From contig JACQCZ010000016.1 in assembly GCA_016201405.1 (NCBI GenBank), positions 23,798 to 87,797 of the forward strand: a stretch of 64,000 bases of DNA. The letters run 5' to 3'. The translations under genes and the position numbers were made by a program. The notes under the pieces are model-generated. The model worked only from the letters and a program-made list of their open reading frames with translations. It had not been told where the DNA came from and ran no database searches. This stretch comes from Candidatus Acetothermia bacterium (lineage in GTDB: Bacteria; Bipolaricaulota; Bipolaricaulia; RBG-16-55-9). Below, piece after piece: positions 1 through 64,000 of this stretch; the first letter of the stretch is position 1; every line of letters starts with the position of its first letter.

Positions 1-999
1 TCTGGGGAGAGCCCGTTTGCTTACACATTCTCCAATCAAGAGTGGATTCTCTCTCTCTATCGGGACGGCAACATCATTCATGCTCTTATCCACAATGAAT
101 TTCATGATCCGCTGGCGGCGGCTTGCAAGCCGGGAGATTCCAGCCCAGCCAATCCATGCTTATACAACTCGATCACCTCCGCAGTCTCTATGGATGGAGG
201 CCAGACATTCACTCAGTCTCACGCACCCGATAATGTTGTTGCTGCTCTCCCAACACCTTGGATAGCGCCTACTGGCCAGAGAGGAGATAGCAATATAAAT
301 CCTCGTGGCTACTTCACCCCCAGCAACATCATTCACGGAAAAGATGGCCTCTATTATTCGATGTTCTTTGCTATTCCATTCGCTGACAAGCCGGCGTTCC
401 GTGGAACCTGCCTCATGCGAACAGACAACTTGAGTGATCCGGGTAGCTGGCGTGCCTGGGATGGGACTGGCTTTTCAATCCCCATGCACAGTCCATATGA
501 CAGCAAAGGAGACCCAGCGCCGACGGGGCTGCCTCCTTGCGCATTTGTGAGTGCTGAGTCAATTGGCGATCTCTACGGCAGCCTCACCTTCAATTCTTAC
601 TTTGAAAAGTACATCTTGGTGGGGAGTGCACTCTTATCAGTCAATCGGGAGCTGACATGCGGAACGTACTTTTCACTCTCTGATGACTTGATCCACTGGT
701 CTACACCGCAGTTGCTCATGGCTGGAAAGCTGCCCTACCCACCCTGCTCAACGGGAAATCCGGATGGCTCCATCATCTACCCCAGTCTGATTGACCATAG
801 TGATACCACACCCAATTTTGAGAGCACAGGCCAGTCGCCCTACCTCTACTATGTTCTGTGGAATGATGGACTCGACCGGGATTTGATGAGGCTTCAGGTG
901 CACTTTGAGAAGGAGTCAGCCTCACTCTTGCTGTTTGGGTGGGCACCCCACACTCCCATAAGAGCAGAAGACACAGCAATCACCGGATTTGGGCTTTAA
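1..999 (+). CDS. Hypothetical secreted/glycosidase-like protein, 5'-truncated by window edge. Reading frame is open from nt 1 and the annotated ATG at 190 is internal.
   Basis: Frame 1 is open from position 1 through the stop at 999. It contains an Asp-box/BNR-like motif (S-M-D-G-G-Q-T-F). No other recognisable family motif. Confidence 0.35.
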   Translation, partial: SGESPFAYTFSNQEWILSLYRDGNIIHALIHNEFHDPLAAACKPGDSSPANPCLYNSITSAVSMDGGQTFTQSHAPDNVVAALPTPWIAPTGQRGDSNINPRGYFTPSNIIHGKDGLYYSMFFAIPFADKPAFRGTCLMRTDNLSDPGSWRAWDGTGFSIPMHSPYDSKGDPAPTGLPPCAFVSAESIGDLYGSLTFNSYFEKYILVGSALLSVNRELTCGTYFSLSDDLIHWSTPQLLMAGKLPYPPCSTGNPDGSIIYPSLIDHSDTTPNFESTGQSPYLYYVLWNDGLDRDLMRLQVHFEKESASLLLFGWAPHTPIRAEDTAITGFGL

Positions 1000-1124
1000 C
1001 AGAGCATGACACTGGGTGCAGAGATAAAAGAAGAGACAGGAGCTCGTTGGCATCACCTCTTCTTTCGAGTGGCCACATTTCGGGCAGGTGATGATCGATG
1101 TCAAAAGAGTCTTCGATTCGTCCA

Positions 1125-1886
1125 TCATTTGTTCACTCCAGCCTCTTCCAGCAGAGCCTGGAGTGCTCGGCGCTCTCCTGCGGTGACCCGCTCCAGCACT
1201 CTGGGCTTCAGCTTGCGCAGCTCAACTGGCCCAATCGTGGTTCGAAGCAGCCGCGAGACCGGAAGCTTAAAATGATGGAAGAGCCGCTTGATCTCGTGCT
1301 TTTTGCCCTCGGTCAAGATCAGCTCAAAGAGCGAGTCATTGGGGCCTTGCCCCAAGAAGCGCCCCTCTTCGATCCTCAGTCTCTCACCCGCATCTAGAAT
1401 CCCCTTCTTCATTCTGGACAAGATCTCATCCGCATGGCGAAAGGGAATAATGGCTGAAACGAGAACCTCATATCTCTTTCGGACCTTGTACCTTGGATGC
1501 GTGAGCAGGTTGATCAATCTGCCGTCATTGCTAAAGAGCATGAGGCCTTCAGCGTCCCGGTCCAGACGGCCGGCGACGGCATAGCCTTTGAGACCCGCCG
1601 TCTCCAGGACCTTGCCCATTGTGTTCTGATATTTCGGGTCCTCATGCGAAGAGATCATCCCACGGGGCTTGTAATATTTATAGACCGCAATCTCGAACTG
1701 CTTAAGCGGGATCTGCTTCGCATCCACGCAAAGCTCTTTCACCTGCCCTGGATTCATCTCCATAAAGGGCGTGAGGACAATCTGGCCATTGAGCTGGACT
1801 TTCCCAGCCTTAATGAGCTCTTGCGCCTTGCGGCGCGAGACGCGGGCCTGGCGCTGAACGATCTGAAGGAATCTCATTTTAGTCAT
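1125..1886 (-). CDS. RNA pseudouridine synthase, RsuA/RluB family (S4 domain plus PseudoU_synth_2 core)
   Basis: N-terminal S4-like segment (RVSRRKAQELIKAGKVQLNGQ). Catalytic region GRLDRDAEGLMLFSNDG (conserved Asp). Start placed at internal MTKMRF (ATG 1884-1886), overlapping the upstream gene stop by 8 nt. Confidence 0.8.
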   Translation of the reverse strand: MTKMRFLQIVQRQARVSRRKAQELIKAGKVQLNGQIVLTPFMEMNPGQVKELCVDAKQIPLKQFEIAVYKYYKPRGMISSHEDPKYQNTMGKVLETAGLKGYAVAGRLDRDAEGLMLFSNDGRLINLLTHPRYKVRKRYEVLVSAIIPFRHADEILSRMKKGILDAGERLRIEEGRFLGQGPNDSLFELILTEGKKHEIKRLFHHFKLPVSRLLRTTIGPVELRKLKPRVLERVTAGERRALQALLEEAGVNK

Positions 1887-3765
1887 CTGAATAAGAATAC
1901 GTCGGGACAATCTCCTTGAGTAGGGCTTTGATCTCCTCCGCTTTACCCTGCTGGGCCATGTTGCTGAGCGTCTCCAGTCTGGCTCGCAGCTCTCTTTCGT
2001 CCAGCGTTGCTCCCAGCTTGGCGACAAAGATCTGCTTGTGCTGAGTGGCTAATGTCCCCTCTTCTGCCGTCAATAGCTCTTCAAAAAGTTTTTCACCCGG
2101 GCGGATGCCAGTGAAGACGATGGCAATCTCTTTGTCTGGCTCATACCCCGAAAGCCGGATCATATCACGTGCCAGGCCCACAATCTTGACTGGATTGCCC
2201 ATGTCCAGCACGAAGACCTCTCCACCACGCCCCATCGCTCCGGCTTGCAGCACCAGAGTGACCGCCTCTGCTGGGACCATAAAATAGCGCTTCATCTCTG
2301 GATGCGTGACGGTAATGGGGCCGCCTTGCTGGATCTGTCTTTGAAATTCTGGAATGACACTGCCCCGGCTGCCAAGCACATTCCCAAAGCGCACGGCAAC
2401 GTACGGAGTCTTCTTTTGGCCATTGAATGCCTGTATCACAATCTCGGCCACGCGCTTGGTCGCTCCCATTACAGAAGTCGGGTTGACCGCTTTATCCGTA
2501 GAGATTAGAACAAACTTCTCTGCTCCGTTCGCTTGCGCAGCTTCAGCGACATTGAGTGTGCCAAAGATATTGTTCTTGACGGCCTCCTCGGGATGATGCT
2601 CCATCAACGGGACATGCTTATACGCAGCCGCATGGAAGACGACTTGCGGCTTAAATTCCCGAAACAGCTGATGGATCTTATTCTGATCGCGCAGATCACA
2701 AAGCAGAATCTCTAGGTCTATGTTTGAGACAGACTCTTGCAGCTCGTTCCCCAAATGGAAGAGACCCGTCTCATCTTGATCAAGTGCGATGAGCCTCTTC
2801 GGCTCAAATTGCGCCACCTGGCGACAGAGCTCGGAGCCGATCGAGCCTGCCGATCCTGTCACCAGAACCGTCTTCCCCTTTAAATAGCCTTGGATCCCAG
2901 ATACATCGATCTGGACAGGCTCTCGCCCCAATAAATCCTCGAGCTGCACTTCACGGATATTGGCCAGGCTCACCTGCCCCGTGACCAGCTCATGAAAGCC
3001 CGGTAAGGTCTTAATGTGACGGAGTCCGGCTTGGCGGCCGCATTCCATAATCTCGCGAATCTTGGTCGGAGGTGCAGTCGGGATCGCAATGAGCAATTCA
3101 TCAATTTCATGACGGCTTAGCACGGAAGGAATCTGATCACACCGCCCAAGCACAGGGACACCATGAATCACAATGCCGCGTTTGGCTGGATCGTCGTCCA
3201 CGAACCCGATCGGTGAGTACTGGGAGCGCTGCTCTAGATGCATAGCTCGCACGATCTGCTCTCCAGCACTGCCCGCCCCCGCAATCAGAACACGCCGACC
3301 TTTTATGGATGAGAATCCCTGGATTAGACCCAAATAGATTCTTTTGAGGGATCGAAACCCGCCAATCAGAGTGAGCGTCAAAATATAATCAATCACTAAG
3401 ATGCCGCGCGGGAAAGTGACTCCCCACGGCTCTCGCTGAACCAGAAAGTAGAGCGTCCCCAGCAGCGCCGAGCTTAGCGTGACCGCTTGCGCAACGGAGA
3501 CGAGCTCACGGAAGCTTACATACGTCCAGCTCATTCTGTAAAGCCCAAACAGATAGAAGATGACCAGCTTCCCGACCAGAGCGAAGGCAAGATAGGTCTC
3601 AAAATCATCCACCCATGTAGCCGGGATTGTGCCATCAAACCGGATCAGAAAGCTTCCATAGAGCGCCAAAGAGATCAGCACAGAATCGGCGATCAAAAAG
3701 AGGAGCACCCTTCTCAAACGCATCTGCTCAAGTAGTGTCGATGTTCGCATGATCCATACGCTCAA
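1879..3765 (-). CDS. Membrane-anchored nucleotide-sugar 4,6-dehydratase, CapD/WbpM/PglF family (polysaccharide biosynthesis protein)
   Basis: About 4 N-terminal TM helices followed by an extended SDR domain with Rossmann motif LVTGSAGSIGSEL and a second Rossmann-like region VLIAGAGSAGEQ. Architecture typical of UDP-GlcNAc 4,6-dehydratases (PglF/WbpM/CapD). Confidence 0.85.
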   Translation of the reverse strand: MSVWIMRTSTLLEQMRLRRVLLFLIADSVLISLALYGSFLIRFDGTIPATWVDDFETYLAFALVGKLVIFYLFGLYRMSWTYVSFRELVSVAQAVTLSSALLGTLYFLVQREPWGVTFPRGILVIDYILTLTLIGGFRSLKRIYLGLIQGFSSIKGRRVLIAGAGSAGEQIVRAMHLEQRSQYSPIGFVDDDPAKRGIVIHGVPVLGRCDQIPSVLSRHEIDELLIAIPTAPPTKIREIMECGRQAGLRHIKTLPGFHELVTGQVSLANIREVQLEDLLGREPVQIDVSGIQGYLKGKTVLVTGSAGSIGSELCRQVAQFEPKRLIALDQDETGLFHLGNELQESVSNIDLEILLCDLRDQNKIHQLFREFKPQVVFHAAAYKHVPLMEHHPEEAVKNNIFGTLNVAEAAQANGAEKFVLISTDKAVNPTSVMGATKRVAEIVIQAFNGQKKTPYVAVRFGNVLGSRGSVIPEFQRQIQQGGPITVTHPEMKRYFMVPAEAVTLVLQAGAMGRGGEVFVLDMGNPVKIVGLARDMIRLSGYEPDKEIAIVFTGIRPGEKLFEELLTAEEGTLATQHKQIFVAKLGATLDERELRARLETLSNMAQQGKAEEIKALLKEIVPTYSYSDD

Positions 3766-3789
3766 TAATTCAATATTCTACTAGAAAAG

Positions 3790-4173
3790 CTAATTCCAGA
3801 GAGAGCTTCCACGGGAGACCAGATAGATTCCGAAGATAATAACCGCGATGCCAAGCCACTGCATAAGGCTGATCTCTTCTTTAAATACCAGCGCCGAGAG
3901 CAAGGCCACCAAGACGAAGGTGAGACTCAAGATAGGATAGGCATAACTCAGCTGTACTTTGGGCAACGCGCTAAGCCAGCTAATGGCGGCGATCAGTCCA
4001 AAGAGGATGCCCGAGAGCACATTCAGATTTTGTAAGATCTTCCCAAGATAGGGCAGCACAAGCTGAAGCTCTCCTGGAAGAGACCCAATCTCGTTCATGC
4101 CTCGTTTCATCGAGATTTGCGAGATGGCCGTAAAGACGACAGCCAGCCCAACATAGAGATACTCTCGGGTCAT
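3790..4173 (-). CDS. Small 4-TM DMT-superfamily transporter (EamA/SMR/ArnE-like). Possible undecaprenyl-linked sugar flippase subunit.
   Basis: 127 aa with four hydrophobic helices, an EamA/SMR-like pattern, embedded in the sugar-modification operon. Confidence 0.5.
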   Translation of the reverse strand: MTREYLYVGLAVVFTAISQISMKRGMNEIGSLPGELQLVLPYLGKILQNLNVLSGILFGLIAAISWLSALPKVQLSYAYPILSLTFVLVALLSALVFKEEISLMQWLGIAVIIFGIYLVSRGSSLWN

Positions 4174-4193
4174 GGTTATATGATTATTTTCTC

Positions 4194-5309
4194 CTAGCGC
4201 AGCAATTGCTCCAGTTGAGAGCCAACGTAGTCAATCTCTTTCTCCGAGAGCTGATTAAAAAAAGGCAAGGCAATCGTGCGATCGGAGACATGCTCTGTCA
4301 CGGGGAAATCGCCCCGCTTCCATCCAAATTGTGCTTGATAAAAGGGCTGCAGGTGAATTGGACTGAAGTAGTTTCTGTTCTCGATCCCCCGGTCTCGAAG
4401 CCCCTCTTGAATCTCTTCCCGGTCGGTTTTCGTAAAGCGATCCGCAAGTCGAATCACATAGACAAACCATCTCACTTTGACATCCGGTGCGATGCAAGGC
4501 GGATAGAGATCTTTGATCGCTTTGAGACGCTTGAAATAGAGCTGAGCCACTCGATCCCGCTTCTCTTGCAGCTCTTCAATTCGCTCAAGCTGCGCTAACC
4601 CTAAAGCACAATTGATATCACTCAGGCGAAAATTATAGCCAATCCTCTCATGCTGCAGCCACGTTCCAGCTTCTCCTCGTCCCTGATTGCGATAGCTTCT
4701 GCAGAGCTTGGCGATCTCTTCGCGGTCTGTAAGAATGACACCGCCCTCGCCAGTAGTCATCTGTTTGTTGGGATAGAAGGCAAAGACCCCCACATCTCCA
4801 AAACAGCCGGCTTTTCTATTCTTGTATTCAGAGCCAATCGCTTCGGCAGAGTCTTCAATCAATAGCAGTCTATGCTTCTTGGCAATCTTTGTAATTGCAT
4901 CCCAATTGGCTGGCTGGCCAAAGACATCTACGGCGAGAATTGCCTTTGTTTTGGGGGTGATTGCTGCTTCGATCTTTGAGACATCTATATTATAGGTGCT
5001 TGGCTCAATATCTACAAAAACTGGCTTTGCGCCTTCAAAAAGCATGCAATTGGCAGAGGCTACAAAGCTAAAGGGAGTAGTGATCACCTCATCACCCTGG
5101 CCGATGCCCAATGCTTTGACCATCAGATGAAGTGCGGAGGTGCCGCTGTTCACCGCGACGGCATACCGCACCCCCGCATAGCGGGCGATCTTCTCTTCAA
5201 ACTCAGGTAGCCTTGGACCCAGGCTGAGATATGGGCTCTTCAGAACGGCCGTCACGTACTCGATCTCTTTGGGGCCAATATCCGGTCGCGCCAACGGAAT
5301 CATTTTCAT
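4194..5309 (-). CDS. DegT/DnrJ/EryC1/StrS-family PLP-dependent sugar aminotransferase (PglE/WbpE/ArnB-like)
   Basis: Motifs typical of the family: N-terminal GPKEIEYV...SGTSAL, and PLP-lysine region FAFYPNKQMTTGEGGVI. Length 371 aa. Confidence 0.9.
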   Translation of the reverse strand: MKMIPLARPDIGPKEIEYVTAVLKSPYLSLGPRLPEFEEKIARYAGVRYAVAVNSGTSALHLMVKALGIGQGDEVITTPFSFVASANCMLFEGAKPVFVDIEPSTYNIDVSKIEAAITPKTKAILAVDVFGQPANWDAITKIAKKHRLLLIEDSAEAIGSEYKNRKAGCFGDVGVFAFYPNKQMTTGEGGVILTDREEIAKLCRSYRNQGRGEAGTWLQHERIGYNFRLSDINCALGLAQLERIEELQEKRDRVAQLYFKRLKAIKDLYPPCIAPDVKVRWFVYVIRLADRFTKTDREEIQEGLRDRGIENRNYFSPIHLQPFYQAQFGWKRGDFPVTEHVSDRTIALPFFNQLSEKEIDYVGSQLEQLLR

Positions 5310-5328
5310 TTGGCGAATCAGACCTCCT

Positions 5329-5979
5329 CTAGCGGTGCTGCTGGATGACTTTAGCGGGAACTCCTACGGCTGTCACATGGTTTGGAATATTCTCAATAAC
5401 AGCTGCCCCTGCACCGATCGTGCATTCATCGCCAATGGTGATCCCTTGGATAACACTCGCCCCTATCCCAATGTGAGTCGACTTGCCTACTTTCACATTG
5501 CCGGCTAAATGCGCTCCCGGAGAGATGTGAACAAAATCTCCAACCTGGCAATCATGATCAATAGTGGCTCCCGTATTTACGATAACATGCTTTCCAATGC
5601 GCGAATCCGAGTTGATGACTACGCCTGCCATAATGACTGCTCCCTCTTCGACGACAACTCCACGGGCAATTTGTGCTGATGGATGAATGATCGTGGCAAA
5701 TGGGAATCCGAGTTTTTTTATCTTCTCACTCAAGCCTTCTCGCACTTTGTTAGAGCCAATGGCTATTATCACGTGTGCTCTTAGGTCCACTTGCCTCTGG
5801 ATAAGCTGGAAACCTCCCAAGACCGGGTACCCAAAAAAGGGCTTATTATGCAGATCAGAATCGTCATCCAAGATGCCGACTATCGAATATATGTTGTGCT
5901 TTTCAGCAGTATCGATGACCACCTTGGCATGGCCCCTGGCTCCATAGACTAGAAGCTCTTTCTTCTCTTTACTGGACAT
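5329..5979 (-). CDS. Sugar N-acetyltransferase, PglD/NeuD family (N-terminal Rossmann-like domain plus left-handed beta-helix)
   Basis: N-terminus LLVYGARGHAKVVID is a NeuD/PglD signature. C-terminal hexapeptide repeats (GDECTIGAGAAVIENI...). Confidence 0.8.
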   Translation of the reverse strand: MSSKEKKELLVYGARGHAKVVIDTAEKHNIYSIVGILDDDSDLHNKPFFGYPVLGGFQLIQRQVDLRAHVIIAIGSNKVREGLSEKIKKLGFPFATIIHPSAQIARGVVVEEGAVIMAGVVINSDSRIGKHVIVNTGATIDHDCQVGDFVHISPGAHLAGNVKVGKSTHIGIGASVIQGITIGDECTIGAGAAVIENIPNHVTAVGVPAKVIQQHR

Positions 5980-6628
5980 GCTCTTTCCCGGATTTGCGGA
6001 TCTCGTCTGGACTCGGCGGGGTTACAAATGGGTCATTCACTCCCTCTTCTCCATAGAGCCCTTCGCGCTTTATCAGCACGACCCAGAGTGTCTTGAATAG
6101 AATCTTTACATCGAGCCAGAAGGACCACTGGTCAATGTACTGCAGATCGAGCTCAATCCGTTTCGCCCATGCGAGACCATTCCTTCCGGAGACTACGGCC
6201 AAACTGGTGATGCCCGGCTTCATGGCGAGGCGCCGTCTCTGGTTTGAGTCGTAGTGCTTCACCTGGTACTCCAGCGTCGGGCGTGGGCCAACCATGCTCA
6301 TATCTCGGACAAGCACGTTGAAGATTTGAGGAAGCTCATCTAGCCCAAAATCTCTTAGGAATTTTCCAACTCGCGTGATGCGAGGATCATCAATTGCTGC
6401 TTGATAGCCAAGCCCTTGATGTATTGCTTTGTCAATCATGGTGCGGAATTTCCAGACTTTGAACAGCTTACCCTCTTTGCCAACTCGCTCCTGTCTAAAA
6501 AAGACTGGGCCCTTGGACTCGAGTTTGATGAGAAGTGCAAAGATCACGAACGGAATCGCTAACAGAATGAGCGCTATCACGCTCAGGATAATATCTATCA
6601 GGCTCTTTAGTGCTCTTTGAATTGACAT
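5969..6628 (-). CDS. Bacterial sugar transferase (PglC/WbaP C-terminal-domain type undecaprenyl-phosphate phosphoglycosyltransferase)
   Basis: Single N-terminal re-entrant helix. Conserved KFRTM and DELPQ...VGPRP motifs of monotopic phosphoglycosyl transferases. Confidence 0.85.
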   Translation of the reverse strand: MSIQRALKSLIDIILSVIALILLAIPFVIFALLIKLESKGPVFFRQERVGKEGKLFKVWKFRTMIDKAIHQGLGYQAAIDDPRITRVGKFLRDFGLDELPQIFNVLVRDMSMVGPRPTLEYQVKHYDSNQRRRLAMKPGITSLAVVSGRNGLAWAKRIELDLQYIDQWSFWLDVKILFKTLWVVLIKREGLYGEEGVNDPFVTPPSPDEIRKSGKEHVQ

Positions 6629-6680
6629 AAATCTGCATTGTCATTGTAGCGAAAACTGATACGCGTGGAACTCTTTCATA

Positions 6681-7826
6681 TCACAGTGAGGCACCGCCAG
6701 ATTCTTCCAGAAGAATGTCTACGATCTTCAGGGCAGACGTGCCATCGCCATAAAGATGAGTGACTCGAGCCATTTCGTTGTATTCGGCAGAATTACTTAA
6801 TAGTCTCTTCGTCTCAGAAAAGATCTTTTCAGAATCAGTGCCAACGATTTTGGAGACTCCGGCTTCGACAGCTTCGAGTCGCTCAGTCATATCCCGCATG
6901 ACTAGCACAGGTTTTCCTAACAACGGAGCCTCTTCTTGGATCCCACCCGAATCCGTCAAGATGAGTGTGGACCGGCTCATCAGCCAGACAAACTGCTCAT
7001 ATCCAAGAGGGGGAAGCAAGTGAATATTAGAAATATCTTTCAGCATCTTTCGGACAGGCTCTCGGGCATTTGGATTGAGATGCACGGGATAGAGAACCAG
7101 AACGTTTGGGACTTCTTGGGCAATCTTCTTTAATCCGGCACAAATATTCTCCAAAGGCCTGCCAAAGCTCTCGCGGCGATGACCGGTCACTAAAATTACT
7201 CTTCTATCTGCGAGAACAATGCCATATTCTGTTCGAAAATCTTCACTGAGCCTTTTCTGAGTCATCGAATCTGCTTGGCATTTCACAACGTTAAGAAGCG
7301 CATCAATTCCCGTGTTGCCAACCAAGTGGATGCGCGATGTTGAAATGCCCTCGTTTAGCAAGTTGCTTTTGGCTCGCTCAGTGGGAGCAAAGCAGGGATC
7401 AGAAAGCGCGTCAATCAGCGTCCGATTCATCTCTTCCGGAAAAGGATTTCTGGGGTTATGAGTTCTGAGCCCTGCCTCCACATGCGCAACTCTTGTTTTC
7501 AAATAATAAGCAGCCAATGCACCCGCCAGCGCCGTAGTTGTATCTCCTTGCACAAGAACAAGATCGGGGTTCTCTTCATGAAAGACAGGCTCCAATGCCT
7601 GCAATGCACGCGTGGCCAGATCCACCGGACTCTGGCCCATCCTCATCAAGTCAAGGTCTCTGTCTGGCTTTATGCGGAATAGACTCAGAAGAGGATCAAG
7701 CATCTCTCGATGCTGCGCGGTGATGCAGACCCGCGATTGGATTTCCGGATGCAGAGCCAGCTCCTGAAGGACTGGAGCCAGCTTAATCGCTTCTGGCCGG
7801 GTCCCAAAGATGGTCAGAATCTTCAT
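6681..7826 (-). CDS. wecB: UDP-N-acetylglucosamine 2-epimerase (non-hydrolysing), WecB/MnaA family
   Basis: Canonical N-terminus MKILTIFGTRPEAIKLAPV and the conserved HVEAGLRT motif. Start moved to internal ATG 7824-7826, because the longer ORF is an upstream extension. Confidence 0.85.
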   Translation of the reverse strand: MKILTIFGTRPEAIKLAPVLQELALHPEIQSRVCITAQHREMLDPLLSLFRIKPDRDLDLMRMGQSPVDLATRALQALEPVFHEENPDLVLVQGDTTTALAGALAAYYLKTRVAHVEAGLRTHNPRNPFPEEMNRTLIDALSDPCFAPTERAKSNLLNEGISTSRIHLVGNTGIDALLNVVKCQADSMTQKRLSEDFRTEYGIVLADRRVILVTGHRRESFGRPLENICAGLKKIAQEVPNVLVLYPVHLNPNAREPVRKMLKDISNIHLLPPLGYEQFVWLMSRSTLILTDSGGIQEEAPLLGKPVLVMRDMTERLEAVEAGVSKIVGTDSEKIFSETKRLLSNSAEYNEMARVTHLYGDGTSALKIVDILLEESGGASL

Positions 7827-8994
7827 TTTCTGCGAGCAGATTTTTGTAAAGATTGAGATATTGCTCCAATATGACGCAATTCGAAAAGCGGCTTTCAACA
7901 ATCTCTCTGGATCGTTTGCCCATTGTTTGTCGCAATTTAGGATTCCCGGTCAGACGCTCAAGTGCTTGAGCCAGAGCCTCAGAATTGCGGGGCGGAATGA
8001 GATAGCCATTCTCACCATCATTCACAGTCTCGCGACAGCCTGGCACATCGGTCGTAATCACAGGAAGCTCCATCGCCATCGCTTCAAGCACAGTCCTGGG
8101 GAGTCCCTCACCGTACGAAGGCAGAGCATAAATGTCACTAATGGCAAGCCACTCCGGAATATTCTCTTGATAACCTGGCGCAATCAAGTTGCCCTGAGAG
8201 ATGTAAGGCCGAAGACTCTCCACTGTCAATGTGGATGGATTACCAGGATCAGGATCGCCAATCAAAACAAACCTGGCACGATTTCTCATACGCACTCCCG
8301 CTTGAAGAAACTCATAGACGCCTTTCGATGCGAGAAGCCGTGCGACCATAGTCACCACAATTTCATCAGGCGCAAGTCTCCACTCTTTGCGCAATTGAGC
8401 TTTGCGCTCTTCTGAGACCGCCTGAGGTGAGAACAGATTTACATCTACGCCTGAGCCGATGATAAGCCTTGTCTGCTCAGAGCGGCAAAGTCTTTTATCG
8501 AGATAAAATTTCTGGTCGTCGGGGTTCTGAAAGATGACGGCTGAGGCTCTACTCAACGCCCTTCTCGTCAGGTTGTTGACCCCGACTCGCGCTACAGCAC
8601 CACGAAACCCAAAGTTATCTGAATAGAGCGACCCCAACCCCGTGACTGTGCTAACAATCACCGGAACGCGAGCATGCTGCCCTGCAATTCCTCCATACGC
8701 ATTGGGCCGAAGCGTAAATGTATGCAGGAGATTGGGTCTTAGCTTGTGAAGCAGCTGGGTCAGTCTATCCATGACTCCAAGCACGGCAATGGGATTGAAT
8801 GACAGGCGATCAAAGTCAAAGGGCACAAACTCAATACGATGCTGCTTGAACAGAGAGGAATATTCCCCTGATGGGGAGATAGCAAGAACCTGCGCGCCTT
8901 GAGTTATCAACTCTTGCATCAGTGCTAACCGGAAGCGATATAAATTGAAATCGAGGTGAGAGAAGAAGGCAAAGCGTTTATTCTTGAAGCTCAT
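7783..8994 (-). CDS. Glycosyltransferase family 4 (GT-B, retaining)
   Basis: C-terminal GT4 signature EGLPRTVLEAMAMELPVITTDVPG. Start placed at MSFKNKRFAFF (ATG ending 8994). The 3' end overlaps the wecB start by 44 nt. Confidence 0.8.
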   Translation of the reverse strand: MSFKNKRFAFFSHLDFNLYRFRLALMQELITQGAQVLAISPSGEYSSLFKQHRIEFVPFDFDRLSFNPIAVLGVMDRLTQLLHKLRPNLLHTFTLRPNAYGGIAGQHARVPVIVSTVTGLGSLYSDNFGFRGAVARVGVNNLTRRALSRASAVIFQNPDDQKFYLDKRLCRSEQTRLIIGSGVDVNLFSPQAVSEERKAQLRKEWRLAPDEIVVTMVARLLASKGVYEFLQAGVRMRNRARFVLIGDPDPGNPSTLTVESLRPYISQGNLIAPGYQENIPEWLAISDIYALPSYGEGLPRTVLEAMAMELPVITTDVPGCRETVNDGENGYLIPPRNSEALAQALERLTGNPKLRQTMGKRSREIVESRFSNCVILEQYLNLYKNLLAENEDSDHLWDPARSD

Positions 8995-9014
8995 GGAGAT
9001 TTGGGTAGGAGCCT

Positions 9015-10901
9015 CTACCAATGAGGCTCCCATTGGGCCCGCCACCACTCAAAGACAAAGAGGTTCCAGAGCTCCCAGAAGCGATCTCTCTTAAAACTAA
9101 AGTGCTCCTTCATCAATTGCCCAACGGCACTAGCATTCCAAATTCCTGATTCCTCGAGGGCTTTTGGACTGAGTCTCTCTTGCACGGAATCAAAGAGATC
9201 TTTGCGGAACCACTCCCCGATGGGGATGCCAAATCCGCCTTTCGGGCGCTGCAAAATTCTTTGAGGCAGATAGCGCTCAGCCACTTTGCGCAAAATCCAT
9301 TTACGCTGTCCTTCACGGAGCTTCCAATTGCCCGGAAGCTGAAAAGCGAGCCTTGCAACAAGCGGATCGACAAACGGAACTCTCACCTCCAAGCTATGCT
9401 GCATGCTTGCTATATCGACTTTATGAAGCATGTCGTAAGGCAGCACAAAATTGACATCGGAGTAGAGCGAGAGATTGAGCCCTGTGTAGCCAGCACTCTT
9501 TCCTTCATCCCAGATCTGGCGCATGAGCGTGGGGAGAGGCTGCACATAGCCATTGTGGCTGACTTTAACGATCTCTTCCTGAAAATTCGTCTCTTGCGAG
9601 ACTGTAGCCTGCAAGTGGCGTTCTACTGGATCAGAAACCATTAAACGTGACAGCTTTCGGACCTGGCGCCATCGCTCCCCAATCAAGCTTCCTCGGCTCT
9701 CTGAGATGGGCAGTCGTGCTGTCAGGCGGAGAAGAGGAGCGACAGCTCCAAACCTCTCGGCCAGCCACAATCCCTGGTATTTGTTGTAGCCTGCAAATAG
9801 CTCATCACCGCCATCACCGGATAGCGCCACTTTCACATGCTGGCGGGTCACTTTGCTGATGATGGAGACCGGAATCAGGGACGAATCTGCGAATGGCTCA
9901 TCGAGGTGATCCAGCGTCTCAACCATCGCTTGCCAGCCTTCTTTGGATGAGACCGCGATCTCCTGATGGCTCGTTTTCAGCTCATCCGCAACGATTCTGG
10001 CGTATTTGGATTCGTCATAGGTCGGTACATCCGGAAAGGTGACTGTGAATGTTCGTAATGGCGAGCTTGATCTCTTCTGAGCCATAGCAACGACCAGCGA
10101 CGAATCGAGTCCACCGGACAAAAATGCTCCGACAGGCACATCGGCCAACAGATGCCCTTCTACAGAATCAGCCAGAGTCTCTTCAAGCTCGTCCACGGCA
10201 TCTTCAAGGCTTCCTTCAAAGGGCTTCTCATTGAGACGGAAAAAGCGCCCGCGATCCACAATCTTCCCGCTCCGCACGAGCAGCCAGTGTCCGGGCTCCA
10301 ATCTTCGTGCATCTTTCCAGATTGTCCAGGGGGCTGGAATGTAATTGAGCGTCAAATAAAACGAGAATGCTTCAGGATCAATTTGACGGGAGAAGCCATT
10401 CAAACTCAGGAGCACTCGTAGCTCAGAAGCAAAGTAGAGCCCATTGGGAGTCTCCGTAAAGAAGATTGGCTTGATGCCGAGCGCATCTCTTGCAAGTAAC
10501 AACTCATCTTTTCTTCGGTCATAGATGGCAAAAGCAAACATCCCCCTTAGCTTGGGCAGCATTTGCTTACCATATTCTTCGTAGAGATGGACGACTACCT
10601 CGGTGTCTGAGTGTGTGTAGAATTTGTGTCCCCTTTGGATGAGCTCTTCGCGAAGCTCGGGAGAGTTGTAGAGTTCTCCGTTGTAGACAATCAGAACATT
10701 TTTGTCTTCGTTGAAGATGGGCTGATCGCCCGTGGCAAGATCAATGATACTGAGACGGCGGTTTCCAAGCCCAACATTCTTGTCGCAGAAGAAGCCCTCT
10801 CCGTCTGGACCACGATGCGAGAGGAGATCATTCATGCTTTGGAGAAGAGTGCGATCTGCCAAAGCGCTGCGCTGAAGGTGCATTCCACAAATTCCGCACA
10901 T
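9015..10901 (-). CDS. asnB: Asparagine synthase (glutamine-hydrolysing) family amidotransferase, AsnB/WbpS-like
   Basis: N-terminal Ntn glutaminase start MCGI(C)G. PP-loop ATP pyrophosphatase motif SGGLDSS. Length 628 aa. Confidence 0.9.
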   Translation of the reverse strand: MCGICGMHLQRSALADRTLLQSMNDLLSHRGPDGEGFFCDKNVGLGNRRLSIIDLATGDQPIFNEDKNVLIVYNGELYNSPELREELIQRGHKFYTHSDTEVVVHLYEEYGKQMLPKLRGMFAFAIYDRRKDELLLARDALGIKPIFFTETPNGLYFASELRVLLSLNGFSRQIDPEAFSFYLTLNYIPAPWTIWKDARRLEPGHWLLVRSGKIVDRGRFFRLNEKPFEGSLEDAVDELEETLADSVEGHLLADVPVGAFLSGGLDSSLVVAMAQKRSSSPLRTFTVTFPDVPTYDESKYARIVADELKTSHQEIAVSSKEGWQAMVETLDHLDEPFADSSLIPVSIISKVTRQHVKVALSGDGGDELFAGYNKYQGLWLAERFGAVAPLLRLTARLPISESRGSLIGERWRQVRKLSRLMVSDPVERHLQATVSQETNFQEEIVKVSHNGYVQPLPTLMRQIWDEGKSAGYTGLNLSLYSDVNFVLPYDMLHKVDIASMQHSLEVRVPFVDPLVARLAFQLPGNWKLREGQRKWILRKVAERYLPQRILQRPKGGFGIPIGEWFRKDLFDSVQERLSPKALEESGIWNASAVGQLMKEHFSFKRDRFWELWNLFVFEWWRAQWEPHW

Positions 10902-10903
10902 GG

Positions 10904-12211
10904 CTACGTCTCACCTCCAGCAAGCTTTAATTGAGCCTTTGCAACATCTTCTTTGTATCTCAATTTTAGCTGAAGCACAACATGGGCAGCAATGATTAGA
11001 CCGATTGCCAGCCATAAGAAACGGCTGCGTAGCATCATTTGCTGGGTAGAATAGACCAACAGAGTCAAAAATCCTATAAAAATCCCGCGCGAAATCGCAA
11101 TCCAATGAGAATTGGCAAGCTTCGTTGCCAAGCGAATATTTTGAATACCTGTGACAATGATATATCCAAAAAGCAGCGCAAAAGCAACAGCACCAATCAT
11201 GCCCATCTCCGCTACAACAGAGAGATATGCATTGTGAATCTCATACTGGTAATCCACAGAGATATTCCCAAGTCCATAGCCAAGAAACGGAGATTTTTGA
11301 AAGAGTTGCAGGGCCACTCCCCAATTCATGAGTCTGAAGGGGTCTGTAAATTCACCCTGAGTGGTCACAGTGTTGATGACGCTTAGAGCGCGATTGATCA
11401 CCCCAAAATGTTGATCAATAAGTAGCACGATGAAATAAAAGCTTGCTAAGAAGATGACTCCTGCAATCAACATGCGAAAGTTGGCCCGCACCAGATAGAT
11501 CGACGCATAGATCCCAAGGCAGAATACCAACGCTGCAACGCCCGTCCGGGAGCCCGTCGCCACGATGCAAACAAAAGTTGCGATCAATAAAGCTCCATAG
11601 AAGAGACGACGAATCCATGAACCACTTCCCTGCGCCTCTTCCCAAATCATTGGAAAGAAGAGAACGAGAAAACCGGCCAGCTGATTCGGAAATTTGAATG
11701 TGGAGATCAGCTTTCTGGCCGTGTTATAAAACAAAGGATCATAATGGCCTGTCACAATTTGAAGGATCATCCCGAGAGCGCCTACGCCAACCACAATGAC
11801 AACTGAGATCCGAGCCCATTTGAATATCCTCTCAAAGTACTGCTCGCTCTGGGCTGCGATGAGTGCGATGGCAATGGCCGTAATGGCAAGATAGACCATC
11901 CCCCCGCTCTCAAAGAGATATTGGCTCACATGTGTGCTTCCAAAACCAGAAAGCAAGAGAGCAACAAGCCAAAGCCCAAACAGAATAAAGACATCTTTAG
12001 AAGGCAAACGGCTTTTGTATAGCTTCAGTTGCCCTGTGGACATTTGTAAAAATAAGAAGAAGAGAAAGGCTCCAAAGAGGACTTCGGCCAGTCCTAAGCG
12101 CTGCAGTAACTCCGTCTTGACCCAGGGAATCGAAAGGATGAAGAGACAAAAGATTAGACGTGTAGCCGAAAGCCACTGGCTCTTCACCGGGCTAAGAGCT
12201 ATGCTACTCAT
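10904..12211 (-). CDS. O-antigen ligase / Wzy-like polymerase family integral membrane protein
   Basis: About 10-12 predicted TM helices with a large loop near the C-terminal third. Position inside the polysaccharide locus. No enzymatic motif is readable, so the call rests on topology and context. Confidence 0.55.
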   Translation of the reverse strand: MSSIALSPVKSQWLSATRLIFCLFILSIPWVKTELLQRLGLAEVLFGAFLFFLFLQMSTGQLKLYKSRLPSKDVFILFGLWLVALLLSGFGSTHVSQYLFESGGMVYLAITAIAIALIAAQSEQYFERIFKWARISVVIVVGVGALGMILQIVTGHYDPLFYNTARKLISTFKFPNQLAGFLVLFFPMIWEEAQGSGSWIRRLFYGALLIATFVCIVATGSRTGVAALVFCLGIYASIYLVRANFRMLIAGVIFLASFYFIVLLIDQHFGVINRALSVINTVTTQGEFTDPFRLMNWGVALQLFQKSPFLGYGLGNISVDYQYEIHNAYLSVVAEMGMIGAVAFALLFGYIIVTGIQNIRLATKLANSHWIAISRGIFIGFLTLLVYSTQQMMLRSRFLWLAIGLIIAAHVVLQLKLRYKEDVAKAQLKLAGGET

Positions 12212-12362
12212 TGCATTACTTTACAGCAGGAGACCCATAGATTTCGACCTCTCCTAGCGTTGTCAGCCCTTCAGAGTGAATAGCCAAGATCGACGTTGCT
12301 GAAATCGAAAAGCATCGGGACACAAATGGAGATACAATTTAGCCCCATCTTTTTTTATGCCC

Positions 12363-12668
12363 TCATGCTGCAATTGAGGTCTGGAATCTTTGTCCTAGAG
12401 CGAATGTTTGCAAACCAGCGGATGACCCACTCTTCAGGCATACGCAAGAAGGCGCTGTGGATGAACGATTTGTACGCAATGCAATCATTTCATACTCGCT
12501 GATCTGAGTAAATAATCTTGGTAATTCTTTTGGATCATGCTGCTCATGTGAATCAAGTGCGACCACTATCTCATTGGCGGCCGCTCGTATCAAAGTCTGG
12601 AGGACCTTCTGTGCACTGTAAGCTGGAATCACAAACGAGACATTCATGAAATCTGTAATGACCGACAA
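12363..12668 (-). pseudogene. Possible remnant of a family-2 glycosyltransferase (N-terminal about 40 aa only)
   Basis: The translation begins ...VSFVIPAYSAQKVLQTLIRAAANEIVVALDSHEQHD. This resembles a GT2 N-terminus (SVIIPAYN...EIIVVDDGS.D) but loses similarity after about 45 aa. It sits in a 458-bp gap inside an otherwise tightly packed operon. Confidence 0.3.
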
Positions 12669-12669
12669 C

Positions 12670-14025
12670 TCATTTCACTTTTGTATCCTGCAGCACATAC
12701 TCAAAGACCTCCGCCAGCATTTTCGTCTGGCCGCGTCGGCTGTATTTCTCGATCTCAGCATGATCTCCTTCAAAAGGCACTTTCCCATAAGTTCGAAATT
12801 CTCCAAGCCAGTGCTTCAATATCGTGGCAACCTTATTAGACTCCGTCGCTTGAAGACCGGCTTTCGTTCGAGCCAGCAGCGTTTCAAGCACACCCCCAGG
12901 TGGCCCAATGCTAAGAATGGGCTTCTCTGCCGCCAAATATTCAAAGACCTTGCCCGTATAGACTCCCTGTGCTCGCAGATCCGTCCACACTAACAACAAA
13001 AGAATTGTCGATTGCAGTTGGGCTTCCAATGCCTGCTCACGCGGAACCTCACCAAATAGCTTCACGATCTCTTTAAGCTCTTGAAATTTGCCGTCAATCA
13101 GACTGCGAACGAATTCTTGCTTTCTCCCGTAAAATCGCACTTCGATCTCACTCTTGGATAACTCTCTTTCTCTCAACAACAAGAGTAGAGCTTCAAATAG
13201 TGCGCTCGGATCGCTTTTCTCGGAATAGATTGTTCCCGTAAGGGTAATGATGAATTTGGGGTTTTCAGTATTTGCTCTAAGAGCAGAATTCTTGACCCCT
13301 CCAGCCTGAAGGTCATCACGATCAAAGCCGTTGGGAATCACAAAGACCTGTTGCGAATATCTCGAGCGGAGCTCTTGTTGAAGTCCTTCTGAGACCGTGG
13401 TCATTGCCGATGCCCTGCTCATGACTCGTCGCTCTAATCTCTCTTCAAGCCCTTTCAAGAATTGCACCCGCTCCAGATAGGGATTTTGAGTCCAGAGGTC
13501 TCGGAAATCGGCTACCCAAGGAATCTTATATTTGCGACTCATGAGACTCGCCATCCAATGAGCTGTATTGGGAAGAGAGGAGCTGAAGATCAGATCGGGT
13601 CTCTCTTTCTCGATAATGCGACTGACTTCGCGCGTCCCAAAAATTAGCCAGAGCCAAGATTCATCAGGAAAGCAGATCACTTGACGATAGAACTTTATGA
13701 GCCGATTTTCTTCAAGAACCCTTGCAGATCCTTTCGAGCTTTTGGATTCTGTCTTTTTGAGTGCCCTGCCTGAGAGCTTAATCTTGCTATAAAGCCAATA
13801 AAAGATCTCATTCAGCGAGCGATCCTTGACCCGGTAGACGACGCCTATTCGGAGGTCATCTCTAAGTGGGCCTGAGCGAGTATAGCGGTCTGTGAGCGGA
13901 TTGACTGTGACAACAATCGGCTCCCAACCGGATTCCGGGAGGAATTTGGCGAATTTTGTCAGCCTGACGGCGCCGATCACATTCTTCGGCGGATACCAAT
14001 AGGTCAAGATGAGAGCCTTCTTCAT
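12670..14025 (-). CDS. Glycosyltransferase, GT4-like (GT-B fold)
   Basis: N-terminal Glyco_trans_4-like segment (ILTYWYPPKNVIGAVRL). C-terminal E...E nucleotide-sugar binding region (GVYTGKVFEYLAAEKPIL). Confidence 0.6.
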   Translation of the reverse strand: MKKALILTYWYPPKNVIGAVRLTKFAKFLPESGWEPIVVTVNPLTDRYTRSGPLRDDLRIGVVYRVKDRSLNEIFYWLYSKIKLSGRALKKTESKSSKGSARVLEENRLIKFYRQVICFPDESWLWLIFGTREVSRIIEKERPDLIFSSSLPNTAHWMASLMSRKYKIPWVADFRDLWTQNPYLERVQFLKGLEERLERRVMSRASAMTTVSEGLQQELRSRYSQQVFVIPNGFDRDDLQAGGVKNSALRANTENPKFIITLTGTIYSEKSDPSALFEALLLLLRERELSKSEIEVRFYGRKQEFVRSLIDGKFQELKEIVKLFGEVPREQALEAQLQSTILLLLVWTDLRAQGVYTGKVFEYLAAEKPILSIGPPGGVLETLLARTKAGLQATESNKVATILKHWLGEFRTYGKVPFEGDHAEIEKYSRRGQTKMLAEVFEYVLQDTKVK

Positions 14026-14028
14026 ACA

Positions 14029-15435
14029 CTACACACAGCCTGCGGCAACGGACCTGTAAAACTCTCTCTGCTGCTGGGTGAGCAGGTCGTTATTATGCCA
14101 AAGCAGCGTAAAATCTCCACGATGTGCTTTGCACACCAGTGCAAGGTCAAAGATGCGTTTCATAGCCTCTTCCTCCGAGAGCTTCATATAATCAAAGAGA
14201 GTTCGATCCAAAGCTACAAGCGGGCGCTCCAGTAACTCTAACTGCTTCCGGGTATTCAGATTATAAACTGGATACTCGTAGCACGTCCCACATCGAAATC
14301 CGATATGCCCCGAGAACGCAAGCGTACTGTCGTATGTAAGGCCAGCATCTTCCCAGCCCTGCCATGTTACAGGGCCTTTCCAGCGCAAAAAGTGTTGGCG
14401 GCCCCCCCATGCCTGCTGCTCGATTCCTTCAGATGCACAAACCATTCTTAACTTTTCAAATTCTTTCTTGATTTGCTTGGGGTCCAGGTAGGTCTGAAAG
14501 CTAGTATGCAACCCAATCTCATGTCCACGCTTATGGATTGCTTTGAGAAGGCGTCTGATCCACGGAGAGCGCAAATCATAATAGCCATCAATTTCTCCTG
14601 CCGTGCGCTCTGAGATAAAATTGAATGCGCTTTTGACCTCAAGCTGTTCGCTCAGACTCATGATAAAGTCAAATTGGTAGGCAGGATCACGCTCATACCG
14701 GTCATACCCTGTCTGGATTCGGGTCCTGAATCGGTGCCACGCCATTCCCAATTCGTGGCGGCGCAGGACATCTCCAGCGGTATTTCTTAATACAGTTGGC
14801 CATGATTTCCCTGCTACCCACGCCGGATCATCAACATCATGAGAGAGAACGAACCTATAATCTCGCTCTTTTCTCTTCAAACTTGGCCAGATGCGCTTCA
14901 GCAAAGCCCACAATAAATCCAAATACTCATTGACAATCGGACGTTCGAGGAATCCTTCTTTATACGCAAGCGATGCGGAGAAGAGGAAGCGGTCAAAGTG
15001 GTCTCGCACTGATTTTATTATTTCCTCATAGCGGGTGAGTATGAAGAAGGCACTGCCAAAGATGTCAATGCCAAGCTTTGTGCTTGTTCCTGTGCTTTCA
15101 TAAAAACTTCGTTTGGAAAGCTTCTGGCCATAAATGACGGGTAGACTCTCTTCGTTTGCTTCCGTGCATGAGAGAAGATCTTTTGGAATCTCCCATCGAT
15201 CAAGAGGCATTTTCGGCAATGACTTTTCAGTTAGCCACTCTTGCACGTTAGTTTGAAATAAAAGATCAGAGATTACTAACTCATAGCTCTGCGAATCACC
15301 GGATAATGTAATTCGAATATTGGTCCGATTTTGCTCAACCAACTCAAATTCAAGTCCTAAAAAATTTTGAAAAAATAAGAAGTAGATATATTGGCGCTCA
15401 GGCAAGTAACTAGGTGGATGCTCGATTACCAGCAT
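14029..15435 (-). CDS. CE4-like polysaccharide deacetylase family protein (divergent, with an extra N-terminal domain)
   Basis: Metal-binding motif set in order: D-D (FVLSHDVDDP), H-x3-H (HEIGLHTSF) and R...W (QHFLRW). This resembles PEP-CTERM-locus-type deacetylases. Confidence 0.5.
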   Translation of the reverse strand: MLVIEHPPSYLPERQYIYFLFFQNFLGLEFELVEQNRTNIRITLSGDSQSYELVISDLLFQTNVQEWLTEKSLPKMPLDRWEIPKDLLSCTEANEESLPVIYGQKLSKRSFYESTGTSTKLGIDIFGSAFFILTRYEEIIKSVRDHFDRFLFSASLAYKEGFLERPIVNEYLDLLWALLKRIWPSLKRKERDYRFVLSHDVDDPAWVAGKSWPTVLRNTAGDVLRRHELGMAWHRFRTRIQTGYDRYERDPAYQFDFIMSLSEQLEVKSAFNFISERTAGEIDGYYDLRSPWIRRLLKAIHKRGHEIGLHTSFQTYLDPKQIKKEFEKLRMVCASEGIEQQAWGGRQHFLRWKGPVTWQGWEDAGLTYDSTLAFSGHIGFRCGTCYEYPVYNLNTRKQLELLERPLVALDRTLFDYMKLSEEEAMKRIFDLALVCKAHRGDFTLLWHNNDLLTQQQREFYRSVAAGCV

Positions 15436-15438
15436 TTT

Positions 15439-16440
15439 TTACCCACCACGCCGAAACAGCCTCCGCAGAGCAGCCCGAAGATGAAGTGCCAGGTCAAGTG
15501 ATGGCCGTGCCCATGAAACTGAATAATAAGGTGTGAGCCGCCCACCAAATTTTCGGAAAAAGAGCTCAATCGCAGGCATCATGGAACCTTCAAAATCAAA
15601 CTCGCTGAGTCTCAGCTCTTCCGAAACAAATCGAATGGCCTTCCAAATCGCTAGGGCTGACGCTCCCGAGTGGGCAATGGCAGGATCATATCCTCCAAGC
15701 AAGTAGTATGCTCGGCGATGATCCCAGACGATATAGACTCCCGCAATCGGCCGATGTTGCCCATCGCTTGCAATAAAAATTTGAGACTGCTTTCGATTCT
15801 TGAGCAGAGCATGGATTCCAAAAGCAGCTTTGCGAAATCCGGCGTGAAGCTTCTGTCGATGGAAGGTCTTTTGGACCAGTTCAAAAAAACCGTCAAAATC
15901 ATCACTCTTCACGACTGAAATATTGTCACGCTCCGCGCGAAGAATGTCGTTTCGGCGGCGCTTCTCCATCTCATCCCAAGCTTGAGCGAGATCATCCAGA
16001 TGTAAAATGTACGTATATCGGACAGAGCTTGAATAGCCTGCCCAGATCATTGACTGCAAATCTACAACACTTGGATGAACCTGGAAACGCAACCGATCAT
16101 ATTGGTCTTTTAGCATCGGGGCTAAAATTGTCTGAATCTCTTTCTCTTTTGATATCTGGCTGATATATTTTGTCTCGCAAGGCTCATGAAGAATTCCCAA
16201 ATAGGGTGTGAGAGGTGGATGCTCTCCGCTCTTCAACCCAAGCGGAAGCTTGCGCACTCCCAATGGCAGACCAGCGATCAATTCCTTATTTTGATAGACT
16301 CCATAAATTTTGAAGTCACATCCGGTGGCCTGAAGCCACGATGAAGTTGAGAAGATCGTCCCTTGAGGTGATCGCTCAACCAATGAATCCCAACTCTCAT
16401 ATTCTGAAGAATTTAGCGCAACTACTTCATATTCTGTCAT
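15439..16440 (-). CDS. FemAB-like / GNAT-fold acyltransferase (EPS-locus associated)
   Basis: 333 aa with no TM. The C-terminal half has a GNAT-like beta-alpha pattern. It overlaps the next gene by 4 nt. Call is by weak similarity to FemAB/BioF2-like proteins that accompany CE4 deacetylases in EPS loci. Confidence 0.4.
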   Translation of the reverse strand: MTEYEVVALNSSEYESWDSLVERSPQGTIFSTSSWLQATGCDFKIYGVYQNKELIAGLPLGVRKLPLGLKSGEHPPLTPYLGILHEPCETKYISQISKEKEIQTILAPMLKDQYDRLRFQVHPSVVDLQSMIWAGYSSSVRYTYILHLDDLAQAWDEMEKRRRNDILRAERDNISVVKSDDFDGFFELVQKTFHRQKLHAGFRKAAFGIHALLKNRKQSQIFIASDGQHRPIAGVYIVWDHRRAYYLLGGYDPAIAHSGASALAIWKAIRFVSEELRLSEFDFEGSMMPAIELFFRKFGGRLTPYYSVSWARPSLDLALHLRAALRRLFRRGG

Positions 16441-17615
16441 GCGATGATTCCATCTTTCTGATCCTTCCCATTCAGATCATGACAGATTTTCCTCAACAGA
16501 TCTTTGGACATATTCTGGTGTACGGGAATATCCAACCCAAACCGGCTGAGCAGGTGAGATGCAGTCTCCTTACCATTTTGGGAATGATCAATTGGCTTTG
16601 GCCAGTTGAAATTACCAACTCTCATCCCCTCTCGACGCAGTCTCTTTGCTATGGCAATCCCTTGGTGTGGCAAATTTGTAATAACCTTCTGCCTCAGCCA
16701 TGCAGGCTTGATATTTTTGCCAACGGGCCAGCATGAATAGTTTTGCGAACTATCCACTACAAAATTGGCATTATCATTTCGCAACTTTAACACCTTGGAA
16801 TATCGCTCAAGCTGCCATAGCCCAAGAGCAGCCCGCAAAGGGCCAATCGAAGTATCGGGCAAGTCAAACCGATTCGCACGAGTGATCTTTCTCATCGCAC
16901 GATGGAAGATGCTCTCATGCCCAATCATCCGGCGTCTATGGATCAAGAATGCATTAAACTCTGACATCTTCTTATATTCCCATTCCACCGAGATTCCTTC
17001 CATCCGTGGAATCTGCACCTTTGAAGCAAGCGCCTTTGTATTGGCAAGAAGAGCTCCTCCCCACCCTAATGAGAGGGGCTTGTCGTAGTTGAAGCTGAAG
17101 ACTGCAGCATCCCCTACCGTGCCTGTTGGACGATCTCCAATCAAAGCCCCAACTGTATGCGCACAATCCTCGATGATCAAGACGTCCATGCTTCTGCAGG
17201 TCTCGATGATTTCTGAAAAATCATAAGGGACCCCAAATAAATGAGGAATAATGATCGCGGCATGTTCTGGCTTTAGTGATTCGACAATTGCACCCCAATC
17301 GATGCTGCCATTCACTGAGCTAAAATCGAATGTCTCTACCACAAATCCTGCGTTCAGGACCGCATCAGATACAGCTGGACAGTTGAAATTGCATATCAGA
17401 ACTGAATCTTTTCCAGGTTTTGCAGTGCTCTTCAAAACCCACTCGATCGCTCGTCTCCCGCTGGGAACGGGCCAGATCGCTCCTCTAATGCCTAAAAGGT
17501 CGAGAAATTCCTGCAAAAAATCCACAGAGTCCGGGGCCGCACGCTTGCGGCCGATCTCTTCCACAACCTCAAAACTCCAGAACTCTTCTACCGTATCTTT
17601 AATGGTTTGCCGCAT
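16437..17615 (-). CDS. DegT/DnrJ/EryC1/StrS-family PLP-dependent aminotransferase (third copy)
   Basis: Family pattern: GRRAIEWVL near the N-terminus and the PLP-Lys region FSFNYDKPLSLGWGGALLA. Confidence 0.7.
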   Translation of the reverse strand: MRQTIKDTVEEFWSFEVVEEIGRKRAAPDSVDFLQEFLDLLGIRGAIWPVPSGRRAIEWVLKSTAKPGKDSVLICNFNCPAVSDAVLNAGFVVETFDFSSVNGSIDWGAIVESLKPEHAAIIIPHLFGVPYDFSEIIETCRSMDVLIIEDCAHTVGALIGDRPTGTVGDAAVFSFNYDKPLSLGWGGALLANTKALASKVQIPRMEGISVEWEYKKMSEFNAFLIHRRRMIGHESIFHRAMRKITRANRFDLPDTSIGPLRAALGLWQLERYSKVLKLRNDNANFVVDSSQNYSCWPVGKNIKPAWLRQKVITNLPHQGIAIAKRLRREGMRVGNFNWPKPIDHSQNGKETASHLLSRFGLDIPVHQNMSKDLLRKICHDLNGKDQKDGIIA

Positions 17616-18540
17616 AAGCTTTGAGCTTTTGATAGAGCTCTTGTGGGATATTGATCTTTGTTGGTCTTTGGAATGATGATGGCACGTCTGCTAGCTGCTT
17701 CAAATCGACTCCATGTTTCCTTAAAAAATCTTCAAGCTTTGCAAGAGAAGTGCCCGTGTCTCTACAAAACTCTGCATAGTCGATATCCAAAAAACGACTT
17801 TCGCCAATCTTCTCCCGGTCACAACGTATGAGGTCATAAATCTCCCGAATCTGTTTTATGACTTGCTCATGTGACGGAAGCTTTCTCAGCTCATCAATAT
17901 TGGGTGGCTCCATCGACCACCATGCATCATAAGAGCCATTGACCTTCATTCTGACTTCAAGCAGTGAATGGGCATTGTCAACCAGGCCTCGATGAATGAC
18001 GATAAACAATGCCTTTGGCAAAGCTGTTGCAATGGGTTGGAGGCGCAAGGCACAGTTCATGTTTTTAAATAGAAGGGGTCTATTAATCGACAGAATCAGC
18101 GAGTACACGGCCTTGCCCATTTGCGCCATCTTCAAGGGATTGGCCTCGCTCTGAGGCACGTATTGTGGCTTTCTGCGAAAGAAACGATACCAAAACTGCC
18201 CACACTCACTTGGAGCCGCAATCCCTTCTGTCTGTCCATGGTGAGACTGAAAATCAGTTTCTCGCCTCCACCTTAGAGGATCAATGAGCCTTTGTGCCCA
18301 GGATGGAGCTCCCCAGAATTTGCAATGAAAATTCGTCAAATATCCAATGTCGTAGTGAGCGGTCAGAACTTGATAGAGAAGTGTGCTGCCAGAACGCGGT
18401 GCACCAATAATGAAAATCGGAATCAGCGAAGAGCTTTGTGGCTCTTGACTTTCTCTAGAAAGCCTGGTCTCAAGATACGAAAAGATAACATTCAAAGCAT
18501 AAAGTATTCTGGCAAAAATCTTGCGTATGAATGCTTTCAT
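17599..18540 (-). CDS. PAPS-dependent sulfotransferase (Sulfotransfer_3/Stf0-like)
   Basis: 5'-PSB loop IFIIGAPRSGSTLL and 3'-PB-like motif IVIHRGLVDNAHS. Adjacent to a PAPS-synthesis gene. Confidence 0.7.
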   Translation of the reverse strand: MKAFIRKIFARILYALNVIFSYLETRLSRESQEPQSSSLIPIFIIGAPRSGSTLLYQVLTAHYDIGYLTNFHCKFWGAPSWAQRLIDPLRWRRETDFQSHHGQTEGIAAPSECGQFWYRFFRRKPQYVPQSEANPLKMAQMGKAVYSLILSINRPLLFKNMNCALRLQPIATALPKALFIVIHRGLVDNAHSLLEVRMKVNGSYDAWWSMEPPNIDELRKLPSHEQVIKQIREIYDLIRCDREKIGESRFLDIDYAEFCRDTGTSLAKLEDFLRKHGVDLKQLADVPSSFQRPTKINIPQELYQKLKAYAANH

Positions 18541-18552
18541 CCTCAGCCTCTC

Positions 18553-19248
18553 TTATGAAAGAATTTTTACTGCTTTACGCTTTTGGACATTGGGTGAATT
18601 CAGTACATAAAACAATCTCGAAAATGCCTCTTCTTGAGCCAAGATTTCAAATCCAGCCTCTCGAAAGGTGCTTTCCAGTTTTGATCTCGTTATGCCATTA
18701 TGGCCGACTTCCCAAAAATGGCTCTTCTCTTTGATCTTCCCTCGAGGCGCTTTGATAGAGAAAGAATGACTGCCCAATTTCGGCAGCTGCACGCTGATCA
18801 TGAACCATCGCACTTGGTTTCTAGGCACGCTTAAAAATAAATTCCCTTTGCAGACGCAAACAATCCTCTCCAGCACGTTTCTAAATGCATCGAAGGGGAC
18901 ATGCTCAAATATTTCGAAAGCAAGTATATGGTCATAGGAGTCCACGAACGGATACTTCACTATATTTGCGACAATATCGGGTCTCTTTTCTGCATCAATG
19001 TCAACAGTAGTAACATCAATGCCTTTCGATTGCAGATAATTCGCTGTAAAACCAGATCCCACACCCATCTCTAATACATGTTGACCTCGTACCACAAATC
19101 CTTGCATTATCTTTTGTTGACGCCAATATAAACGCCAATGATCTTCACTTTCGAGTGACTGAATCCAAGACGCACTGTAACGATAGGATACACCGTCAAC
19201 AATCTCCAATTTTTCATTGGAATCTTGCATAAACTCACCTCTGTTCAC
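18553..19248 (-). CDS. Class I SAM-dependent methyltransferase
   Basis: Motif I VLEMGVGSGFTANYL and an acidic motif II (VDIDAE). Length 231 aa. Confidence 0.7.
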   Translation of the reverse strand: MNRGEFMQDSNEKLEIVDGVSYRYSASWIQSLESEDHWRLYWRQQKIMQGFVVRGQHVLEMGVGSGFTANYLQSKGIDVTTVDIDAEKRPDIVANIVKYPFVDSYDHILAFEIFEHVPFDAFRNVLERIVCVCKGNLFLSVPRNQVRWFMISVQLPKLGSHSFSIKAPRGKIKEKSHFWEVGHNGITRSKLESTFREAGFEILAQEEAFSRLFYVLNSPNVQKRKAVKILS

Positions 19249-20798
19249 ATTTTTTTCTCATGAATAACACAATCGTTTTGTGCCAGATGTTCAGGCCGAA
19301 GCAACGACCGGAAGAGATCTATCTCGCTTCTGCTAATGCCCCGCAATGAGAGTAAAATGATGAAATAGATGACCGCTCCCAAAATTGCAGTCCCCATAAT
19401 TGCAACGATGCCGTGGGGCATCAAAAGCAATAAGGACCCGTACATTCCTAGCCCTGCTATTAAAACCTTGATAAAGAACGCGAAGTCGAATCCGATGGAG
19501 AAGATTTTTTCTGAGCATACCACGACAAACCCCATCCGTACAAGGTAAGCAAGGAAAGTTGAAAGGGCCGCTCCCATGATCCCTATTTGCGGGATCAGCA
19601 GAATATTGAGAATGACATTCAGAATGGCTGAGCCCACAAACATCAGCGACATCAGTTTTGTGCGTTCAGTTAGATGCAATACATAAATATAAAACTGGGT
19701 GATCCCCATCCAAAGAATTCCCAACAAGATCGAGAGAACTAGCAGCGGATCGGTCACAAACTCATCCGAAGCAAAAAATCTTAATAGTTGAGATGACAAA
19801 AGATAGAGACCCAAGACGCTGGGAACCGCCAGGGTCAGATAATATCTCATGCAGTTTTGTAAATATCTCCTGGCTTCCATCTTTTTTTTGTCTTCCCAGA
19901 GTCTTGAAATAGTGGGGAATAGAACAAACGCAAGCGGCCATAAGAAGAGTACGGATAACTGTCCTAACGAATAAGAGGCGTTGTAAATGGCAACATTTTT
20001 CAATCCATCATCGAGCAGATGTGTAATAAAATAACGATCGCTCGAGTCGATGACCCATGCAAGAAACGTGCTGATAACCAAAGGCAAACTATAGCCGATA
20101 TAGAAAAAGAGCTTGGAACTCGCAACAGACCGGGGCAGTCCAGTCTGACGAATAATATTTGCTAGAACGACAGTGCAGACCATAGCTTCGACAAAGATGA
20201 AAGCCGTCAGCACACTTCCAAGACCTCCTCCCGTATTGACGAGGTAAAGGGACAAAGCCACTTCAAGAAGGGCTGACATCAGCTCAAGGGCTGTGTACCT
20301 TTTCATCTGACCTGATGTGCGGTAGAAGTTGAGCAAAAATGTGTATGAAGTGCGCGTCACCAAGAAGACTAAAAACAGCTCCACGAAGAAGACATACTGT
20401 GAACTCCCGAAAAGAAAGAGGGAAGCCTCCTCACGAAAGAGAAATCCCAGCCCGCATACAACAAGAAGACCAGCCCAAATCAGAAGCAAGAGCGCGAAGA
20501 AATCTCGATTGATCTCGCTCCTCGATTTTGAAGAGAGATAACGAACGACTGCCATATCGAGCCGCATCGTCAAAATGGGAACGAGCAAGGTCACTGTGAC
20601 GTTGATTTGAGTCCAAATGCCGTACTCTTCTGTGCCCAAGACCTTCGCGATGATGGGAAGAAGAATGAGGCCCCTCAGTTGCAAAACAATTTGCGCCAGA
20701 ACTCGCAACATAACATCACGAAAGAACTTTCTCTCCTCGTGATGAGCTTCGTTCGCAATCGCGTCAAAAGATTCTGGCTGCTGGGTCTGATCACTCAT
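19245..20798 (-). CDS. Polysaccharide transporter (PST)-family flippase, Wzx-like (MOP superfamily), copy 1
   Basis: 517 aa, about 12-14 TM helices. N-terminal region typical of Wzx/RfbX flippases (LRGLILLPIIAKVLGTEEYGIW). Confidence 0.7.
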   Translation of the reverse strand: MSDQTQQPESFDAIANEAHHEERKFFRDVMLRVLAQIVLQLRGLILLPIIAKVLGTEEYGIWTQINVTVTLLVPILTMRLDMAVVRYLSSKSRSEINRDFFALLLLIWAGLLVVCGLGFLFREEASLFLFGSSQYVFFVELFLVFLVTRTSYTFLLNFYRTSGQMKRYTALELMSALLEVALSLYLVNTGGGLGSVLTAFIFVEAMVCTVVLANIIRQTGLPRSVASSKLFFYIGYSLPLVISTFLAWVIDSSDRYFITHLLDDGLKNVAIYNASYSLGQLSVLFLWPLAFVLFPTISRLWEDKKKMEARRYLQNCMRYYLTLAVPSVLGLYLLSSQLLRFFASDEFVTDPLLVLSILLGILWMGITQFYIYVLHLTERTKLMSLMFVGSAILNVILNILLIPQIGIMGAALSTFLAYLVRMGFVVVCSEKIFSIGFDFAFFIKVLIAGLGMYGSLLLLMPHGIVAIMGTAILGAVIYFIILLSLRGISRSEIDLFRSLLRPEHLAQNDCVIHEKKM

Positions 20799-20825
20799 CT
20801 CATCAAGGTTGAGCTCTTAGATTCT

Positions 20826-22517
20826 CTACGTCTTCTTCTCGGATCTCTCAGCTTGGATGAAACCTTGAGAGCTCAAATATTCAAGGATGCTATTGGCTGC
20901 AGCATCGGCACTCATCTGGCTAGTATCGATACCCATCTCTGGATTTCTCGGGACTTCATAGGGATCATCGATCCCAGTAAATTCCTTAATGAGACCGGCA
21001 CGCGCCTTGGCATAGAGTCCCTTACGATCTCTCTCTTCGCAGACCTCAATTGGAGTAGAGACATAAATCTCAATAAAGGCCCCGTACGGAGAGATCATCT
21101 CCCGCACTTCAGTCCGAGTCACCTCATAGGGGGCAATGGGCGCGCAGATGGCAATCCCACGATTCTTGGTGATCTCGCTCGCCACATAGCCTATTCGCCG
21201 GATATTGATATCCCGATCTCTCTTCGAAAACCCCAGCTCGCTCGAAAGGTGCTTCCTTACGATGTCACCATCGAGCAACGTCACAGGTCGGGTCCCAATC
21301 TCCATTAGTTTAGCCATCACTGTCTGAGCAATGGTCGATTTACCAGCGCCTGAAAGACCTGTAAAGAAGATAGTAAAGCCCTGTGATTGCCGTGGTGGAT
21401 GCACCTTCCGCAATTCTTGAATCACATCCGGATATGAAAACCACTCTGGAATCTCAGTCCCATCTCGAAGGCGCTTGCGAAGCTCCGTTCCAGAGAGCGA
21501 AAGCACCTTGGCTCCTTGGGAAACTTCAGAGACAGCGACGTAGCGCTTTGAGTCTTCAAGACAGACCATCTCTTCAAATGCTTTAATCATGATGCCCAGT
21601 TCATTTTCATGACTCTTGGCTAGCTCCTGTGCTTCGTAGGGACCGTAGAATGGCTTGCCATCACTGCCGAGGCCAGGCCCTGCGTGATCTCTCCCAATAA
21701 TGAAATGAGTGCATCCATAATTCTTGCGAATGATAGCGTGCCAAAGGGCCTCCCGCGGACCAGCCATTCTCATGGCCAACGGGAGCAAGCTGAGCATTGT
21801 AGATTCTTGTGGATAGTGTTTTAGAATAGCCTCATAGCAGCGGACTCGTACAAAATAATCGATATCTCCAGGGCTCGTTCTCCCGACGACCGGATGAAGG
21901 AGCAAGTCAGCCTTCAGCTCTTCTGAAGCGCGCCGGGTCAATTCGATGTGAGCACGGTGCATGGGGTTTCGGGTCTGAAAAGCGACAATCTTCTTCCAGC
22001 CTCGTCTATTAAATTGTTCGAGAAGCTCTAATGGCGTATGACGCAAATGATTAAACGTATGATGAGGTGGAAGCTCGATTCCTTCTAGATGTCCCCCAAC
22101 ATAGACCGGATGCATCTGGTGGAGCAGACTGGCAACCCCCGGATGAGCAACATCGGTCGTTCTGAAGACCGCCTGAGCTTCGCCGTGCAGATCTGGCTTC
22201 CAGATATCGGAGATTTCCAGAATGGCAAGAGCCATCCCTTCGGGATGTCGAAGCACCATTCTGTCTCCACAGGAAATCTTGCCAGCAAATTCCTCTGTTA
22301 CATCAAGATTGATCGGAATCGGCCAGAGGGTGCCATCACCAAGTCGCATTTCCTGACAGACCGAGCGATAATCAATTTCCGGTAAGAAGCCGGTCAGAGG
22401 AGCAAAAGCCCCGTTGAGAAGCAATTCCAGATCCCAGATCTGCCTTTGGTTCAAATCCCAGGAGATCAGAGTAAGGGCTTCCTCCTTTAATTCACTCACG
22501 TTTGCCCAAGTTACCAT
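20826..22517 (-). CDS. Bifunctional sulfate adenylyltransferase (ATP sulfurylase) / adenylylsulfate kinase, i.e. a PAPS synthase
   Basis: ATP-sulfurylase motifs QTRNPMHRAHIELT and GRDHAGPG. The C-terminal APS-kinase P-loop is GLSGAGKST. Start moved to MVTWAN (ATG ending 22517). Confidence 0.9.
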   Translation of the reverse strand: MVTWANVSELKEEALTLISWDLNQRQIWDLELLLNGAFAPLTGFLPEIDYRSVCQEMRLGDGTLWPIPINLDVTEEFAGKISCGDRMVLRHPEGMALAILEISDIWKPDLHGEAQAVFRTTDVAHPGVASLLHQMHPVYVGGHLEGIELPPHHTFNHLRHTPLELLEQFNRRGWKKIVAFQTRNPMHRAHIELTRRASEELKADLLLHPVVGRTSPGDIDYFVRVRCYEAILKHYPQESTMLSLLPLAMRMAGPREALWHAIIRKNYGCTHFIIGRDHAGPGLGSDGKPFYGPYEAQELAKSHENELGIMIKAFEEMVCLEDSKRYVAVSEVSQGAKVLSLSGTELRKRLRDGTEIPEWFSYPDVIQELRKVHPPRQSQGFTIFFTGLSGAGKSTIAQTVMAKLMEIGTRPVTLLDGDIVRKHLSSELGFSKRDRDINIRRIGYVASEITKNRGIAICAPIAPYEVTRTEVREMISPYGAFIEIYVSTPIEVCEERDRKGLYAKARAGLIKEFTGIDDPYEVPRNPEMGIDTSQMSADAAANSILEYLSSQGFIQAERSEKKT

Positions 22518-22537
22518 CGTGCAGTATCCCTCCGTTT

Positions 22538-23116
22538 TTAATCTGAGCACTCCAGTTTTTTTATAAAATGGGCTGGTACCCCCCCAATAAGACACTGGCC
22601 CTCAGGAAAGCTCTTTGTCACTACAGATCCTGCCCCTACGACTGTCATTGCGCCCAGGTTGACTCCAGGGAGAATGACAGAGTTCATCCCAAGCCAACAT
22701 TTTTCGCCAATTATAACGTCTTCTGCAGGCAGATGGCGATTGAGATCACAAGGATCATGGTTGGCAGTGATCAGCCCCACATTAGGAGCGATGTAGGTTC
22801 CTTTGCCAATGACAATCTTGCCCGAAAAATTTTGATAGTAACAGCCAATGGTCTGGAAATTGTTCAAATCATCTGGATCAAAAATAAGATTTTCCCAGCG
22901 AGATATGACAATCAATGGACTCACTGGCCAAGGAACATGTCGATTGAAACCTACAATCTTCTGGATGAATATGGATCTCCAGACCCAGTACCATCCTGTT
23001 GTCTGTCCTTCAAAGTGCCGTCCAGTCAGGTATTTTCGATCAAAAAAGATAGGGCCTATCAATTTCAAGATTGGAATTACCAGCGATCGGAAGAGAGTCT
23101 TCGAGAGCCGGGGCAT
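22538..23116 (-). CDS. Hexapeptide-repeat sugar O-acetyltransferase (WcaF/MAT-like left-handed beta-helix)
   Basis: Hexapeptide repeats: IAPNVGLITANHDP...GEKCWLGMNSVILPGVNLGAMTVVGAGSVV. Confidence 0.75.
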   Translation of the reverse strand: MPRLSKTLFRSLVIPILKLIGPIFFDRKYLTGRHFEGQTTGWYWVWRSIFIQKIVGFNRHVPWPVSPLIVISRWENLIFDPDDLNNFQTIGCYYQNFSGKIVIGKGTYIAPNVGLITANHDPCDLNRHLPAEDVIIGEKCWLGMNSVILPGVNLGAMTVVGAGSVVTKSFPEGQCLIGGVPAHFIKKLECSD

Positions 23117-24411
23117 TATCGGACCTCCTCCACACTAAAAGAATAGACAACATATCGATATCCAAAGAAAAAAGCAATGTACGTCAGAACCATGCCAAGC
23201 GAGTAAAAAGCAACTGCTTCCGTTGGCGAGCTTCCAAGTGCGTGTGCACCATAAAGTGAGAGAACGACGAGGATGAGCCGGATGGCATCTCCATAAAGCT
23301 GAATATCCTGCCGCCCAACGAGATTGGCGCTAGGTGAGATCGATGAGACAATCATTTGCAGTGCCAGCGTTGGCGCCATGATTGCAGCCATGCAGCCAGC
23401 CTGAGACCAATCTGGGCCAAATAAGATTGGGAAGACCCAAGGACAGATCAAACCTGCCAACAGAAGGAGCGCGCTAATCTTAAACAACCTGCGAGTCGTC
23501 ATCTTGAATAAATGAATCAATGACGGATCTTCGGATTGCAACGCCTGTGATGCCTCTCCAATATATACCTGTGAAACGGAGCCACTGATCAACGTCACGG
23601 GAGCCCCCATCACACGCTGGACTAATGCAAATAGTCCTGCAGAGTGAGGGTCATAGAGAGAGATCAACAGAATCGGAGGAAGTTGAATCCCACCAATGTT
23701 AAGCAATCCTGACCAACTTGAGAAGAGGGGGAATCGCTTGTACTTCCGCCCAGCCTCTCTCATGCTTTCTGCTGTGACCTCATCAGAAAGTGCTTTGCGA
23801 TCCTGCTTCCATGAAGGAATTACAAGCCCTGCAGTAGAGCTGATCCTGCTAAAGAGATCTCCAATAAAAAGACCAATAGGTGAATGCCATAAAAATCCTA
23901 GAGAAGCCTGCGCGACGACCTGCCCGAGCCCTTGATTCACCCGGGATTGTGCGATGATTCCAAATCTCTGGTTTCGAATGGCCCAATAACTGACTGCCTG
24001 GTTGATCCCCGCAAAGAGCAAACTCCATGGCAGTATCCATAAATTGAGAGAGATATTTTCTGTGTTGATAAGCTGATCAAGACGCACTCCAAAAAGCTCA
24101 ACGATGAGCAGCACAAGCAAGCTGATGATCACGACAATCATGAGTGAAAGCGCAACCAGATTTAAAGCTGTCTTATTCTCGGTTGGTAGGGGTATCGCTA
24201 GCTCATATTTGAGAGATACTATGGCTATAAGCATAGTGAGGACTGAAAGATAAACTGAAAAGAGACCAAAATCTGTCGGTGTATAAAGCCGGGTCAGAAG
24301 CGGGGAAAACAAGAGAACCACGCTCTGACCCAAGCCAGTCCCGCCCGCTAAGATGATGGCATTACGTGCGAACCGATCTTGTGGGAGGAATCTCTTCAAA
24401 AGATGAATCAT
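23116..24411 (-). CDS. Wzx-like O-unit flippase (MOP/PST family), copy 2
   Basis: 431 aa, about 12 TM helices. N-terminus NAIILAGGTGLGQSVVLLFSPLLTRLY is typical of Wzx. Confidence 0.75.
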   Translation of the reverse strand: MIHLLKRFLPQDRFARNAIILAGGTGLGQSVVLLFSPLLTRLYTPTDFGLFSVYLSVLTMLIAIVSLKYELAIPLPTENKTALNLVALSLMIVVIISLLVLLIVELFGVRLDQLINTENISLNLWILPWSLLFAGINQAVSYWAIRNQRFGIIAQSRVNQGLGQVVAQASLGFLWHSPIGLFIGDLFSRISSTAGLVIPSWKQDRKALSDEVTAESMREAGRKYKRFPLFSSWSGLLNIGGIQLPPILLISLYDPHSAGLFALVQRVMGAPVTLISGSVSQVYIGEASQALQSEDPSLIHLFKMTTRRLFKISALLLLAGLICPWVFPILFGPDWSQAGCMAAIMAPTLALQMIVSSISPSANLVGRQDIQLYGDAIRLILVVLSLYGAHALGSSPTEAVAFYSLGMVLTYIAFFFGYRYVVYSFSVEEVR

Positions 24412-24474
24412 AAATTCCCCCGATCAGACCCATTCGCAACCATCTCTAAGTCGCTTCGTTCCAATTTCGCTCCA

Positions 24475-25569
24475 TTACTTCCAATTCGATCTGATCAATA
24501 CATCGACAATCTTAGAAGCGGCACGGCCATCACCATAACAATCTGTCTGATCATCGCCTGATTGAGCATTTTGGGTGGCTCTCCCAATGCGCTTTGGATC
24601 TGTACCCGCCAGTTGATTCCAACCTGACTCAACAGTCTCGAGCCACTCTGTCTCGTCGCGTAGCGTGACGCAGGGAACCTGAAAGAAGAAGGCCTCTTTC
24701 TGCACGCCTCCAGAATCTGTCAAAATGATCTTCGCATTCTTCTCTAACAGAAGCATCTCTAGATATGAGACCGGCTCTATCGCTTTGGCATGATTTAGTA
24801 ATAAGCCAAACTCTTTCATCTTCCTGCGGGTTCGCGGATGAAGTGGGAATACTACGTTTAGACCACGTGCAGAAATTTCATCCAGTGCGCCCAGAATATT
24901 TTCAAGTCGTGTAGAATCGTCAGTATTTTCAGCACGATGAACTGTAGCGAGTGCATATCTTCTTGGGTCAAGAGCGAGCTTCTTCAGAATCAGCGCGTGT
25001 TTCTCTGCAAGGTTTGCATAGTGCAGAACAGAGTCATACATGACATCTCCCACATGATGGACCCCATGCACAATCCCTTCATTGGCTAGATTCGTTATTG
25101 CAGCCTGTGTGGGGCAGAAGAGCAAATTAGAGATGTGGTCGGTAAGCACACGGTTTACCTCTTCAGGCATGGTGCGGTTGAAGCTGCGGAGACCTGCCTC
25201 CACATGGGCTACCCGAATCTGCAGCTTGCCTGCAGCCAGTGCCCCGGCCAGAGTCGAATTTGTATCTCCGTAAACGACGACCCAATCTGGTTTCTCATTG
25301 AGGAGAACCCCTTCAGTGCGCTTCAGCATCTCCCCAGTCTGGAAGCCCTGCGCCCCCGATCCAACTCCCAAGTTGTAATCAGGCTCTTTTAAGCTCAGCT
25401 CATCAAAGAATATCTTGGACAGCTCTTTGTCGTAGTGCTGTCCGGTGTGAACTAGAATCTCTTGAATTCTGCAATGGACACCACTTTGATTATGTTCTTC
25501 TATGGCTTTCAAAATGGGACCAAGCTTGACAAATTGGGGTCTGGCACCCACGACATTGAGAATCTTCAT
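24475..25569 (-). CDS. UDP-N-acetylglucosamine 2-epimerase family enzyme, WbpI-like (second 2-epimerase)
   Basis: N-terminus [16 protein letters not shown] and the HVEAGLRS motif. ATGA overlap with the upstream aminotransferase. Confidence 0.85.
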   Translation of the reverse strand: MKILNVVGARPQFVKLGPILKAIEEHNQSGVHCRIQEILVHTGQHYDKELSKIFFDELSLKEPDYNLGVGSGAQGFQTGEMLKRTEGVLLNEKPDWVVVYGDTNSTLAGALAAGKLQIRVAHVEAGLRSFNRTMPEEVNRVLTDHISNLLFCPTQAAITNLANEGIVHGVHHVGDVMYDSVLHYANLAEKHALILKKLALDPRRYALATVHRAENTDDSTRLENILGALDEISARGLNVVFPLHPRTRRKMKEFGLLLNHAKAIEPVSYLEMLLLEKNAKIILTDSGGVQKEAFFFQVPCVTLRDETEWLETVESGWNQLAGTDPKRIGRATQNAQSGDDQTDCYGDGRAASKIVDVLIRSNWK

Positions 25570-26714
25570 GCAGCCTTGGTGCGGTTTTTTGAACAGAACT
25601 CTTCGATCTCATAGCCCACCATTCGCCGCTCTTCACCCGTCAATTCAGGAAAGATTGGGAGTGAGAGCACTTCTCGGCTCACGCGTTCTGTAATTGGAAA
25701 ATCTCCCACTTTCCCGCCCAATGAGCGGATGGCAGGCTGCAGATGAAGCGGAAGCGGGTAATAGACAGTAGAGCCAATGCCTTTCTCCTGAAGATATTCT
25801 TGCAGCGCTTCTCGCTCGCCGTTCAGCACACACACGGTGTACTGGTGATAGACATGGGTTCGATGAGCAGCTTGAGCAGGCACGATTACTCCATCCAGAG
25901 AACGGAGAAGCTGGTCGTACGCAAGTGCATGCCCCTGACGAGCCTTGATCCACCTGTCTAGATGCCTCAGCTTGACTCGCAAGATCGCCGCTTGAAGAGC
26001 ATCCATGCGGCTATTCATGCCAATCATGTCATGGTGATACTTTGCTTTACTCCCCTGAACACGAAGCATCTGGACGCGCTCAGCCAGGTCGCTATCTTGC
26101 GTGATCACCAGGCCGGCATCTCCAAACGCACCGATATTTTTGGTGGGGAAGAAGCTGATACAGCCAAAATCTCCGATGCTCCCAGCCATATCTTCACCGT
26201 ACTTGCTTCCAATCGCTTGGGCGGCGTCTTCGATAACTCGCAAATTGAACTCATCGGCTAGAGCCACAATCTCATCCATATCTGCAGGCTGCCCATAGAG
26301 ATGGACGGGAATGATCGCCTTGGCTTGGCCTCTTAGCTTCATATCCGAGCCAAGCAGCTTGCGAATAGCCTTTGGATCTATATTGAACGTCTGCTCGTCG
26401 ATGTCAACAAAGAGAGGCTTCGCGCCAACATTGAGAATAGCGCTTGCCGTTGCAAAGAAAGTGAACGGGGTCGTAATGACCACATCGCCCGCTCCAATCT
26501 CAAGCGCACGGAGCGCAAGCCAGAGTGCATCAGTTCCGTTGGCCACGCCAATAGCATGTTTGACTCCCAAATATTTAGCTGCCTCATCCTCAAACGCCTG
26601 GACTTCAGGTCCCAAAATGTAGTGTCCAGAGGCCATCACTCTCTCGACTTCGGTCAAGATCTCCGGTTTCAAATGTTGATACTGGCGGGTCAGATCAAAC
26701 GATGGGATTTTCAC
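25566..26714 (-). CDS. DegT-family aminotransferase, WbpE-like (UDP-3-oxo-GlcNAcA aminotransferase)
   Basis: [10 protein letters not shown] region, GVANGTDAL motif and PLP-Lys region [14 protein letters not shown]. The start is probably the GTG at 26712-26714 overlapping the upstream stop (GTGA). The first ATG (26765) would overlap the upstream gene by 55 nt. Confidence 0.8.
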
Positions 26715-28288
26715 GAAACACGCTCCAGGGTCTCGTCTCCGCTCATGTGATACGAAAGGCCACATGCCTCACAAACGCCCTTCTTCCTCACGACTTTTAG
26801 CTTCACACCGCATTCGCAAATCCAGCCTGAGATTTGGGCAGGCACTCCCACAACCAAAGCGTAGTCAGGCACATCATGAGTCACGACGGCTCCTGCACCA
26901 ACAAAGGCAAATTTCCCGATTGTCGCTCCACAGACAATGGTGCAGTTGGCTCCGAGACTTGCACCCGTCCGAATCAGAGTGCTTTGAAACTCATGCTTAC
27001 GCACGACGGCGCTTCTTGGGTTATTCACGTTGGTAAAGACCATAGAAGGGCCACAGAAGACGTGATCCTCTAGCTGAACGCCCTCATAGACTGAGACGTT
27101 GTTCTGGATCTTGACGCCGTTGCCAATCTGGACGCCCTTGGCAACAAAGACGTTTTGGCCCAGTACGCAATTTGAACCGATCGAGGCTTGACTCATCACA
27201 TGGCTGAAATGCCAAATTCGGGTCCCAGCTCCAATGACCGCACCCTTATCTATGATTGCCGTGGGGTGGGCATAAAACGAATCACGGGGATGATCTAACG
27301 GCATTCGGGTTCCTTGGGCTTCGAGCGACTTCTGCGCTGCCTCCAGCACTTGCAGAACCCTTACACCTTCTTCTGCATCAGACATAGGGCGCTCCCGCGT
27401 GGCAACGGAATTGAGAAAATGCAAGCACTCTATTTTTAGAGGCTCTTCGCTTTCTAATTTCTCAGCAATGGGATCTGATTTTTGCGCCACAGGGACATTC
27501 CCGTGTGACCAGTCCACGCGGTGGGGATAGAGCAAGAGCTTCTCCTCCCAGGGGCGAGTATCATCAAAGACTGCCATTTGACGGTCCCCAACGACAACCA
27601 GCCGCTGCTCTTTGAAGGGGTGCAGCCAGCTCACATAAATATGGGCTTCAATGCCTGTCGCAAATGATAAGTGCGTAAGCGTCACATCTGCGATCTCTCG
27701 GTTGAGATAGCCAGCGCCATGACACGAGATCTGCTGGGGCATCTTGCCCACCAGGCGCAGAATGATGGCAACATCATGGGGCGCAAAGCTCCAGAGGGCG
27801 TTCTCTTCTGTGCGGATGCGACCCAAATTCAACCGATTCGAATAAATATATTGAACGCGTCCTAATGCACCTTCGTTCACCAATGCTCTCAGCCTTGTGA
27901 TCGCTGGATGATATTCTAGAACATGCCCCACCATGAGGATCCTATTGAGTCTCACAGACTCTTCAAGAAGTAATTTGCCCTCTTCTGATGTCAACGCCAT
28001 CGGCTTCTCAACCAACACATCTTTCCCAGCCCGCATGGCCGCCATGGCCAAGGCGTAGTGCGTGGGTGCCGGAGTAGCAATGACCACGGCCTGAATATCG
28101 GCTCGCGAGAGGACCTCTTCCGCTCGAAGGTGAACATCCACTCCAGCAAACTGGCTCTGGATCTCTCGAAGGCGCGCTGCATCCGAATCGCAAACCGCTT
28201 GAAGGGCACCCAGCTCGCTCCAGACTCGGACGTGGTTCCGCCCCCACATACCAGAGCCCAAAACTGCTACCGAGATTTTCTTGCCCAT
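26711..28288 (-). CDS. Fusion protein: an N-terminal Gfo/Idh/MocA NAD-dependent dehydrogenase (WbpB-like) joined to a C-terminal hexapeptide N-acetyltransferase (WbpD-like), with a terminal Cys4 zinc-ribbon
   Basis: N-terminus [14 protein letters not shown] is a Rossmann Gfo/Idh/MocA signature. The C-terminal 170 aa carry hexapeptide repeats ([35 protein letters not shown]...). They end in CECG...x11...CEACG. Confidence 0.75.
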
Positions 28289-28302
28289 AGAAAAAACCCC
28301 AT

Positions 28303-29604
28303 TTATAATCGCCAGAATAGAAGCCCTCTCGTCTTCTCAAGCTCCTCTTTGTGAAGGACTCCCTTCACATCCACGAGCACCGCAGATTTTTCTGAACCCA
28401 TGTTCAATAACCCGATAAAGGCCTCAGGCTTTTGGTCCAATAGGACTTGGTGGGGGACGGCTAAAATCACAGCATCATATTTCTCTTTTGTCGAAAATGG
28501 GTCTTCTACGACTTGAAGACCCAGCTTCATGAGGCGCTTGGTTTCTATCAGCGGATCATGAACCACAACATGGGCGTCAAATCGCCTTAACTCTTCAATG
28601 AGATCTACAACCCGAGTACTGCGAAGATCATTGACGTTCTCTTTGAACGCGACTCCCAAAACCAATATCTTGCTCTTCTGAATGCTCTTCCCTGCACGGG
28701 CAAGCAGGCGGATCGTCTCTTGCGCCACATAGGGAGCCATTGAATTGTTGATCTGTCTGCCAGCCAGAATCACTTGCGGGTGATAGCCGATTGTCTCGGC
28801 TTTGTGTGTCAAGTAATACGGATCGACGGGAATGCAGTGTCCACCCACCAGCCCTGGTTCAAATGGTAAAAAATTCCACTTTGTGCGAGAGGCTTTCAGG
28901 ACCTCTCTCGTGTCAATCGCCAGCCGGTGGAAGATGAGGGCAAGCTCATTCATAAGAGCGATATTCAGATCTCGTTGAATATTCTCGATCACTTTGGCCG
29001 CCTCTGCGGTGCGGATATTGGGTGCAGTATAGGTGCCAGCCAAAACTACCTCTCCATATAGTTTTGCCAATCTTTCAGCCGTCTTTGCATCTTGAGCAGA
29101 GACGACTTTGGTAATGGTAGACAGCGTGTGCTCCCGGTCCCCAGGATTGATTCGCTCTGGCGAATAACCGACAAAAAAATCTCGGCCTGCTTTCAGGCCA
29201 GACTCACGCTCCAGCACAGGCTGACAGACTTCTTCGGTGCAGCCGGGGAAGACCGTGGATTCATAAACGACTATTGCGCCTCTCTTAAGATGCTTCCCAA
29301 CAGTCGCGCTAGCGCTGACGAGCGGGGCAAGGTCAGGCTGGTTGGCAGCATCCACTGGACTTGGCACGGCAACAATCACCACATCGGCATCCTGAATCAC
29401 GGCTGGGTCATTGGTGTATGATAAATGAAGAGCTCGCAACTCTTCCGAGGATGTCTCTTCATTGCGATCAAAACTTTGCTGAAGTTCTTTGACCCGCTCA
29501 GCATTGATGTCATAGCCAATCGTGGTGCGAGTCTGGCCAAAGGCTGTCGCCAATGGCAATCCCACATACCCTAGTCCAACAACAACAAGCAGTTCACGAT
29601 CCAT
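28303..29604 (-). CDS. UDP-sugar 6-dehydrogenase, WbpA/WecC family (UDP-GlcNAc or UDP-ManNAc dehydrogenase)
   Basis: Rossmann [12 protein letters not shown] and catalytic region GGHCIPVDP. Start moved to MDRELL (ATG 29602-29604), 2 nt from the upstream stop. Confidence 0.85.
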
Positions 29605-29606
29605 GC

Positions 29607-30572
29607 TCACGCCAGTCGCAGCTCCTTCGCCCATTGAGCGTTTTTGAAATACCACTCCACTGTTCTTTTCAAGCCTTCATCCAGTGGAATCTGCGGCTCC
29701 CACCCCAACAGACTCTTTGCTTTGGAGATATCGGCCCATGTTGCCGAAACGTCAGTCGGATGGGGGTCCAAATGGATTATTTTAGCCTTCTTGCATAGTA
29801 AGTCTTCCAGCGAAGTTATGATCCCCTTAAGCGAGGCAGGATGGTCTCCACCGAGGTTGATAATCTCGTAGCCAACAGGCTTAAGGGCCAGCAACGTCCC
29901 GCGGGCAATATCCTCCACATAGGTAAAATCACGCTCTTGCAAGCCATCGCCATAGAGCTGAAGAGGCTCACCCTCTGCAATCCAGCGGATGAAACGGAAA
30001 ATGCTCATATCGGGTCTCCCCGCTGGTCCAAAGACCGTGAAATAGCGCAACACGGTAACATCCAATCCATGCAGATAATGGTACGAATGGCACAAAACTT
30101 CAGCCGCCTTCTTGGAAGCTGCATAAGGCGACAGTGGCTGACTGGCTGGCTGGCTCTCACTGAATGGCCTCTCGGATTCTCCATAAATACTGGATGTGGA
30201 AGCCAGTACAAATTTTGCAACATTGAATTCTTTGCAAAGCTCGACGAGATTGAGAGTGCCGGTCACGTTGGTATCAAAATAGGTCCAGGGGTTCTCAATG
30301 CTTTGCCTCACACCCGCGCGGGCCGCAAGATTTATGACAGACTCAAAATCATGTTTTTGAAAAAGCTCTCGCAATTTCGCCTGATTTGTAATGTCAAGCT
30401 GTGCGAACGAGAATCTTTTGTCTTTTTTTAGCTGAGCTAGACGCCACTCTTTTAGCCTCACATCATACGCAGGGTTGAGATTGTCAATCCCAATAAACTC
30501 ATCTCCTTCATCCAGAAGCAATTGGGCAACACATGAACCAATAAATCCGGCACAGCCCGTCAAAAGCTTCAT
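29607..30572 (-). CDS. NAD-dependent nucleotide-sugar epimerase (extended SDR; UDP-glucuronate/UDP-GlcNAcA 4-epimerase-like)
   Basis: Rossmann TGCAGFIGS and catalytic YxxxK (YAASKKAAE). Confidence 0.8.
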   Translation of the reverse strand: MKLLTGCAGFIGSCVAQLLLDEGDEFIGIDNLNPAYDVRLKEWRLAQLKKDKRFSFAQLDITNQAKLRELFQKHDFESVINLAARAGVRQSIENPWTYFDTNVTGTLNLVELCKEFNVAKFVLASTSSIYGESERPFSESQPASQPLSPYAASKKAAEVLCHSYHYLHGLDVTVLRYFTVFGPAGRPDMSIFRFIRWIAEGEPLQLYGDGLQERDFTYVEDIARGTLLALKPVGYEIINLGGDHPASLKGIITSLEDLLCKKAKIIHLDPHPTDVSATWADISKAKSLLGWEPQIPLDEGLKRTVEWYFKNAQWAKELRLA

Positions 30573-31081
30573 GATCGCTTCCTGCTCTCGTCTGGCAAGC
30601 TGAGAGCAAGCTCACGCCCATGGATGACTATAGCTGGAAGCTGCCGGGATGAATTTTTTTTCTCAGCCACCTGAATTCCCATTTCCAAACAGGTCAGGCG
30701 GCAAATATCTGCAAGGTCGCTGTCGGAATCTCCTGCCATATGAATCTCATTGAATCCTTGCTTCCTTACTGTGCAAAGAAAGCTTCTTGCATGTTCCCGA
30801 GTCTGTCGGTAGAGCTGCATTGAATCCTGCAAGTAGAGTCGCGTTAGACGCGCCTTCTCGCTCAAGCCGCGCGGCGTGAGCAGATAGCGCCAGTGCCACT
30901 GTCCAATTCGGTTGATCTTGACGAAGCCTTTGGCAGCCATGCGCTTTAAAACCCAGTTTACCGTGCCGACTGCCACCCCTATGCCAGACGCAAGATCTAC
31001 CTGCCTGGCCTCTGGGTTGCTCTCCAGCGCCTCTAAGATTTCAAGCTGCCGAATCTCTTCTGGTGCGCCCTGTTTTGCCAT
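30569..31081 (-). CDS. Winged-helix (MarR/HTH_24-like) transcriptional regulator
   Basis: 170 aa. The N-terminal 70 aa show an HTH-wing pattern (LASGIGVAVGTVNWVLKRMAAKGFV). It sits at the 5' end of the wbp sub-operon. Confidence 0.5.
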   Translation of the reverse strand: MAKQGAPEEIRQLEILEALESNPEARQVDLASGIGVAVGTVNWVLKRMAAKGFVKINRIGQWHWRYLLTPRGLSEKARLTRLYLQDSMQLYRQTREHARSFLCTVRKQGFNEIHMAGDSDSDLADICRLTCLEMGIQVAEKKNSSRQLPAIVIHGRELALSLPDESRKRS

Positions 31082-31158
31082 GATTTTTAAGATTCAATTT
31101 TCGAATTCAACGACTGAATCTTAGCATAGTTTGGAGAAAAGTCAAGACCCCAGCATCC

Positions 31159-31200
31159 AAAAAACGAAGATCCTCCACGCTGCTCGCACAGAGGATCTTC
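31159..31200 (-). terminator. Rho-independent terminator downstream of the Asn-rich secreted protein gene
   Basis: On the minus strand: 10-bp perfect stem GAAGATCCTC...GAGGATCTTC with a 15-nt loop, followed by GTTTTTT. Confidence 0.55.
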
Positions 31201-31237
31201 GTCGTGTCGTCTAAAATAAAGAGGTTGGCAAAACAAA

Positions 31238-32626
31238 TTATCGCATAATGAACATCTTTCCCGAAGCGCTTGTGACTCCATTCACTCCTGCGGTAGTTAC
31301 CACATAGAAATAGATGCCGTTGGCCAAAGGTCTTCCTAGAGTTATCATTGGATTCCGACGCAACTGGCTCCCGGACACGAACCCGCTGTCATAAATCGAC
31401 TGTCCAAGCAAGTTGAAGATCTGAACTCTGGACCTCTCAATTCCTGTCCCTTGAGCGATGAAGTAGAGTGCTCTTCCAATTTGAAGAGTCGTGATTCCAT
31501 TGATGCTGCAAATCCGCGTGCCACGCCTGACTGCAAAGACTGTCACTTTATCCTGGAATTGGAAGGCAGTGCTTTTGACAGTCTTACCCTTTAATATACC
31601 TTCAGCGTCTCCCACTACGAATTGAGTGTCCACGGTGACAAAGTCACATTGAAGATCAATAAATCCATCATTGTTGACATCTTTCCCGCCGCATCCGACC
31701 AGTGACATTTCAGTGCCACTATGGCCAAAGGTCAGAGAAGCCACATCAATACAATCCGGTGCATCAAAGTCCTCGCGAGAAAATATTGCAACTGGGGTAT
31801 TTCCAGTGCCATCCAGGTGGATGGTATTGTCGCGATTCCCAGGAACAATGTCTATGTAACTATTCTTAAGACCCGCGCAATTATTCCCGGTCTGGGTGCT
31901 GCCACCGCTATTGTTATTGCCATTATTATCATTACCACCATTGTTATTGTTATTATTATTGTCGTTGCCATTTCCGGTCGTGCCAGTGTTAGTGCCACCA
32001 CAACCATTATTACCGGCCTGAATCCCCGGACCTGAAACGAGAGTAATAACTCTCACTTCATCGACTTTGTTAAAGGTATGCAGCTCAAGCTGCAGAGTTC
32101 GGCGATCTGTAGCAATAGTGGCCCGGTCATTGTTTGCGACCACTTCCAGACCACGAAAATCATCTTTTGGGTAAGAGACACCCGGAGCGCCTAGAATGCT
32201 ATCACTTGCATCCAAAGTCTTGTCCGTAACAAGTAGACCAATAACATCGTGATCAAAGGTCACTGCGCCTGTGTACGAAACTCCTCCATCTGTCAATACG
32301 CCAACAGGGTCAGAGTGAAAGAAATAACTATCTACAATTGAGTTGGCGAGAAGAGTTCCAGTCGGTATGCAAGTCAAGTTTTGGAACGTGCCTGTGCCCG
32401 TTAAGTTAACAAGAACATTCTGCGAGAGTGTCAAGCTCTTTGCCTCGGGAAAGAGTTTCAAGGTCGTATTGCTCTCCATAGCGCCCTCTTGGACAGAAGA
32501 GGGTGCAGCAACCTGGACAATATCTCCTGACGTGCTAACCACACTTGCCCATACGGTTGCGAGTAAACCTATACTAAGAAATAGAAAAGATAAAACGACT
32601 AGCGCAACAACCTTCTTCATCGCCAA
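31238..32626 (-). CDS. Secreted protein with an Asn/Gly-rich low-complexity linker and a T9SS-type (Por_Secre_tail-like) C-terminal sorting domain
   Basis: Signal peptide MAMKKVVALVVLSFLFLSIGLLA. Internal N-rich linker NGNDNNNNNNNGGNDNNGNNN. The C-terminal 80 aa show a CTD pattern (...VQIFNLLGQSIYD...ANGIYFYVVTTAGVNG...KMFIMR). Strong AGGAGG RBS. Confidence 0.7.
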   Translation of the reverse strand: MAMKKVVALVVLSFLFLSIGLLATVWASVVSTSGDIVQVAAPSSVQEGAMESNTTLKLFPEAKSLTLSQNVLVNLTGTGTFQNLTCIPTGTLLANSIVDSYFFHSDPVGVLTDGGVSYTGAVTFDHDVIGLLVTDKTLDASDSILGAPGVSYPKDDFRGLEVVANNDRATIATDRRTLQLELHTFNKVDEVRVITLVSGPGIQAGNNGCGGTNTGTTGNGNDNNNNNNNGGNDNNGNNNSGGSTQTGNNCAGLKNSYIDIVPGNRDNTIHLDGTGNTPVAIFSREDFDAPDCIDVASLTFGHSGTEMSLVGCGGKDVNNDGFIDLQCDFVTVDTQFVVGDAEGILKGKTVKSTAFQFQDKVTVFAVRRGTRICSINGITTLQIGRALYFIAQGTGIERSRVQIFNLLGQSIYDSGFVSGSQLRRNPMITLGRPLANGIYFYVVTTAGVNGVTSASGKMFIMR

Positions 32627-32745
32627 CCTCCTGAATCATCGCCAGGCATACCCTTTTTTCTGTCCGAGCTTTCCATTTATATATCTTTTCGTTTCCAAAG
32701 CCAAGTCTTCGCCATCACACGATCCAATCAATAAAAATAGGCTCT

Positions 32746-34077
32746 TCATCTCAGTGGACTCTTGCCCTCCAACTCAAGTGGGATCTCTAATCTCATTAAG
32801 TCCATAGCGGCTGGCGCCATATCCTTAATCGAGATTGGAGATTGCTGCAGCGAATGGCCCCTGATGTAAAGGAACGCATCTCCATAGGTATGCATTCCAC
32901 TGAGAAGACCCCTCTGGAATGGAGTAGCATTACGCTTAAAGCCAGATTTCAGATCATAACCATCTTCCGGATGGGCAATCAGATCTGGACCTCTGCCGAT
33001 AAAATGGCCATCGTAAATCTCTCTACTCAGCCATGCGTTCTGGACGAGACTCTTTCCAGTCTTTGAGTCCTTCAGACCAAGAAGGATTTCGCGAATCTCC
33101 TGAAGATGTCTAGTTTGATCCACTATGTTCACTGCCCCATGCGCCTCACGCCCAGCACGATTCAAATAGATTCTTCCTGGAGGCAAGCTATATGCAATGG
33201 ATGCGGTCGACATCTCCTTCAGCTGCCTAGCTCCACTCGGGAAGGAGAGATACCCATGCTCCATTAGAACACTATTAACATCAATCTCTGACTCAATCCT
33301 GCAAAATCCATGATCCGAGAGCATCATTAACTCTATGTTTTTATCAGAGATTACTGCCTCAAAGTCTCCGATCAGATGGTCAACCTTAGCATAAAAATCC
33401 CAGAATTTTTGATGAAAGACGTGGGCAGGATCATCTTTTGAATCTATAAAAAAATGATTCAGTCTGTCCGTCTCCATGATGTGAAGCATAAAAAAATCCC
33501 AATCCTCGGTCTCTATTAATTGGGATGCCAGTCTTTCCCGTCCCTTAAGAGCACGAAAAAGCTCTTGCAAAAAGAGATCTCTATCGCGGTACGCCAATTG
33601 TGGATCGACGTCTATGACATAGCCAGCCTCTCGGAGATGGAGCTCCATCTCACGCGGATAAGCCACTTTATCTAGAGAAGGGCAGAGAAAATCTCCGATG
33701 ATAATACCGTTGATTGGCTCTGGGGGATAGGTGCCAGGAACATTAATTGCAATGACCCGTTTGCCTTGCTCGCTCAACCGTCTCCACAGGGTCTTTGCTT
33801 GGATATGTTTTGAAGTCAATATTACATAGTTGAGATTAGGATCGCGCTCCACAAATCCAAAGATTCCATGCTCACCTGGATTGACTCCGGTCGAAAAGGT
33901 CACCCATGCTACAGAGGAAACTACAGGCACCACCGAATTCATTCGGCTAAAGCTTCCTTGACTCAACAGGCGCTGAAAATTAGGCATACAATGACGCTCG
34001 ACCGCTTGCTGAAGCAAGGAATAGGGAACGCCATCAAGGGCCAAAATAAACAGCTTTCTCTTTGACCCCGTCTTCAT
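32746..34077 (-). CDS. Alkaline-phosphatase-superfamily enzyme (type I phosphodiesterase / nucleotide pyrophosphatase-like)
   Basis: N-terminal metal-site motif LFILALDGVPYSLL. A later DHG-containing segment (LMMLSDHGF) is typical of AlkP-core phosphodiesterases/sulfatases. Confidence 0.55.
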   Translation of the reverse strand: MKTGSKRKLFILALDGVPYSLLQQAVERHCMPNFQRLLSQGSFSRMNSVVPVVSSVAWVTFSTGVNPGEHGIFGFVERDPNLNYVILTSKHIQAKTLWRRLSEQGKRVIAINVPGTYPPEPINGIIIGDFLCPSLDKVAYPREMELHLREAGYVIDVDPQLAYRDRDLFLQELFRALKGRERLASQLIETEDWDFFMLHIMETDRLNHFFIDSKDDPAHVFHQKFWDFYAKVDHLIGDFEAVISDKNIELMMLSDHGFCRIESEIDVNSVLMEHGYLSFPSGARQLKEMSTASIAYSLPPGRIYLNRAGREAHGAVNIVDQTRHLQEIREILLGLKDSKTGKSLVQNAWLSREIYDGHFIGRGPDLIAHPEDGYDLKSGFKRNATPFQRGLLSGMHTYGDAFLYIRGHSLQQSPISIKDMAPAAMDLMRLEIPLELEGKSPLR

Positions 34078-35066
34078 GAATTTGCTTTAGGAGTTGTTTT
34101 GTATAGCTGTCGATCCACAAAATGGACAAAAAATGCAAGAGCCAATCCCAAGACAAAGCCTAAAATGATTCCCAACAATGCGTATAACTTTCGTGGCGGG
34201 CCAATAGGGGTCGCTGAGCTTTGCGGCTCGACTAGCGTGTACAGCGGATTCCAATTTGAATCCGCTAGAAGCTGGACATCTTTCAGATAAAAATCGTATT
34301 CTCGAATCGAGTGGGCGATGTCAGCAGTTTGCGAGTCTCCCCACAGACCCAGTTGGAGAAATTGAGATCCTGATTCAGTCTTGAGTCGCTGGAGTTCCCC
34401 GGTTGTGGCAGTGAGTTGACTGGCCAGATCGAGGTTTAATATCCCATTAGCTCGAGAAAAATTTTGCGCTGATCCGCCAATCTTCGTCAAGTTCTCAAGA
34501 ATACTCTTCCGTTCTTCAGTCAATCCTGCTTCGCGTTGCTCAATTGCGGCACGCGCCTGATTCATAAGGTCATCTCTCTCAGTCGCGAGCAGATCTCTAC
34601 CGGCTTGCAATGAATCTTTAACCTCATTGATTTGCGCATTCAGGTCCTGCTGCAGTCTCTCTTTCCACCGAGCGATATGAGCGTTTAGAAGACTCTTTAG
34701 ATCATCAGGGCGTTGGGTCCCCCGGAATCTGACATCAATATTCGTCCCCCCTGCGATCATCTGAGCATTGATGCTGACGTTAGGCTCGCTTGTCAGCTCC
34801 ATCAGCTGAACAAGGTCTTGAGGGTTTGAAATCTGGAGCAGCTCCGATGGCTGTTGAATGGCATTACCCAATGACGACCAGACAAAATAGCGGCTCTTCA
34901 CACCCGGGTGATCAACAAGCTGGAGAACAGCCCTCGCCTCAAACTCGTTTGGCAACCGGAATGAATAGAGTAGAGAACCTGCTAGGGCAACAGCGATTAC
35001 GCCAAGAATGACCCACTTGCGAATCCAGATGATCTTGAAATAATCCTGCAGATTCAATTCATCCAT
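34074..35066 (-). CDS. Polysaccharide co-polymerase (Wzz/GumC-like chain-length determinant)
   Basis: N-terminal TM helix, long coiled-coil-rich periplasmic region, C-terminal TM helix (LYALLGIILGFVLGLALAFFV). Start moved to MDELNL. Confidence 0.6.
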   Translation of the reverse strand: MDELNLQDYFKIIWIRKWVILGVIAVALAGSLLYSFRLPNEFEARAVLQLVDHPGVKSRYFVWSSLGNAIQQPSELLQISNPQDLVQLMELTSEPNVSINAQMIAGGTNIDVRFRGTQRPDDLKSLLNAHIARWKERLQQDLNAQINEVKDSLQAGRDLLATERDDLMNQARAAIEQREAGLTEERKSILENLTKIGGSAQNFSRANGILNLDLASQLTATTGELQRLKTESGSQFLQLGLWGDSQTADIAHSIREYDFYLKDVQLLADSNWNPLYTLVEPQSSATPIGPPRKLYALLGIILGFVLGLALAFFVHFVDRQLYKTTPKANS

Positions 35067-35163
35067 GCAGAGTGCCTCCCAAAAGTCAAAAGAATAGATA
35101 ATGCATTGCACCGCTTAAATACTGAATTTATAGAGTAGATCGAGAGCAATTACAAATACTGAC

Positions 35164-36132
35164 TCATTTAGTTCTGAGTCGATCAATCTCTCTGGAAAAA
35201 GCCGAAGCGAGCTCGACTGAAGCTTCCAGATTATGAATAGAGACGTGCTCGACATTGATAGCCAAAGGCGCTCTGAATTTCATTTTATGTACAAACGAAG
35301 CAATTTCATCAAAAATTTCTAAGGACGTGGTGATAGATCGCTCTAAGATTCCACTGGGCTTTGAGAGGATGTATCGCTCTGTCTCTTTGGGGATCACAAC
35401 ATCCCACCATCGTAAGAATTCAATGTCAAGTTTTGAAGAGACGGGCGCAAAGCTCAAAAAGAGCGGCTTGAGACCCACCCCTGCATTTTTTGCAACGGTG
35501 TGATAGTCTCGCAAAAGTCTTTGTGTCAGATCTGATTCAAAAATCACTTGGCTTATAAAGAATTCGATTCCACTCTCTGTCTTTCGCAACAATCGATGAC
35601 TCTCTTCCTCACGGGCGGGAATTGTGACTGCACCTAAAAAGAGATTGAGAGTCTTTTCATTTTGAATATGTATAGCCGCCTCTTCCACTCCAGGCCCAGG
35701 GTAGCGAATTGTTGAAGATTGTCCGCCAACCAAGACCAGATTTCTAAACTCAAAGTCACGTGAAGTCTTCTCTAGCCACATTCGCTGATTTGACCAATTC
35801 GTATGAACAACCCCGCGATCGATTAGAAACTCAGGGGATTGATCACCCAATGATTTTTGAATGGAAAGCGCAAAGTCCCTTGGCTGCCATTTGCGCACAA
35901 AAGTCGTGATGCGATTTTTTCTCGTCTCGTTGCGGACCTCTGGAATATTCAATGCATCGACTTGAACATTCGCTTGAAGCTGACGCACGTGCTCCATTCG
36001 TTTCTCCAATTGATCAGAGGTAGCCCCTCGAGCTGGAGGAATGAGGGTATAAATGATTAGATTAGATTGGTGGTTTCTGACCTTCTCCTGAAAAGATGCC
36101 TGCCAAGATTCTTTCACCGCGAAACTCTTCAC
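35164..36132 (-). CDS. Methylenetetrahydrofolate reductase (MetF)-like flavoprotein
   Basis: TIM-barrel MTHFR-like motif order: IYTLIPPARG, LVGGQSS, FFISQVIFESD. Similarity is moderate. Confidence 0.45.
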   Translation of the reverse strand: MKSFAVKESWQASFQEKVRNHQSNLIIYTLIPPARGATSDQLEKRMEHVRQLQANVQVDALNIPEVRNETRKNRITTFVRKWQPRDFALSIQKSLGDQSPEFLIDRGVVHTNWSNQRMWLEKTSRDFEFRNLVLVGGQSSTIRYPGPGVEEAAIHIQNEKTLNLFLGAVTIPAREEESHRLLRKTESGIEFFISQVIFESDLTQRLLRDYHTVAKNAGVGLKPLFLSFAPVSSKLDIEFLRWWDVVIPKETERYILSKPSGILERSITTSLEIFDEIASFVHKMKFRAPLAINVEHVSIHNLEASVELASAFSREIDRLRTK

Positions 36133-36629
36133 GACGATTGAATGGCGCGAATCACATGAATAAGATCAAGCAGTGCTTCTGCAGCTTCAATGCCTTTATC
36201 ACTTTCCAATCCAGCCCGCGCCCACGCTTGCTCAAGAGTGTCCGTCGTCAGAACTCCAAAGACGATTGGAATATCGGATTCCAGCGAGAGCTTGGTGATA
36301 CCCATAGTCATCGCCTGACAGATGTAATCAAAGTGCGGCGTCTCTCCCCGAATCACGCATCCCAAAGGAAGAATCCCATCATACCGTCCAGTCTGTGCGA
36401 GAGCATGAACAGCCTGTGGAAGTTCAAAGGCTCCCGAGACCCAGGCCACGTGAATCTCTTCTTCTGTTACATCATGACGCATCAGACAACTTTTGGCACT
36501 CTCGAGCAGTTTTTTTGTGATCGCAGAATGGAAGCGGCTGACGGCAATGGCAATCGTAAGACCTGCGCCGTCTCGCTTGCCTTCAAAGGTTTTATTTGTC
36601 TGCTTTGACAAGCGACTCACCTGGATCAC
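36129..36629 (-). CDS. ribH: 6,7-dimethyl-8-ribityllumazine synthase
   Basis: 166 aa. Lumazine synthase signature: GAFELP and the ...FDYI... region. ATGA overlap with the downstream gene. Confidence 0.9.
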
Positions 36630-37833
36630 CAGGGAAGAGGTGATCCAGCCTGTGTCCTAGCTTCTCTTTCTTCGTTTTGAGATAGCCGTAGTTGTAATTG
36701 TTGACCTCAAACGTGATTGGAAGCTGCTCGACAATATGCAGCCCATAGCTCTCGAGGCCTACGATCTTTTTAGGGTTGTTGGTAAGAATACGAATGGTAG
36801 ATAGCCCCAAATCCCGTAAGATCTGCGCACCAATGCCGTACTCTCTCAAATCTTCTTGAAATCCCAATTGGCGATTCGCTTCAACCGTGTCAAACCCTTG
36901 ATCTTGTAGATGATACGCTTTGATCTTATTCCCCAGCCCGATCCCGCGTCCCTCTTGTCTCAAATACAGGAAGACGCCCATGCCTTCATCTGAAATTCTT
37001 TTCAGCGCCTCTTCCACTTGGGAGCCACAGTCACACTTTAGTGAGCCGAGCACATCTCCCGTAAAACATTCTGAATGGACACGCACCAAAACATTCTCTG
37101 CCCCAGAGACATCTCCTATAGTGAGCGCAATGTGCTCTTTCCCATCCACCAGGCTGCGGTATGCATGGATCTCAAAGTTTCCATGACGAGTTGGCAGATG
37201 GGCAGAGGCGATCCGCTCAATCAAGACCTCCCGCTGGCAGCGATATTCGATCAGATCGGCAATGCTAATAATGAGGAGTTTATGCGCCTTGGCAAAGGTT
37301 TTGAGATCGGCAAGCCGCGCCATCGAGCCGTCCTCGTTCATGATCTCGCAGACAACGGCAGCCGGATAGAGCCCTGCCATTTTCGCCAGATCCATGCTGG
37401 CTTCGGTGTGGCCTGCGCGCTGCAGAACGCCGCCTGGCTTGGCTCGTAGCGGGAAGACGTGGCCAGGTTGCACAAGGTCTGAGGGGCGGGCGTTGGGATC
37501 GGAAAGAACTTTGATCGTCTGTGCTCGGTCAAACGCCGAAGTGCCCGTACTTATGTCATTGCGGGCGTCCACAGAAACGGTAAAGGCACAGCCATCCCCT
37601 GGGTTGCTCTGGACCATCATCTTGATTCCTAATTCATCAAGGCGCTCTTGCGACATGGGAACACAGATGATCCCTCGCGCGTGAGTCACCATAAAGTTGA
37701 TCTTCTCCGGCGTCACTTTTTGTGCTGCTAAAACCAAATCGCCTTCGTTTTCGCGATCTTCGTCATCGACAACAATGAGCATCTCACCTTGACGCATGGC
37801 TGATATCGCTTCTTCAATTGTGTTTAAGCCCAT
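36592..37833 (-). CDS. ribBA: Bifunctional 3,4-dihydroxy-2-butanone-4-phosphate synthase / GTP cyclohydrolase II
   Basis: DHBP synthase N-domain ([14 protein letters not shown]). GTP cyclohydrolase II zinc motif CxxC...C ([17 protein letters not shown]). Start placed at MGLNTIEEA. Confidence 0.9.
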
Positions 37834-38422
37834 TGAACTCCTCCTTTCGGAGTTGCTTTTGCACATATTTAGCCAGGATGTCAAATTCAATATTCACTTT
37901 ATCTCCCGTTTTTCGGTACTGCAAGGTGGTATTCGCGAAGGTATGCGGGATGACGGCCACTTCAAACTGCTCGTGGCTGATGTGAAAGGGGGTAAGACTG
38001 ACCCCATCAATTGCAATGGAACCCTTTTCAACAAGCCATGCGCTGTATAGGTCAGCGACGCGGAATTTGAAGAGGTGTGAGTCACTTTGAGCCTGAATCT
38101 TTACGACCTCACCCGTTGTATCCACATGCCCCTGCATCAGATGACCGCTAAGCCGCTCACCCACGGCTAGAGCCCTCTCTAGATTGACCCAGTCGGCTCG
38201 TTGAAGATGTCCGAGTGTGGTACGTTTGCTAGTCTCCGGGCTTAGATCAAACTCGACCAAGTTCTTTCCAGAATCAATGGAAACCACAGTGAGGCAGACT
38301 CCGTTGATGGCCACACTCTCACCTATCGCGACGTCAGAAGCGAGCGGTTTTGTAAAAATCACCAGATGATTTTGGGTCACTTCTTTCACTTCGCCTAGCG
38401 AGGCAATGATGCCAGTAAACAT
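37814..38422 (-). CDS. ribE: Riboflavin synthase (alpha subunit)
   Basis: Canonical N-terminus MFTGII and the duplicated lumazine-binding repeat. Start moved to MFTGII. Confidence 0.85.
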
Positions 38423-38546
38423 CTTAGACAGATCATAAACAACCTCTTTTATAAACCGCAATGATCTAAGTCAAGTAGTTGCAATTTGGATGCGGCACAG
38501 GTAGACTAAACTCCATTCAACGCAGGAGGAGAAAACCTCAGCCAGC

Positions 38547-40250
38547 ATGAGAAACCCCATCAAACTTGCGCTTATCTTTATCCTTGCTCTTTTGGGATTT
38601 TGGAGTCAGGAGGTCATCTCTTTTGCCGAGAATTACAACGTAACACCTGAATGGCACGTCAATTCCCTCAATGGCACCACGGAGATAGCCGTTCATACGC
38701 TTTTGGCTGACTATCTCTTCTCCACTCAGGGAGGCACGCTCCGGAGCGTATTCCTCTACTTTTCACCTTTTGGTGCTGCTCAGACCGAGCTCATTCCAGA
38801 TACTGAGACCACCAAAAATGCATCCACAGGCGGACTGGAGCGCAGTTATGTGCGAAATCCGCTTTTCCCCTTTGCGCTCAGCATCAGTGGCACGGCAACC
38901 AGCGACTTGATGTTTGAGCATCATGAAGATGAGACTATCGATCACAGACTGGAAGTCTCGTTCACCACTGTGATCAACGGGATCAAAGTCTCAAAAGTCT
39001 TTACTGTCAGCCAGAACCCAGACTACTCCGTTGATTTTCGGCTAGAGCTTGAAAATACTTCAGGGGGGTCAGCTCAGCTTACCGAAGGGCTCCAGCTCAG
39101 CTTGGGGCACGGTATTGCCAAAACTCCAGCCACAGATGCCAATGTACGCTTTCTCTTTGGCGAAGAGGTTAAGAACGTTCCACTCGATGCTCCAGGATTC
39201 AAGGGTCTTGGCTTTATGGGCTCCGGACAAGTCTTTTTCGTTAAGCCAGTTGGAGATAGCCCAGCATTCCCCGTTGAGAATCATCCGGCGGATCAGGGAG
39301 TCGAGCTTGCCGCTGAGATTCCGGCTTTAACACTTGCTCCGGGAGAGAAGCACATGTTCAGCTTTCTGCTCTATGCGGGGCGTGAGAAATATTCATTGCT
39401 CAACCACGTAGGACTGGGTGCGCTTAGCCCACCCGGCTTCTTTAGCCAATTTATTATCGCGGTCAGTCAGTTACTTGAATGGCTCTACAAGCTCACCGGA
39501 AATTATGGCTGGGCCATTATTCTGTTCACACTCTTCACACGAATCTTGCTCTTCCCACTCGCGAGGCAGCAGTTCCACTCTATGGCCAGGATGGCTGAAG
39601 TGAAACCAAGACTGGAGAAGATTCAGCAGCGTTATCCAACGATGCGCCGCCTGAAAGAGCTTCATCCCAACATGAGTCAAGAGGAGTTGTTCAAACGCGA
39701 TCGTGAGAACCGCCGCGCATTGCAAGAGAAGATGATGGAATTGTACCGCGAAGAGGGGATCAATCCTCTGGGGGGCTGTATCCCGACGCTGATCCAATTT
39801 CCCATCCTGCTCATCTTGTGGCAATCCATTTCGTATGACGCAGAAGCGATCCACTTCAGCCCTGGCTTTCTCTGGCTGAGTGATCTCGCGATGAAAGACC
39901 CGACTTATATTCTCGTCGCGCTCACAGCTGTTTTGATGCTCTTGCAGAGTAGGACGACTCCGCAGATGACTCAGTCTCAGGGGGGCCCAAACCCCATGGT
40001 CATGATGCTCATCTCTACTGGAATGATGGTATTTCTCCTAAAAGACTTTCCAGCAGGAATGTGGCTCTACTACTTCCTGACCACCTCTATCCAAGTGGCC
40101 TTGCAAATATTCATCAAGTGGGAGATGCGACAGATCGCAATGAAGAAGGCAGCAACTGCGGCGGCGGCAGGAGGAGCAGCCACCTCTGTATCTCTAAGCG
40201 AAGATGAACCCGCCGCGCCTGATTCAAAGAACAAAGAAGAGAAGAGATGA
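38547..40250 (+). CDS. yidC: Membrane protein insertase YidC (long periplasmic P1 domain plus Oxa1 core)
   Basis: N-terminal TM helix, a periplasmic domain of about 330 aa, then the conserved core GWAIILFTLFTRILLFPL...INPLGGCIPTLIQ(FP)I. Confidence 0.9.
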   Translation: MRNPIKLALIFILALLGFWSQEVISFAENYNVTPEWHVNSLNGTTEIAVHTLLADYLFSTQGGTLRSVFLYFSPFGAAQTELIPDTETTKNASTGGLERSYVRNPLFPFALSISGTATSDLMFEHHEDETIDHRLEVSFTTVINGIKVSKVFTVSQNPDYSVDFRLELENTSGGSAQLTEGLQLSLGHGIAKTPATDANVRFLFGEEVKNVPLDAPGFKGLGFMGSGQVFFVKPVGDSPAFPVENHPADQGVELAAEIPALTLAPGEKHMFSFLLYAGREKYSLLNHVGLGALSPPGFFSQFIIAVSQLLEWLYKLTGNYGWAIILFTLFTRILLFPLARQQFHSMARMAEVKPRLEKIQQRYPTMRRLKELHPNMSQEELFKRDRENRRALQEKMMELYREEGINPLGGCIPTLIQFPILLILWQSISYDAEAIHFSPGFLWLSDLAMKDPTYILVALTAVLMLLQSRTTPQMTQSQGGPNPMVMMLISTGMMVFLLKDFPAGMWLYYFLTTSIQVALQIFIKWEMRQIAMKKAATAAAAGGAATSVSLSEDEPAAPDSKNKEEKR

Positions 40251-40254
40251 GGGT

Positions 40255-40746
40255 ATGAACGAAGAGGTCAAGAGTGCTCTCCATGAATATCTCGAAGGTT
40301 TTTTAAAGACGCTGGGTGAGAGTGCAGAGATCCAGTTCAAGCATGAGAGCCAAGATGAGATCCATGTCAACATGCAGGGCCTTGTGGCGTTAGACGGAAT
40401 CGATCCAAAGCCTCTCAGGTCCCTGAGCTATCTTGCAGAGATCTCATTACGTCGCAAGCTCAATCAAGCTGTGCGAATTCAGCTAGATGCCAATGGTGGC
40501 CAGCAGCGCAGACAGCTCGATTTGCGCCGCATGGCGGAGAGTGCAGCTCAACGAGCGCTTCTAGAGGGCAAGGCCATCACGCTAGACCCCATGGAGACCC
40601 ATGAGCGCAAGATGATTCACGAAGTCTTGAGTCAGATTCCTGGGGTGCGCACGCACAGCGAAGGCCAAGGTGAAGCGCGCCGGGTGATTGTTGAACCAGC
40701 CAGTGGGGTCGAGACTCCGAGTGATCCGCAGACAGGTCAAAGCTGA
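40255..40746 (+). CDS. jag: Jag/KhpB-like RNA-binding protein (Jag_N, KH and R3H domains)
   Basis: The R3H motif is in the C-terminal part (ETHERKMIHEVL). Conserved yidC-jag gene pair. Confidence 0.75.
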   Translation: MNEEVKSALHEYLEGFLKTLGESAEIQFKHESQDEIHVNMQGLVALDGIDPKPLRSLSYLAEISLRRKLNQAVRIQLDANGGQQRRQLDLRRMAESAAQRALLEGKAITLDPMETHERKMIHEVLSQIPGVRTHSEGQGEARRVIVEPASGVETPSDPQTGQS

Positions 40747-40934
40747 TACACTGATACAGTCCCCAATAAATCAGAACAATTTGATGATTCGGCTTATGAT
40801 ACATCGGTGATACATGATAAATAATGATACACGTATCATCTATGTATCAGAGAGTGTATCATAAGAAAAGGCCCATGGAATCAGGAATGTATCACAATAT
40901 CAGTATTAGACGGCGTGTTGGAACAAAACGCTAC

Positions 40935-41996
40935 TCAATTCCAGGGAAGGACAAACTCCCAGTTGGGTCCCCTGAAGTAAGTCCCGATGATGACGAGCGC
41001 CAAGAAGAGGAGCATTGAGAATGTGAAGGCCATCACGGTGATGGGACGGGCACTCAGTCTTCTTCCTGGCAATGTCTTTCGGTCTCGCCTCCAAAACTCC
41101 AAGTAAGGCTCGATATACGGAATAGACATCCAGAAGAAGACGATGATCCCAGGCAGAATGACTCCACCAATCGAGATGGAGTTCAAGAAGCCACCTAGGT
41201 TAGGCGAGATTGCTAGCAGCTCTTGAATGCCCAGGAAATACCATGGAGCCTTCTCAGGATTGGGCGTAAATGTTGGCGTGGCAGCATGCTCTAGAGGTGC
41301 ATCGACCAGCAAGGCATAGACACTCAGCCCCCCCAGCAAGAAGAACAATACAGTGGCCACGACATAGAGATAATAGGGATAGGCCAATATCTCTTCGCGC
41401 TTTTCCATCTCGGCTGGGATGCGGCCCGAGAAGACTTTGATCATCATTTCGACCATGCGCTCGGTAAGGGGATGAGTAGACGGGATCTCACGCACCCGAT
41501 CTTCTTTGAGAAGGAATTCAAGAAGATCACAGAGCACGCGAAAATCAGCAGCGTCTCCACCACCATCGACTAGAATATGAACACGTCGCCGCAGATCTTT
41601 CAATCGCTTAATCGTGATCGCTTGCGAAGAATTGAATCGAACTTCATTCAGATGCTCAGCACAGTAATCAACAATGTCTGCAAGAAGGCCAGGATCAATA
41701 TCCATCGCCTCGGCCACTTCGTAGCCGGGGACTTCAATCTCTAAGTCTTCTGCAACTTTGACTTGACAGGAGAGGCGCCAACTCTTGGCGACTTTGTCTT
41801 TGAGCAGATCCTTCTCGTTGAAGTTGGGATCGCCGCCGCCCTTGAGAATGCGAACGGCACAGGTGGAGCAGGTCCCACGGCCTCCGCAGGTTGCGGGAAG
41901 GCTGCGGTTGTAGCCCTTCTCCTGAATGAATGTAAGGAGGTTTGTCCCTGTGGCAACTTCAAATTCCTCTTGGCCCAGAATTGTTACTTTAGGCAT
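40935..41996 (-). CDS. Fusion: a plant-type [2Fe-2S] ferredoxin domain, an unknown linker, and a cytochrome b C-terminal domain (subunit IV / PetD-like)
   Basis: N-terminus CGGRGTCSTCAV...C gives the 2Fe-2S Cys pattern. The C-terminal 160 aa carry three TM helices with the PEWY-like signature (NPEKAPWYFLGIQELL) of cytochrome b6f subunit IV. Confidence 0.7.
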   Translation of the reverse strand: MPKVTILGQEEFEVATGTNLLTFIQEKGYNRSLPATCGGRGTCSTCAVRILKGGGDPNFNEKDLLKDKVAKSWRLSCQVKVAEDLEIEVPGYEVAEAMDIDPGLLADIVDYCAEHLNEVRFNSSQAITIKRLKDLRRRVHILVDGGGDAADFRVLCDLLEFLLKEDRVREIPSTHPLTERMVEMMIKVFSGRIPAEMEKREEILAYPYYLYVVATVLFFLLGGLSVYALLVDAPLEHAATPTFTPNPEKAPWYFLGIQELLAISPNLGGFLNSISIGGVILPGIIVFFWMSIPYIEPYLEFWRRDRKTLPGRRLSARPITVMAFTFSMLLFLALVIIGTYFRGPNWEFVLPWN

Positions 41997-42918
41997 GTTG
42001 CGTGCTCGCCGATTTTACTCCGCTTAAGAGACTCTTCAATCTCTCGGTAACGGCGGATCCGCCTGGGAAACAGCCATCGGGTGAGGCTTTGCCTTGGGCA
42101 ACAGCCTGAGCAAACTGGTCGCAGGTCATCAAGCCACAGGCTTCGCAATCAAATCCAGGAAGCTGCACCCGAAGCTCTTTTGCAAGGGGTGTCATCTCAT
42201 GGCGACTAAAGACCGGCCAGAGGAGCATGAGCGGTTTATAGAGTCGAATGAGCATATCATTCTCGACCGGCATCTGACAGGCAATCACCCAGCCTTCATT
42301 CTTCTGACGGGGCGTCAAGACAGGGCCATAATTCTTATCGTCGAGATCCTGATTCTTTTGCAATACGCGCACTCGGCACGACGCGCATTCTCCTTGCGCA
42401 CTGCATTGGGTGAGGAGCTTGTAGCCGGCAGACTCCAGACCACGAATCAGCATCTCGCCCTGCTTGAGCGAGACAACATCTCCAGTATTTTCAATCTCCA
42501 CGAAACAGCGAGGTTGATGAACTTCGCGAGATTTCTTGAGTGTGTGCAGCAAAGTGAGCACCGATCCACCAATAAGCACCGGAACGAGCAGAGCAGAAAA
42601 TGTGGCAATCTCTGAGCTGTAAATTAAATATGCGATTAGACTCACAAGAAGCACAATTAACAGGACTTGAGCCCACGTGGGGGGGTCAGTCGTTTTGAAT
42701 TTCTCGAATAGAGCTTCAACGGCTAGAGCCACCAACTGGCATACAATCAGACCAACAGCAGCCGACTCGATGATTTGAACTAGACCTAGCTCAAACTGGC
42801 GGATCGTAAAGAAAACGATCAAAAATCCAAGAGTTCCAATGGCAATGGTCATCCAGCGCCATACCCACTTTTGCCCTTCCCATTCAGCTCTCACAAGTTG
42901 GACAGTCTTGGCACTCAT
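41989..42918 (-). CDS. RnfB-like electron-transfer subunit: a membrane anchor, a 2Fe-2S ferredoxin-like domain, and a PF04060-type Fe-S domain (no poly-ferredoxin)
   Basis: Two or three N-terminal TM helices. CSAQGECASCRV...C pattern. The C-terminal segment LPGFDCEACGLMTCDQFAQAV...SPDGCFPGG matches the RnfB/CdhE 'FeS' domain consensus. Confidence 0.6.
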   Translation of the reverse strand: MSAKTVQLVRAEWEGQKWVWRWMTIAIGTLGFLIVFFTIRQFELGLVQIIESAAVGLIVCQLVALAVEALFEKFKTTDPPTWAQVLLIVLLVSLIAYLIYSSEIATFSALLVPVLIGGSVLTLLHTLKKSREVHQPRCFVEIENTGDVVSLKQGEMLIRGLESAGYKLLTQCSAQGECASCRVRVLQKNQDLDDKNYGPVLTPRQKNEGWVIACQMPVENDMLIRLYKPLMLLWPVFSRHEMTPLAKELRVQLPGFDCEACGLMTCDQFAQAVAQGKASPDGCFPGGSAVTERLKSLLSGVKSASTQHA

Positions 42919-43955
42919 CGCGCTCGTCCATAGCTTCTCGGAGTGGTCAAGCGATTGAGCAGTGGAACAGAGGCGTTAGCGAGCAAGACAGAGAATGTGA
43001 CCCCTTCGTTGTCTCCAGCAACCGCCCGCAGCCCAAGCACCAAGAGGCCGATCAGAACTCCATAAATCAATTTTCCATGGAGAGTCATGGGACTGGTCAC
43101 AGGATCAGAGGCGATCAAGAATGCAGTAAATAGTAGGCTTCCTCCTAGAAGATGCAGGAGAGGTCCACCAATGAATACCGTAGGAAAGAGCATCTCCAGA
43201 AAAGCTTCACCAATCCCAACTGTGGCTAGGATCATGATCGAGACGCGCCAGTTTACAGTTCGCGTGAAGAGCATCCAGAAGCCTGCGAACAACATCAAAA
43301 TTCCAGACGTTGCTCCGATCGCACCTGGGACATTCCCGAGCAGAAGTTGTCCCGCGTCGTATGGAGAGCCAACTTGCATGACTATACTTAGTGGAGTTGT
43401 AGCCACCACTTGCGCATCTGGTGGTGCCCATACCGCAAAACCGCCCGGCCAACTTGAGAAGGGGACTGCCCAGTGCGTAGTCATCAATACCGGGAAAATC
43501 ACAATGAGCAAGGCTTTCCCAACCAAGACTGGGTTGAATAGATAAAATCCCAAGCCACCCAAAAGCTGTCGTGAGAGCGCCGCCAGCCCTGCACCAATCG
43601 CAACTATCCACAAGGGTAAGTTCGGAGGAAGTAAGAGGCTGAACAGGACGGCAATTACCAACAATCCGCTAACACGGCCACTGCCACGCAGCACTGAAAA
43701 GATCAACTCAATCACTCCCACAACAACCAGTGCCACCAGTATCACGGCCAGCACATGCAATCCAAAAAAGAAGATGCCACCCAGCACGGCTGGAGCGGCT
43801 GCAATGAGCGGCATCGTGAAAAAGCGCTGGACGTTTACGCCATCGCGAAGATAAGGCGGCCCCGAGACCGAGCGATCGCTGCCTCCGTAGAGCACTTCGT
43901 TTACGGCAGTAGCAACAACAGAGAAGTTGGACGAGCTCTTTGCAGACTGGCTCAT
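42915..43955 (-). CDS. rnfD: RnfD/NqrB-family membrane subunit
   Basis: About 10 TM helices and the conserved FMN-region motif SDPVTSP. Possible flavinylation-type G-A-T-S segment. Confidence 0.8.
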   Translation of the reverse strand: MSQSAKSSSNFSVVATAVNEVLYGGSDRSVSGPPYLRDGVNVQRFFTMPLIAAAPAVLGGIFFFGLHVLAVILVALVVVGVIELIFSVLRGSGRVSGLLVIAVLFSLLLPPNLPLWIVAIGAGLAALSRQLLGGLGFYLFNPVLVGKALLIVIFPVLMTTHWAVPFSSWPGGFAVWAPPDAQVVATTPLSIVMQVGSPYDAGQLLLGNVPGAIGATSGILMLFAGFWMLFTRTVNWRVSIMILATVGIGEAFLEMLFPTVFIGGPLLHLLGGSLLFTAFLIASDPVTSPMTLHGKLIYGVLIGLLVLGLRAVAGDNEGVTFSVLLANASVPLLNRLTTPRSYGRAR

Positions 43956-45373
43956 TCTTGCAACCTCTCCTCACGCAGCTCGTGCTTGCCCTTTTGAATC
44001 TGTTCGAGAACTGGAATCTTTGAAGGGCAGACATAGCTGCATAGCCCGCAGTCAATGCAGGCAAAAATATCAAGCTCTTGAGCTCGCTCCATCTGACCTT
44101 GATCCGCAGCCTGTGCAATCCAGATCGGGAAGAGATTCTGAGGGCAGACATCGACGCAATACCCACATTGGATACAGGAGCTCTCTGGACCATTCAATCC
44201 CGTCGTCGCTTTGCGTGCTCTCCCAAGAATCGGTGGAATGATGCGTGCATATGAATCCAAACCAAATCCTGGCATCAACCCACCCAGCAGGCGCTTTTTC
44301 GGTCTCTTAAGTGCAAGCAATGCAGTGGAATCTCGTAGAATGGGAGTTGTCTCATCAACGGCAGTCCCCCGCATCGGTCCGCCCAGAATGATTGCAGACT
44401 GGGCTTGATGCCCAAATATGTGGAGTAATTCTCCAGCGGGAGTTCCAATGCGGACCCGGGCATTGACTGGCCTGTCAACTGCAGAGCCTCCGATCGAGAT
44501 GAGCGCTTCTACAAGAGGCTTTCCTTCAATGGCCGCGTCGTACGCGGCAATCACCTGTGGGGTGCTCACCACCACGACACCAATCGCTGTTGAGAGCTGC
44601 CCCGATGGAACTTCCAAATTGAGCAGTGATTTGATCAGAACTTCATCTTCGCCCTGCGGATATTTAGGCAAGAGCGGATGCAAGAAGAGCCAGTCATGAT
44701 ATTCAAGGCGATTGGCAATCTCTTCTAGAATTTGAGGCTGATCATAGCCAATCCCAACATGAACTTCGATATTTCCAAGAGCAGCTTTCAGAACTTTGAT
44801 TCCTGAGACAAATTTCTCAAATTCCTCATAAAGAAGAGTCTTCGACACTTCCAGATAGGGCTCTGTCTCGACAGCATTGATGAGCAGATATTTGATCTTG
44901 TCTGGTTCAACAGTTGACGAATGCAGAGTCGTTGGAAGACCTGACTTCCCCAGCGCAGTAACGCCGGCTTCGTAGAGAACCCGCCCCAATTCCGCTCCGC
45001 CCCAGCGCTCGAAGTTCCCGGGGAGCAATCTCAATCTCTGCCATTCATCTGCTCCACTGCCCTCGATTGCAACTACAAGGGTCGGCTTGCCATCTATAGG
45101 ATGTTTCTCTTCCCGAATTGATGTGACCCGCCCCGTGATAGACGAAAGAATGGGAGTCGAGATCTTTTCATCAGAGCGTGCAATAATTTGTCCCGTCTTG
45201 ACGGAATCTCCAACAGATACAAGCAGCGCGGCCTCATCACCAAAGCCTTGGCGCAATGGAATGATAACTCGCTTGGGAAGCGGAGCATCAACAACTGAGC
45301 CTGAAGGGGTTCCTTCAAACGTCTTGAAATAATGGCCCCCCTTGAAGGTCTTGAGTGTGCCGATGATGGCCAC
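43952..45373 (-). CDS. rnfC: RnfC-family subunit (NADH-binding, two 4Fe-4S clusters). GTG start.
   Basis: RnfC N-domain (GGHY..., ...VSVGDSVKTGQIIA). Two ferredoxin-type motifs: CIQCGYCVDVCP and CIDCGLCSYVCP. The start codon GTG at 45371-45373 overlaps the upstream TAG by 1 nt. Confidence 0.85.
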   Translation of the reverse strand: MAIIGTLKTFKGGHYFKTFEGTPSGSVVDAPLPKRVIIPLRQGFGDEAALLVSVGDSVKTGQIIARSDEKISTPILSSITGRVTSIREEKHPIDGKPTLVVAIEGSGADEWQRLRLLPGNFERWGGAELGRVLYEAGVTALGKSGLPTTLHSSTVEPDKIKYLLINAVETEPYLEVSKTLLYEEFEKFVSGIKVLKAALGNIEVHVGIGYDQPQILEEIANRLEYHDWLFLHPLLPKYPQGEDEVLIKSLLNLEVPSGQLSTAIGVVVVSTPQVIAAYDAAIEGKPLVEALISIGGSAVDRPVNARVRIGTPAGELLHIFGHQAQSAIILGGPMRGTAVDETTPILRDSTALLALKRPKKRLLGGLMPGFGLDSYARIIPPILGRARKATTGLNGPESSCIQCGYCVDVCPQNLFPIWIAQAADQGQMERAQELDIFACIDCGLCSYVCPSKIPVLEQIQKGKHELREERLQE

Positions 45374-46149
45374 TAGGCTGCCTCCTCAGGTGGGGTGGAG
45401 TATTCATCTTTGCGAATTCTCCAGAAGTGTACGGCGATCAAAAGCACAATCAGCGTTGGCAACAGAAATACATGAATCACATACCAGCGAATGAGTGAGA
45501 ACTGATCCAGGTTGTTGCAGTTATCAACACCCAGAAGCCCTTGCCGCACCTGGTTGCCTATAAACGGGGCACTGTTGGCGATGTTGCAAGCGATCTTCGC
45601 AGCATAATATCCCAACTGATCCCATGGCAAAATATAGCCTGAGAATGCAAACATAATGGTGATGAGCAGAAGCAAAATTCCAATGATCCAGTTGAATTCT
45701 CGCGGTCTCTGATAGGCTCCCTTAAAAAACACAACAATCATGTGCATAAAGACGGCAAGCACCATCAGCTCACCCGCCCACTTATGAAGATTGCGGAAAT
45801 ATCGCCCCAAGTCTACCTGGTTGACGATATAGCGGATCGTGTCAAAAGCACGCTCTACAGAAGGGACATAGTAAAACATTAAGAAAATCCCCGAGATCAC
45901 TAAGATCACAAAGAGCCAGAATGTGATAACCCCCATCCAGAACCAGCTATAGGTAAGACGCATCGAGCTCTTATTGATCGTGGCTGGGAGAATATGCACA
46001 AAGAAATTTTTCCGGTTCATCGCCAGAAAGTCGCTCTCAGTTTGTGGCAAATGCTCACGGCGGAAGATGGAGGTCCAGAGCTTAGTCCGGCGCAACTGCT
46101 GCATCACTAAAACAAACTTATCGATCAGGCTGAAAAATATTGTATCCAC
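45373..46149 (-). CDS. Cytochrome b6-type (N-terminal four-helix, di-haem) subunit of a split Rieske/cyt b complex
   Basis: Haem-ligand helices RYFRNLHKWAGELMVLAVFMHMIVVFFKGAY...PREFNW and IRWYVIHVFLLPTLIVLLIAVHFWRIRK. The true start may be an internal Met. Confidence 0.8.
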   Translation of the reverse strand: MDTIFFSLIDKFVLVMQQLRRTKLWTSIFRREHLPQTESDFLAMNRKNFFVHILPATINKSSMRLTYSWFWMGVITFWLFVILVISGIFLMFYYVPSVERAFDTIRYIVNQVDLGRYFRNLHKWAGELMVLAVFMHMIVVFFKGAYQRPREFNWIIGILLLLITIMFAFSGYILPWDQLGYYAAKIACNIANSAPFIGNQVRQGLLGVDNCNNLDQFSLIRWYVIHVFLLPTLIVLLIAVHFWRIRKDEYSTPPEEAA

Positions 46150-46156
46150 AGTTCAA

Positions 46157-46789
46157 TTATCCCTGGCAGGGCTTGCAGTCCTTGCCCTCCGGCAAAACTC
46201 CCTTCACCATTTGACCCTGCTCCGGGTCAAAATATAGATCATGCCCCACCCCTACTCCTGCTAAACGACTCAACTCATCCGTCGCAGTTGTTTTGCCTTT
46301 GTCCACGATCAGACGCCCATCAGCAGAGAGACTGATCTCATAGAATGGCAAAGGTTTGGGAGCTGGCCCTCCGATGCGCTGTCCATTGCGTGCGAATACA
46401 CTTCCATGACAGGGGCACTGCGCGTGAACCACCGGGTAATCTGGGCTGGGTGGTCCAAACGGCTTGTATGAGCAGCCAAGGTGAGTGCAGATGGCCGAGA
46501 CCGCCTGAAATCCCTCTTGACTGCGAAAGATATAGACCTGGTATGTATCCAAGAGCTTCATGTCGCCAACCTGATAATCACTCGGTGGCCCTATGCTAAA
46601 GCTGGTCTTAGGCTCAAAGTTAAGCTTGGGCAAGATGAACGCAACTACGCTGGTAAACACACCACCCATCGTCAAAAGGAATGCGGTCAATCCAATACGG
46701 GTAAGAAATTTTCGGCGGGTGAATTGCTGCGCTGTCGGGGACTCTTCAAATCCAGATTGCTCGGTTATTTTTGGCTTTCTCTTGAACAT
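46157..46789 (-). CDS. Rieske [2Fe-2S] iron-sulfur protein with Tat signal
   Basis: Twin-arginine motif RRKFLTRIGL plus a TM anchor. Rieske boxes CTHLGC and CPCHGS. Confidence 0.85.
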   Translation of the reverse strand: MFKRKPKITEQSGFEESPTAQQFTRRKFLTRIGLTAFLLTMGGVFTSVVAFILPKLNFEPKTSFSIGPPSDYQVGDMKLLDTYQVYIFRSQEGFQAVSAICTHLGCSYKPFGPPSPDYPVVHAQCPCHGSVFARNGQRIGGPAPKPLPFYEISLSADGRLIVDKGKTTATDELSRLAGVGVGHDLYFDPEQGQMVKGVLPEGKDCKPCQG

Positions 46790-47087
46790 AATCGTTTTAG
46801 ATCCTCAGCATCGTATCCCCCCAAATTCAGCGTTTGTATGATCCTGATCATTCAAAGCAGTCACACAATCTTGCGAAAAATCGAGAATTTGAGGGGTTCA
46901 GACCGCATTATAGTGATTGATCCGTGAGGAGTCAATCGAAGGTTTATGTGTCATAAGATGGGAAAGAAAACCAGCATCGGCAGCCGATCATGGCTCGGAA
47001 TCGAAGAACCGATCTATCGTGGTCAGGCATCTTTTGTATAATAATGACCAACAAAATTTCGGAAATGAAAATGTCAAGAAGGAGCTT

Positions 47088-48566
47088 ATGAAATATAAGA
47101 ATTGGATTGGCGGCAATTGGGTCGATGCCAAGAGCGGCAGGACCTTTCAGTCCATAAGCCCGGCGGACAACTCTGATATTCTCGGTGAATTTCCCTTCTC
47201 TGAAAAGCAGGATGTCAATGCTGCTGTCGAAGCTGCTGATAAGGCCTTCCATGATTGGAGTCACATTCCATCTCCACGGAGAGGTGAGCTTCTTTTCGCA
47301 GTCGGCGAATTACTCAAAGGGCGCAAAGAAGAGCTGGCAAAGATTATGACGCGTGAGATGGGCAAGGTCTTAAATGAAGCCAGAGGGGACGTCCAAGAGG
47401 CCATCGACATGGCCTACTATGTCGGGGGTGAAGGTCGGCGCCTTCTTGGGTACGTCACTCCCTCTGAGCTGCCCAATAAGACTTGTTATGCCATCCGACG
47501 CCCAGTTGGACGAGTAGCACTCATCACTCCCTGGAACTTTCCAATTGCTGTACCGAGCTGGAAGATCTTCCCAGCCCTCATTGCCGGCAACACAATCGTC
47601 TGGAAGCCTGCCCAAGATACCCCACGAATTGCCTATGAATTCTCAAGAGTCTTTGAAGAGGCTGGAATTCCAAAAGGCGTCTTCAATTTGCTATTTGGTT
47701 TTGGGAGAGAAGCAGGTCAAGCTCTTGTAGAACATGCCAAGATCGACATGATCTCATTTACAGGATCTGTGGATGTCGGACGCCATATCTATGAGATGGG
47801 AGCAAAGAAGATCAATCATGTCCATCTGGAGCTGGGTGGAAAGAACCCCATATTAGTCATGGAAGATGCTGGTCTGGAATTGGCGGCCGATGCGATCCTC
47901 TGGAGCGCATTCGGAACGACTGGGCAGCGCTGCACGGCCTGCTCTCGACTGATTGTGGTCGAGTCTGTTCATGATCCGTTAATCGCAATCTTGGTCAAAA
48001 AGGCCAAGAAGCTGAAACTGGGCAATGGCCTAAACGCAGATGTCGAGATAGGACCAGTCATCAACAAGACCCAACTCAAGAGCATTCATGACTATGTTGA
48101 GTTGGGCATAAAAGAAGGAGCCAAGCTGGAGATCGGTGGCAAGATCGCTACAGAAGGCGATCTTGCCAAAGGGACATTCTATATGCCGACAATCTTCACA
48201 GGTGTGACTCCAGAAATGAGAATATTCCAAGAAGAGATTTTTGGGCCTGTTCTGACTGTTAGCAAAGCAAAAGGTTATGAACATGCTATCGAGCTGGCCA
48301 ACGACACCCAGTTCGGATTATCCTCTGCAATCTTCACTCGGAATGTCTACACCGCCCAACGCGCTATTGATGATCTGGAAGCAGGAATCACGTATATCAA
48401 TTATGGCACGACCGGTGCAGAAGTTCACTTGCCCTTTGGTGGAGTGAAGAATACCGGGAATGGTGGACGCGAGGCCGGTCAGGCTGCTATTGAGCAATAT
48501 TCAGAGTGGAAGACTGTCTATATTGATTACTCTGGCCATCTACAGAAAGCCCAAGGAATTGATTGA
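47088..48566 (+). CDS. NAD(P)-dependent aldehyde dehydrogenase
   Basis: ALDH signatures: catalytic Cys region [14 protein letters not shown] and the Glu motif LELGGKNP. Start moved to the ATG at 47088, preceded by AAGGAG. Confidence 0.9.
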
Positions 48567-48568
48567 GG

Positions 48569-51142
48569 TCAGCGCACAACGACGACTTTGCGAATCACTG
48601 TCTGCTTTTGAAAGCCCGATGCACTTTTCGCAGTGATTACAAAGAGATAGACGCCATTGGCCATCTTATCTCCCATGGATTCGAGAGCATTCCAGCGCAA
48701 GGTCGATCCTTCTGTCTCAATGGCAAACCGCTGGCGGCCTGCAAGATCAAAGCCATGCACCTCGATGGATGAGATTCCCTGGCCCTCCACACTCAGAGTC
48801 CAAAGCGGGCCAGTTGAAGAAAGATTGATGGAACGCACTGAGAAGGCTTCAGCTGATTGCTGCGCTGGCGCCTGTTGTTGGATGATTGTAAATGGAATAT
48901 CTCGTGCTTCGGGAGAGAGCAAGAACTGCACATCTGGCCTCAGCTCAGCTGCGATCTTTTGATGAGACGCTGCAAGGTGAAGTCTCAAAATATTGGATTG
49001 CTTTGAGCCATTTCCTGGAGGAGCAATCATCAGAAAACGAACCTCGCCCCGCGCTTGGTCGATGGATGTAGCCAGAATCTTGTATTCTCCAAGGGCTTCT
49101 ATCTTCAGCACAGTTGTGCTGCGACCATCAAATAAGATTCGTCCCTGCACTCCGCCAATCGCACGTCCATCTGAGTTGATTTGAAGCGTGTACTCCCCTG
49201 CTGAGCTGGCTGGAATCAGCTTGATTTGGGCTGGCTCTGCTTGTGACCCGGCCATCCCCGGGAAGAGTCTCTGCAATATACTGAGCCAGACGGGAAGCAC
49301 GCTTTTCTCGCGATCAGACTGTGATGTTCTTGGCGTTGAAAGTGAGCTGCTTGTAATGGATGCAATGGATGCTTTGGCAATTGGAATCAAGTCCGCTGAG
49401 GTTAATGTTGTGCAATCAGGAATCGTCCCAGTCGCTGCCTTTGGCAGGGCTACGTCTGCGACAAGCTTCTGCGCATCGCTCAGCCCGGTGATGGCTGGCG
49501 GCTCATCAAAGCAGCCAAGGAGGGCCGTTGCTAACATGAGTACATCTTTGATGGTGGCACCATCATTCATGAGGTCCACATCTCCAAAGAGAGGGAGTAA
49601 GATGCTGCCGGAGATGACGCTCATCTGAGAGGTCAGATCGAGATCATCGACATCGAGAACTCTATCCACCTGAAAGATGAATGGACTCTTCTGACCTGGC
49701 TGTCCTTGTTTTGAAGTACGAATGTAAGCAATGACGTCAGGGGCTGGAATCCCCATTTTGGCCAAGTCAAGATGAGCTGGATCGATCGACAGCGTGAATT
49801 TTAATGATCCAAGCCGATTATCAATGTGAACGTCACTCACTTGATACGGCGAGACGGACGTGACCCCATCCACATGAACTACAGTCGCGTCAAATTGCAC
49901 AGATTGAGTCTGAACTTCGATCTTCCCTAACCCAGGGGAAGAAAATCCGACAACCTCCACTGGAAGATTCCCACCCGGAGACTGCACATCAAGAATGCGA
50001 AGCACACCGCTGCCTAGCATCACGGTATTCGCCGCCTGCACAATAAGATCTGTGGAAGAGTCAATGTCCGTGCCTGGTGGCTCTTGAGCGCTTAATACAG
50101 CCCTCAGATGAATCACGCGCCCCTTAAGTGCACTAATAGAAGGCGTAGCACGAACCTCGAAATCCAAACACTGCTCATCCGGAATAAAGAGACCTGGGGT
50201 GACGGACAGTGTGATGCCTGGTCCTCCGCGATTGAAGTCGGCTGTAAACCCCGGATCACCCGAGGTGATCTGCCCCCAAAGCTGTGGAATCCCCGAAATC
50301 ATATAGAGCTCGAACTTATCAAAATCATCAATCAGCGCACTGCCGAGTGGGCCCTGAGAGAGCGTCAGCGCATCGATCCGCAAGGAGTTCGCATTCGCAT
50401 CTTTATCGCAAACATGGAATCGCAGGGCGACGCCCGCTGAGCCTATCTTGATTGGAACAGGTGTAAAGTTCAGAAGAGTCAGGCTGTTGATTCCGCTGTT
50501 AGAGACATAGTCTTGATCGCTGTCCGTAGCCGCAAGGGTGAATGTCGTCGGAGTAGGAGGGCTGCCGATGCTCTCGGCGTATTGCAGAGTGACTTGAATT
50601 CTGACTGTCTTATTCTGGGCAGTATTCTGCAAGATCCCTGTCGGAGCAGTGAGCACAGCTACCTGGAACGTCTGCGTCCCATTATCGGGAATCGTATATC
50701 CACCCGCAGGAGTGACGTAAGCCTCAAAAGAGATATTCCCACCGCCAGGCGCCCCAGCAGGACATCCTGCCGGTGGAGCGCCTCCTGGCGCGGCTGTCGT
50801 CACTGGAGCCGCCACTGCCGTTCCAGTGCCATCAATGATCATCACGCTTGTAATCTCGGTCTCACTGGCCGAGCCTAAGTTTTGCACTAAAAAACAGTCA
50901 ATGGTGACGTCGCTCAAATCGTCCGCTTGCATGTCCGTATCTTTCGCTTTGAAGCTGAAAACGATCGACCCATCCCCCAAATCGGTCGGCGGGCCATCAC
51001 TCATAGGCGTATTGGCACCTGGCTCCAAATTGGTGCTTGGAGACAGAATTTCAGTGACATCGATCTGCCCGAGTGCCGTTTGCGAGATGCTAAAAAGAAG
51101 AAAGAGACTGAGCGCGACACGAATGATGGCTGATCTGGACAT
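48569..51142 (-). CDS. Large secreted surface protein (858 aa): N-terminal 'NLGSAS...ITSVMIIDG' domain, cohesin-like modules, dockerin-like module, T9SS-type C-terminal domain
   Basis: Signal peptide MSRSAIIRVALSLFLLFSISQTALGQ. Cohesin-like segments (VQFDATVVHVD...IDNRLGSLKF; QGRILFDGRSTTVLKIEALG...GEVRF). Dockerin-like Ca-loop GDVDLMNDGATIKDVLMLATALLG followed by ADVALP...LTSADLIPIAK. CTD ending ANGVYLFVITAKSASGFQKQTVIRKVVVVR. Confidence 0.7.
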   Translation of the reverse strand: MSRSAIIRVALSLFLLFSISQTALGQIDVTEILSPSTNLEPGANTPMSDGPPTDLGDGSIVFSFKAKDTDMQADDLSDVTIDCFLVQNLGSASETEITSVMIIDGTGTAVAAPVTTAAPGGAPPAGCPAGAPGGGNISFEAYVTPAGGYTIPDNGTQTFQVAVLTAPTGILQNTAQNKTVRIQVTLQYAESIGSPPTPTTFTLAATDSDQDYVSNSGINSLTLLNFTPVPIKIGSAGVALRFHVCDKDANANSLRIDALTLSQGPLGSALIDDFDKFELYMISGIPQLWGQITSGDPGFTADFNRGGPGITLSVTPGLFIPDEQCLDFEVRATPSISALKGRVIHLRAVLSAQEPPGTDIDSSTDLIVQAANTVMLGSGVLRILDVQSPGGNLPVEVVGFSSPGLGKIEVQTQSVQFDATVVHVDGVTSVSPYQVSDVHIDNRLGSLKFTLSIDPAHLDLAKMGIPAPDVIAYIRTSKQGQPGQKSPFIFQVDRVLDVDDLDLTSQMSVISGSILLPLFGDVDLMNDGATIKDVLMLATALLGCFDEPPAITGLSDAQKLVADVALPKAATGTIPDCTTLTSADLIPIAKASIASITSSSLSTPRTSQSDREKSVLPVWLSILQRLFPGMAGSQAEPAQIKLIPASSAGEYTLQINSDGRAIGGVQGRILFDGRSTTVLKIEALGEYKILATSIDQARGEVRFLMIAPPGNGSKQSNILRLHLAASHQKIAAELRPDVQFLLSPEARDIPFTIIQQQAPAQQSAEAFSVRSINLSSTGPLWTLSVEGQGISSIEVHGFDLAGRQRFAIETEGSTLRWNALESMGDKMANGVYLFVITAKSASGFQKQTVIRKVVVVR

Positions 51143-51377
51143 TTTCAGGAGTACTCCATCTCTCACCAGAATTTCACCGCCTTCTATTGTGTCAAAAGAG
51201 ACAGACAAAGGAGAAGAACATCCAACACCATACTGTGTTACGGCGATCACTCCCTCAGGGGATAACAAAGTGATGCGTGTGACAGACGTCACATCGATTC
51301 GGCGCATAGAATCATGCTATACTCAAGGGCAGAATCAAAACGATGGCCATGCGCCAGATGAGGAGGGCGACAATACG

Positions 51378-53507
51378 ATGAAGGCCGCCCGTGGGAAAAT
51401 TGTCTCTCTTATATTCTTCTTTCTATCGATAATTGCTTTTATTGGCCTGGGGCAAACGACTGCCTCGACCAATACCGTGGATATTGCGAAAGACAAGGTG
51501 GACTTCACCGTCTTCTCCCGAGATGGCCAGGATGGCCTGGGAAGCCCAAACACAATGACATTGGGAGATTTTAATAATGACCAGAACATTGACCTTTTGA
51601 TCGGAGCCCCAGGAGGGGACGGCCCTGACGACCGCCGCAAAGATGCAGGCGAAGCTTACATCGTCTATGGGCGCGATAAAGACACGTTTGTACCAGAACT
51701 TAATACAGATGGGATTCCTGGCCCTGACGTAGTCATCTATGGAAGAGACTTGGGAGATCTGCTTGGAAGCGGCGTCGCAGCTGGTGATGTAAATGGTGAT
51801 GGCATTGATGATATCATCCTTGGAGCGCCTGGAGGCGATGGTCCTTCCAACGGATATTCCGGTTTGGGCGAAGTTGTAGTAATATTTGGTGGTCTGACTC
51901 TTCCATCAAGAATAGATTTAGCAAAGACAAAAGAAAACTCTATTATTTTTAATAATGTCCAAGAAAGTCGGTTCGGCACTGCAATCACCGCGCCGGATCT
52001 TAATGGCGATGGCATTGACGACATCGTTATAGCAGATCCTTTTGACATCAGTAAAGGAAGGCACCGATCCGGAGCCGTATTTGTAATTTTTGGAAGAAGG
52101 GATCTCCCTCAGCGTTTTGATATAGGCTCCAATCGACCTGGCTTAAGCCCTGATGTCCGAATCTTAGGAGCCAATGCGGAGGATCAGATTGGAATCTCGC
52201 TTGCTAAAGGGGATATCAACCACGATGGTGTGGAAGATGTCGTCATTGGCGCGCCATTTACAGATGGCCCAAACAATGACCGCACTGACGCCGGAGAGAC
52301 TTACGTCATCTATGGAAACTTCCACCTGCCTGCAACAATTGATTTGGCAGCTACCAGCGCTGACGTCACAGTCTATGGTGCCGATGCACAAGATGAGCTG
52401 GGGCTCTCTGTATCAGCGGGAGATGTCAACGGGGATAAGACGCAAGATCTGCTCATCGGCGCTCCCTTCGCCAGCGGAATTGATAAACTGAAGGGATATT
52501 CTGGCGAAGCCTATGTCATTTATGGAAAACCGCTCCTGCCATCCATTATTGATTTGAATATGACGAGCGCAGACTCCAGAATCTTAGGAGCATCTCCACT
52601 CGATAATTTAGGGTCATCTGTGGCTGCGGCTGACCTCAACGACGACGGCCTCAACGATTTGATATTAGGTGCTCAGGGTGGACGAGGTCCCGATGGAACA
52701 AGAGCCAGAGCTGGAAACGTCTATGTCATTCGCAGCCCTGGCAATCTCCCTCCTCTAATTGATCTTGGCAAGAATGAATTCAACTTGGTTATTTACGGAG
52801 CAAAGACGGGCGACAATCTGGGCAGCGCACTTGCCGGAGGCGACCTTGGCGGCAAGGGGAACGGCTTCTTGATGATGGGCGCAAACGGAGTAGATTCACC
52901 AGCAGATGGCCCCGATGCCGGTGCAATCTATGCTCTCTTTGCCAAAGAGCTGATCGGAGGAGGCACTCCACCAACACCCACAACGTGCGTCAAAGGCGAT
53001 GTCGATTGCGATGGGAAGATTACGATTATCGATGCACGCATCGTCTGCGAATCGGTGCTCGGCATCCGAAAGCTGACCGCTAAAGAAGTGGCCCTGGCTG
53101 ACGTAGCTGAGCCGTTTGGCCAGATCACGCTGGCAGACGCCTTCAAGATTGCGCAAGTCTCCGTCGGAATTGGAACGATTGAAACGAAGACGGGAACTTC
53201 AGTGAGCCAGGCTCTCGAAGCGGCCTCAGCACTCCACATACATCGCTGGGGAATGTTAAGCCATGGCAGCCAGATCGAATTCCGGGCGCTCGGCTCGGGT
53301 GTGGAAGCGGTCAAAGTAGAGGTCTTTACGATGGATGGTCGGCCGATTTATAACAGCCCCTGGGCGCAGGGCGACCGGGTGCTTTGGATGTGGCAAGGAT
53401 TAGATAATAAGTTTGCAAACGGCGTTTATCTCTATGTGATTCAGGCTCAGGGTATTGACGGACGGCTGTCTCGTAGCGAGGTCTTAAAGGTGATCGTTCT
53501 GAGATGA
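51378..53507 (+). CDS. Secreted seven-repeat FG-GAP (integrin-alpha-like beta-propeller) protein with a dockerin-like module and T9SS-type C-terminal domain
   Basis: RBS AGGAGGG. Signal peptide. Seven repeats of the form GDxNGDGxDDxxxGAP..DG....AGxxYVIYG. Dockerin-like GDVDCDGKITIIDARIV...ADVAEPFGQITLADAFKIAQ. CTD ...ANGVYLYVIQAQGIDGRLSRSEVLKVIVLR. Confidence 0.8.
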   Translation: MKAARGKIVSLIFFFLSIIAFIGLGQTTASTNTVDIAKDKVDFTVFSRDGQDGLGSPNTMTLGDFNNDQNIDLLIGAPGGDGPDDRRKDAGEAYIVYGRDKDTFVPELNTDGIPGPDVVIYGRDLGDLLGSGVAAGDVNGDGIDDIILGAPGGDGPSNGYSGLGEVVVIFGGLTLPSRIDLAKTKENSIIFNNVQESRFGTAITAPDLNGDGIDDIVIADPFDISKGRHRSGAVFVIFGRRDLPQRFDIGSNRPGLSPDVRILGANAEDQIGISLAKGDINHDGVEDVVIGAPFTDGPNNDRTDAGETYVIYGNFHLPATIDLAATSADVTVYGADAQDELGLSVSAGDVNGDKTQDLLIGAPFASGIDKLKGYSGEAYVIYGKPLLPSIIDLNMTSADSRILGASPLDNLGSSVAAADLNDDGLNDLILGAQGGRGPDGTRARAGNVYVIRSPGNLPPLIDLGKNEFNLVIYGAKTGDNLGSALAGGDLGGKGNGFLMMGANGVDSPADGPDAGAIYALFAKELIGGGTPPTPTTCVKGDVDCDGKITIIDARIVCESVLGIRKLTAKEVALADVAEPFGQITLADAFKIAQVSVGIGTIETKTGTSVSQALEAASALHIHRWGMLSHGSQIEFRALGSGVEAVKVEVFTMDGRPIYNSPWAQGDRVLWMWQGLDNKFANGVYLYVIQAQGIDGRLSRSEVLKVIVLR

Positions 53508-53731
53508 ACGGCGTTATTTGACACGGTGATCTCAGTTACAGTTAAAGGGAGCGGATTGCTATATGATGAAGGCTGGATTTGAGCGATGAATATTGAAAGC
53601 ATTCTCCAAAATTGTTCGGGAGGTGGTCAATCCGGAGATAGAGGACGTAACAGGGTTGCTTCACCAAATTAACAAACAAACATCGAAACATACACTTCAT
53701 AACTAAGGGCAAGAATGAAGGAGGTTGGCAG

Positions 53732-55903
53732 ATGAAGTACCAAATCTTATCGGGAGTTTTAATAATAGCGTTCGTAACGCTATTTGGCGTGCCTGCCTTA
53801 GGCCAGGCAACGGTGACAGACCAGAATTATCTAGCACCAGGTGGAAACGTAGAGCCTGGTGCGAGTGCTCCTATGACAGTCTCCTCTGACGCTCCAGCTA
53901 CCTTGGGAGACGGGATAGTTGTCAGCCAGTTCCAAGTCTGCGATGTTGACCCCTTGGCTGATGATAACAGTCCAGTTAACATCACCGAGTTTAATGTAGA
54001 CAATTTAGGGTCGGCTAGCCTTGTTGACATCACTAGTGTCATGATTATCGACGGCCACGGATTTTCTGTAGGAGCAGTCGCAACACCAGGTCCTCCTCCA
54101 AATCCAAACATATCGTGGAGAGCCACTGTGACCCCAGAAACAGCAATAGTGATTCCAGATGATCAATGTGAAGTCTTCTCGGTGGCAGTTGAGACGGCTA
54201 CTACATCTTCCTTTGGAGCAGGTCTAGGAGACAGCCAAAATCATACATTGCGGCTGCGAACAACTCTGACGATGAACGAGTGTCTAAGTGGCGATATGAG
54301 TAGCACACCGCCTGTCTGCGCGTCACCGACTACATTCGTGGAATCCAGCACAGACGGGGCACCTGAATACATCTGCAACTGCGGTGTCAATAGACTCACC
54401 GACGATATGTATGTGGTCAATCCACTTATGCCAAGCATGTCGGGCGTAGTCAGTCGCTTCACAGTCTGTGATGATGACTCGAATGAACACAACCTGTACC
54501 TTACTCAGCTTACAATGAAACAAGGCAATCAAGGGTCTGCAGAATATACAGACTTTGACATGATCAATGTCTATCGAATCGAGTCCAGTGGCAGGACCCA
54601 AATTGCTTCTTTTACTCCTGACGTCAACTTCAATCGCGGCGGTACCGGCGATCAGATTTTGGCAGCAAACCAAGTCTTGATTATCACCGACGACAGTTGC
54701 GCTGTCTTCGAGGCTGACGCTCAGGTCTCACAATATGCCTTCAAGGGCCGCCTCATTCAACTGGCGTTCGACATTGATGCCGAGGAACCCCGTGGCACTC
54801 AAATTGGAGTAGGCGGTGCTACTCCTGCACCAGCGTCGCCACCAGCAGGGGTTTCTGGGGTCGCTCCTGAAATCCAGACTCATGTTCCGACACCAATTGG
54901 CAAGGGCATGATCACGATTCCAAGCACGATCATTCTTGGCTCCCCGGGTGACATCCCGCTCGGCGTCCAGGGCATCCCGATTCCAGGTCTCGGCACGCTT
55001 CAGGTCGGACCTACGGGAGCTTTCCACTTCGACCCCGCGGTCATCCAGATTCTGGAGATCGTCGGCGTAGGCGACTACACGGTGGAAGCCGTCCAGATCG
55101 ACAACCGCCGCGGCGAAGCTCGCTTCACCGTGCGCATTGACCCGGCAGAGGCTCCGAACGGCATCAACAATGGAACCGTTGCCATCATTCGCGTGCAGGG
55201 CGTCGGGAAACCGGGCGACCGGACACGGCTCTATATGAACTTTGACCAAGTGACCGATGCGGACAATAACGTGTTGGCAGATGCCAGCAACCCGCTCACG
55301 CTGAGCAACGTTGGCGTCATTGAAGGCCAAGTGCGGCTCGTTCCACACGGCGACGTAGATGGGGACGGCCACACCACAGTCAGCGACGCGCTGCTGCTCG
55401 CAGATCAGCTCATCCTGGGATCGCCTTGCGCGGGTCTCACGGACGAGCAGAAGGTCATCGCCGATGTGGCTCCGCCATTCGCAGATGTGGACGTAACTCC
55501 GACCTGCAGTGGTGACAACCCGACCTTGACCTCAGCCGATGTGGCTCAGATCGCAAAGCTTGCCATTACTACCGCTGCAGCCGGTCTCGCAGCCAGCAGT
55601 GATGTGCAAAGCCCAGTCGTGGCAGCGCTCCACGTCTCACAGATCCAGACGACTGTGCGCTTGGGTGCGATTGCGTTCCGAGCCCAAGGAACTGGTGTCT
55701 CCAGCATGGAAGTCCGGCTCTATAGCCTGACAGGCAGACAGATCCTGGCTGGAAAGAGCACGGGCAGCCAATTGATGGTGCATGCTCGGGATCAGTTCGG
55801 CAAAGCGCTGGCCAACGGCGTATATCTCTACGTCGTCACGGTCCATGGTGTGGATGGCTCTGTCCTCCGCAGCGTGGTCAAGAAACTGGTAATCCTGCAC
55901 TAG
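53732..55903 (+). CDS. Large secreted surface protein (723 aa), paralog of the protein at 48569-51142: cohesin-like domain, dockerin-like module, T9SS-type CTD
   Basis: Signal peptide. Shares the N-terminal domain with the minus-strand paralog (NLGSASLVDITSVMIIDGHG). Cohesin-like region (FHFDPAVIQILEIVGVGDYTVEAVQIDNRRGEARF). Dockerin-like GDVDGDGHTTVSDALLLADQLILG...ADVAPP...LTSADVAQIAK. CTD ...ANGVYLYVVTVHGVDGSVLRSVVKKLVILH. Confidence 0.75.
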   Translation: MKYQILSGVLIIAFVTLFGVPALGQATVTDQNYLAPGGNVEPGASAPMTVSSDAPATLGDGIVVSQFQVCDVDPLADDNSPVNITEFNVDNLGSASLVDITSVMIIDGHGFSVGAVATPGPPPNPNISWRATVTPETAIVIPDDQCEVFSVAVETATTSSFGAGLGDSQNHTLRLRTTLTMNECLSGDMSSTPPVCASPTTFVESSTDGAPEYICNCGVNRLTDDMYVVNPLMPSMSGVVSRFTVCDDDSNEHNLYLTQLTMKQGNQGSAEYTDFDMINVYRIESSGRTQIASFTPDVNFNRGGTGDQILAANQVLIITDDSCAVFEADAQVSQYAFKGRLIQLAFDIDAEEPRGTQIGVGGATPAPASPPAGVSGVAPEIQTHVPTPIGKGMITIPSTIILGSPGDIPLGVQGIPIPGLGTLQVGPTGAFHFDPAVIQILEIVGVGDYTVEAVQIDNRRGEARFTVRIDPAEAPNGINNGTVAIIRVQGVGKPGDRTRLYMNFDQVTDADNNVLADASNPLTLSNVGVIEGQVRLVPHGDVDGDGHTTVSDALLLADQLILGSPCAGLTDEQKVIADVAPPFADVDVTPTCSGDNPTLTSADVAQIAKLAITTAAAGLAASSDVQSPVVAALHVSQIQTTVRLGAIAFRAQGTGVSSMEVRLYSLTGRQILAGKSTGSQLMVHARDQFGKALANGVYLYVVTVHGVDGSVLRSVVKKLVILH

Positions 55904-55944
55904 ACTTTCGTACGGGTTACCTCATGAAACGAACGTCGATGAAA

Positions 55945-55980
55945 GGAGCCCTCTGCTAGACCAGAGGGCTCCTTCTCTTC
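55945..55980 (+). terminator. Rho-independent terminator
   Basis: Perfect 11-bp inverted repeat GGAGCCCTCTG-ctagac-CAGAGGGCTCC, followed by TTCTCTTC, 40 nt after the stop at 55903. Confidence 0.6.
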
Positions 55981-56045
55981 GGACGAATGTCCTTCGGGCA
56001 GAAGAGCAGACACTCATAAAATGAGCACGATCAATCTCAAACAGC

Positions 56046-57131
56046 ATGAAAATGGAAGTCTTACATAAAGCGAAATCTATACGAGCTCTTGGCAATCTCT
56101 TTCTCGCCCTCGGGCTTTGTCTTTCATTGGCCATTGAGCTCAAGGCCCAGCCGACACCACCACCAATAGTCACACCAACCACAGCCACCATTGACGTGGG
56201 ACTTGTCACGGTTCCTCACGGAAGCACAGGAACAGTCAAGGTCTCTATCCAAGGTGCCCCTTCAAGTCTCTCCGACTTTCAGGGAAAGCTCACCTATGAC
56301 TCTAAAGTCGTCAACGTGCGCGAGATTGCAGGGCTCAATGGATACACCATTGCTGCATTTCAGATTGACAACCTGGATGGCGAAGTGCGCTTTATTGGAT
56401 TTAAGACTTCCGGCACGCTCATCACCGAAGGTGATTTTTTGCAATTTACGGTGGCCGCTGTCGGAGATACAAACTCTAGCACTTCGCTCAATATGGAATT
56501 TATTACGCTTAATGATGCTGCTGGCGTTGCCATCCCGCGCATCGTTCGCCCAGGGAAGTTCACGGTAGGCGCACAACAAGAGATCGCTGCCGATTTCTCT
56601 TGGGCGCCAGCCAATCCTGAGGTCGGACAAGAGGTCCAGTTCACGGACAAGACTGTTGCCGCAGGCACAACATTTAGCAGTTGGGCATGGGATTTTGGAG
56701 ATAACGCGACCAGCACAGAGCAAAACCCTAAACACAAGTACGCTCAAAAAGGAACATTTACTGTAAGCCTTACCATCGAAGATGATCAGGGGAATAAGGG
56801 CTCTGGACAGAAGCAGGTGGTCATCCGGGGACAGGGCGAGGCGATTACCATTCCGGCTCACAATTTTCCTAACCCCGCAAAGGATAGCACGACATTCTCC
56901 TATCAGTTGCCGCAAGGAACGACGCAAGCTTCGTTGACAGTCTATGATTTCACAGGGCCGCTCGTCTTCTCTAAGAGTCTTGCTGCGGACAGCATGAAGC
57001 TGGAGTGGGACCTCAAGGATCAGAGCGGACGAGACCTGCCCAATGGCGCCTATTATTACCGCATTTGGGCTTCCACAAAAGAGGGAGCAGTTCTGTCTAA
57101 AGTCGGAAAGCTGGTTATCATTCGATCATGA
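56046..57131 (+). CDS. Secreted cohesin-like, PKD-domain and T9SS-CTD protein
   Basis: Signal peptide. Cohesin-like domain (GTVKVSIQGAPSSLSDFQGKLTYDSKVVNVREIAG...GEVRFIGF...GDFLQFTVAAVG). PKD domain (WAWDFGDNATSTEQNPKHKYAQKGTFTVSLTIEDDQGN). CTD (NFPNPAKDSTTFSY...NGAYYYRIWASTKEGAVLSKVGKLVIIRS). Confidence 0.75.
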   Translation: MKMEVLHKAKSIRALGNLFLALGLCLSLAIELKAQPTPPPIVTPTTATIDVGLVTVPHGSTGTVKVSIQGAPSSLSDFQGKLTYDSKVVNVREIAGLNGYTIAAFQIDNLDGEVRFIGFKTSGTLITEGDFLQFTVAAVGDTNSSTSLNMEFITLNDAAGVAIPRIVRPGKFTVGAQQEIAADFSWAPANPEVGQEVQFTDKTVAAGTTFSSWAWDFGDNATSTEQNPKHKYAQKGTFTVSLTIEDDQGNKGSGQKQVVIRGQGEAITIPAHNFPNPAKDSTTFSYQLPQGTTQASLTVYDFTGPLVFSKSLAADSMKLEWDLKDQSGRDLPNGAYYYRIWASTKEGAVLSKVGKLVIIRS

Positions 57132-58084
57132 TTCTTCAACGTCAATCCCGGCTGATCGGTATCCTCGTGCTTCTTTTGATCGGAGCCTTTGCATCTTCTG
57201 GGCAAGCACAGAGTGCCATCACATTGCTAGACATGGGAGCTGGAGTTCGCGCACTCGCCATGGGTGAGGCTTTTGTGGGGCTAGCCGATGATGAGCAGGC
57301 CGCCTTTTATAATCCCGCCGGGTTGGCCTATCTAAGCGGAATATATGCAAGTGCCAATTACGAGAGCCACTTGGGGGCTTCTAGCTATTTGAGCCTGCTT
57401 GGGGCCACGCATGGTATAGGTCTGGGGCTCTTCTTATTTAGCCTCGGCGATGTCGAGCAGCGAGATGATCAGGATAAAGTTCTTGGAACCTTTGGATATT
57501 CAAACTTTGCGGTCACCGCATCTGGGGGACTTCCGCTCAGCCAGATTCCTCTCGGGTTTACGCGCAGCCTTGATTCACTCTCTATGGGAGGCCGTTTCAA
57601 GTTCCTGGGCGTAAGCACATTGGAAGGCGGAAATGGCTCAGCAATCGCACTCGATTTGAGCTGGTTTTTCAAAGGAAACAATGCAATAGATCATCTTTTG
57701 CCTGGAAGTGGTATTCATTTATTTCAAGCAGGGTTGAGTATTGAAAATCTTGTGAGTATTGGTCTTGGATATGCAGGAGGACATCACGAGCGACTTCCGT
57801 TCAAGATCAAAACGGGGTTCGCGATCAGCCCAATGCAGAGCTTGACATTATCAATGGATTTGGCAATTCCCTTTGAGTTCCATCTCGGTGGTGAGTACAG
57901 CCTCTCCTTGCCAAGCCCACTCTCCCATATGGATATTCGGGCAGGCGCGGTTGTCCGTGGAGGGACGTTCGCATTTACAGCAGGGTTTGGAGTCGTCAGA
58001 GAGCCTTTTCGTCTCGATTATGCATTCGTCAGCCATCCGAGTCTGCCAGGCTCTCACCGACTGGCTCTCTCGCTGCAGTTTTGA
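57128..58084 (+). CDS. Outer-membrane beta-barrel protein, FadL/PorV-like (predicted partner of the upstream T9SS cargo)
   Basis: Signal peptide. N-terminal motif GAGVRALAMGEAFVGLADDEQAAFYNPAGLAYL resembles the FadL/PorV-type N-terminus. Alternating amphipathic strands. C-terminal ...LALSLQF ends in Phe. ATGA overlap with the upstream cargo gene. Confidence 0.55.
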   Translation: MILQRQSRLIGILVLLLIGAFASSGQAQSAITLLDMGAGVRALAMGEAFVGLADDEQAAFYNPAGLAYLSGIYASANYESHLGASSYLSLLGATHGIGLGLFLFSLGDVEQRDDQDKVLGTFGYSNFAVTASGGLPLSQIPLGFTRSLDSLSMGGRFKFLGVSTLEGGNGSAIALDLSWFFKGNNAIDHLLPGSGIHLFQAGLSIENLVSIGLGYAGGHHERLPFKIKTGFAISPMQSLTLSMDLAIPFEFHLGGEYSLSLPSPLSHMDIRAGAVVRGGTFAFTAGFGVVREPFRLDYAFVSHPSLPGSHRLALSLQF

Positions 58085-58132
58085 AGATATGAAGGGGGTT
58101 TGATCTTGGTTGTTCAAAACCGAGAGACGCAG

Positions 58133-59209
58133 ATGATAGATCTGGGCAAGCTCTTGAAAGAGCTATCTCTGGCTTTGGGAATTTTCATTTCCTGCATCTT
58201 GGGCATACAAACGCTCGCTCTAGCTCAAACCACTACAACCCCTGAACTCAAAGCAAAGGTCGTTGTGGATGATGCACAGATTCCTCAGGGGCAGGACGCG
58301 ATCATCAAAGTGACTCTGACCGATGACCCCGCCAAGCGAGGGCTAGTCAGCTTCCAGGGATCTGTCAGCTATGACCCGAACGTGATCACAGTGCTAGAGG
58401 TTCTCTTCCCAACTGAGTGCCCGGTCTGGGCTGCCAATATTCAGGCTGGGCTAGTCAGATTCGCCGCCACCAAGTGCTCCGGGAACAAAGGGGATGTCAA
58501 AGTGGGTGAGCTCTTCCGGCTGCACATCAAGGCCGTAGGGCCTCCAGGCTCAACCACGACGCTAAACCCAACGTTTGATATTTTTGATGATTTTGATTTC
58601 AAGTTCATTCCGTATGAAGTGGATCCAGGGGTTATTGTCATCACAGGTGGGACTGCGAATATACCTCCAGTTGCCGATTTTGATTACACACCTCACAGTC
58701 CAACAGAGAAAGACACAATCAAGTTTATAGATCAGTCCCATGATCCTGATGGCAGCGTTGTGAAGTGGAATTGGGATTTTGGTGACGGCAGCAAACTGGA
58801 TGTACAAACGGCTTCGCATAAATACGCAACGGCAGGCTCATACAACGTCACACTGACCGTGACGGATAATGGCGGTGCCACAAACGCCGTCACAAAACCC
58901 GTCGTCGTGAGAAATTCCGGTCCAATGGGCTTTGTCTGTCTTAACTATCCAAATCCAGTGCGCGTCAGCACGACCTTTGTCTGCGGGCTTCCGAATGGAG
59001 CTACACAGGCAACGTTGCGAATTTACAATCTGACCGGGCGTTTGGTAAAGAGCCAGGATCTTGACATCCATCATCCTGAGTATCTATGGAATCTCAAAGA
59101 TGACCAAGGGAACGATCTGCCTAATGGCCCGTACTTCTATCTAGTACAGGCAGTGACCCCCGGAGGCGTGCAGCTAACGCGCGTGGAGGTGCTGATCATC
59201 GAACGATGA
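58133..59209 (+). CDS. Secreted cohesin-like, PKD-domain and T9SS-CTD protein (paralog of 56046-57131)
   Basis: Signal peptide from MIDLGKLL... (the ATG at 58133 is favoured over the TTG at 58100). Cohesin-like domain (QGQDAIIKVTLTDDPAKRGLVSFQGSVSYDPNVITVLEV). PKD domain (WNWDFGDGSKLDVQTASHKYATAGSYNVTLTVTDNGG). CTD (NYPNPVRVSTTFVC...NGPYFYLVQAVTPGGVQLTRVEVLIIER). Confidence 0.75.
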   Translation: MIDLGKLLKELSLALGIFISCILGIQTLALAQTTTTPELKAKVVVDDAQIPQGQDAIIKVTLTDDPAKRGLVSFQGSVSYDPNVITVLEVLFPTECPVWAANIQAGLVRFAATKCSGNKGDVKVGELFRLHIKAVGPPGSTTTLNPTFDIFDDFDFKFIPYEVDPGVIVITGGTANIPPVADFDYTPHSPTEKDTIKFIDQSHDPDGSVVKWNWDFGDGSKLDVQTASHKYATAGSYNVTLTVTDNGGATNAVTKPVVVRNSGPMGFVCLNYPNPVRVSTTFVCGLPNGATQATLRIYNLTGRLVKSQDLDIHHPEYLWNLKDDQGNDLPNGPYFYLVQAVTPGGVQLTRVEVLIIER

Positions 59210-60210
59210 AATCCCTACGAGTTCTTTCGCTCTTTCTAATTGGGCTGTTTATATTCGCATCAAGCGATGGCTATGCCCAGCGGCTAGTCGGGCTTTTCGA
59301 CCTAGAACAGGGAGTCCGCGCTGCCGCAATGGGTGGAGCCTATGTCGGGCTTGCAGAGGGGGATTGGGCACTCTACTACAATCCCGCCGGGCTGGCCTAT
59401 CTGCATGAGCTTCACCTGAGCGGCATGTACGAGAGTCGGTTCTCTCGCGCAGATCAGGGAATCTTCACCATGGCCGTACCCAACTTTGCGGGACAGCTGC
59501 TCTTCCTCACCGTCAATGGTGCAGTGCGGCGAGATGATACAGGCAAAGACCTGGGACTCATTCCCTACTCGCAGTTTGGATTGCTTCTCGGAGCCGGCTT
59601 CTCTCTCAGCGATTTTGTCGAGAATAGCGACTTTGGTGGACTCAGCATCGGCAGCCAGCTAAAGTTCTACTCAATCAGCACAGACACCCCCGGCCAAGGA
59701 GCTTCCATCTCCATCACGCCCAGCGCGATGTGGTCGGAAGAGCGCGTGATGTTTGGCGATCTGCCACTCCAAGTCTTGCGCTTTGGAGTCATTGCTCCGG
59801 ATCTTCTAAGCCTAGGCTTTTCATACGGGAGTGGCCATCACGAAAGCTGGGGGCCCGGGTTGCGCTTCGGTGCATCTGCCAGCACACCGGATGGCCTCAC
59901 CTTCGCTGCGGACCTCGATGCCCTGGGCAGCTTCAGCCTTGGCGCAGAGTGGCTCTATCGGGGCTTAGAACTGGGCGATCTTGGACAGGCCGATGTCAGT
60001 ATCCGTGGAGGACTCAAGAATATTGGCAGCATTCTAACCCCAAGCATCGGCTTCGGGCTCCGTTTGGGAGATCTTCGTGTGGATTACGCGCTCATTATTC
60101 ATCCTGATCTTCCCGATGTTCACAGATTCTCAATCTCTGGCGTCTTTGGCCCGCCAAACTTCCTGCTTTGTGCGCTGCGCCCTGCGGTCTGTCCTAGGGA
60201 CGACCCATAG
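59206..60210 (+). CDS. Outer-membrane beta-barrel protein, FadL/PorV-like (paralog of 57128-58084)
   Basis: Signal peptide. N-terminal motif EQGVRAAAMGGAYVGLAEGDWALYYNPAGLAYL. The C-terminal region ...VDYALIIHPDLPDVHRFSISGVF is paralogous to the first barrel. ATGA overlap with the upstream gene. Confidence 0.55.
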   Translation: MKSLRVLSLFLIGLFIFASSDGYAQRLVGLFDLEQGVRAAAMGGAYVGLAEGDWALYYNPAGLAYLHELHLSGMYESRFSRADQGIFTMAVPNFAGQLLFLTVNGAVRRDDTGKDLGLIPYSQFGLLLGAGFSLSDFVENSDFGGLSIGSQLKFYSISTDTPGQGASISITPSAMWSEERVMFGDLPLQVLRFGVIAPDLLSLGFSYGSGHHESWGPGLRFGASASTPDGLTFAADLDALGSFSLGAEWLYRGLELGDLGQADVSIRGGLKNIGSILTPSIGFGLRLGDLRVDYALIIHPDLPDVHRFSISGVFGPPNFLLCALRPAVCPRDDP

Positions 60211-63200
60211 AGAAGTCGCGTCCGAACTGGAATTCAACGACGAAACTGTCGCGTGAATCTTTCGAGTTGACTCCATTGAGGTTGAAGAGATAGACGGAAG
60301 TGACTGTAGAAGTCCAATCTGGCATCGGCTCAAAATCACTCTTCAACGTGACTTCGCCGTCCAGCTCATTGAGGGGTTGTCCTGATTGAGTCCCCTCAGA
60401 ATAGTCAAACTCAGTGGAAAGACTCGGCGTAAACCCAGGGAAGAACTCGTAATGCAAGGTCTGCTGTAATGAATAGCTGATCTGCTCATCACGATCCATG
60501 GATTTGTAATCTCGTGAAAGCAGGAGGTCTGCGCTAAGTGGACCTGCCGACTGCCAGTTCATCTGAAGGGATACGCTATATTGTCCACTCACTTTCCGGC
60601 CAAAGAGTGGATGGATCAACGTATCAAGACTTCCATTAAACGTAAGAACAGGCCGCACCTGCCCAAAATCGAGAAGATTGAGATTGACAGATAGAGAGTC
60701 TTGAAAGCGTGTGAGCTGGTTGCGTTGTTGTTCAGTAAAGCTCCTGCGATAGCGTATCTGTCCATCAATTCCCGCCAGACCCCCATCCAAACTTCCCTCT
60801 CCCAGCCATTGCAGGCTAGAATCTGACCCAAAGGGATCGATTACTCCTGCCGTGAAATTGAGGCGGGGCGAGAAATGGAGGTCACGCAGGGTCATTGTCG
60901 TTGTGCTGAGGGTAAACTGTGCATTTTGAGTGAGCGTGCTCTCTCCTCCACCCGCAGAGGGGATCCGCGCGTTGCCATGAAAATCGGAAGAGAGCGTCAG
61001 CGAGAGCATGTCAAGGGGGATCGTGCGGTTCCAACTCACCTGCCAATCCAACTGGTGTTGGCTAGAAAACTCGCCATAGCGCCACATTGATGGGAGGCGA
61101 TATCCTGTTTTGAGTTGCAAGCCAGGCATAATTTCAATGCTGACTCCCCCACTCAAGGTGCTGGACGAGTTGGAATAGGCTGGGCGCTTCAAATCGACCA
61201 GATCGTCGATTGTGTACCCCAAGCTCACGGCGAGCTTGTTGCTAAAGAAATTCTGCTGGAGAGTCATGTCCATAGAGTGCACCTTCTGATCAAACCCTTC
61301 TTGTTTGAAATCCCGGTCAACCTGTCTCAAATTCGACTCGATGTGGATCTGTGGGCCACCTCCATCGGGGGTGAACGCAAATTCAATCAAATCCGAGATC
61401 GTGAGATTGGGTAAGTGATAACGGTCAAACAACCCCTCTTGGTGAGTAGCGCGAAGATTGAGGAAAGGAGTGATCGGATAGACTCCACTAAGGTTGAGAC
61501 TGATGTGGTCTTGGCGATTCAGAGTCCCAACGGGAGAGAAAGCTGGCGTGACTCCTTCCAAATAGCCTTCCAGATGCAAATCGCCCAACATCTTTCTCAG
61601 CAATAATCTGCCATAGATTCCCTGGTCAGTATGCCCATCGGGAGAGATGTCTTGAAAGCGGTGATCCGCCCGGCCACTCAGATGAGTCTCCACTTCCTGA
61701 TAGAGACGCACATTGGAGGGCGTATGGACATTGTAGAGGAAGAGCTGATAATTCTCGTTGGCGACTCCTCCTGCCCAAATCGAATCAGTCGTGCCAGCCA
61801 CCGCCGTAACTGCGTGACCTTCTGCAATTTTGACCCGCCCGCTCTTGACCCCATAGAGGCCCGTATTGGTCCCATACCAAAGCTCCCCAGTGAGAACTCC
61901 AACGCTGCGTACAAATTGGTCAGAGACGGGCCAGCCAACGCCCACCCCGCCTTGCAGAGCGCGGACTCCCTGATCTGTGGCTGCATAGACGACATCACTG
62001 TCTTCTGCCAAATCTCGAATAGCAACACCTTGAAGCTCAGGGACGGAACGCAAATATTTGAGATCGGAATCTAGAATCGCAAGCCCGTGGTCGGTGCCAA
62101 TATAGAGCCACCCGGCCGCCGCTCCGAGTTTGAGTATGCGATCGCTGGGCAGCTCTCGGTACTCTTTTCGCTGATAATACTTCCATTTGAGCACGCTGGA
62201 GATCTGTTCAATGCGTACTTGCCCCAGTGCCGTATCAGAGCCAACCCAGAGAACCCCATCGTGTAAGAGAACAGCATTGAGCTTCTCTCCCGGCACGCCA
62301 TCTCGCTCATCGTAGGACTTCCAATTTCGTTTTCGGGCAAAGCTAGGCATAGGATTTCCGGAATCGAGCTTTAAAACAGTCAAGCCTCCAGATGTGGCGA
62401 AGACCAACTGATCTCCTTCATAGGCAATGTCATAGACCTCTTGACCGGCAAGACCCTCCCGAATCCCGTAATTGGTCCAATTGGCTCCATCAAAGAGAGT
62501 AAGGCCATTTCGATGTCCAATCAGCACCAGGGGCCAGCCGTCATGAGCAATCACTCGGATCACATGCGTGAAGTTTGGCTGGTTGGCTCGCTCATTGTTG
62601 TCGGATGGGAATCGGTTCTGGGCCACTCCAAGATCAAAGGCCCCGTCTAAAAGGCCTCCTTGGAATTTCCCGCTGACACCCAAAACGGTATCCGTATTGG
62701 GCATTGTTTCGAGCGTCTCAGGGTCTACTCCTTGCTTGAGGGCATCATGAGCTTGCAAAAGATCAATATCGAGCTGCAGACCGCTATTAGGTTCCAGATG
62801 CATGCTGAGACTGTTGAAGGTCCTTCCAAAATCGCTGATCCCCAACAGGCCACCACGTGCTGTCTCATACTCAACACGCAACACGTCATCTTTCCCAAGA
62901 GGATTGAAGAGAACGAGCACTCCATTATCGTACTGCATTATATAATCGACATTGCTCTGTAAGAGACGCCCGTTCAAATAGACCTTCTCGCTGTTTTTGA
63001 GAACGGTCAACCCCAGGATGTAGACGCCCGTGCCAGTCTGATAGGAAAAGGTCACCTTGACGCCTGCATCTTTATTATCAAAGAACTCCGGCGGGACCTG
63101 GAGCTCCAAAACCCCGACACTGGGAAAGACGTGAGTCTCATAGTGGGTCAGAGTCGGGTCATGAACATCGAGGAAATCATTCCCATTAGTCGTGACTTCA

Positions 63201-64000
63201 ATATGAACGGTATCTTCTTGGACGTCTTTGACATGAAGAGAATAGAATCTCTGGTTGGAGCTGTCTTTAGTCGTAAATGATTGGTCATCCACTCGAATTT
63301 GGGTATGCAATGCAAGCTCTTTGAGAAATTCCTGCTCAAAATCGGTGTCTTGGTTAAATGGATATTCTTTCTGCTGATCTGAAGAGAGCTTCTGCTCTGA
63401 GTTATAATCATCTATTAAATCAAATAGCTTTTCGCGCAAGATGGAAAGATAGGGAGAATTGAGAGCAAGAAAATACTCTTTCTCTTCAGGAATGACTGCA
63501 TAGAGGGTTGGATCCAAATCCGATTCGGGAGCCTTGGCGATGGCATCATTCAGATAATCCAAGTCATATTGCTTTAAGATATCTCGCAGTCCGGAGTCTG
63601 CCAAAAAACCGAGCTTCACCACAGTAAACCCCTCTACGAAATTGGGCCCCAATGAAAAATATTCCAAGCCCTTGAGACTCGTACCATAAGGCTCCGTCGT
63701 AAACGCCTGATTGGGATCGTGATAGGAGAACGTAATAGAACTCTCAACAGTATTGCCGCGAAAGGTCTTTGTCTCTAAGTTTCCAGTGATCTGAGAATGG
63801 ATCCCGCTCAACGTAACGTGCTCGCTCAAGTTCCAATCCACCTTGATTCCCTTAAGCAGCCGGGAGGCGTACGCAAAAGGGCTGTCCTCGCGGGCCATGG
63901 GAAAATCCCCATACTCCGCCTTCCAGGTCTTGGCCTCCCACAACATCCGAACCGACTGCAAGAAATCAGGTTGAGTCGTATCGAGCTGCGCAATAAGTGA
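60194..64000 (-). CDS. Very large (more than 1255 aa, 5' end beyond window) secreted/outer-membrane-associated protein with Reg_prop-type beta-propeller repeats and a C-terminal beta-barrel-like region
   Basis: The minus-strand frame is open through nt 64000. The reported TTG at 63961 is an ORF-caller artefact. The central region has repeated ...LW(V/Y)G(T/S)xxGL...-type propeller blades (LWVGSDTALGQV, LYIGTDHGLAILD, LWYGTNTGLYGVK). The C-terminal 450 aa are rich in alternating polar/hydrophobic strands. Confidence 0.45.
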   Translation of the reverse strand, partial: SLIAQLDTTQPDFLQSVRMLWEAKTWKAEYGDFPMAREDSPFAYASRLLKGIKVDWNLSEHVTLSGIHSQITGNLETKTFRGNTVESSITFSYHDPNQAFTTEPYGTSLKGLEYFSLGPNFVEGFTVVKLGFLADSGLRDILKQYDLDYLNDAIAKAPESDLDPTLYAVIPEEKEYFLALNSPYLSILREKLFDLIDDYNSEQKLSSDQQKEYPFNQDTDFEQEFLKELALHTQIRVDDQSFTTKDSSNQRFYSLHVKDVQEDTVHIEVTTNGNDFLDVHDPTLTHYETHVFPSVGVLELQVPPEFFDNKDAGVKVTFSYQTGTGVYILGLTVLKNSEKVYLNGRLLQSNVDYIMQYDNGVLVLFNPLGKDDVLRVEYETARGGLLGISDFGRTFNSLSMHLEPNSGLQLDIDLLQAHDALKQGVDPETLETMPNTDTVLGVSGKFQGGLLDGAFDLGVAQNRFPSDNNERANQPNFTHVIRVIAHDGWPLVLIGHRNGLTLFDGANWTNYGIREGLAGQEVYDIAYEGDQLVFATSGGLTVLKLDSGNPMPSFARKRNWKSYDERDGVPGEKLNAVLLHDGVLWVGSDTALGQVRIEQISSVLKWKYYQRKEYRELPSDRILKLGAAAGWLYIGTDHGLAILDSDLKYLRSVPELQGVAIRDLAEDSDVVYAATDQGVRALQGGVGVGWPVSDQFVRSVGVLTGELWYGTNTGLYGVKSGRVKIAEGHAVTAVAGTTDSIWAGGVANENYQLFLYNVHTPSNVRLYQEVETHLSGRADHRFQDISPDGHTDQGIYGRLLLRKMLGDLHLEGYLEGVTPAFSPVGTLNRQDHISLNLSGVYPITPFLNLRATHQEGLFDRYHLPNLTISDLIEFAFTPDGGGPQIHIESNLRQVDRDFKQEGFDQKVHSMDMTLQQNFFSNKLAVSLGYTIDDLVDLKRPAYSNSSSTLSGGVSIEIMPGLQLKTGYRLPSMWRYGEFSSQHQLDWQVSWNRTIPLDMLSLTLSSDFHGNARIPSAGGGESTLTQNAQFTLSTTTMTLRDLHFSPRLNFTAGVIDPFGSDSSLQWLGEGSLDGGLAGIDGQIRYRRSFTEQQRNQLTRFQDSLSVNLNLLDFGQVRPVLTFNGSLDTLIHPLFGRKVSGQYSVSLQMNWQSAGPLSADLLLSRDYKSMDRDEQISYSLQQTLHYEFFPGFTPSLSTEFDYSEGTQSGQPLNELDGEVTLKSDFEPMPDWTSTVTSVYLFNLNGVNSKDSRDSFVVEFQFGRDFSMGRP

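Follow-up and report, generated by a model that had tools for sequence, protein, structure and literature searches.

A six-gene operon of Bipolaricaulota, derived by deletion from a nine-gene Rieske/cytochrome b-Rnf cluster, may encode an NAD(H)-linked membrane complex without the Rnf pump

Respiratory designs of the Rieske/cytochrome b-Rnf type have, to our knowledge, never been studied biochemically. For anammox bacteria, Rieske/cytochrome b complexes that include an NAD(P) reductase on the n-side are already an established idea: in the complexes Kuste4569-74 and Kustd1480-85 an n-side NAD(P) oxidoreductase accompanies a Rieske protein, a b6-like cytochrome b and a subunit-IV-like protein (PMC12954380). 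Rnf can also be rewired, as in Methanosarcina, where an additional cytochrome subunit links it to a membrane carrier (10.1101/2022.07.20.500911). For Candidatus Acetothermum, Takami et al. (2012) recorded in one sentence, with no mechanism, that rnfCDGEAB lies together with genes for a Rieske protein and cytochrome b (PMC3267732); the association, which an earlier note on the present DNA did not recognise as a described complex, is thus not entirely new. New here are the recurrence of the six-gene order in other assemblies, the fusion of an RnfA remnant to an RnfB-like protein (RnfB'), the nine-gene parent, a third, seven-gene form, and the purifying selection described below. In the six-gene operon, tethered iron-sulfur proteins seem to connect a quinol-oxidising Rieske/cytochrome b complex, on its cytoplasmic side, with the NADH-binding end of an Rnf from which the ion-pumping core has been deleted.

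The window, that is, the whole stretch of DNA analysed, comprises 64,000 nt of Candidatus Acetothermia bacterium (assembly GCA_016201405.1, contig JACQCZ010000016.1), and the operon occupies positions 40935-46789 of its minus strand (Table 1). The coordinates of the six open reading frames match those described earlier, and the frames are intact and translationally coupled, every junction being overlapping or no longer than 7 nt: a gap of 7 nt separates genes 1 and 2, the G of the gene 2 stop codon is also that of the GTG start of gene 3 (TAGTG), ATGA overlaps join gene 3 to gene 4 (43952-43955) and gene 4 to gene 5 (42915-42918), and genes 5 and 6 overlap by 8 nt. A promoter-like site lies in the divergent intergenic region that the operon has in common with an aldehyde dehydrogenase gene; such sites are no more numerous in the region than expected from shuffled sequence, and this one is a consensus match alone. 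The start and stop overlaps were found as the earlier note had claimed them, as were the absence of rnfA, rnfE and rnfG, none of which was detected by tblastn in the whole 64-kb window, and that of an encoded c-type cytochrome, with no CxxCH motif in any open reading frame of at least 110 aa.

Table 1. Genes, protein domains and promoter-like site of the operon, in window coordinates
Feature	Position (nt)	Strand	Length or residues	Remarks
Promoter-like site	46907..46935	-		TTGACT-17-TATAAT, 11/12 consensus matches, ~118 nt upstream of Rieske start
Gene 1, Rieske	46157-46789	-	210 aa	
Gene 2, cytochrome b6-type	45373-46149	-	258 aa	
Gene 3, RnfC	43952-45373	-	473 aa	GTG start
Gene 4, RnfD	42915-43955	-	346 aa	
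Gene 5, RnfA remnant + RnfB'	41989-42918	-	309 aa	
RnfA C-terminal remnant	42604..42918	-	aa 1-105	three predicted TM helices; hhalign
RnfB'	41989..42603	-	aa 106-309	TM helix, 2Fe-2S domain, PF04060
RnfB' NqrF-like 2Fe-2S ferredoxin domain	42265-42495	-	aa 142-218	PF00111; nqrF TIGR01941 E 6.6e-13
RnfB' 4-Cys Fe-S domain	42064-42162	-	aa 253-285	PF04060 match
Gene 6, ferredoxin:subunit IV fusion	40935-41996	-	353 aa	
2Fe-2S ferredoxin domain	41754..41984	-	aa 5-81	PF00111; Cx5CxxC...C, NqrF/vertebrate-type, cytoplasmic
Helical linker domain	41382..41723	-	aa 92-205	orphan, no homologue outside family
Subunit-IV-type cytochrome b C-terminal half	40938..41381	-	aa 206-353	ExtQ model E 5.8e-14

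Both HMM matches and motifs uphold the assignments previously given to the Tat-Rieske protein, the b6 half, RnfC, RnfD and the ferredoxin-subunit IV fusion. The gene 1 product matches PF00355 and bears a Tat motif (TRRKFL), which predicts a Tat-exported 2Fe-2S protein; its cluster-binding motifs are CTHLGC and CPCHGSVF, with Ser kept and Phe replacing Tyr, and an additional C-terminal motif, D-C-K-P-C, is specific to the six-gene clade. Cytochrome b6 is the best PDB match of gene 2 (7r0w_I, E 7.6e-43; Cytochrome_B PF00033, 147 bits), in which spacers of 13 and 14 residues separate the four haem-ligand His residues, the 14-residue spacing being of the b6 type, and Met occupies the position of the haem-ci Cys. 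The identity of RnfC and RnfD, which the earlier note had exposed to refutation by HMM scores, is confirmed by them. RnfC (PF13375, PF01512 and Fer4; TIGR01945 322 bits, above the cut-off of 246) consists of an RnfC_N barrel, a Nuo51-type FMN/NADH domain and two [4Fe-4S] sites (two CxxCxxCxxxCP motifs), with a family-specific insert of ~38 aa ahead of the Fer4 domain; its binding of FMN and NADH is not assured, because the glycine loop, canonically GGAxFPT, has diverged to G[Q/K]AGFPT in the family and to GKSGLPT in the window. RnfD is a polytopic membrane subunit (PF03116, 233 bits; motif SDPVTSP) that scores 193 bits against TIGR01946, slightly below the cut-off of 207, and in the window has the flavinylation-type motif DAQVVAT-TPL.

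Gene 5 had been called RnfB-like, a description that suits its RnfB' part, with PF00111 and PF04060, but not its N-terminus, which hhalign identifies as a remnant of RnfA (residues 34-104 against RnfA 118-187, probability 93.9%, E 1.6e-7; controls against RnfE and RnfG below 0.4%) and which lacks both Cys residues that ligate the 2Fe-2S centre of RnfA/E. Whereas canonical RnfB has a polyferredoxin for soluble ferredoxin, RnfB' contains no 4Fe-4S polyferredoxin domains and has an NqrF-type 2Fe-2S domain in their place; its score against rnfB TIGR01944 is 43 bits, below the cut-off. In gene 6 the ferredoxin domain constitutes the N-terminal end of subunit IV, which in the established b6f topology lies on the n-side. 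The C-terminal half, which shares 39-43% identity with PF00032-containing cytochrome b proteins and itself falls below the Pfam threshold for PF00032, is predicted to form three TM helices and an ef-loop helix and carries an invariant Qo-loop motif, TPNPEKAPWYF, whose APWY is a variant of PEWY. The linker has no Pfam match, and a search of 1.84 billion representatives gave three matches, two of them family members and the third weak and of unassigned affinity. A single-chain structure model of the fusion is of moderate confidence (pLDDT 69), its membrane half having no fold match.

The relatives of the locus belong to Bipolaricaulota/Acetothermia/'Fraserbacteria', and not to the FCB group in which the earlier note had proposed to look for them. 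The same six-gene order is found in loci L001, L002, L015/L016, L021, L022 and L023 and, in part, in L020 and L024; it recurs in at least seven independent assemblies (NCBI, JGI, ENA, Logan) that differ in sample and assembler, and is thus not peculiar to one assembly, as a chimeric contig would be. Other relatives within Bipolaricaulota have a nine-gene locus, Rieske-cytb6-RnfCDGEA-RnfB'-ferredoxin:subunit IV, in which RnfG is intact (DAITGAT) and both RnfE and RnfA have their Cys pairs. The operon of the window is a deletion derivative of this nine-gene parent, so the former statement that it 'merges' two systems hides its descent. The seven-gene form, L026, retains an RnfA remnant 47% identical to RnfA 125-171. 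This remnant is similar to that of the window, but the locus groups with the nine-gene loci, and 0 of 100 bootstraps united it with the six-gene clade, so the Rnf pump core was probably lost twice, in independent events. The flavinylation motif of RnfD, strictly DAIAKAT in the main nine-gene clade and DAATTAT in L018/L019, is eroded in the six-gene loci L002 and L022, and L015 has an insert of ~90 aa in the flavinylation loop, changes that we count in favour of a pump path that may have gone out of use.

Purifying selection is strong on all six genes (dN/dS 0.012-0.134), the flanking yidC and aldehyde dehydrogenase genes lying at 0.06-0.09, and the Cys ligand motifs of RnfC, RnfB' and the tethered ferredoxin are all conserved. 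The individual values are 0.074 for the Rieske protein, 0.012 for cytochrome b6, 0.057 for RnfC, 0.22 for the RnfA remnant and 0.078 for RnfB', and, within gene 6, 0.080 for residues 1-92, 0.057 for the linker and 0.009 for the subunit-IV half. RnfD stands at 0.098, strong purifying selection that a role in docking alone would leave unexplained.

From their gene context and sequences, the six proteins may form one NAD(H)-linked Rieske/cytochrome b membrane complex without the Rnf pump, a tentative reading that we hold at close to even confidence. The earlier proposal that the Rieske/cytochrome b and Rnf parts are one unit gains from the lack in RnfB' of a polyferredoxin at which ferredoxin would dock and from the persistence of purifying selection after the pump core was lost. 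In all 20-plus loci, moreover, the rnf genes separate the b6 half of cytochrome b from its subunit-IV half; the ferredoxin domain and the unique, selected linker are part of subunit IV itself; the same gene set has been kept through two probably independent deletions; and among 5.8 billion proteins the ferredoxin:subunit IV and RnfB' architectures, families of similar size (~53 and 60 clusters), were not found apart from each other. These latter features tell against two separate systems that are merely co-transcribed, a menaquinol-oxidising Rieske/cytochrome b complex and a leftover RnfC/RnfD/RnfB' set of unrelated soluble function; genes of one operon need not encode one complex, some RnfC homologues have functions other than in Rnf (one of the profile matches is PrdC) and Acetothermia have 'several homologs of RnfC' (PMC9586279), but we consider this arrangement quite improbable. 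An artefact or decay, whether a chimeric contig or pseudogenising rnf remnants, might be suspected from the missing pump core and the eroding RnfD flavinylation loop of some relatives; it is rejected, as exceedingly improbable, on the strength of the independent assemblies, the intact coupled frames and dN/dS of 0.01-0.13.

In the proposed complex, the Rieske protein, cytochrome b6 and subunit IV would make up a quinol-oxidising core with Qo and Qi sites and haems bP and bN, and an n-side (cytoplasmic) Fe-S chain would join this core to the NAD+/NADH site of RnfC, passing from the 2Fe-2S centre of subunit IV through the 2Fe-2S and PF04060 clusters of the RnfA remnant-RnfB' fusion to the two 4Fe-4S clusters and FMN of RnfC. 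Membrane docking would be the main role of RnfD and the three-helix RnfA remnant; since the RnfA/E centre is gone, transfer between RnfB' and RnfC would have to be direct and, at this step, uncoupled from ion translocation. The ancestor would have been a nine-gene supercomplex in which the same ends were joined via a complete ion-translocating Rnf core (RnfD-G-E-A). The direction that we prefer, at less than even confidence, is oxidation of NADH at RnfC and entry of single electrons at the haem bN/Qi side, much as ferredoxin has been proposed to feed cytochrome b6f during cyclic electron flow. At Qi, quinone would receive one electron that comes from NADH and a second that is recycled from Qo. 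With the Rieske centre delivering to a periplasmic acceptor, the outcome would be a Q cycle primed by NADH or, at the least, an NADH:quinone reductase.

The opposite direction, quinol-driven NAD+ reduction, was one of those suggested by the earlier note and is possible; we rate NADH feeding the Qi side as somewhat more likely for organisms that are presumably heterotrophic or fermentative. In such a Rieske-bifurcated NAD+ reductase the electrons from Qo would be split, one going through a high-potential Rieske centre to an external oxidant and the other through b haems of very low potential, the tethered ferredoxin and RnfB' to RnfC and NAD+. The wiring evidence is the same as for NADH input, flow from RnfB to RnfC and NAD+ is the forward direction of canonical Rnf, and the Ser of a Rieske protein raises the potential of its centre, so that a Ser-type Rieske working with a menaquinone pool would fit bifurcation. 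The anammox clusters are a direct conceptual precedent, and the Kuenenia Rieske protein Kustd1480, which has the same Ser/Phe signature (CPCHGS-x-F), titrates at +335 mV (PMC12954380). What makes bifurcation unlikely in our judgement, if still a serious contender, is that the potentials of the b haems would have to lie near -320 mV or lower and a strong oxidant be at hand in the periplasm, whereas neither the operon nor the 10 kb around it in the six-gene loci encodes an acceptor, a c-type cytochrome or a terminal reductase; that the phylum has been portrayed as one of acetogens, fermenters or heterotrophs (PMC3267732, PMC9586279), which should not need reverse electron flow for NADH; and that, on thermodynamic grounds, it would leave the intact Rnf pump of the nine-gene parent without driving force between haem bN and NAD+.

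The tethered 2Fe-2S domains might also be docking sites that take low-potential electrons from soluble enzymes, for instance hydrogenase, PFOR or CODH, and pass them to NAD+ via RnfC (a non-pumping ferredoxin:NAD+ oxidoreductase) or to quinone via haem bN/Qi (a ferredoxin:quinone reductase), in effect a short-circuited ferredoxin hub. By Rnf/NQR polarity, only flow from RnfB' to NAD+ could drive ion export in the nine-gene parent, and this coupling would require a donor below the NADH potential; with no polyferredoxin in RnfB', the ferredoxin tethered to subunit IV could stand in for a soluble one, and the Methanosarcina rewiring offers an example (10.1101/2022.07.20.500911). Against this reading, which we find rather improbable, none of the loci examined has a gene for a ferredoxin-reducing enzyme linked to the operon, and the retention and conservation of the Rieske protein would be left unexplained. 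Nor do we know of any partnership of NqrF-type tethered 2Fe-2S domains with PFOR or hydrogenases.

For the preferred NADH input there are, in addition, some slight pointers. The NqrF-type 2Fe-2S domains of Na+-NQR work close to the potential of NADH, and electrons run downhill from NADH to menaquinone without any call for unusual haem potentials. The gene divergently adjacent to the operon, in the window as in L001, L015/16 and L021, encodes an NAD-dependent aldehyde dehydrogenase, which weakly favours NADH as the electron source.

The six minus-strand open reading frames lie exactly where the earlier note had placed them, and its gene assignments and anatomy are upheld by both Pfam and NCBIfam models. 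In transcription order, the operon encodes a Rieske protein, the b6-type half of a cytochrome b, RnfC, RnfD, a fusion of an RnfA remnant with an RnfB-like protein (RnfB') and a fusion of a 2Fe-2S ferredoxin with a subunit-IV-type C-terminal half of cytochrome b (Fd:SUIV). The first two genes are separated by a gap of 7 nt, the stop codon of the b6 gene and the GTG start of rnfC have one G in common (TAGTG), ATGA overlaps occur at the rnfC/rnfD junction and between rnfD and the RnfA-RnfB' gene, and the last two genes overlap by 8 nt; good Shine-Dalgarno sequences are found upstream of rnfC and rnfD. The operon had also been described as missing rnfA, rnfE and rnfG and as devoid of c-type cytochromes, and both observations hold: none of the three rnf genes is detectable by tblastn in the 64-kb window, or present in the flanks of the homologous loci L001 and L002, no operon gene encodes RnfG and no tblastn match to RnfG in the 64-kb window is better than E=5, and the CxxCH motif occurs in none of the window ORFs of at least 110 aa.

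The proteins of the Rieske/cytochrome b module combine ordinary and unusual features. The Rieske protein (PF00355) carries a TRRKFL Tat motif and the CTHLGC and CPCHGS motifs, all of which are kept in every locus, and its second cluster loop reads CPCHGS-x-F, with the Ser retained and the Tyr replaced by Phe; a Ser in this loop raises the potential. The b6-type half (PF00033, 147 bits; closest NCBIfam models ExtP and cytochrome b6; best PDB matches cyanobacterial b6, E ~1e-42) has four His haem ligands, placed as pairs in helices B and D with the b6-type 14-residue spacing in helix D, and has Met at the position of the haem-ci/cn Cys (FYCLGG versus FWMGVI in the alignment). The Fd:SUIV protein consists of a Fer2 domain and an ExtQ-like membrane domain (ExtQ model E 5.8e-14): an N-terminal 2Fe-2S domain of the NqrF/vertebrate type is followed by a helical linker of ~110 aa (dN/dS 0.057), for which no homologue outside the family was found among 1.84 billion representatives bar one weak match, and by a C-terminal half with three TM helices that shares 39-43% identity with its counterpart in ordinary, PF00032-containing cytochromes b. 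The Qo loop of this half is an invariant TPNPEKAPWYF (APWY, not PEWY), and TPNPxKAPWYF is common to the ordinary cytochrome b relatives. PF00032 is below threshold for the fusion protein, Pfam returned nothing significant for the isolated C-terminal half, the linker or the N-terminus of the RnfA-RnfB' protein, and the family profile of Fd:SUIV matched ferredoxins and NqrF only in the PDB. An AlphaFold2 model of moderate confidence (pLDDT 69, ef-loop <50) was likewise matched by Foldseek against the PDB through its ferredoxin domain only, with no fold match for the subunit-IV half. Since the fold search matched just the ferredoxin domain and PF00032 stays below threshold, it is on sequence that we identify the C-terminal half as subunit IV of cytochrome b. 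The family amounts to ~53 clusters, beyond which the scores fall sharply to ordinary cytochromes b.

Among the Rnf-derived proteins, RnfC scores above the cut-off of its family model (TIGR01945 322 bits, cut-off 246; PF13375, PF01512 and Fer4 present; E 2e-53 against the RnfC chain of A. vinelandii in 8AHX), and both of its CxxCxxCxxxCP 4Fe-4S motifs are intact. Its Nuo51-type glycine loop, canonically GGAxFPT, is G(Q/K)AGFPT family-wide, the window and its closest relative L023 having GKSGLPT, ECEPY is replaced by ETEPY, and a family-specific insert of ~38 aa lies ahead of the Fer4 domain. RnfD matches PF03116 with 233 bits and the 8AHX chain with E 4e-38, and scores 193 bits with TIGR01946, below the cut-off of 207. 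In RnfB' a Fer2 domain separates the TM helix from PF04060; the protein has no Fer4 domains and no polyferredoxin, scores 43 bits with TIGR01944 (cut-off 69) and resembles NqrF only in its TM and Fer2 parts (TIGR01941 positions 13-152 of 405). This architecture was found in 60 clusters among 5.8 billion proteins, all of them from the Bipolaricaulota/Acetothermia lineage; two PF04060-type Cys motifs are seen in the RnfB' of L018/L019.

A genome-collection scan with Fd:SUIV returned 14 loci, all in MAGs whose titles name Ca. Fraserbacteria, Bipolaricaulota or Acetothermia except for two, whose titles say nothing useful or seem to be mislabelled, and the named cluster members are likewise Acetothermia/Bipolaricaulota, so that the FCB-group affiliation suggested from the sequence was wrong. 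The identical six-gene order recurs in L001, L002, L015/L016, L021, L022 and L023, and in part in L020 and L024, in assemblies from NCBI, JGI, ENA and Logan whose flanks differ. A chimeric contig, or an order confined to one assembly as the earlier note had allowed for, is ruled out, at least seven independent assemblies sharing the order. Comparison with L023 gave dN/dS values of 0.074 for the Rieske protein, 0.012 for b6, 0.057 for RnfC, 0.098 for RnfD, 0.134 for the RnfA-RnfB' fusion and 0.040 for Fd:SUIV, next to 0.09 for the flanking yidC and 0.06 for the aldehyde dehydrogenase gene, which rules out pseudogenization. The six-gene operon is real, conserved and functionally constrained, and artefact or decay is excluded as an explanation.

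The origin of the operon can be approached through a second group of loci (L003-L014, L017, L018/L019 and L025) that carry nine genes, in which ~2 kb between rnfD and the rnfB' homologue encodes RnfG (FMN_bind, with a DAITGAT motif), RnfE and RnfA (both PF02508, with both Cys pairs intact). Their order, Rieske-cytb6-RnfC-D-G-E-A-RnfB'-Fd:SUIV, is therefore the parental one. In the six-gene loci the RnfB' protein is ~100 aa longer N-terminally than its nine-gene homologue, and a profile of this extension aligns to RnfA 118-187 with a probability of 93.9% and an E value of 1.6e-7 (RnfE and RnfG controls, <0.4%), from which we conclude that a deletion removed rnfG, rnfE and the 5' part of rnfA and left the 3' end of rnfA fused in frame to rnfB'. 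The RnfA remnant has neither Cys ligand of the intramembrane 2Fe-2S centre and is under purifying selection (dN/dS 0.22). The evolutionary framing of the earlier note, in which the operon "merges" two modules, thus needs correction, the operon being a deletion derivative of the nine-gene cluster.

A third, seven-gene architecture without RnfG and RnfE is found in L026 (Ca. Acetothermia, GCA_016179105.1), where the order is Rieske-b6-RnfC-RnfD-(RnfA remnant+TM+Fer2, 259 aa)-(soluble Fer2+PF04060, 185 aa)-Fd:SUIV and the remnant is 47% identical to RnfA 125-171. In a neighbor-joining tree of four concatenated proteins (1352 columns, midpoint rooting), the six-gene loci are monophyletic in 100/100 bootstraps and L026 falls with the main nine-gene clade; one deletion shared by L026 and the six-gene clade found no support, their joint split appearing in 0/100 bootstraps of this midpoint-rooted tree. 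Because L026 groups with the nine-gene loci and not with the six-gene clade, this tree indicates that the pump core was probably lost twice, with recombination as the alternative. Both reduced forms keep RnfC, RnfD, the C-terminal RnfA helices, RnfB' and Fd:SUIV. The flavinylation motif of RnfD is DAIAKAT without exception throughout the main nine-gene clade and DAATTAT in L018/L019; it reads DAQVVAT in the window (D-x4-A-T kept), is eroded in L002 and L022, and is interrupted in L015/L016 by an acidic insert placed exactly in the periplasmic loop of the flavinylated Thr. Since the motif is eroded or interrupted in six-gene loci, the sequences suggest relaxed constraint on the periplasmic FMN path once RnfG/E/A had gone.

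The Rieske protein also differs between the two groups, its C-terminus being D-C-x-P-C on an extension of ~20 aa in every six-gene locus (L001, L002, L015, L021, L022 and the window) and GSDIKFS in the nine-gene loci; the periplasmic CxxC coincides with the loss of RnfG/E/A. A linked c-type cytochrome as Rieske acceptor was considered and rejected, the candidates lying outside the operon and being missing from the six-gene loci: no credible CxxCH ORF was found within 10 kb of these, and the sole CxxCH ORF at L001 is an alternative frame over RnfD. Many nine-gene loci (L003, with equivalents in L004-L007, L010, L011, L014 and L025) have a tetrahaem cytochrome c gene past an Mrp/ApbC-like ATPase and an Rrf2-type regulator, whose product is a candidate Rieske acceptor there, though outside the operon, and a five-haem cytochrome c is encoded in the divergent nine-gene lineage of L018/L019.

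The closest relative in fact is OP4C155-0162 of Ca. Acetothermum autotrophicum, from the same phylum and apparently of the same gene family, which one sentence of Takami et al. 2012 (PMC3267732) lists as rnfCDGEAB together with genes for Rieske and cytochrome b proteins and which matches the nine-gene loci L003-L014, L017-L019 and L025; compared with it, the window operon is without rnfG, rnfE and most of rnfA. The passages on this cluster regard it as a conventional Fd:NAD+ Rnf serving acetogenesis and leave the Fd:subunit-IV fusion, the non-canonical RnfB' and a functional link unmentioned (PMC3267732). The novelty claimed in the earlier note therefore needs correction, the clustering of Rnf, Rieske and cytochrome b genes having been noted in 2012, whereas a search of full-text literature found no paper on the Fd:SUIV fusion, the RnfB' architecture, the reduced operon forms or the mechanism.

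With respect to the Rnf complex itself (7ZC6, 8AHX, 9ERI), RnfC and RnfD are clear homologues, the PF04060 domain of RnfB is present and all six subunits occur in the nine-gene parent, whereas RnfG and RnfE are missing from the window, RnfA survives as a C-terminal part with its cluster ligands gone, and RnfB lacks the polyferredoxin and has acquired a 2Fe-2S domain of NqrF type. With RnfE absent and the RnfA remnant devoid of cluster ligands, ion translocation through the A/E centre is impossible, and the operon falls outside the definition of an Rnf complex, since it has no RnfG and no RnfA/E pair and its RnfB departs from the canonical form. Cytochrome b6f, for which n-side ferredoxin input has been proposed in cyclic electron flow, and the menaquinol:cytochrome c reductases share with the window the b6/subunit IV split, the 14-residue His spacing of helix D and the Tat anchor of the Rieske protein. 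In contrast to them, the window has no cytochrome f/c1 or c-type haem protein, and it also differs in the absence of the haem-ci Cys, in the APWY motif of the Qo site and in the ~200 aa of ferredoxin and linker at the N-terminus of subunit IV. By its core components the operon thus counts as a Rieske/cytochrome b complex, but not as b6f proper, for it has neither a c-type cytochrome nor the haem-ci Cys.

In concept, the operon appears closest, by analogy, to Na+-NQR, to the cytochrome-extended Rnf of Methanosarcina and to the NAD(P)-linked Rieske/b complexes of anammox bacteria. Na+-NQR is likewise an Rnf-type scaffold serving NADH-to-quinone transfer, NqrF is the closest relative of both Fer2 domains of the window (TIGR01941; PDB 8a1t_F), an N-terminal TM helix precedes the Fer2 domain in NqrF and RnfB' alike, and NqrA/NqrB, the quinone-reducing end, correspond to RnfC/RnfD. 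Unlike Na+-NQR, the window has no FAD/NADH (FNR-like) domain of NqrF and no NqrC/D/E homologue, its RnfC retains the Fe-S motifs whereas NqrA is cofactor-less, and its quinone chemistry would come from the Rieske/cytochrome b module. MmcA-Rnf sends electrons to a membrane carrier instead of NAD+. In Methanosarcina acetivorans, where the Rnf operon is extended by the cytochrome subunit MmcA (10.1101/2022.07.20.500911), an intact Rnf core is partnered by a periplasmic multihaem c cytochrome, whereas in the window the core has been deleted and the partner is a Rieske/cytochrome b module that would be contacted from the cytoplasm. In the anammox complexes Kuste4569-4574 and Kustd1480-1485, a b6-like cytochrome b is joined by a Rieske protein, a subunit-IV-like partner and an Fe-S chain that leads, on the cytoplasmic side, to a NAD(P) site; their function is likewise proposed only (PMC12954380). 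The window shows an analogous architecture, with a Rieske Ser/Phe pair identical to that of Kustd1480. By their published description (PMC12954380), their NAD(P) module is FAD-based with 4Fe-4S/3Fe-4S clusters and p-side hexa- or octahaem c subunits act as Rieske acceptors, whereas the window has RnfC (FMN-type Nuo51 fold), RnfD and 2Fe-2S connectors, and no CxxCH ORF.

The b6f topology puts the N-terminus of subunit IV, with its ferredoxin domain, in the cytoplasm, and RnfB' has a 2Fe-2S domain in place of its soluble-ferredoxin interface. We propose an Fe-S relay on the cytoplasmic side that would connect haem bN/Qi, the ferredoxin of Fd:SUIV, RnfB' (2Fe-2S, 4Fe-4S), RnfC (2x4Fe-4S, FMN) and NAD(H), with RnfD and the RnfA remnant serving as docks. 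With RnfA/E/G absent, the transmembrane Rnf route is closed and the Rnf part cannot pump. Tentatively, we favor a direction in which NADH donates electrons to the Qi side and the complex runs an NADH-primed Q cycle or works as an NADH:quinone reductase, since this flow would be downhill at ordinary haem potentials and an NAD-dependent aldehyde dehydrogenase is a conserved divergent neighbor. NqrF-type clusters operate near the NADH potential, which argues for the same direction. In addition, members of the phylum are described as fermenters, acetogens or heterotrophs (PMC3267732, PMC9586279), which should not need reverse electron flow. NADH-to-RnfB' flow through the intact parental pump would mean ion import, so that deletion of the pump would be advantageous.

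The quinol-driven, Rieske-bifurcated NAD+ reductase of the earlier note is a serious rival, if a rather unlikely one: it has the anammox complexes Kuste4569-74 and Kustd1480-85 as a precedent, and the Rieske Ser/Phe signature equals that of Kustd1480, titrated at +335 mV (PMC12954380), whereas the electron flow that it implies is the one that such fermenters and acetogens should not require. A ferredoxin-hub model appears improbable. Still less credence is given to two independent systems that are merely co-transcribed; the rnf genes are bracketed by the two halves of one cytochrome b, and the gene set outlives the loss of the Rnf core, under selection. Returning to the joint reading, it is possible, though we hold it with reserve, that an Rnf-Rieske/cytochrome b supercomplex evolved in Bipolaricaulota, that its ion-pumping RnfG/E/A core was lost at least twice, probably independently, and that the remnant is an unrecognized class of respiratory enzyme. 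If so, the n-side low-potential chain of a Rieske/cytochrome b complex would be in direct electron exchange with NAD(H), by way of RnfC and tethered 2Fe-2S proteins, in a quinol-bifurcating NAD+ reductase or an NADH-primed Q cycle, and the "Rnf" widely cited as the energy-conserving Fd:NAD+ pump of deep-branching acetogens would not be a canonical Rnf.

Electron exchange between the n-side of a Rieske/cytochrome b complex and NAD(P)(H) is still a proposal, so far from the anammox complexes (PMC12954380), for which the operon family would provide an independent and much simpler test case: it has six proteins and lacks multihaem cytochromes, and forms with and without the pump exist in nature and can be compared. 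[quoted passage not shown] An RnfB with an NqrF-type 2Fe-2S domain is relevant to the origin of Na+-NQR from Rnf, and the probably repeated deletion, sparing RnfC and RnfD and, each time, the same C-terminal stretch of RnfA, amounts to a natural experiment on which parts of Rnf are structurally interdependent.

Coordinates of features in the window and in homologous loci
Locus	Coordinates	Feature	Remarks
Window	1-35000	Long minus-strand block, over most of this stretch, of apparently polysaccharide/glycosyltransferase-type genes	Judged by ORF list only
Window	36592-38461	Riboflavin biosynthesis genes (ribBA, lumazine-binding riboflavin synthase)	Adjoin yidC-jag, near the operon
Window	40744-40894	TGATACA heptamers	8 of the 12 in the window, in the ~190-bp convergent jag/operon-end spacer
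Window	40935-46789 (-)	Six-gene operon	
Window	46157-46186	Rieske aa 201-210	GKDCKPCQG
Window	46907-46935	Strong sigma-70-like site, candidate promoter	Divergent region common with aldehyde dehydrogenase gene; 11/12, consensus match only
Window	48569-51307, 53732-55903, 60194-63961	Very large ORFs	No Pfam match
Window	56046-57131	ORF with PKD domains and type IX secretion C-terminal sorting domain (Por_Secre_tail/CHU_C)	
L003	14167-15366	Tetrahaem cytochrome c, 395-433 aa across L003 and its equivalents	Opposite strand, ~2.6 kb downstream of operon
L015/L016	~8300-8600	Acidic insert in RnfD	~90 aa
L018/L019	524-2239	5-haem cytochrome c, 569 aa	Divergent, adjoining Rieske gene; 3.2-Mb contig
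L018/L019	9105-9920	RnfB'	
L026	8405-9773	RnfA-remnant/TM/Fer2 and soluble Fer2/PF04060 genes	

Elsewhere in the window, no respiratory genes are evident from the ORF list of the first 35,000 nt, where neither of the two ORFs scanned with Pfam gave a match. The ORF with the type IX sorting domain may be the source of the FCB-group guess. The riboflavin-gene neighborhood is repeated in L015, L021 and L023 and lies divergently upstream in L025; its proximity to the operon may be incidental or tied to the flavin demand of RnfC and RnfD. The TGATACA heptamers beyond the end of the operon, five on the plus strand and then three on the minus strand, are conserved in the close relatives L023 and L024 and absent from L015, L021 and L001, and could serve as an array for protein binding or form a structured terminator region.

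Follow-up and report, generated by a model that had tools for sequence, protein, structure and literature searches.

Few energy converters are as conserved as the Rieske/cytochrome b complexes, and the known exceptions to the rule that the low-potential electron returns to quinone at the Qi site are few and unproven. The main example comes from anammox bacteria, for whose Rieske/cytochrome b complexes (Kuste4569-4574 and Kustd1480-1485) it has been proposed that bifurcation at the Qo site drives the reduction of NAD(P)+ (PMC12954380). The operon described here is located in a window of 64 kb, which is the whole stretch of DNA analysed, and resembles the anammox complexes in that, as proposed below, a Rieske/cytochrome b core would be joined on its n side by an Fe-S chain to an NAD(P)-binding flavoprotein. 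However, the modules are unrelated. The anammox complexes have a [4Fe-4S]/FAD protein, multihaem cytochromes c encoded in the operon, haem cn and a predicted extra haem b, whereas here RnfC and RnfD (ancestrally RnfCDGEA) occur together with two [2Fe-2S] Fer2 domains, one of which is fused to subunit IV, and both a cytochrome c gene and the haem cn cysteine are absent.

The membrane part of the fusion protein resembles subunit IV of the cytochrome b6f complex (PetD) and the C-terminal half of split cytochromes b (PF00032; ExtQ of the Geobacter ExtOPQ-type cluster) in its helices E to G, its inward-facing N-terminus and the W-Y-F of the Qo ef-loop, and its gene likewise shares an operon with a four-helix cytochrome b6 and a Rieske protein. 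Unlike PetD and ExtQ, the fusion carries about 200 additional N-terminal residues, made up of a Fer2 domain and a helical module, it has APWY in place of PEWY as well as an insert of eight residues after QELLA, and its gene is the last in the operon after the Rnf genes, apart from cytochrome b6. Compared with the N-terminal [2Fe-2S] domain of NqrF from Na+-NQR (PDB 7xk3_F and 8a1t_F), the fused Fer2 domain shows an identity of only about 27-35%. The fusion furthermore lacks the FAD/NADH-binding domain of NqrF and is anchored by the C-terminal subunit IV, whereas NqrF is anchored by an N-terminal helix.

With the Rnf complex (RnfABCDGE, a ferredoxin:NAD+ oxidoreductase), the window shares homologues of RnfC and RnfD, to which related genomes add RnfG, RnfE and RnfA, and the B position is occupied by a membrane-anchored Fe-S protein with an RnfB-type FeS domain. 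It differs from the Rnf complex in the absence of complete RnfA, RnfE and RnfG, in the NqrF-type Fer2 domain found at the B position instead of polyferredoxin domains, and in the location of the Rnf set, which is bracketed by the Rieske/cytochrome b6 genes and the Fer2-subunit IV gene. A [2Fe-2S] ferredoxin also acts at the stromal (n) face of the b6f complex near Qi, namely in ferredoxin/FNR-dependent cyclic electron flow. There, however, the ferredoxin is soluble and acts transiently via haem cn, whereas in the present case a covalently attached domain would have the Rnf flavoprotein as its partner, and haem cn is missing. The co-clustering of Rnf and Rieske/cytochrome b genes was mentioned in one sentence in the literature of 2012; the fusion itself has not been described.

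Occurrence of the fusion gene

The fusion is a real, conserved gene of Bipolaricaulota/"Fraserbacteria" bacteria. Its reading frame begins with ATG, contains no internal stop codon and has exactly the boundaries proposed in the first-pass annotation, and its 5' end overlaps the preceding gene, which encodes the protein at the RnfB position, by 8 nt (Table 1). Full-length versions of 347-357 aa, with 51-96% identity, form about 50 clusters (clustering at 90% identity) from JGI, ENA, NCBI and Logan data and are carried by 25 species-level genomes, and the exact protein is present on 4 contigs, one of which is 115.7 kb long. The database search that had been suggested for the combination of Fer2 and cytochrome b C-terminal domains, performed as an HMM search of 1.84 billion proteins, returned this architecture repeatedly from the one lineage and from nowhere else. 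A further candidate, P0343, matched the Fer2 region in three stretches; it is a tandem-ferredoxin protein and was rejected as a fusion.

A misassembly or a frameshift could also have wrongly joined a ferredoxin gene to a subunit IV gene, a source of error that had been raised together with the original assignment, and the genes are indeed split in one sublineage (L023/L024), where the Fer2 and module protein and subunit IV are encoded separately by adjacent genes. However, the split version is equipped with a separate stop codon, with a spacer of 46 nt and with a Shine-Dalgarno sequence between the genes, and it nests inside the fused clade; the sublineage has divided the fusion into two neighbouring genes. 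Since the fused reading frame recurs across clusters from all four data sources, across species-level genomes and as an identical protein on several contigs, an artefact is already refuted and its probability is negligible.

Table 1. Features of the operon and of the fusion gene in the window.
Feature	Position	Strand	Remarks
Fusion gene, 353 aa	40935..41996	(-)	NqrF-type [2Fe-2S] ferredoxin, helical module and cytochrome b6f-type subunit IV
[2Fe-2S] ferredoxin domain (beta-grasp), residues 1-92	41721..41996	(-)	
Ligands C37, C43, C46, C77 of the ferredoxin domain	encoded within 41766-41888	(-)	
Lineage-specific helical module, residues 93-200, 4-5 helices	41397..41720	(-)	conserved PGYE, KRLKDL, R138, GGGD, R192
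Subunit IV, residues 201-353; helices E, F, G at ~207-230, 273-299, 318-340	40935..41396	(-)	
Qo-site loop motif TPNPEKAPWYF, residues 244-254	41235..41267	(-)	b6f PEWY aligns to APWY
RnfB-position protein, 309 aa	41989..42918	(-)	RnfA C-terminal remnant and TM helices (4 TM), NqrF-type Fer2 (142-218), RnfB-type FeS domain (253-285)
RnfD-like membrane subunit, 346 aa	42915..43955	(-)	Pfam NQR2_RnfD_RnfE 5.9e-69
RnfC-like flavoprotein, 473 aa	43952..45373	(-)	RnfC_N, Nuo51-type FMN/NADH domain, two [4Fe-4S] motifs
Cytochrome b6-type N-terminal half, 258 aa, 4 TM helices	45373..46149	(-)	
Rieske [2Fe-2S] protein, 210 aa, one TM helix	46157..46789	(-)	TRRKFL Tat-like motif, CTHLGC and CPCHGSVF boxes
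Candidate operon promoter TTGACT-17-TATAAT (11/12), 5' of the Rieske gene	46907..46935	(-)	consensus match only

Domain structure of the fusion protein

The N-terminal part of the fusion had been annotated as a plant-type [2Fe-2S] ferredoxin. A ferredoxin domain is indeed present: Pfam Fer2 (PF00111) spans residues 5-81 with 43.7 bits as opposed to a cut-off of 21, the domain has the beta-grasp fold, and the four cysteines that would bind the cluster (C37/C43/C46/C77, pattern CGGRGTCSTC...C) are invariant in 36 orthologues. However, it is NqrF-like and not of the plant type, as the score on TIGR02008 (fdx_plant) is 22.6 bits, below the cut-off of 81.15, and the cysteines are spaced C-x5-C-x2-C instead of the C-x4-C-x2-C of the strict plant type. 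The match to the NqrF model TIGR01941 covers model positions 41-121 only, with 59 bits compared to a cut-off of 295. The nearest paralogue of the fused domain is the Fer2 domain encoded by the adjacent RnfB-position gene; the two are mutually closest, with 49% identity in one of the relatives (L025).

For the middle region of about 105 aa, no Pfam family was found with either the whole protein or the module alone as the query, which agrees with the absence of a recognisable family in the first-pass annotation. Its description there as a linker could not be maintained, since the region contains conserved motifs and residues (Table 1) and is predicted by AF2 to be helical at pLDDT 70-84; according to this model, it is a folded module. 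No conserved cofactor-ligand residues were found in the family alignment of the module, and outside the fusion family, the split 199-aa protein P0296 and the sublineage with the split genes are its only occurrences.

The C-terminal part is a divergent member of the subunit IV family, since a single-sequence phmmer search against the PDB gave no significant match to the membrane part, for which a profile was needed, and Pfam PF00032 did not match the fusion. With the profile, the best matches among solved structures were subunits IV of the b6f complex (1q90_D, 5.7e-11; 1vf5_B, 7.4e-10), and residues ~205-339 of bc1 cytochrome b matched as well at about 1e-7 to 1e-8. Against NCBIfam ExtQ, residues 206-352 give 5.8e-14, and the score of 52.5 bits remains below the cut-off of 150. 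Hydropathy and AF2 both give three transmembrane helices, as expected for the C-terminal half of cytochrome b that had been recognised initially, and the PEWY-like Qo motif NPEKAPWYFLGIQELL reported with it is present. The position of the canonical glutamate is taken by a proline in APWY, a glutamate stands three residues upstream (PEKAPWY), and the W-Y-F as well as the complete TPNPEKAPWYF are invariant in the fusion family. The APWY variant is also common to unfused relatives from other phyla, and variants such as PDWY and PVWY are known in other lineages.

The numbers of lysine and arginine residues (N-flank 5, Qo loop 1, F-G loop 6, C-tail 1) indicate, by the positive-inside rule, that the N-terminus is inside, the Qo loop outside and the RRDRKTLPGRRLSAR loop inside. 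Together with the canonical topology of subunit IV and the absence of a signal or Tat motif at the N-terminus of the fusion, these counts support a location of the fused ferredoxin on the cytoplasmic n side, where it had been presumed to lie.

The operon and its reduced Rnf set

The six genes of the operon abut or overlap behind a single near-consensus candidate promoter. In all loci with enough flanking sequence, the order Rieske - cytochrome b6 - RnfC - RnfD - RnfB-position protein (TM-Fer2-FeS) - Fer2-SUIV is kept, with the fusion as the final gene, so that the neighbourhood of Rnf-like subunits noticed at first is a strict synteny with RnfC, RnfD and a second Fer2 protein. All four haem-ligand histidines are conserved in the cytochrome b6 half, in which the position of the haem cn Cys35 is Trp71. 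These histidines, together with the Tat-like motif of the Rieske protein and its standard cluster boxes, make the machinery of Qo and the b haems look intact.

The RnfC-like protein scores 322 bits on TIGR01945 (rnfC), over the cut-off of 246, matches RnfC structures in the PDB at 2e-53 and keeps both 4Fe-4S motifs and NAVETEPY. Its FMN loop is diverged, with ALGKSGLP as opposed to GxGGAxFP and GKSG or GGQAG as opposed to GGAG. The flavinylation motif of RnfD is ATTPL in the window and degenerate in sister genomes of the short clade described below. The RnfB-position protein is confined to the same lineage as the fusion (55 clusters) and scores 43 bits on TIGR01944, below the cut-off of 68.7. 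Of the RnfB domains, it contains the N-terminal FeS (PF04060) only, with Fer2 in place of the Fer4 domains, and without a polyferredoxin part it would lack the domains for a soluble ferredoxin. In the operon and in the whole 64 kb window, no gene for a c-type cytochrome or another acceptor of the Rieske protein was found, and no soluble partner protein is encoded near the operon. The remainder of the window consists of polysaccharide and surface-protein genes, which say nothing on respiration.

From the full set of six Rnf subunits (A, B, C, D, E, G), the window contains RnfC, RnfD and a remnant of RnfA only, and RnfG, RnfE and RnfA were not found elsewhere in it. Deeper-branching relatives have a long form of the cluster, in which RnfG (FMN_bind) and RnfE/RnfA (Rnf-Nqr family) separate RnfD from the Fer2 proteins; here, C, D, G, E and A are present in the canonical C-D-G-E-A order and B is non-canonical. 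To judge from the sequences, the cluster of the window (short form) derives from a full RnfCDGEA cluster by the loss of RnfG, RnfE and most of RnfA. The rooted tree of both forms consists of two sister clades and leaves the polarity undecided; it is settled by the RnfA remnants, as the one in the RnfB-position protein aligns with RnfA residues 119-168 (hhalign probability 86.9%, E 4e-6).

Proposed electron path

We propose that the fusion would be subunit IV of a Rieske/cytochrome b complex with a cytoplasmic NqrF-type [2Fe-2S] domain on a lineage-specific helical module. The fused cluster would be located at the n-side face, where a direct tether would join it to the end of helix E at the Qi pocket, and it is likely, in whichever direction the electrons flow, to be the final member of an Fe-S wire between haem bH/Qi and RnfC. 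With the cofactor sites presumably occupied and the subunits presumably in contact, this wire would connect haem bH/Qi, the Fer2 domain of subunit IV, the Fer2 domain and [4Fe-4S] cluster of the RnfB-position protein, RnfC and NAD(H). RnfC would contribute two [4Fe-4S] clusters and FMN, and RnfD would serve as its membrane anchor. The first-pass annotation had already seen in the fusion a physical link from the haem b chain to the Rnf-like subunits; we infer the same, as such a link would fit the mutually closest Fer2 paralogues, the RnfB-position protein devoid of polyferredoxin and the split halves that have stayed adjacent. The split genes also serve as Rosetta-stone evidence for the wire. 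In the short form, transfer to RnfC would have to be direct and cytoplasmic, because RnfG, RnfE and most of RnfA have been lost.

By analogy with the anammox complexes, we tentatively favour a reduction of NAD+ by Qo bifurcation through this wire, with a probability somewhat short of even. Quinol would be oxidised at Qo, from where the Rieske cluster would receive one electron and hand it to a high-potential acceptor in the periplasm, encoded elsewhere, and the other electron would pass via bL and bH into the ferredoxin wire and to NAD+, so that bifurcation would drive the uphill formation of NADH. In the long form, the RnfB position would be the entry of the low-potential branch into a complete Rnf core (RnfA/E, G, D, C), and this would be the energy-conserving direction of Rnf and Nqr. 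This reading is favoured by the respiratory equipment of relatives that carry the cluster, which includes a quinone-based chain together with high-potential acceptors. SDH, cytochrome c, COX and Nar are present in Ca. A. autotrophicum, and another of these genomes (L019) is the 'type I' Oman MAG NSHQ14B.Bin.6, a type that encodes Nuo, Nar, Nrf and COX. Since Nuo is present in relatives, a non-pumping route from NADH to quinone would be wasteful, an argument that has also been made for the anammox complexes (PMC12954380). What counts against bifurcation is the absence of a Rieske acceptor gene from the operon and the window, as well as the diverged FMN loop of RnfC and the degenerate flavinylation motif of RnfD in the short clade. 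In addition, the CPCHGSVF box, with Phe replacing Tyr, suggests a moderate-potential Rieske protein of the menaquinol type, which would leave little driving force to NAD+ (-320 mV), and less still if the long form pumps ions. A transfer from the Rieske protein to the periplasmic FMN of RnfD/RnfG, considered as an explanation for the missing cytochrome c, was rejected on energetics, because the potential of a Rieske protein with CTHLGC/CPCHGS boxes would be much too high for a reduction of those flavins or of NAD+; the decay of the RnfD flavinylation motif in the short clade further disfavours it.

The same wire run in reverse appears unlikely. NADH would be oxidised at RnfC and electrons would pass through the Fe-S domains and the Fer2 domain of subunit IV to haem bH/Qi, where they would supply one of the two electrons for quinone reduction, similar to Mitchell's original Q cycle, in which a dehydrogenase feeds centre i, and to the ferredoxin-fed Qi of b6f cyclic flow. 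On this reading, the operon would encode an NADH:acceptor oxidoreductase that is complete in itself and runs a Q cycle. This path would be downhill throughout, from NADH (-320 mV) to the Rieske acceptor, with Fer2 tethered beside the Qi end of helix E and a Qi site that, devoid of haem cn, would be bc1-like and open to an n-side donor. With RnfG/E/A lost in the lineage of the window, it can also no longer be objected that electrons would flow 'backwards' through an Rnf core coupled to ion transport. However, in the ancestral long form they would run from RnfC to the RnfB position, which would be senseless for an exergonic reaction, as this direction consumes the ion gradient in canonical Rnf according to the established polarity of Rnf and Nqr. 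Relatives with the cluster, moreover, already encode Nuo. The equivalent reading of the anammox complexes has been rejected on grounds of energy loss (PMC12954380).

Two other functions of the fused Fer2 domain would not involve the wire. It could be the entry for a soluble low-potential donor (ferredoxin, hydrogenase or PFOR) in a ferredoxin:quinone reductase or cyclic-type device, with RnfC/RnfD being separate or a scaffold only. These organisms use the Wood-Ljungdahl pathway and a metabolism based on reduced ferredoxin, and where RnfB lacks its ferredoxin-binding polyferredoxin part, another Fe-S domain might have taken over the docking. Nevertheless, such an entry point is improbable, as strict co-conservation and translational coupling link RnfC and RnfD with the two Fer2 proteins even where RnfG/E/A have been lost, a membrane-tethered Fer2 domain would be better suited as an internal relay than as a docking site, and no soluble partner is encoded nearby. 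The domain could also lie outside the main electron path and act as a redox sensor, or it could help to assemble or stabilise the n-side face of the complex. The helical module, which has no cofactor ligands, resembles a docking or scaffold element, and an AF2 chimera of cytochrome b6 and the fusion was of low confidence (pLDDT 65.4, pTM 0.35, cytochrome b6 helices 40-60) and does not fix the docking geometry. A role of this kind is highly improbable, however, given four cluster ligands that are invariant across 51-96% identity, the paralogy with the relay Fer2 domain of the neighbouring gene, and two Fe-S domains in series beside the RnfC clusters, which would make a natural wire.

If Qo bifurcation does reduce NAD+ in these organisms, the operon could stand for a class of respiratory machines not recognised before, 'Rnf-bc', in which two NqrF-type 2Fe-2S domains would hard-wire an Rnf-derived NAD(H) module to the n side of the Rieske/cytochrome b core, the low-potential Qo electron would go to NAD+ and not to Qi, and the NqrF-type TM-Fer2 at the RnfB position would be a living intermediate between Rnf and Na+-NQR. 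This broader proposal is still doubtful. In the ancestral 'Rnf-bc', the electron would pass through the ion-translocating RnfA/E-G-D core.

Significance

The arrangement of the operon, which is undescribed, probably wires the cytochrome b complex on its cytoplasmic side to the NAD(H)-handling Rnf subunits. Next to the anammox complexes, the Bipolaricaulota system would be a second, independently built case, in which an Fe-S relay is attached covalently to the n side and an NAD(H) flavoprotein is tied to the complex genetically. With six genes and no multihaem proteins, the system is simpler than its anammox counterpart, and nature provides three variants of it, one that has the Rnf ion-pumping core, one that lacks this core and one in which the fusion is split. 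Owing to this simplicity and the three variants, the question of whether Qo bifurcation can drive NAD+ reduction becomes directly testable.

The 'Rnf' of these genomes was previously read as a canonical ferredoxin:NAD+ pump (PMC3267732), and Rnf has been reported absent in type I MAGs (PMC9586279). Metabolic reconstructions of Bipolaricaulota/Acetothermia would change accordingly, as this 'Rnf' has no ferredoxin-oxidising RnfB and would be embedded in a quinol-oxidising complex. The NqrF-like Fer2 domain in the RnfB position also bears on the evolution of Na+-NQR from Rnf.

The fusion protein and its three parts

The first-pass annotation had proposed a ferredoxin covalently joined to the subunit IV half of cytochrome b, and the evidence supports this reading of the ORF (Table). 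Pfam recognises a [2Fe-2S] Fer2 domain at residues 5-81 (43.7 bits; cut-off 21), while residues 206-352 match the NCBIfam family ExtQ (5.8e-14), the subunit-IV-like partner of the cytochrome b ExtP. A profile built from the membrane part of the fusion plus its unfused relatives had its strongest match among solved structures in cytochrome b6f subunit IV (1q90_D, 5.7e-11; 1vf5_B, 7.4e-10), followed by bc1 cytochrome b at residues ~205-339. Judged by sequence, the N-terminal part belongs to the NqrF type of Fer2 domain and the C-terminal part is a divergent subunit IV, whose three expected TM helices were located at ~207-230, 273-299 and 318-340 by hydropathy and AlphaFold2 in agreement. The ~100 residues between them match no known family in Pfam, whether the whole protein or the module alone is searched, as had been noted, but they are more than the mere linker they were taken for: conserved elements (PGYE, KRLKDL, R138, GGGD, R192) and four to five predicted helices (AlphaFold2, pLDDT 70-84) indicate a folded module. 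The PEWY-like Qo motif described earlier is present, aligning as APWY in the profile alignment; however, unfused subunit IV proteins from other phyla share the variant TPNPxKAPWYF, which is therefore not peculiar to the fusion. Invariant across the family are the cluster-ligand cysteines C37, C43, C46 and C77 and the stretch TPNPEKAPWYF.

Features of the cluster in the window and in loci from related genomes (L numbers)
Feature	Location	Strand	Remarks
Candidate promoter TTGACT-17-TATAAT	window 46935..46907	minus	near-consensus, upstream of the six genes
Fusion ORF	window 41996..40935	minus	353 aa, uninterrupted
'B' protein	window 41989-42918; L025:7830-8486	minus (window)	NqrF-type TM + Fer2 joined to RnfB-type FeS domain
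RnfA C-terminal remnant in 'B' protein	window 42515-42918	minus	~135 aa; hhalign; extra TM helices
RnfD flavinylation motif	window 43390-43420	minus	residues ~184-190; orthologue comparison
Complete RnfC-D-G-E-A set	L025:4672-8486; also L008-L022		between cyt b6 and Fer2 proteins
Split form	L024:8001-9111; L023:6728-7835		stand-alone subunit IV ~154 aa

Authenticity and distribution

The fusion is not an artefact of assembly or of a frameshift. Matches over the full length of the query (347-357 aa, 51-96% identity) come from about 50 clusters, formed at 90% identity, in JGI, ENA, NCBI and Logan data; the fusion occurs in 25 species-level genomes, all of them Bipolaricaulota/Acetothermia/'Fraserbacteria' MAGs; and four contigs, including one of 115.7 kb (run SRR12113389), carry the identical protein. 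Past the full-length clusters the E-value rises abruptly, from 1e-112 to 1e-23, after which the cytochrome b part alone matches. The database search for this architecture that had been suggested was carried out exhaustively with an HMM against 1.84 billion representative proteins, and it returned the full architecture in the family's own representative only, together with one 199-aa protein of Fer2 and module; nearly all remaining matches listed cover profile positions ~195-351 only.

Gene cluster in the window

The fusion gene is the last of six minus-strand genes that abut or overlap, in the order Rieske protein, cytochrome b6-type half, RnfC-like protein, RnfD-like protein, 'B' protein (a TM-Fer2-FeS protein in the RnfB position) and fusion, an order kept in all related loci whose flanks reach far enough. 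The Rieske protein has a Tat-like TRRKFL motif and the boxes CTHLGC and CPCHGSVF; its C-terminus (46157-46180, minus strand) bears a CxxC motif, DCKPCQG, that the L025 orthologue lacks. All four haem histidines (4/4) are kept in the cytochrome b6-type half (45373-46149, minus strand), the haem cn Cys35 position is occupied by Trp, and, compared with cyanobacterial b6, the protein is extended at its N-terminus, on the n side, by ~36 conserved residues (IDKLLL..LRRSR.WLSIFRRE.LPQTEAD). The RnfC-like protein (322 bits against a cut-off of 246, NCBIfam rnfC) combines a Nuo51-type FMN domain with two 4Fe-4S motifs, and the FMN loop of RnfC is diverged (ALGKSGLP in the window; GKSG or GGQAG against GGAG). 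The 'B' membrane protein of 309 aa joins a Fer2 of the NqrF type to an FeS domain of the RnfB type and has no polyferredoxin domains. Neither RnfA, RnfE or RnfG nor a c-type cytochrome was found anywhere in the 64 kb window.

The cluster differs from canonical Rnf in that A/E/G are missing in the window and 'B' is non-canonical in all loci, and from NQR in that the operon is without a FAD/NADH domain. The bifurcating Rieske/cyt b complexes of anammox bacteria are the nearest functional analogue, yet their modules are unrelated. Neither the fusion nor the unusual 'B' subunit was found described in the literature searched; a single sentence on Rnf genes clustering with Rieske/cyt b genes dates from 2012. 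For the type I Oman MAGs, Rnf was reported to be missing (Colman et al., 2022; PMC9586279); the type I locus L019 (JAJHSH010000054.1, NSHQ14B.2017.Bin6) has RnfCDGEA inside its Rieske/cyt b cluster, which was probably missed there because a canonical RnfB is absent.

Genes for polysaccharides and surface proteins make up the rest of the window. A large minus-strand block at 1-35000 encodes polysaccharide/O-antigen-type biosynthesis (Polysacc_synt_2, DegT aminotransferase, Wzy_C, glycosyltransferases, flippases, UDP-sugar dehydrogenase), with a fused ATP-sulfurylase/APS kinase at 20826-22595. Two long ORFs, 48569-51307 (minus, 912 aa) and 50826-53507 (plus, 893 aa, FG-GAP repeats), overlap by ~480 nt; PKD/FlgD-Ig surface proteins follow downstream, as does an ORF of 1255 aa that has no Pfam match.

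Long, short and split forms

The related loci fall into two clades. One (L008-L022, L025) has a long form with RnfG (FMN_bind), RnfE and RnfA (Rnf-Nqr family) between RnfD and a TM-Fer2-FeS protein that is shorter (218 aa) than in the window, giving the order Rieske - cyt b6 - RnfC-D-G-E-A - 'B' - fusion. In its RnfE and in its RnfA, both Cys predicted to bind an intramembrane 2Fe-2S cluster are retained, and RnfG has a TGATYTS flavinylation motif. In L021 and L022, the most divergent long-form genomes, 'B' has an apparent second, duplicated FeS domain (L021:7812-7955, L022:7777-7911), and its database relatives there measure 260-278 aa.

The window falls in the sister clade, from which G/E/A are missing. 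In L014, a C-terminal remnant of RnfA is fused to TM-Fer2 (hhalign 96.5%, E 7e-10), and in the window's clade the TM extension at the N-terminus of 'B' matches RnfA residues 119-168 (hhalign 86.9%, E 4e-6), the RnfA Cys ligands being gone in the window. These remnants show that the short form arose by deletion, and by this comparison the window's cluster is a reduced derivative of the long form; the fusion, found in both clades, is older than their split. At L014:7150-8510, the protein of RnfA remnant, TM and Fer2 has no FeS domain and is followed by a soluble 185-aa Fer2 + FeS protein, an intermediate architecture with three Fer2 domains in succession, fusion included. Long-form genomes have the canonical flavinylation motif in RnfD (KATPL), and in the short form it is degenerate (VTPL, LTPL, QTPL, MPPL; ATTPL in the window), suggesting that with the loss of RnfG, RnfD may have turned into a mere anchor.

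In L023 and L024, a 199-aa ORF of Fer2 and module is followed by a 46-nt spacer containing a Shine-Dalgarno sequence (AAGAGGAGG) and then by subunit IV; the database protein P0296 is a third example. Both loci nest in the short clade, never with the long clade (internal bootstrap weak, 39-41/100), and their split is most simply read as a secondary fission. It shows that Fer2 and module form an autonomous unit, still tied to subunit IV.

Topology and proposed electron path

The ferredoxin had been placed on the cytoplasmic (n) side, which agrees, for the helical module as well, with the K+R counts (N-terminal flank 5, Qo loop 1, F-G loop (RRDRKTLPGRRLSAR) 6, C-tail 1), with the lack of a signal or Tat sequence at the fusion N-terminus and with the homology to subunit IV. 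Topology analysis likewise places the Fer2/FeS domains of 'B' and RnfC in the cytoplasm. Fer2 and module are attached at the end of helix E that in bc1 contributes to the Qi pocket, and they could dock on the cyt b6 N-terminal extension; a chimera AlphaFold2 model of cyt b6 and fusion was of low confidence (pLDDT 65, pTM 0.35).

Sequence comparison shows an intact-looking Qo and b-haem core. On the n side there are two conserved 2Fe-2S domains, one RnfB-type cluster domain and RnfC with its two 4Fe-4S motifs, the cluster contains no ferredoxin-oxidising polyferredoxin, and the core, Fer2, 'B' and RnfC genes are strictly co-inherited. We infer a wire that would run bH/Qi - Fer2 (fusion) - Fer2/FeS ('B') - 4Fe-4S x2 - FMN (RnfC) - NAD(H), along which bifurcation at Qo would drive electrons from quinol to NAD+. 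This direction is favoured because the ancestral Fer2 proteins stand at the electron-input (RnfB/NqrF) side of an ion-coupled core; with the established Rnf/Nqr polarity, flow from RnfC to B spends the ion gradient, which is pointless for the exergonic transfer from NADH to quinone. It is further favoured by the high-potential chains and own Nuo of cluster-bearing relatives: the repertoire of Ca. A. autotrophicum includes SDH, cytochrome c, COX and Nar, and the type I Oman MAGs, to which NSHQ14B.Bin.6 (L019) belongs, encode Nuo, Nar, Nrf and COX. Anammox Rieske/cyt b-NAD(P) reductase complexes have been interpreted along the same lines (PMC12954380).

Several features count against electron flow from quinol to NAD+. 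The operon is without a gene for a Rieske acceptor, the CPCHGSVF box suggests a Rieske protein of only moderate potential, and the diverged FMN loop of RnfC and the decaying flavinylation motif of RnfD in the short clade also weigh against it. The opposite direction, in which NADH would feed Qi in the manner of Mitchell's original Q cycle, has to be taken seriously as an alternative and is most plausible for the reduced form in the window.

Origin of the fused ferredoxin and the 'B' protein

The Fer2 domains of the fusion and of 'B' are mutual closest relatives (49% identity within L025), which points to duplication of a neighbouring domain. The 'B' family is spread as narrowly as the fusion, with 55 clusters in the same lineage only. 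'B' combines features of the input subunits of Rnf and Na+-NQR and, as such a hybrid, may bear on the origin of NQR from Rnf.

Follow-up and report, generated by a model that had tools for sequence, protein, structure and literature searches.

Two consecutive gene pairs, each coding for a secreted protein with a T9SS-type C-terminal domain (CTD) and a beta-barrel of the PorV/PorQ family, have a slightly better than even chance of forming the core of a compact locus for T9SS-like secretion and display in an atypical diderm, in which the barrels would anchor their cognate CTD proteins at the cell surface. The locus comes from an uncultured Acetothermia (Bipolaricaulota) bacterium and was analysed in a 64-kb stretch of DNA (the window), whose 15-32 kb part was annotated in part only. 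All four open reading frames that the initial annotation placed at 56046-60210 are present on the forward strand: cargo/anchor protein 1 (cargo 1, 56046..57131, 361 aa), barrel 1 (57128..58084, 318 aa), cargo/anchor protein 2 (cargo 2, 58100..59209, 358-369 aa depending on the start used) and barrel 2 (59206..60210, 334 aa). The candidate starts of cargo 2 are TTG at 58100 (369 aa), TTG at 58106 and ATG at 58133; gene callers take 58106 or 58133. The proteins of the locus are currently annotated as 'hypothetical' or 'PKD domain-containing'.

In both pairs the cargo TGA overlaps the barrel ATG, and the ATGA can be read directly at 57128-57131 and 59206-59209. The 1:1 co-expression that had been deduced from these overlaps was an over-reading. 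At least eight further co-directional gene pairs in the window have a 4-nt overlap; because such overlaps are common there, ATGA alone indicates operon-type coupling, not 1:1 stoichiometry. The overlaps would mirror co-transcription and translational coupling within each cognate pair. Between cargo 1 and the 723-aa gene before it, a strong hairpin rich in G+C, with a U-rich stretch after it (55941..55977, forward strand; -46.5 kcal/mol and z = -3.6 when 55904-56045 is folded), is likely a terminator separating the four-gene unit from the 723-aa gene. Promoter and terminator consensus scans within the four-gene unit stayed at chance level. The two cargos are paralogous (34% identity, E 2e-56), and so are the two barrels (34% identity, E 4e-42).

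Cargo 1 consists of a signal peptide, a cohesin-like module (aa ~42-178), a PKD module (aa ~182-261) and a type-A-like CTD (aa ~271-360), and ends in ..VIIRS. Cargo 2 has the same architecture. PKD_4 was strong in both (61.5 and 76.1 bits). The claim that the cargos bear T9SS-type CTDs held: the C-terminal domains of cargos 1 and 2 scored above threshold with FlgD_ig (35.7 and 35.9 bits respectively, GA 27) and with the type A CTD family TIGR04183 (23.2 and 27.5 bits, cutoff 23). PF18962 gave 27.2 bits in cargo 1 (GA 27) and 19.6 bits in cargo 2, and the type B CTD family TIGR04131 was under its cutoff (E 0.1). PNP, GxY and K..V.I.R motifs are readable in the cargo CTDs. Cohesin (PF00963) was just under its GA of 24.1 in the window cargos (22.7 and 20.0 bits) and clearer in their orthologues (E<=1e-5). 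Only cohesin-like and PKD modules, and no catalytic domain, were detected in the cargos by HMM scan.

Barrel 1 has a signal peptide, an N-terminal NPAG hatch motif, a 14-stranded barrel and a terminal beta-signal (..LSLQF). The N-terminal motif noticed in the initial annotation is real (G.R..(A/G)MG.A.VGLA....A.(F/Y)YNPAGLAYL), and N62-P63-A64-G65 is invariant among 60 homologues. The C-terminal Phe attributed to both barrels was found in barrel 1; in barrel 2, GPPNFLLCALRPAVCPRDDP stands after the Phe that aligns to the terminal Phe of barrel 1, forming a 20-aa tail with two Cys (60148-60207) that is conserved among orthologues. Barrel 1 reached 84.2 bits against NF033709 (residues 29-317 on profile 2-323/326), barrel 2 reached 31.6 bits through its N-terminus only and the orthologues in the clade 49-71 bits. 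The barrels of the window fall short of the cutoff of 90, barrel 1 narrowly, and are therefore annotated 'hypothetical protein'. The PorV equivalog NF033710 (cutoff 250) gave 40.0 bits with barrel 1 and no match with barrel 2, and the PorQ equivalog NF033711 (cutoff 220) gave 46.8 and 15.0 bits respectively; on these scores, the barrels are orthologous to neither PorV nor PorQ. A profile of the 60 barrel sequences matched Flavobacterium johnsoniae PorV in the PDB (6h3i_F, E 3.2e-22), its sole match at E<=1, and barrel 2 matched the HMM of the barrel family over its full length (E 8e-95). Structure modelling covered barrel 1 of the two barrels. Its AF2 model (pLDDT 92.7) has 14 long strands and an N-terminal helical segment (aa 29-70), and Foldseek ranked two PorV chains from SprA complexes first and second (8gl6_F, TM 0.69; 6h3i_F, TM 0.66), ahead of FadL (TM about 0.55). 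Neither barrel matched PorP/SprF (TIGR03519) at E<=1 or any Pfam family, including FadL/Toluene_X (PF03349), at E<=0.01. The PorV profile match and the barrel 1 model thus bear out the assignment to the outer-membrane beta-barrels of the FadL/PorV superfamily. The barrels had also been assigned to a family different from that of the SprB/SprF-type pairs: they are indeed not PorP/SprF, but by profile and model comparison they are divergent PorV/PorQ-family proteins rather than a separate family.

Related loci were found by a genome scan with an alignment tighter than the 60-sequence one. The cargo-barrel-cargo-barrel unit was present in 18 two-pair loci of Bipolaricaulota, Fraserbacteria and MAGs labelled 'Thermotogae', with barrel identities of 32-63%. 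A CTD protein was encoded directly upstream of the barrel at every one of the 41 junctions in 22 non-redundant clade loci, a conservation that does not represent many independent observations, since the loci are of common ancestry. The upstream protein was cohesin-like with PKD wherever the cargo ORF was complete. Junctions were tight in 39 of the 41 cases (22 ATGA overlaps, most others gaps of <=21 nt) and loose in two (39 and 68 nt). The two outcomes named beforehand as refuting the pairing, ordinary FadL-type barrels together with loss of adjacency in relatives, were not found: the barrels score as PorV and the adjacency is kept. Contamination or mis-binning of the MAGs is unlikely, as independent assemblies place the locus on contigs of 113-297 kb that also contain housekeeping genes; where an assembly has an organism label, the name is Acetothermia, Bipolaricaulota or Fraserbacteria.

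For 35/36 barrels, 34/36 CTDs and 35/35 cohesin-like domains, the nearest neighbour came from the same position class. By sequence comparison, the two cargo-barrel pairs are separate orthogroups, and their duplication is ancient, preceding the split between Bipolaricaulota and Fraserbacteria. A recent tandem duplication was ruled out by the orthogroup analysis; the duplication suggested in the initial annotation stands as paralogy, at a much older date. Co-evolution between cargo CTD and barrel was weakly favoured: partial mirror-tree correlations were higher for cognate than for non-cognate pairs (0.29 against -0.06, and 0.71 against 0.43), a modest signal from non-independent distances. In other phyla, a CTD protein was encoded directly before a PorV/Q-family barrel in 36 of 56 cases, with 24 C25 PorU-like and 12 non-peptidase partners. 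C25-PorV2-like pairs of Cloacimonadota have the same order, the barrel gene directly following the CTD-protein gene, and the two often overlap by 4 nt.

The main competing explanation is that the barrels are shuttles and not anchors, collecting CTD proteins, possibly all five encoded in the locus, from the translocon and passing them on or releasing them, the gene adjacency being operon organisation only. The barrels match PorV best, and type A CTDs have PorV as their general shuttle (PMC12618676, PMC5562754). Moreover, none of the three large CTD proteins in the locus comes with its own barrel, so some barrel sharing must occur. However, two barrel orthogroups have been kept strictly beside two cargo orthogroups since before the Bipolaricaulota-Fraserbacteria split, co-variation is biased to cognate pairs, and no sortase or attachment machinery to which the cargo could be passed was found downstream. 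We consider the shuttle unlikely.

Since the barrels are divergent PorV/PorQ proteins, the nearest precedent for anchoring is PorU-PorV and PorZ-PorQ, not SprB/SprF. In the attachment complex of Porphyromonas gingivalis, PorU is anchored via PorV and PorZ via PorQ (PMC12365241). The locus is similar in having two pairs of a CTD surface protein and a 14-stranded FadL-like PorV/PorQ barrel, in which the holding would operate by analogy, and, as in porU-porV, the CTD-protein gene is directly upstream of the barrel gene. It differs in the tandem arrangement of its two pairs, in barrels that score under the curated family cutoffs, and in its partners, which are small cohesin-like/PKD proteins rather than a C25 sortase or a propeller-type carrier of A-LPS. 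Unlike P. gingivalis, the host belongs to Bipolaricaulota, outside the FCB superphylum, and the one closed genome of this phylum examined lacked LPS genes. The likeness to SprB-SprF proposed earlier is partial. Type B CTD proteins need a dedicated PorP/SprF-like partner for secretion or anchoring (PMC12618676, PMC9143113), and here too a barrel partner is encoded directly downstream of each CTD protein; by contrast, the CTD is type A-like (TIGR04183), the barrel belongs to the PorV/PorQ family, and the widespread porU-porV gene pair is closer. The same composition, two CTD proteins plus two PorV/Q-family barrels (PMC12365241), and the maintenance of the four genes as one unit would also be compatible with a heterotetramer like PorU-PorV/PorZ-PorQ that modifies or cleaves other cargo instead of being a passive cohesin anchor. 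Neither CTD protein has a detected catalytic domain and there is no C25 peptidase nearby, which makes this alternative improbable.

Convergent with barrel 2, and overlapping it by 17 nt, is a gene predicted to encode a giant outer-membrane barrel similar to SprA ('mini-SprA'; 60194..64000, reverse strand, 5' end beyond the window). This convergent gene, at 60194->64000, had been overlooked in the initial annotation. The full-length protein has 1,338-1,375 aa and is annotated as hypothetical. Its AF2 model (pLDDT 84.8) shows about 30 long strands, compared with about 36 in SprA, and an inserted 7-bladed beta-propeller. The top three Foldseek matches in the PDB were SprA chains (8gl8_A, 8gl6_A and 6h3i_A; E 6e-16 to 1e-13, TMq 0.41-0.42). 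It matched TIGR04189 at 15.2 bits (E 0.002) in one 52-residue stretch, under the cutoff of 200; its profile reached TIGR04189-positive proteins, with two collinear conserved segments in common. Against PDB sequences, the whole-protein profile retrieved two-component-regulator propellers and a trivial PorZ-propeller match only, with no SprA, and Phmmer gave nothing meaningful. From model and profile comparisons, this neighbour of about 1,375 aa is predicted to be a half-size SprA-like giant barrel. Like SprA/Sov (6H3I, 8GL6, 8GL8), it would be a giant outer-membrane barrel encoded beside PorV-like and CTD genes, unlike them in its size (about 1,375 aa vs about 2,400) and in the inserted propeller.

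The SprA-like gene adjoins barrel 2 in 11 distinct loci, and the cargo-barrel pairs of loci L007-L009 have no adjacent SprA-like gene. These latter loci, together with the tight translational coupling of each pair, are what a type V-like export would predict, each barrel translocating or inserting its own upstream partner and the SprA-like protein being unrelated to the pairs. Such export is still less probable than a modifying heterotetramer: folded cohesin and PKD domains could not fit through a 14-stranded barrel with an internal N-terminal hatch, the barrel family shares its ancestry with PorV, itself no translocator, and the adjacency in the 11 loci points the other way. That the barrels are ordinary FadL-type transporters of hydrophobic substrates, simply located beside surface proteins, is hardly credible despite the fold shared with FadL (TM about 0.55), the generality of the NPA(G) hatch motif in the FadL superfamily and the alkane use reported for a cultured Bipolaricaulota strain (bioRxiv 10.1101/2025.11.21.689855), because the Toluene_X/FadL family of Pfam gave no match at E<=0.01, PorV is ahead of FadL by sequence and structure, and pairing with CTD proteins is seen throughout the clade and often in distant relatives. 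The barrels have the 14-strand fold and the N-terminal NPA-containing hatch of FadL/TodX; unlike these, they lack a family-level sequence match and their context is secretion, not lipid metabolism.

Three large CTD proteins are encoded upstream of the four-gene unit. The first is a secreted protein of 912 aa (48569..51307, reverse strand; 857 aa in NCBI) with two cohesin-like modules (aa 446-562 and 697-810), one dockerin-like module (aa 575-648, E 3e-15) and a divergent CTD (aa 839-912), delimited by local iterated HMMs; it had no Pfam match, and a weak PorU/PorZ CTD match. The second is an FG-GAP repeat protein (51273..53507, forward strand; FG-GAP 138 bits) with a dockerin-like module and, by local HMM, a C-terminal CTD. 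Its start is 51273 (NCBI) or 51378 (Logan), and a longer mechanical ORF from 50826 overlaps the preceding gene. The third, a secreted protein of 723 aa (53732..55903, forward strand), is a paralogue of the 912-aa protein and has, by local HMMs, one cohesin-like module (aa 393-516), one dockerin-like module (aa 536-612, E 1e-23) and a divergent CTD (aa 649-722). Dockerin_1 (PF00404, GA 22.9) scored 23.3 bits when the FG-GAP segment was scanned alone, was borderline in the 723-aa protein (17.7 bits, E 0.004) and had no match in the 912-aa protein; the local iterated HMM linked the dockerin-like modules of all three. Of the five CTD proteins, these large ones alone have dockerin-like modules; cohesin-like modules are present in both barrel-linked cargos as well as in the 912-aa and 723-aa proteins. 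This cohesin-like/dockerin-like split was also overlooked earlier. It resembles the scaffoldins of Clostridia cellulosomes, in that the proposed cell-bound proteins bear cohesin-like modules and the secreted multidomain proteins encoded alongside bear dockerin-like ones, a likeness that depends on modules borderline against the Pfam cutoffs. Unlike in the cellulosome, no glycoside hydrolase domains were seen in the locus proteins, and the anchor would be a CTD on an outer-membrane barrel (diderm), not SLH or sortase (monoderm).

In the favoured anchoring model, all five CTD proteins, whose signal peptides are visible in the sequences, would be exported by Sec and would presumably use the SprA-like giant barrel to traverse the outer membrane. 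Each 14-stranded barrel would then bind the type-A-like CTD of the protein encoded upstream and hold it non-covalently at the surface, as homology, conserved pairing and weak co-variation suggest. The barrel-held proteins would display their cohesin-like module on a PKD stalk. In the most speculative step, the three large dockerin-like CTD proteins would dock on these anchors, cohesin-dockerin binding replacing the sortase/A-LPS attachment of the canonical T9SS. No C25 sortase was found in the window or in any clade locus, and neither the window nor the flanking regions of related loci showed PorK/L/M/N (GldK/L/M/N) motor/ring genes. A wider proposal, possible though doubtful, is that Bipolaricaulota and Fraserbacteria have their own minimal type IX-like module, made up of type-A CTDs, a SprA of half the usual size and two PorV-like barrels dedicated to their cargos, without C25 sortase and possibly without the PorKLMN motor and ring, in which cohesin-dockerin docking onto the barrel-held anchors replaces covalent attachment to A-LPS.

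The T9SS is described as confined to Bacteroidota or to the FCB superphylum (PMC11285876, PMC12618676). That the host is outside this superphylum is a further point overlooked in the initial annotation. Homologues of three T9SS outer-membrane parts meet at the locus (a translocon-like barrel, PorV/Q-like barrels and type A-like CTDs), which suggests the presence of T9SS-like outer-membrane parts in a deep-branching phylum with no earlier report of a T9SS. In its layout, each of two type-A CTD proteins has its own barrel, with no sortase nearby; in Bacteroidota, one PorV is said to serve all type A CTDs (PMC12618676). The closed Acetothermia genome Ran1 was found to lack LPS genes, and the outer membrane of the phylum is toga-like (PMC6092417; bioRxiv 10.1101/2025.11.21.689855). 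Cohesin-dockerin binding in place of A-LPS fits the phylum because of the Ran1 genome, and would, if true, represent an LPS-independent attachment route. The module could help to decorate a toga-type outer membrane in a phylum whose one closed genome examined had no LPS genes, a role that is testable because a first cultured Bipolaricaulota strain exists (bioRxiv 10.1101/2025.11.21.689855). If the wider proposal of a minimal type IX-like module is true, the outer-membrane core of the T9SS would be older or more mobile than the FCB superphylum. If the inferences on the locus are right, it would offer a naturally reduced system for learning which T9SS parts suffice for translocation and surface retention.

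The four open reading frames described in the initial annotation were all present exactly as placed, on the plus strand: cargo 1 (56046-57131, 361 aa), barrel 1 (57128-58084, 318 aa), cargo 2 (58100-59209, 369 aa; start uncertain, TTG at 58100, TTG at 58106 or ATG at 58133) and barrel 2 (59206-60210, 334 aa). The claimed paralogy was borne out for the cargos (34% identity, E 2e-56) and for the barrels (34% identity, E 4e-42), and the ATGA overlaps were read at both cargo-to-barrel junctions (..CGA TCA TGA / ATG ATT..; ..GAA CGA TGA / ATG AAA..). Four-nucleotide overlaps are frequent among the co-directional genes of the window, indicating ordinary operon coupling and not the special 1:1 co-expression device previously read into them. 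The cargos had been described as cohesin-PKD-CTD proteins. The PKD domain was strong in both (Pfam/NCBIfam) and their C-terminal domain passed FlgD_ig and TIGR04183 (the T9SS type A sorting-domain model), but the cohesin match was slightly below threshold.

Pfam returned no match for the barrels. Against NCBIfam NF033709 (PorV/PorQ family), barrel 1 aligned end to end (84.2 bits, slightly below the 90-bit cutoff) and barrel 2 at the N-terminus only (31.6 bits). A profile of 60 homologues searched against PDB sequences had F. johnsoniae PorV as its sole match (E 3e-22). The AF2 model of barrel 1 (pLDDT 92.7) contains 14 long strands after a short helical N-terminal segment, which carries an NPAG motif invariant among the 60 homologues. 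Its best solved-structure matches were the PorV chains of SprA translocon complexes (8GL6_F, TM 0.69; 6H3I_F, TM 0.66). The PorV and PorQ equivalog models scored the barrels far under their cutoffs, and orthology to either protein was rejected on these scores. Taken with the HMM scores, the PorV profile match and the fold ranking, this places the barrels in the PorV/PorQ family, as a divergent subfamily. An identity as FadL transporters was rejected, as Pfam was silent and FadL ranked behind PorV in the fold comparison (TM ~0.55). PorP/SprF was discarded, with no HMM match at E<=1.

The Candidatus Acetothermia MAG GCA_016179115.1 (contig JACOSA010000024.1, 118 kb) encodes a 'hypothetical protein' identical to barrel 1. 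Relatives at 32-70% identity belong to Bipolaricaulota/Acetothermia, Fraserbacteria and some 'Thermotogae'-labelled MAGs; the next relatives (<=28% identity) are PorV/PorQ-type proteins of Elusimicrobiota, Cloacimonadota, Latescibacterota, Gemmatimonadota and others. In NCBI taxonomy, Bipolaricaulota is a phylum outside the FCB group. The initial annotation had proposed cargo-barrel adjacency in relatives as a check, and had set against its own reading the case of ordinary FadL barrels lacking conserved CTD neighbours. Instead, the barrels are closest to PorV, and across 22 non-redundant loci of the Bipolaricaulota/Fraserbacteria clade a CTD protein lies directly 5' of 41/41 barrels, with cohesin-like and PKD domains wherever its ORF is complete. 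Junctions were ATGA overlaps in 22 of the 41 cases and TGATG in one, most others being gaps of 4-21 nt. The full cargo-barrel-cargo-barrel unit was found in 18 loci. When each sequence was paired with its nearest neighbour from another locus, the two shared a position class in 35/36 cases for barrels, 34/36 for CTDs and 35/35 for cohesin-like domains. By this comparison the two pairs are distinct orthogroups; the duplication is therefore older than the divergence of these lineages, and the four genes have been kept together as a unit. Partial mirror-tree correlations between barrel and CTD (cognate vs. non-cognate, 0.29 vs. -0.06 and 0.71 vs. 0.43) are only suggestive of cognate-biased co-variation.

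A C-terminal Phe had been ascribed to both barrels. This holds for barrel 1, where the beta-signal Phe is the last residue, but barrel 2 runs on for 20 residues beyond the aligned Phe of its last beta-strand (60148-60207; GPPNFLLCALRPAVCPRDDP). This two-Cys tail is kept in the position-2 barrels (barrel 2 orthologues) of many related loci and is confined to that position. The predominant version is GPPNxLLCALRPxxCPPDDP, and three loci (L009, L016 and L018) have the variant ANQTLICLFTGFDxVGICDP. The tail would be periplasmic if both barrel termini face the periplasm, and its cysteines might pair in a disulfide loop or tie it to a partner; the PorG-PorK disulfide (PMC12365241) offers a comparison.

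The three large upstream proteins (912 aa, 48569-51307, minus strand; FG-GAP, 51273-53507, plus strand; 723 aa, 53732-55903, plus strand) all end in a divergent CTD and all contain a dockerin-like two-loop module, linked by a local HMM; the FG-GAP segment alone passed the Pfam Dockerin_1 threshold. The cohesin-like module of the cargos recurs in the 912- and 723-aa proteins, and no dockerin-like module was found in the barrel-linked cargos. The 142-nt spacer 5' of cargo 1 holds a strong G+C-rich hairpin of 13-15 bp (55941-55977, plus strand; fold z = -3.6) followed by UUCUCUUC, marking off the four-gene unit from the 723-aa gene. Transcription of the latter probably terminates here, so the four-gene unit would have its own promoter. 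Taken mechanically, the FG-GAP ORF opens at a GTG at 50826 and shares ~480 nt (50826-51307) with the 5' part of the divergently oriented 912-aa gene. Because gene callers place the starts differently (FG-GAP at 51273 or 51378; the 912-aa gene at 51142 or 51307), the divergent promoter region is short and the starts of the two genes are uncertain.

The flanking genes are housekeeping genes (Rnf, cytochrome b, YidC, riboflavin, FtsH, DXR). An Rnf-type complex (RnfC, RnfD and Fer2/FeS subunits; ~40900-46800, minus strand) lies immediately upstream of the locus and adjoins Rieske/cytochrome b genes and an aldehyde dehydrogenase. The same flanks occur in relatives (L004), which argues against recent insertion. 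A sixth ORF with a CTD (31238-32626, minus strand) encodes 462 aa without any Pfam domain and lies within a sugar-nucleotide/Wzz/phosphodiesterase gene cluster ~17 kb from the locus; by local HMM (E 2e-11), its CTD belongs to the divergent type seen in the three large proteins. Neither the window nor any clade locus contained a C25 sortase, and no PorLM was seen in the window or in the flanks of related loci.

A large convergent gene (60194-64000, minus strand) shares 17 nt with the end of barrel 2 and runs beyond the window; its product is 1,338-1,375 aa. Named members of the family are from Bipolaricaulia and Fraserbacteria, Pfam gives the family nothing but a propeller match in one member, and the gene directly follows barrel 2 in 11 distinct loci, Fraserbacteria included. 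AF2 of the C-terminal 1,199 residues, run on a 26-sequence alignment (pLDDT 84.8), gave ~30 long strands broken by a propeller. In Foldseek, SprA took ranks 1-3 (8GL8_A, 8GL6_A and 6H3I_A; E 6e-16 to 1e-13, TMq 0.41-0.42), and LptD and propellers scored <0.2. The SprA model TIGR04189 matched weakly (E 0.002), failing the curated membership threshold. A search of 1.84 billion representatives with an N-terminal profile that excluded the propeller found ~90 family members, relatives of 1,545-1,729 aa matching at full length and, beyond these, proteins of 1,550-2,150 aa; one of the last, P0265, clears the SprA cutoff with 252 bits, and another, P0289, scores 157 bits. SprA-type proteins and this family have two collinear segments in common; what unrelated proteins share with it is limited to a repeated beta-sandwich motif. 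With moderate confidence, the product is predicted to be SprA-like.

Among the fetched loci, 36 of 56 more remotely related PorV/Q-family barrels likewise have a CTD protein directly 5' of them. In 24 of these 36 cases, mostly from Cloacimonadota, the partner is a C25 peptidase scoring PorU/PorU2, which is the classical porU-porV pair; the other 12 partners are non-peptidase repeat proteins (CarboxypepD_reg, NHL and others). The gene-pair logic of a CTD protein followed by its PorV/Q-type barrel is therefore general, and the Bipolaricaulota case is a variant with new partners. Further non-sortase pairs occur outside FCB (L057, L075, L077, L027 and L030), including ~1,970-aa proteins built from 13 CarboxypepD_reg repeats and, in Elusimicrobiota, an NHL/fn3 protein, so it may be common for type-A-like CTD adhesins to have a dedicated barrel partner. 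Some barrels of the family are natural fusions with a CTD-like or TPR module: ~412-440-aa proteins with their own FlgD_ig domain in Elusimicrobiota, WOR-3, Firestonebacteria and others (L026, L037, L047; P0072, P0077, P0095-P0097, P0100, P0113), and ~1,020-aa proteins with long TPR arrays (L028, L035, L036, L050).

T9SS substrates are exported by Sec, pass through SprA/Sov and are taken up by PorV via their CTD; PorU and PorZ, themselves CTD proteins, remain bound to PorV and PorQ as the attachment complex (PMC12365241, PMC5562754). For type B substrates, the genes of dedicated PorP/SprF partners lie downstream (PMC12618676, PMC9143113). Among known arrangements, PorU-PorV/PorZ-PorQ comes closest; the closest genetic logic is that of porU-porV together with type B CTD-PorP pairs. 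By contrast, here a PorV-like barrel is reserved for each type-A-like CTD, the partner proteins are binding modules and not enzymes, the translocon-like barrel is half the size of SprA with an inserted propeller, and the phylum lies outside FCB, where T9SS genes have been stated to be absent (PMC11285876). In the literature searched, no substantive link of T9SS to Bipolaricaulota or Fraserbacteria was found; public annotation calls all these locus proteins 'hypothetical' or 'PKD domain-containing'.

Overall, the initial interpretation is supported in part. Signal peptides are visible in the CTD protein sequences of the locus, and Sec would export all five. They would then pass the outer membrane via the SprA-like barrel, and each cohesin-PKD protein would be captured and permanently retained by its cognate PorV-like barrel, as homology, conserved pairing, separate orthogroups and the lack of a sortase suggest. 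More speculatively, the dockerin-bearing large proteins could dock on the displayed cohesin-like modules. The phylum's cells are surrounded by a toga-like outer membrane, and the closed Acetothermia genome Ran1 has no LPS genes (PMC6092417; bioRxiv 10.1101/2025.11.21.689855); it would therefore make sense for non-covalent anchoring to take the place of A-LPS attachment. A compact T9SS-like secretion and display locus comprising all four steps is the best explanation, one towards which we lean slightly. That it represents a minimal T9SS-like module, sortase-free, possibly motor-free and relying on cohesin-dockerin attachment, is a tentative and distinctly less probable extension.
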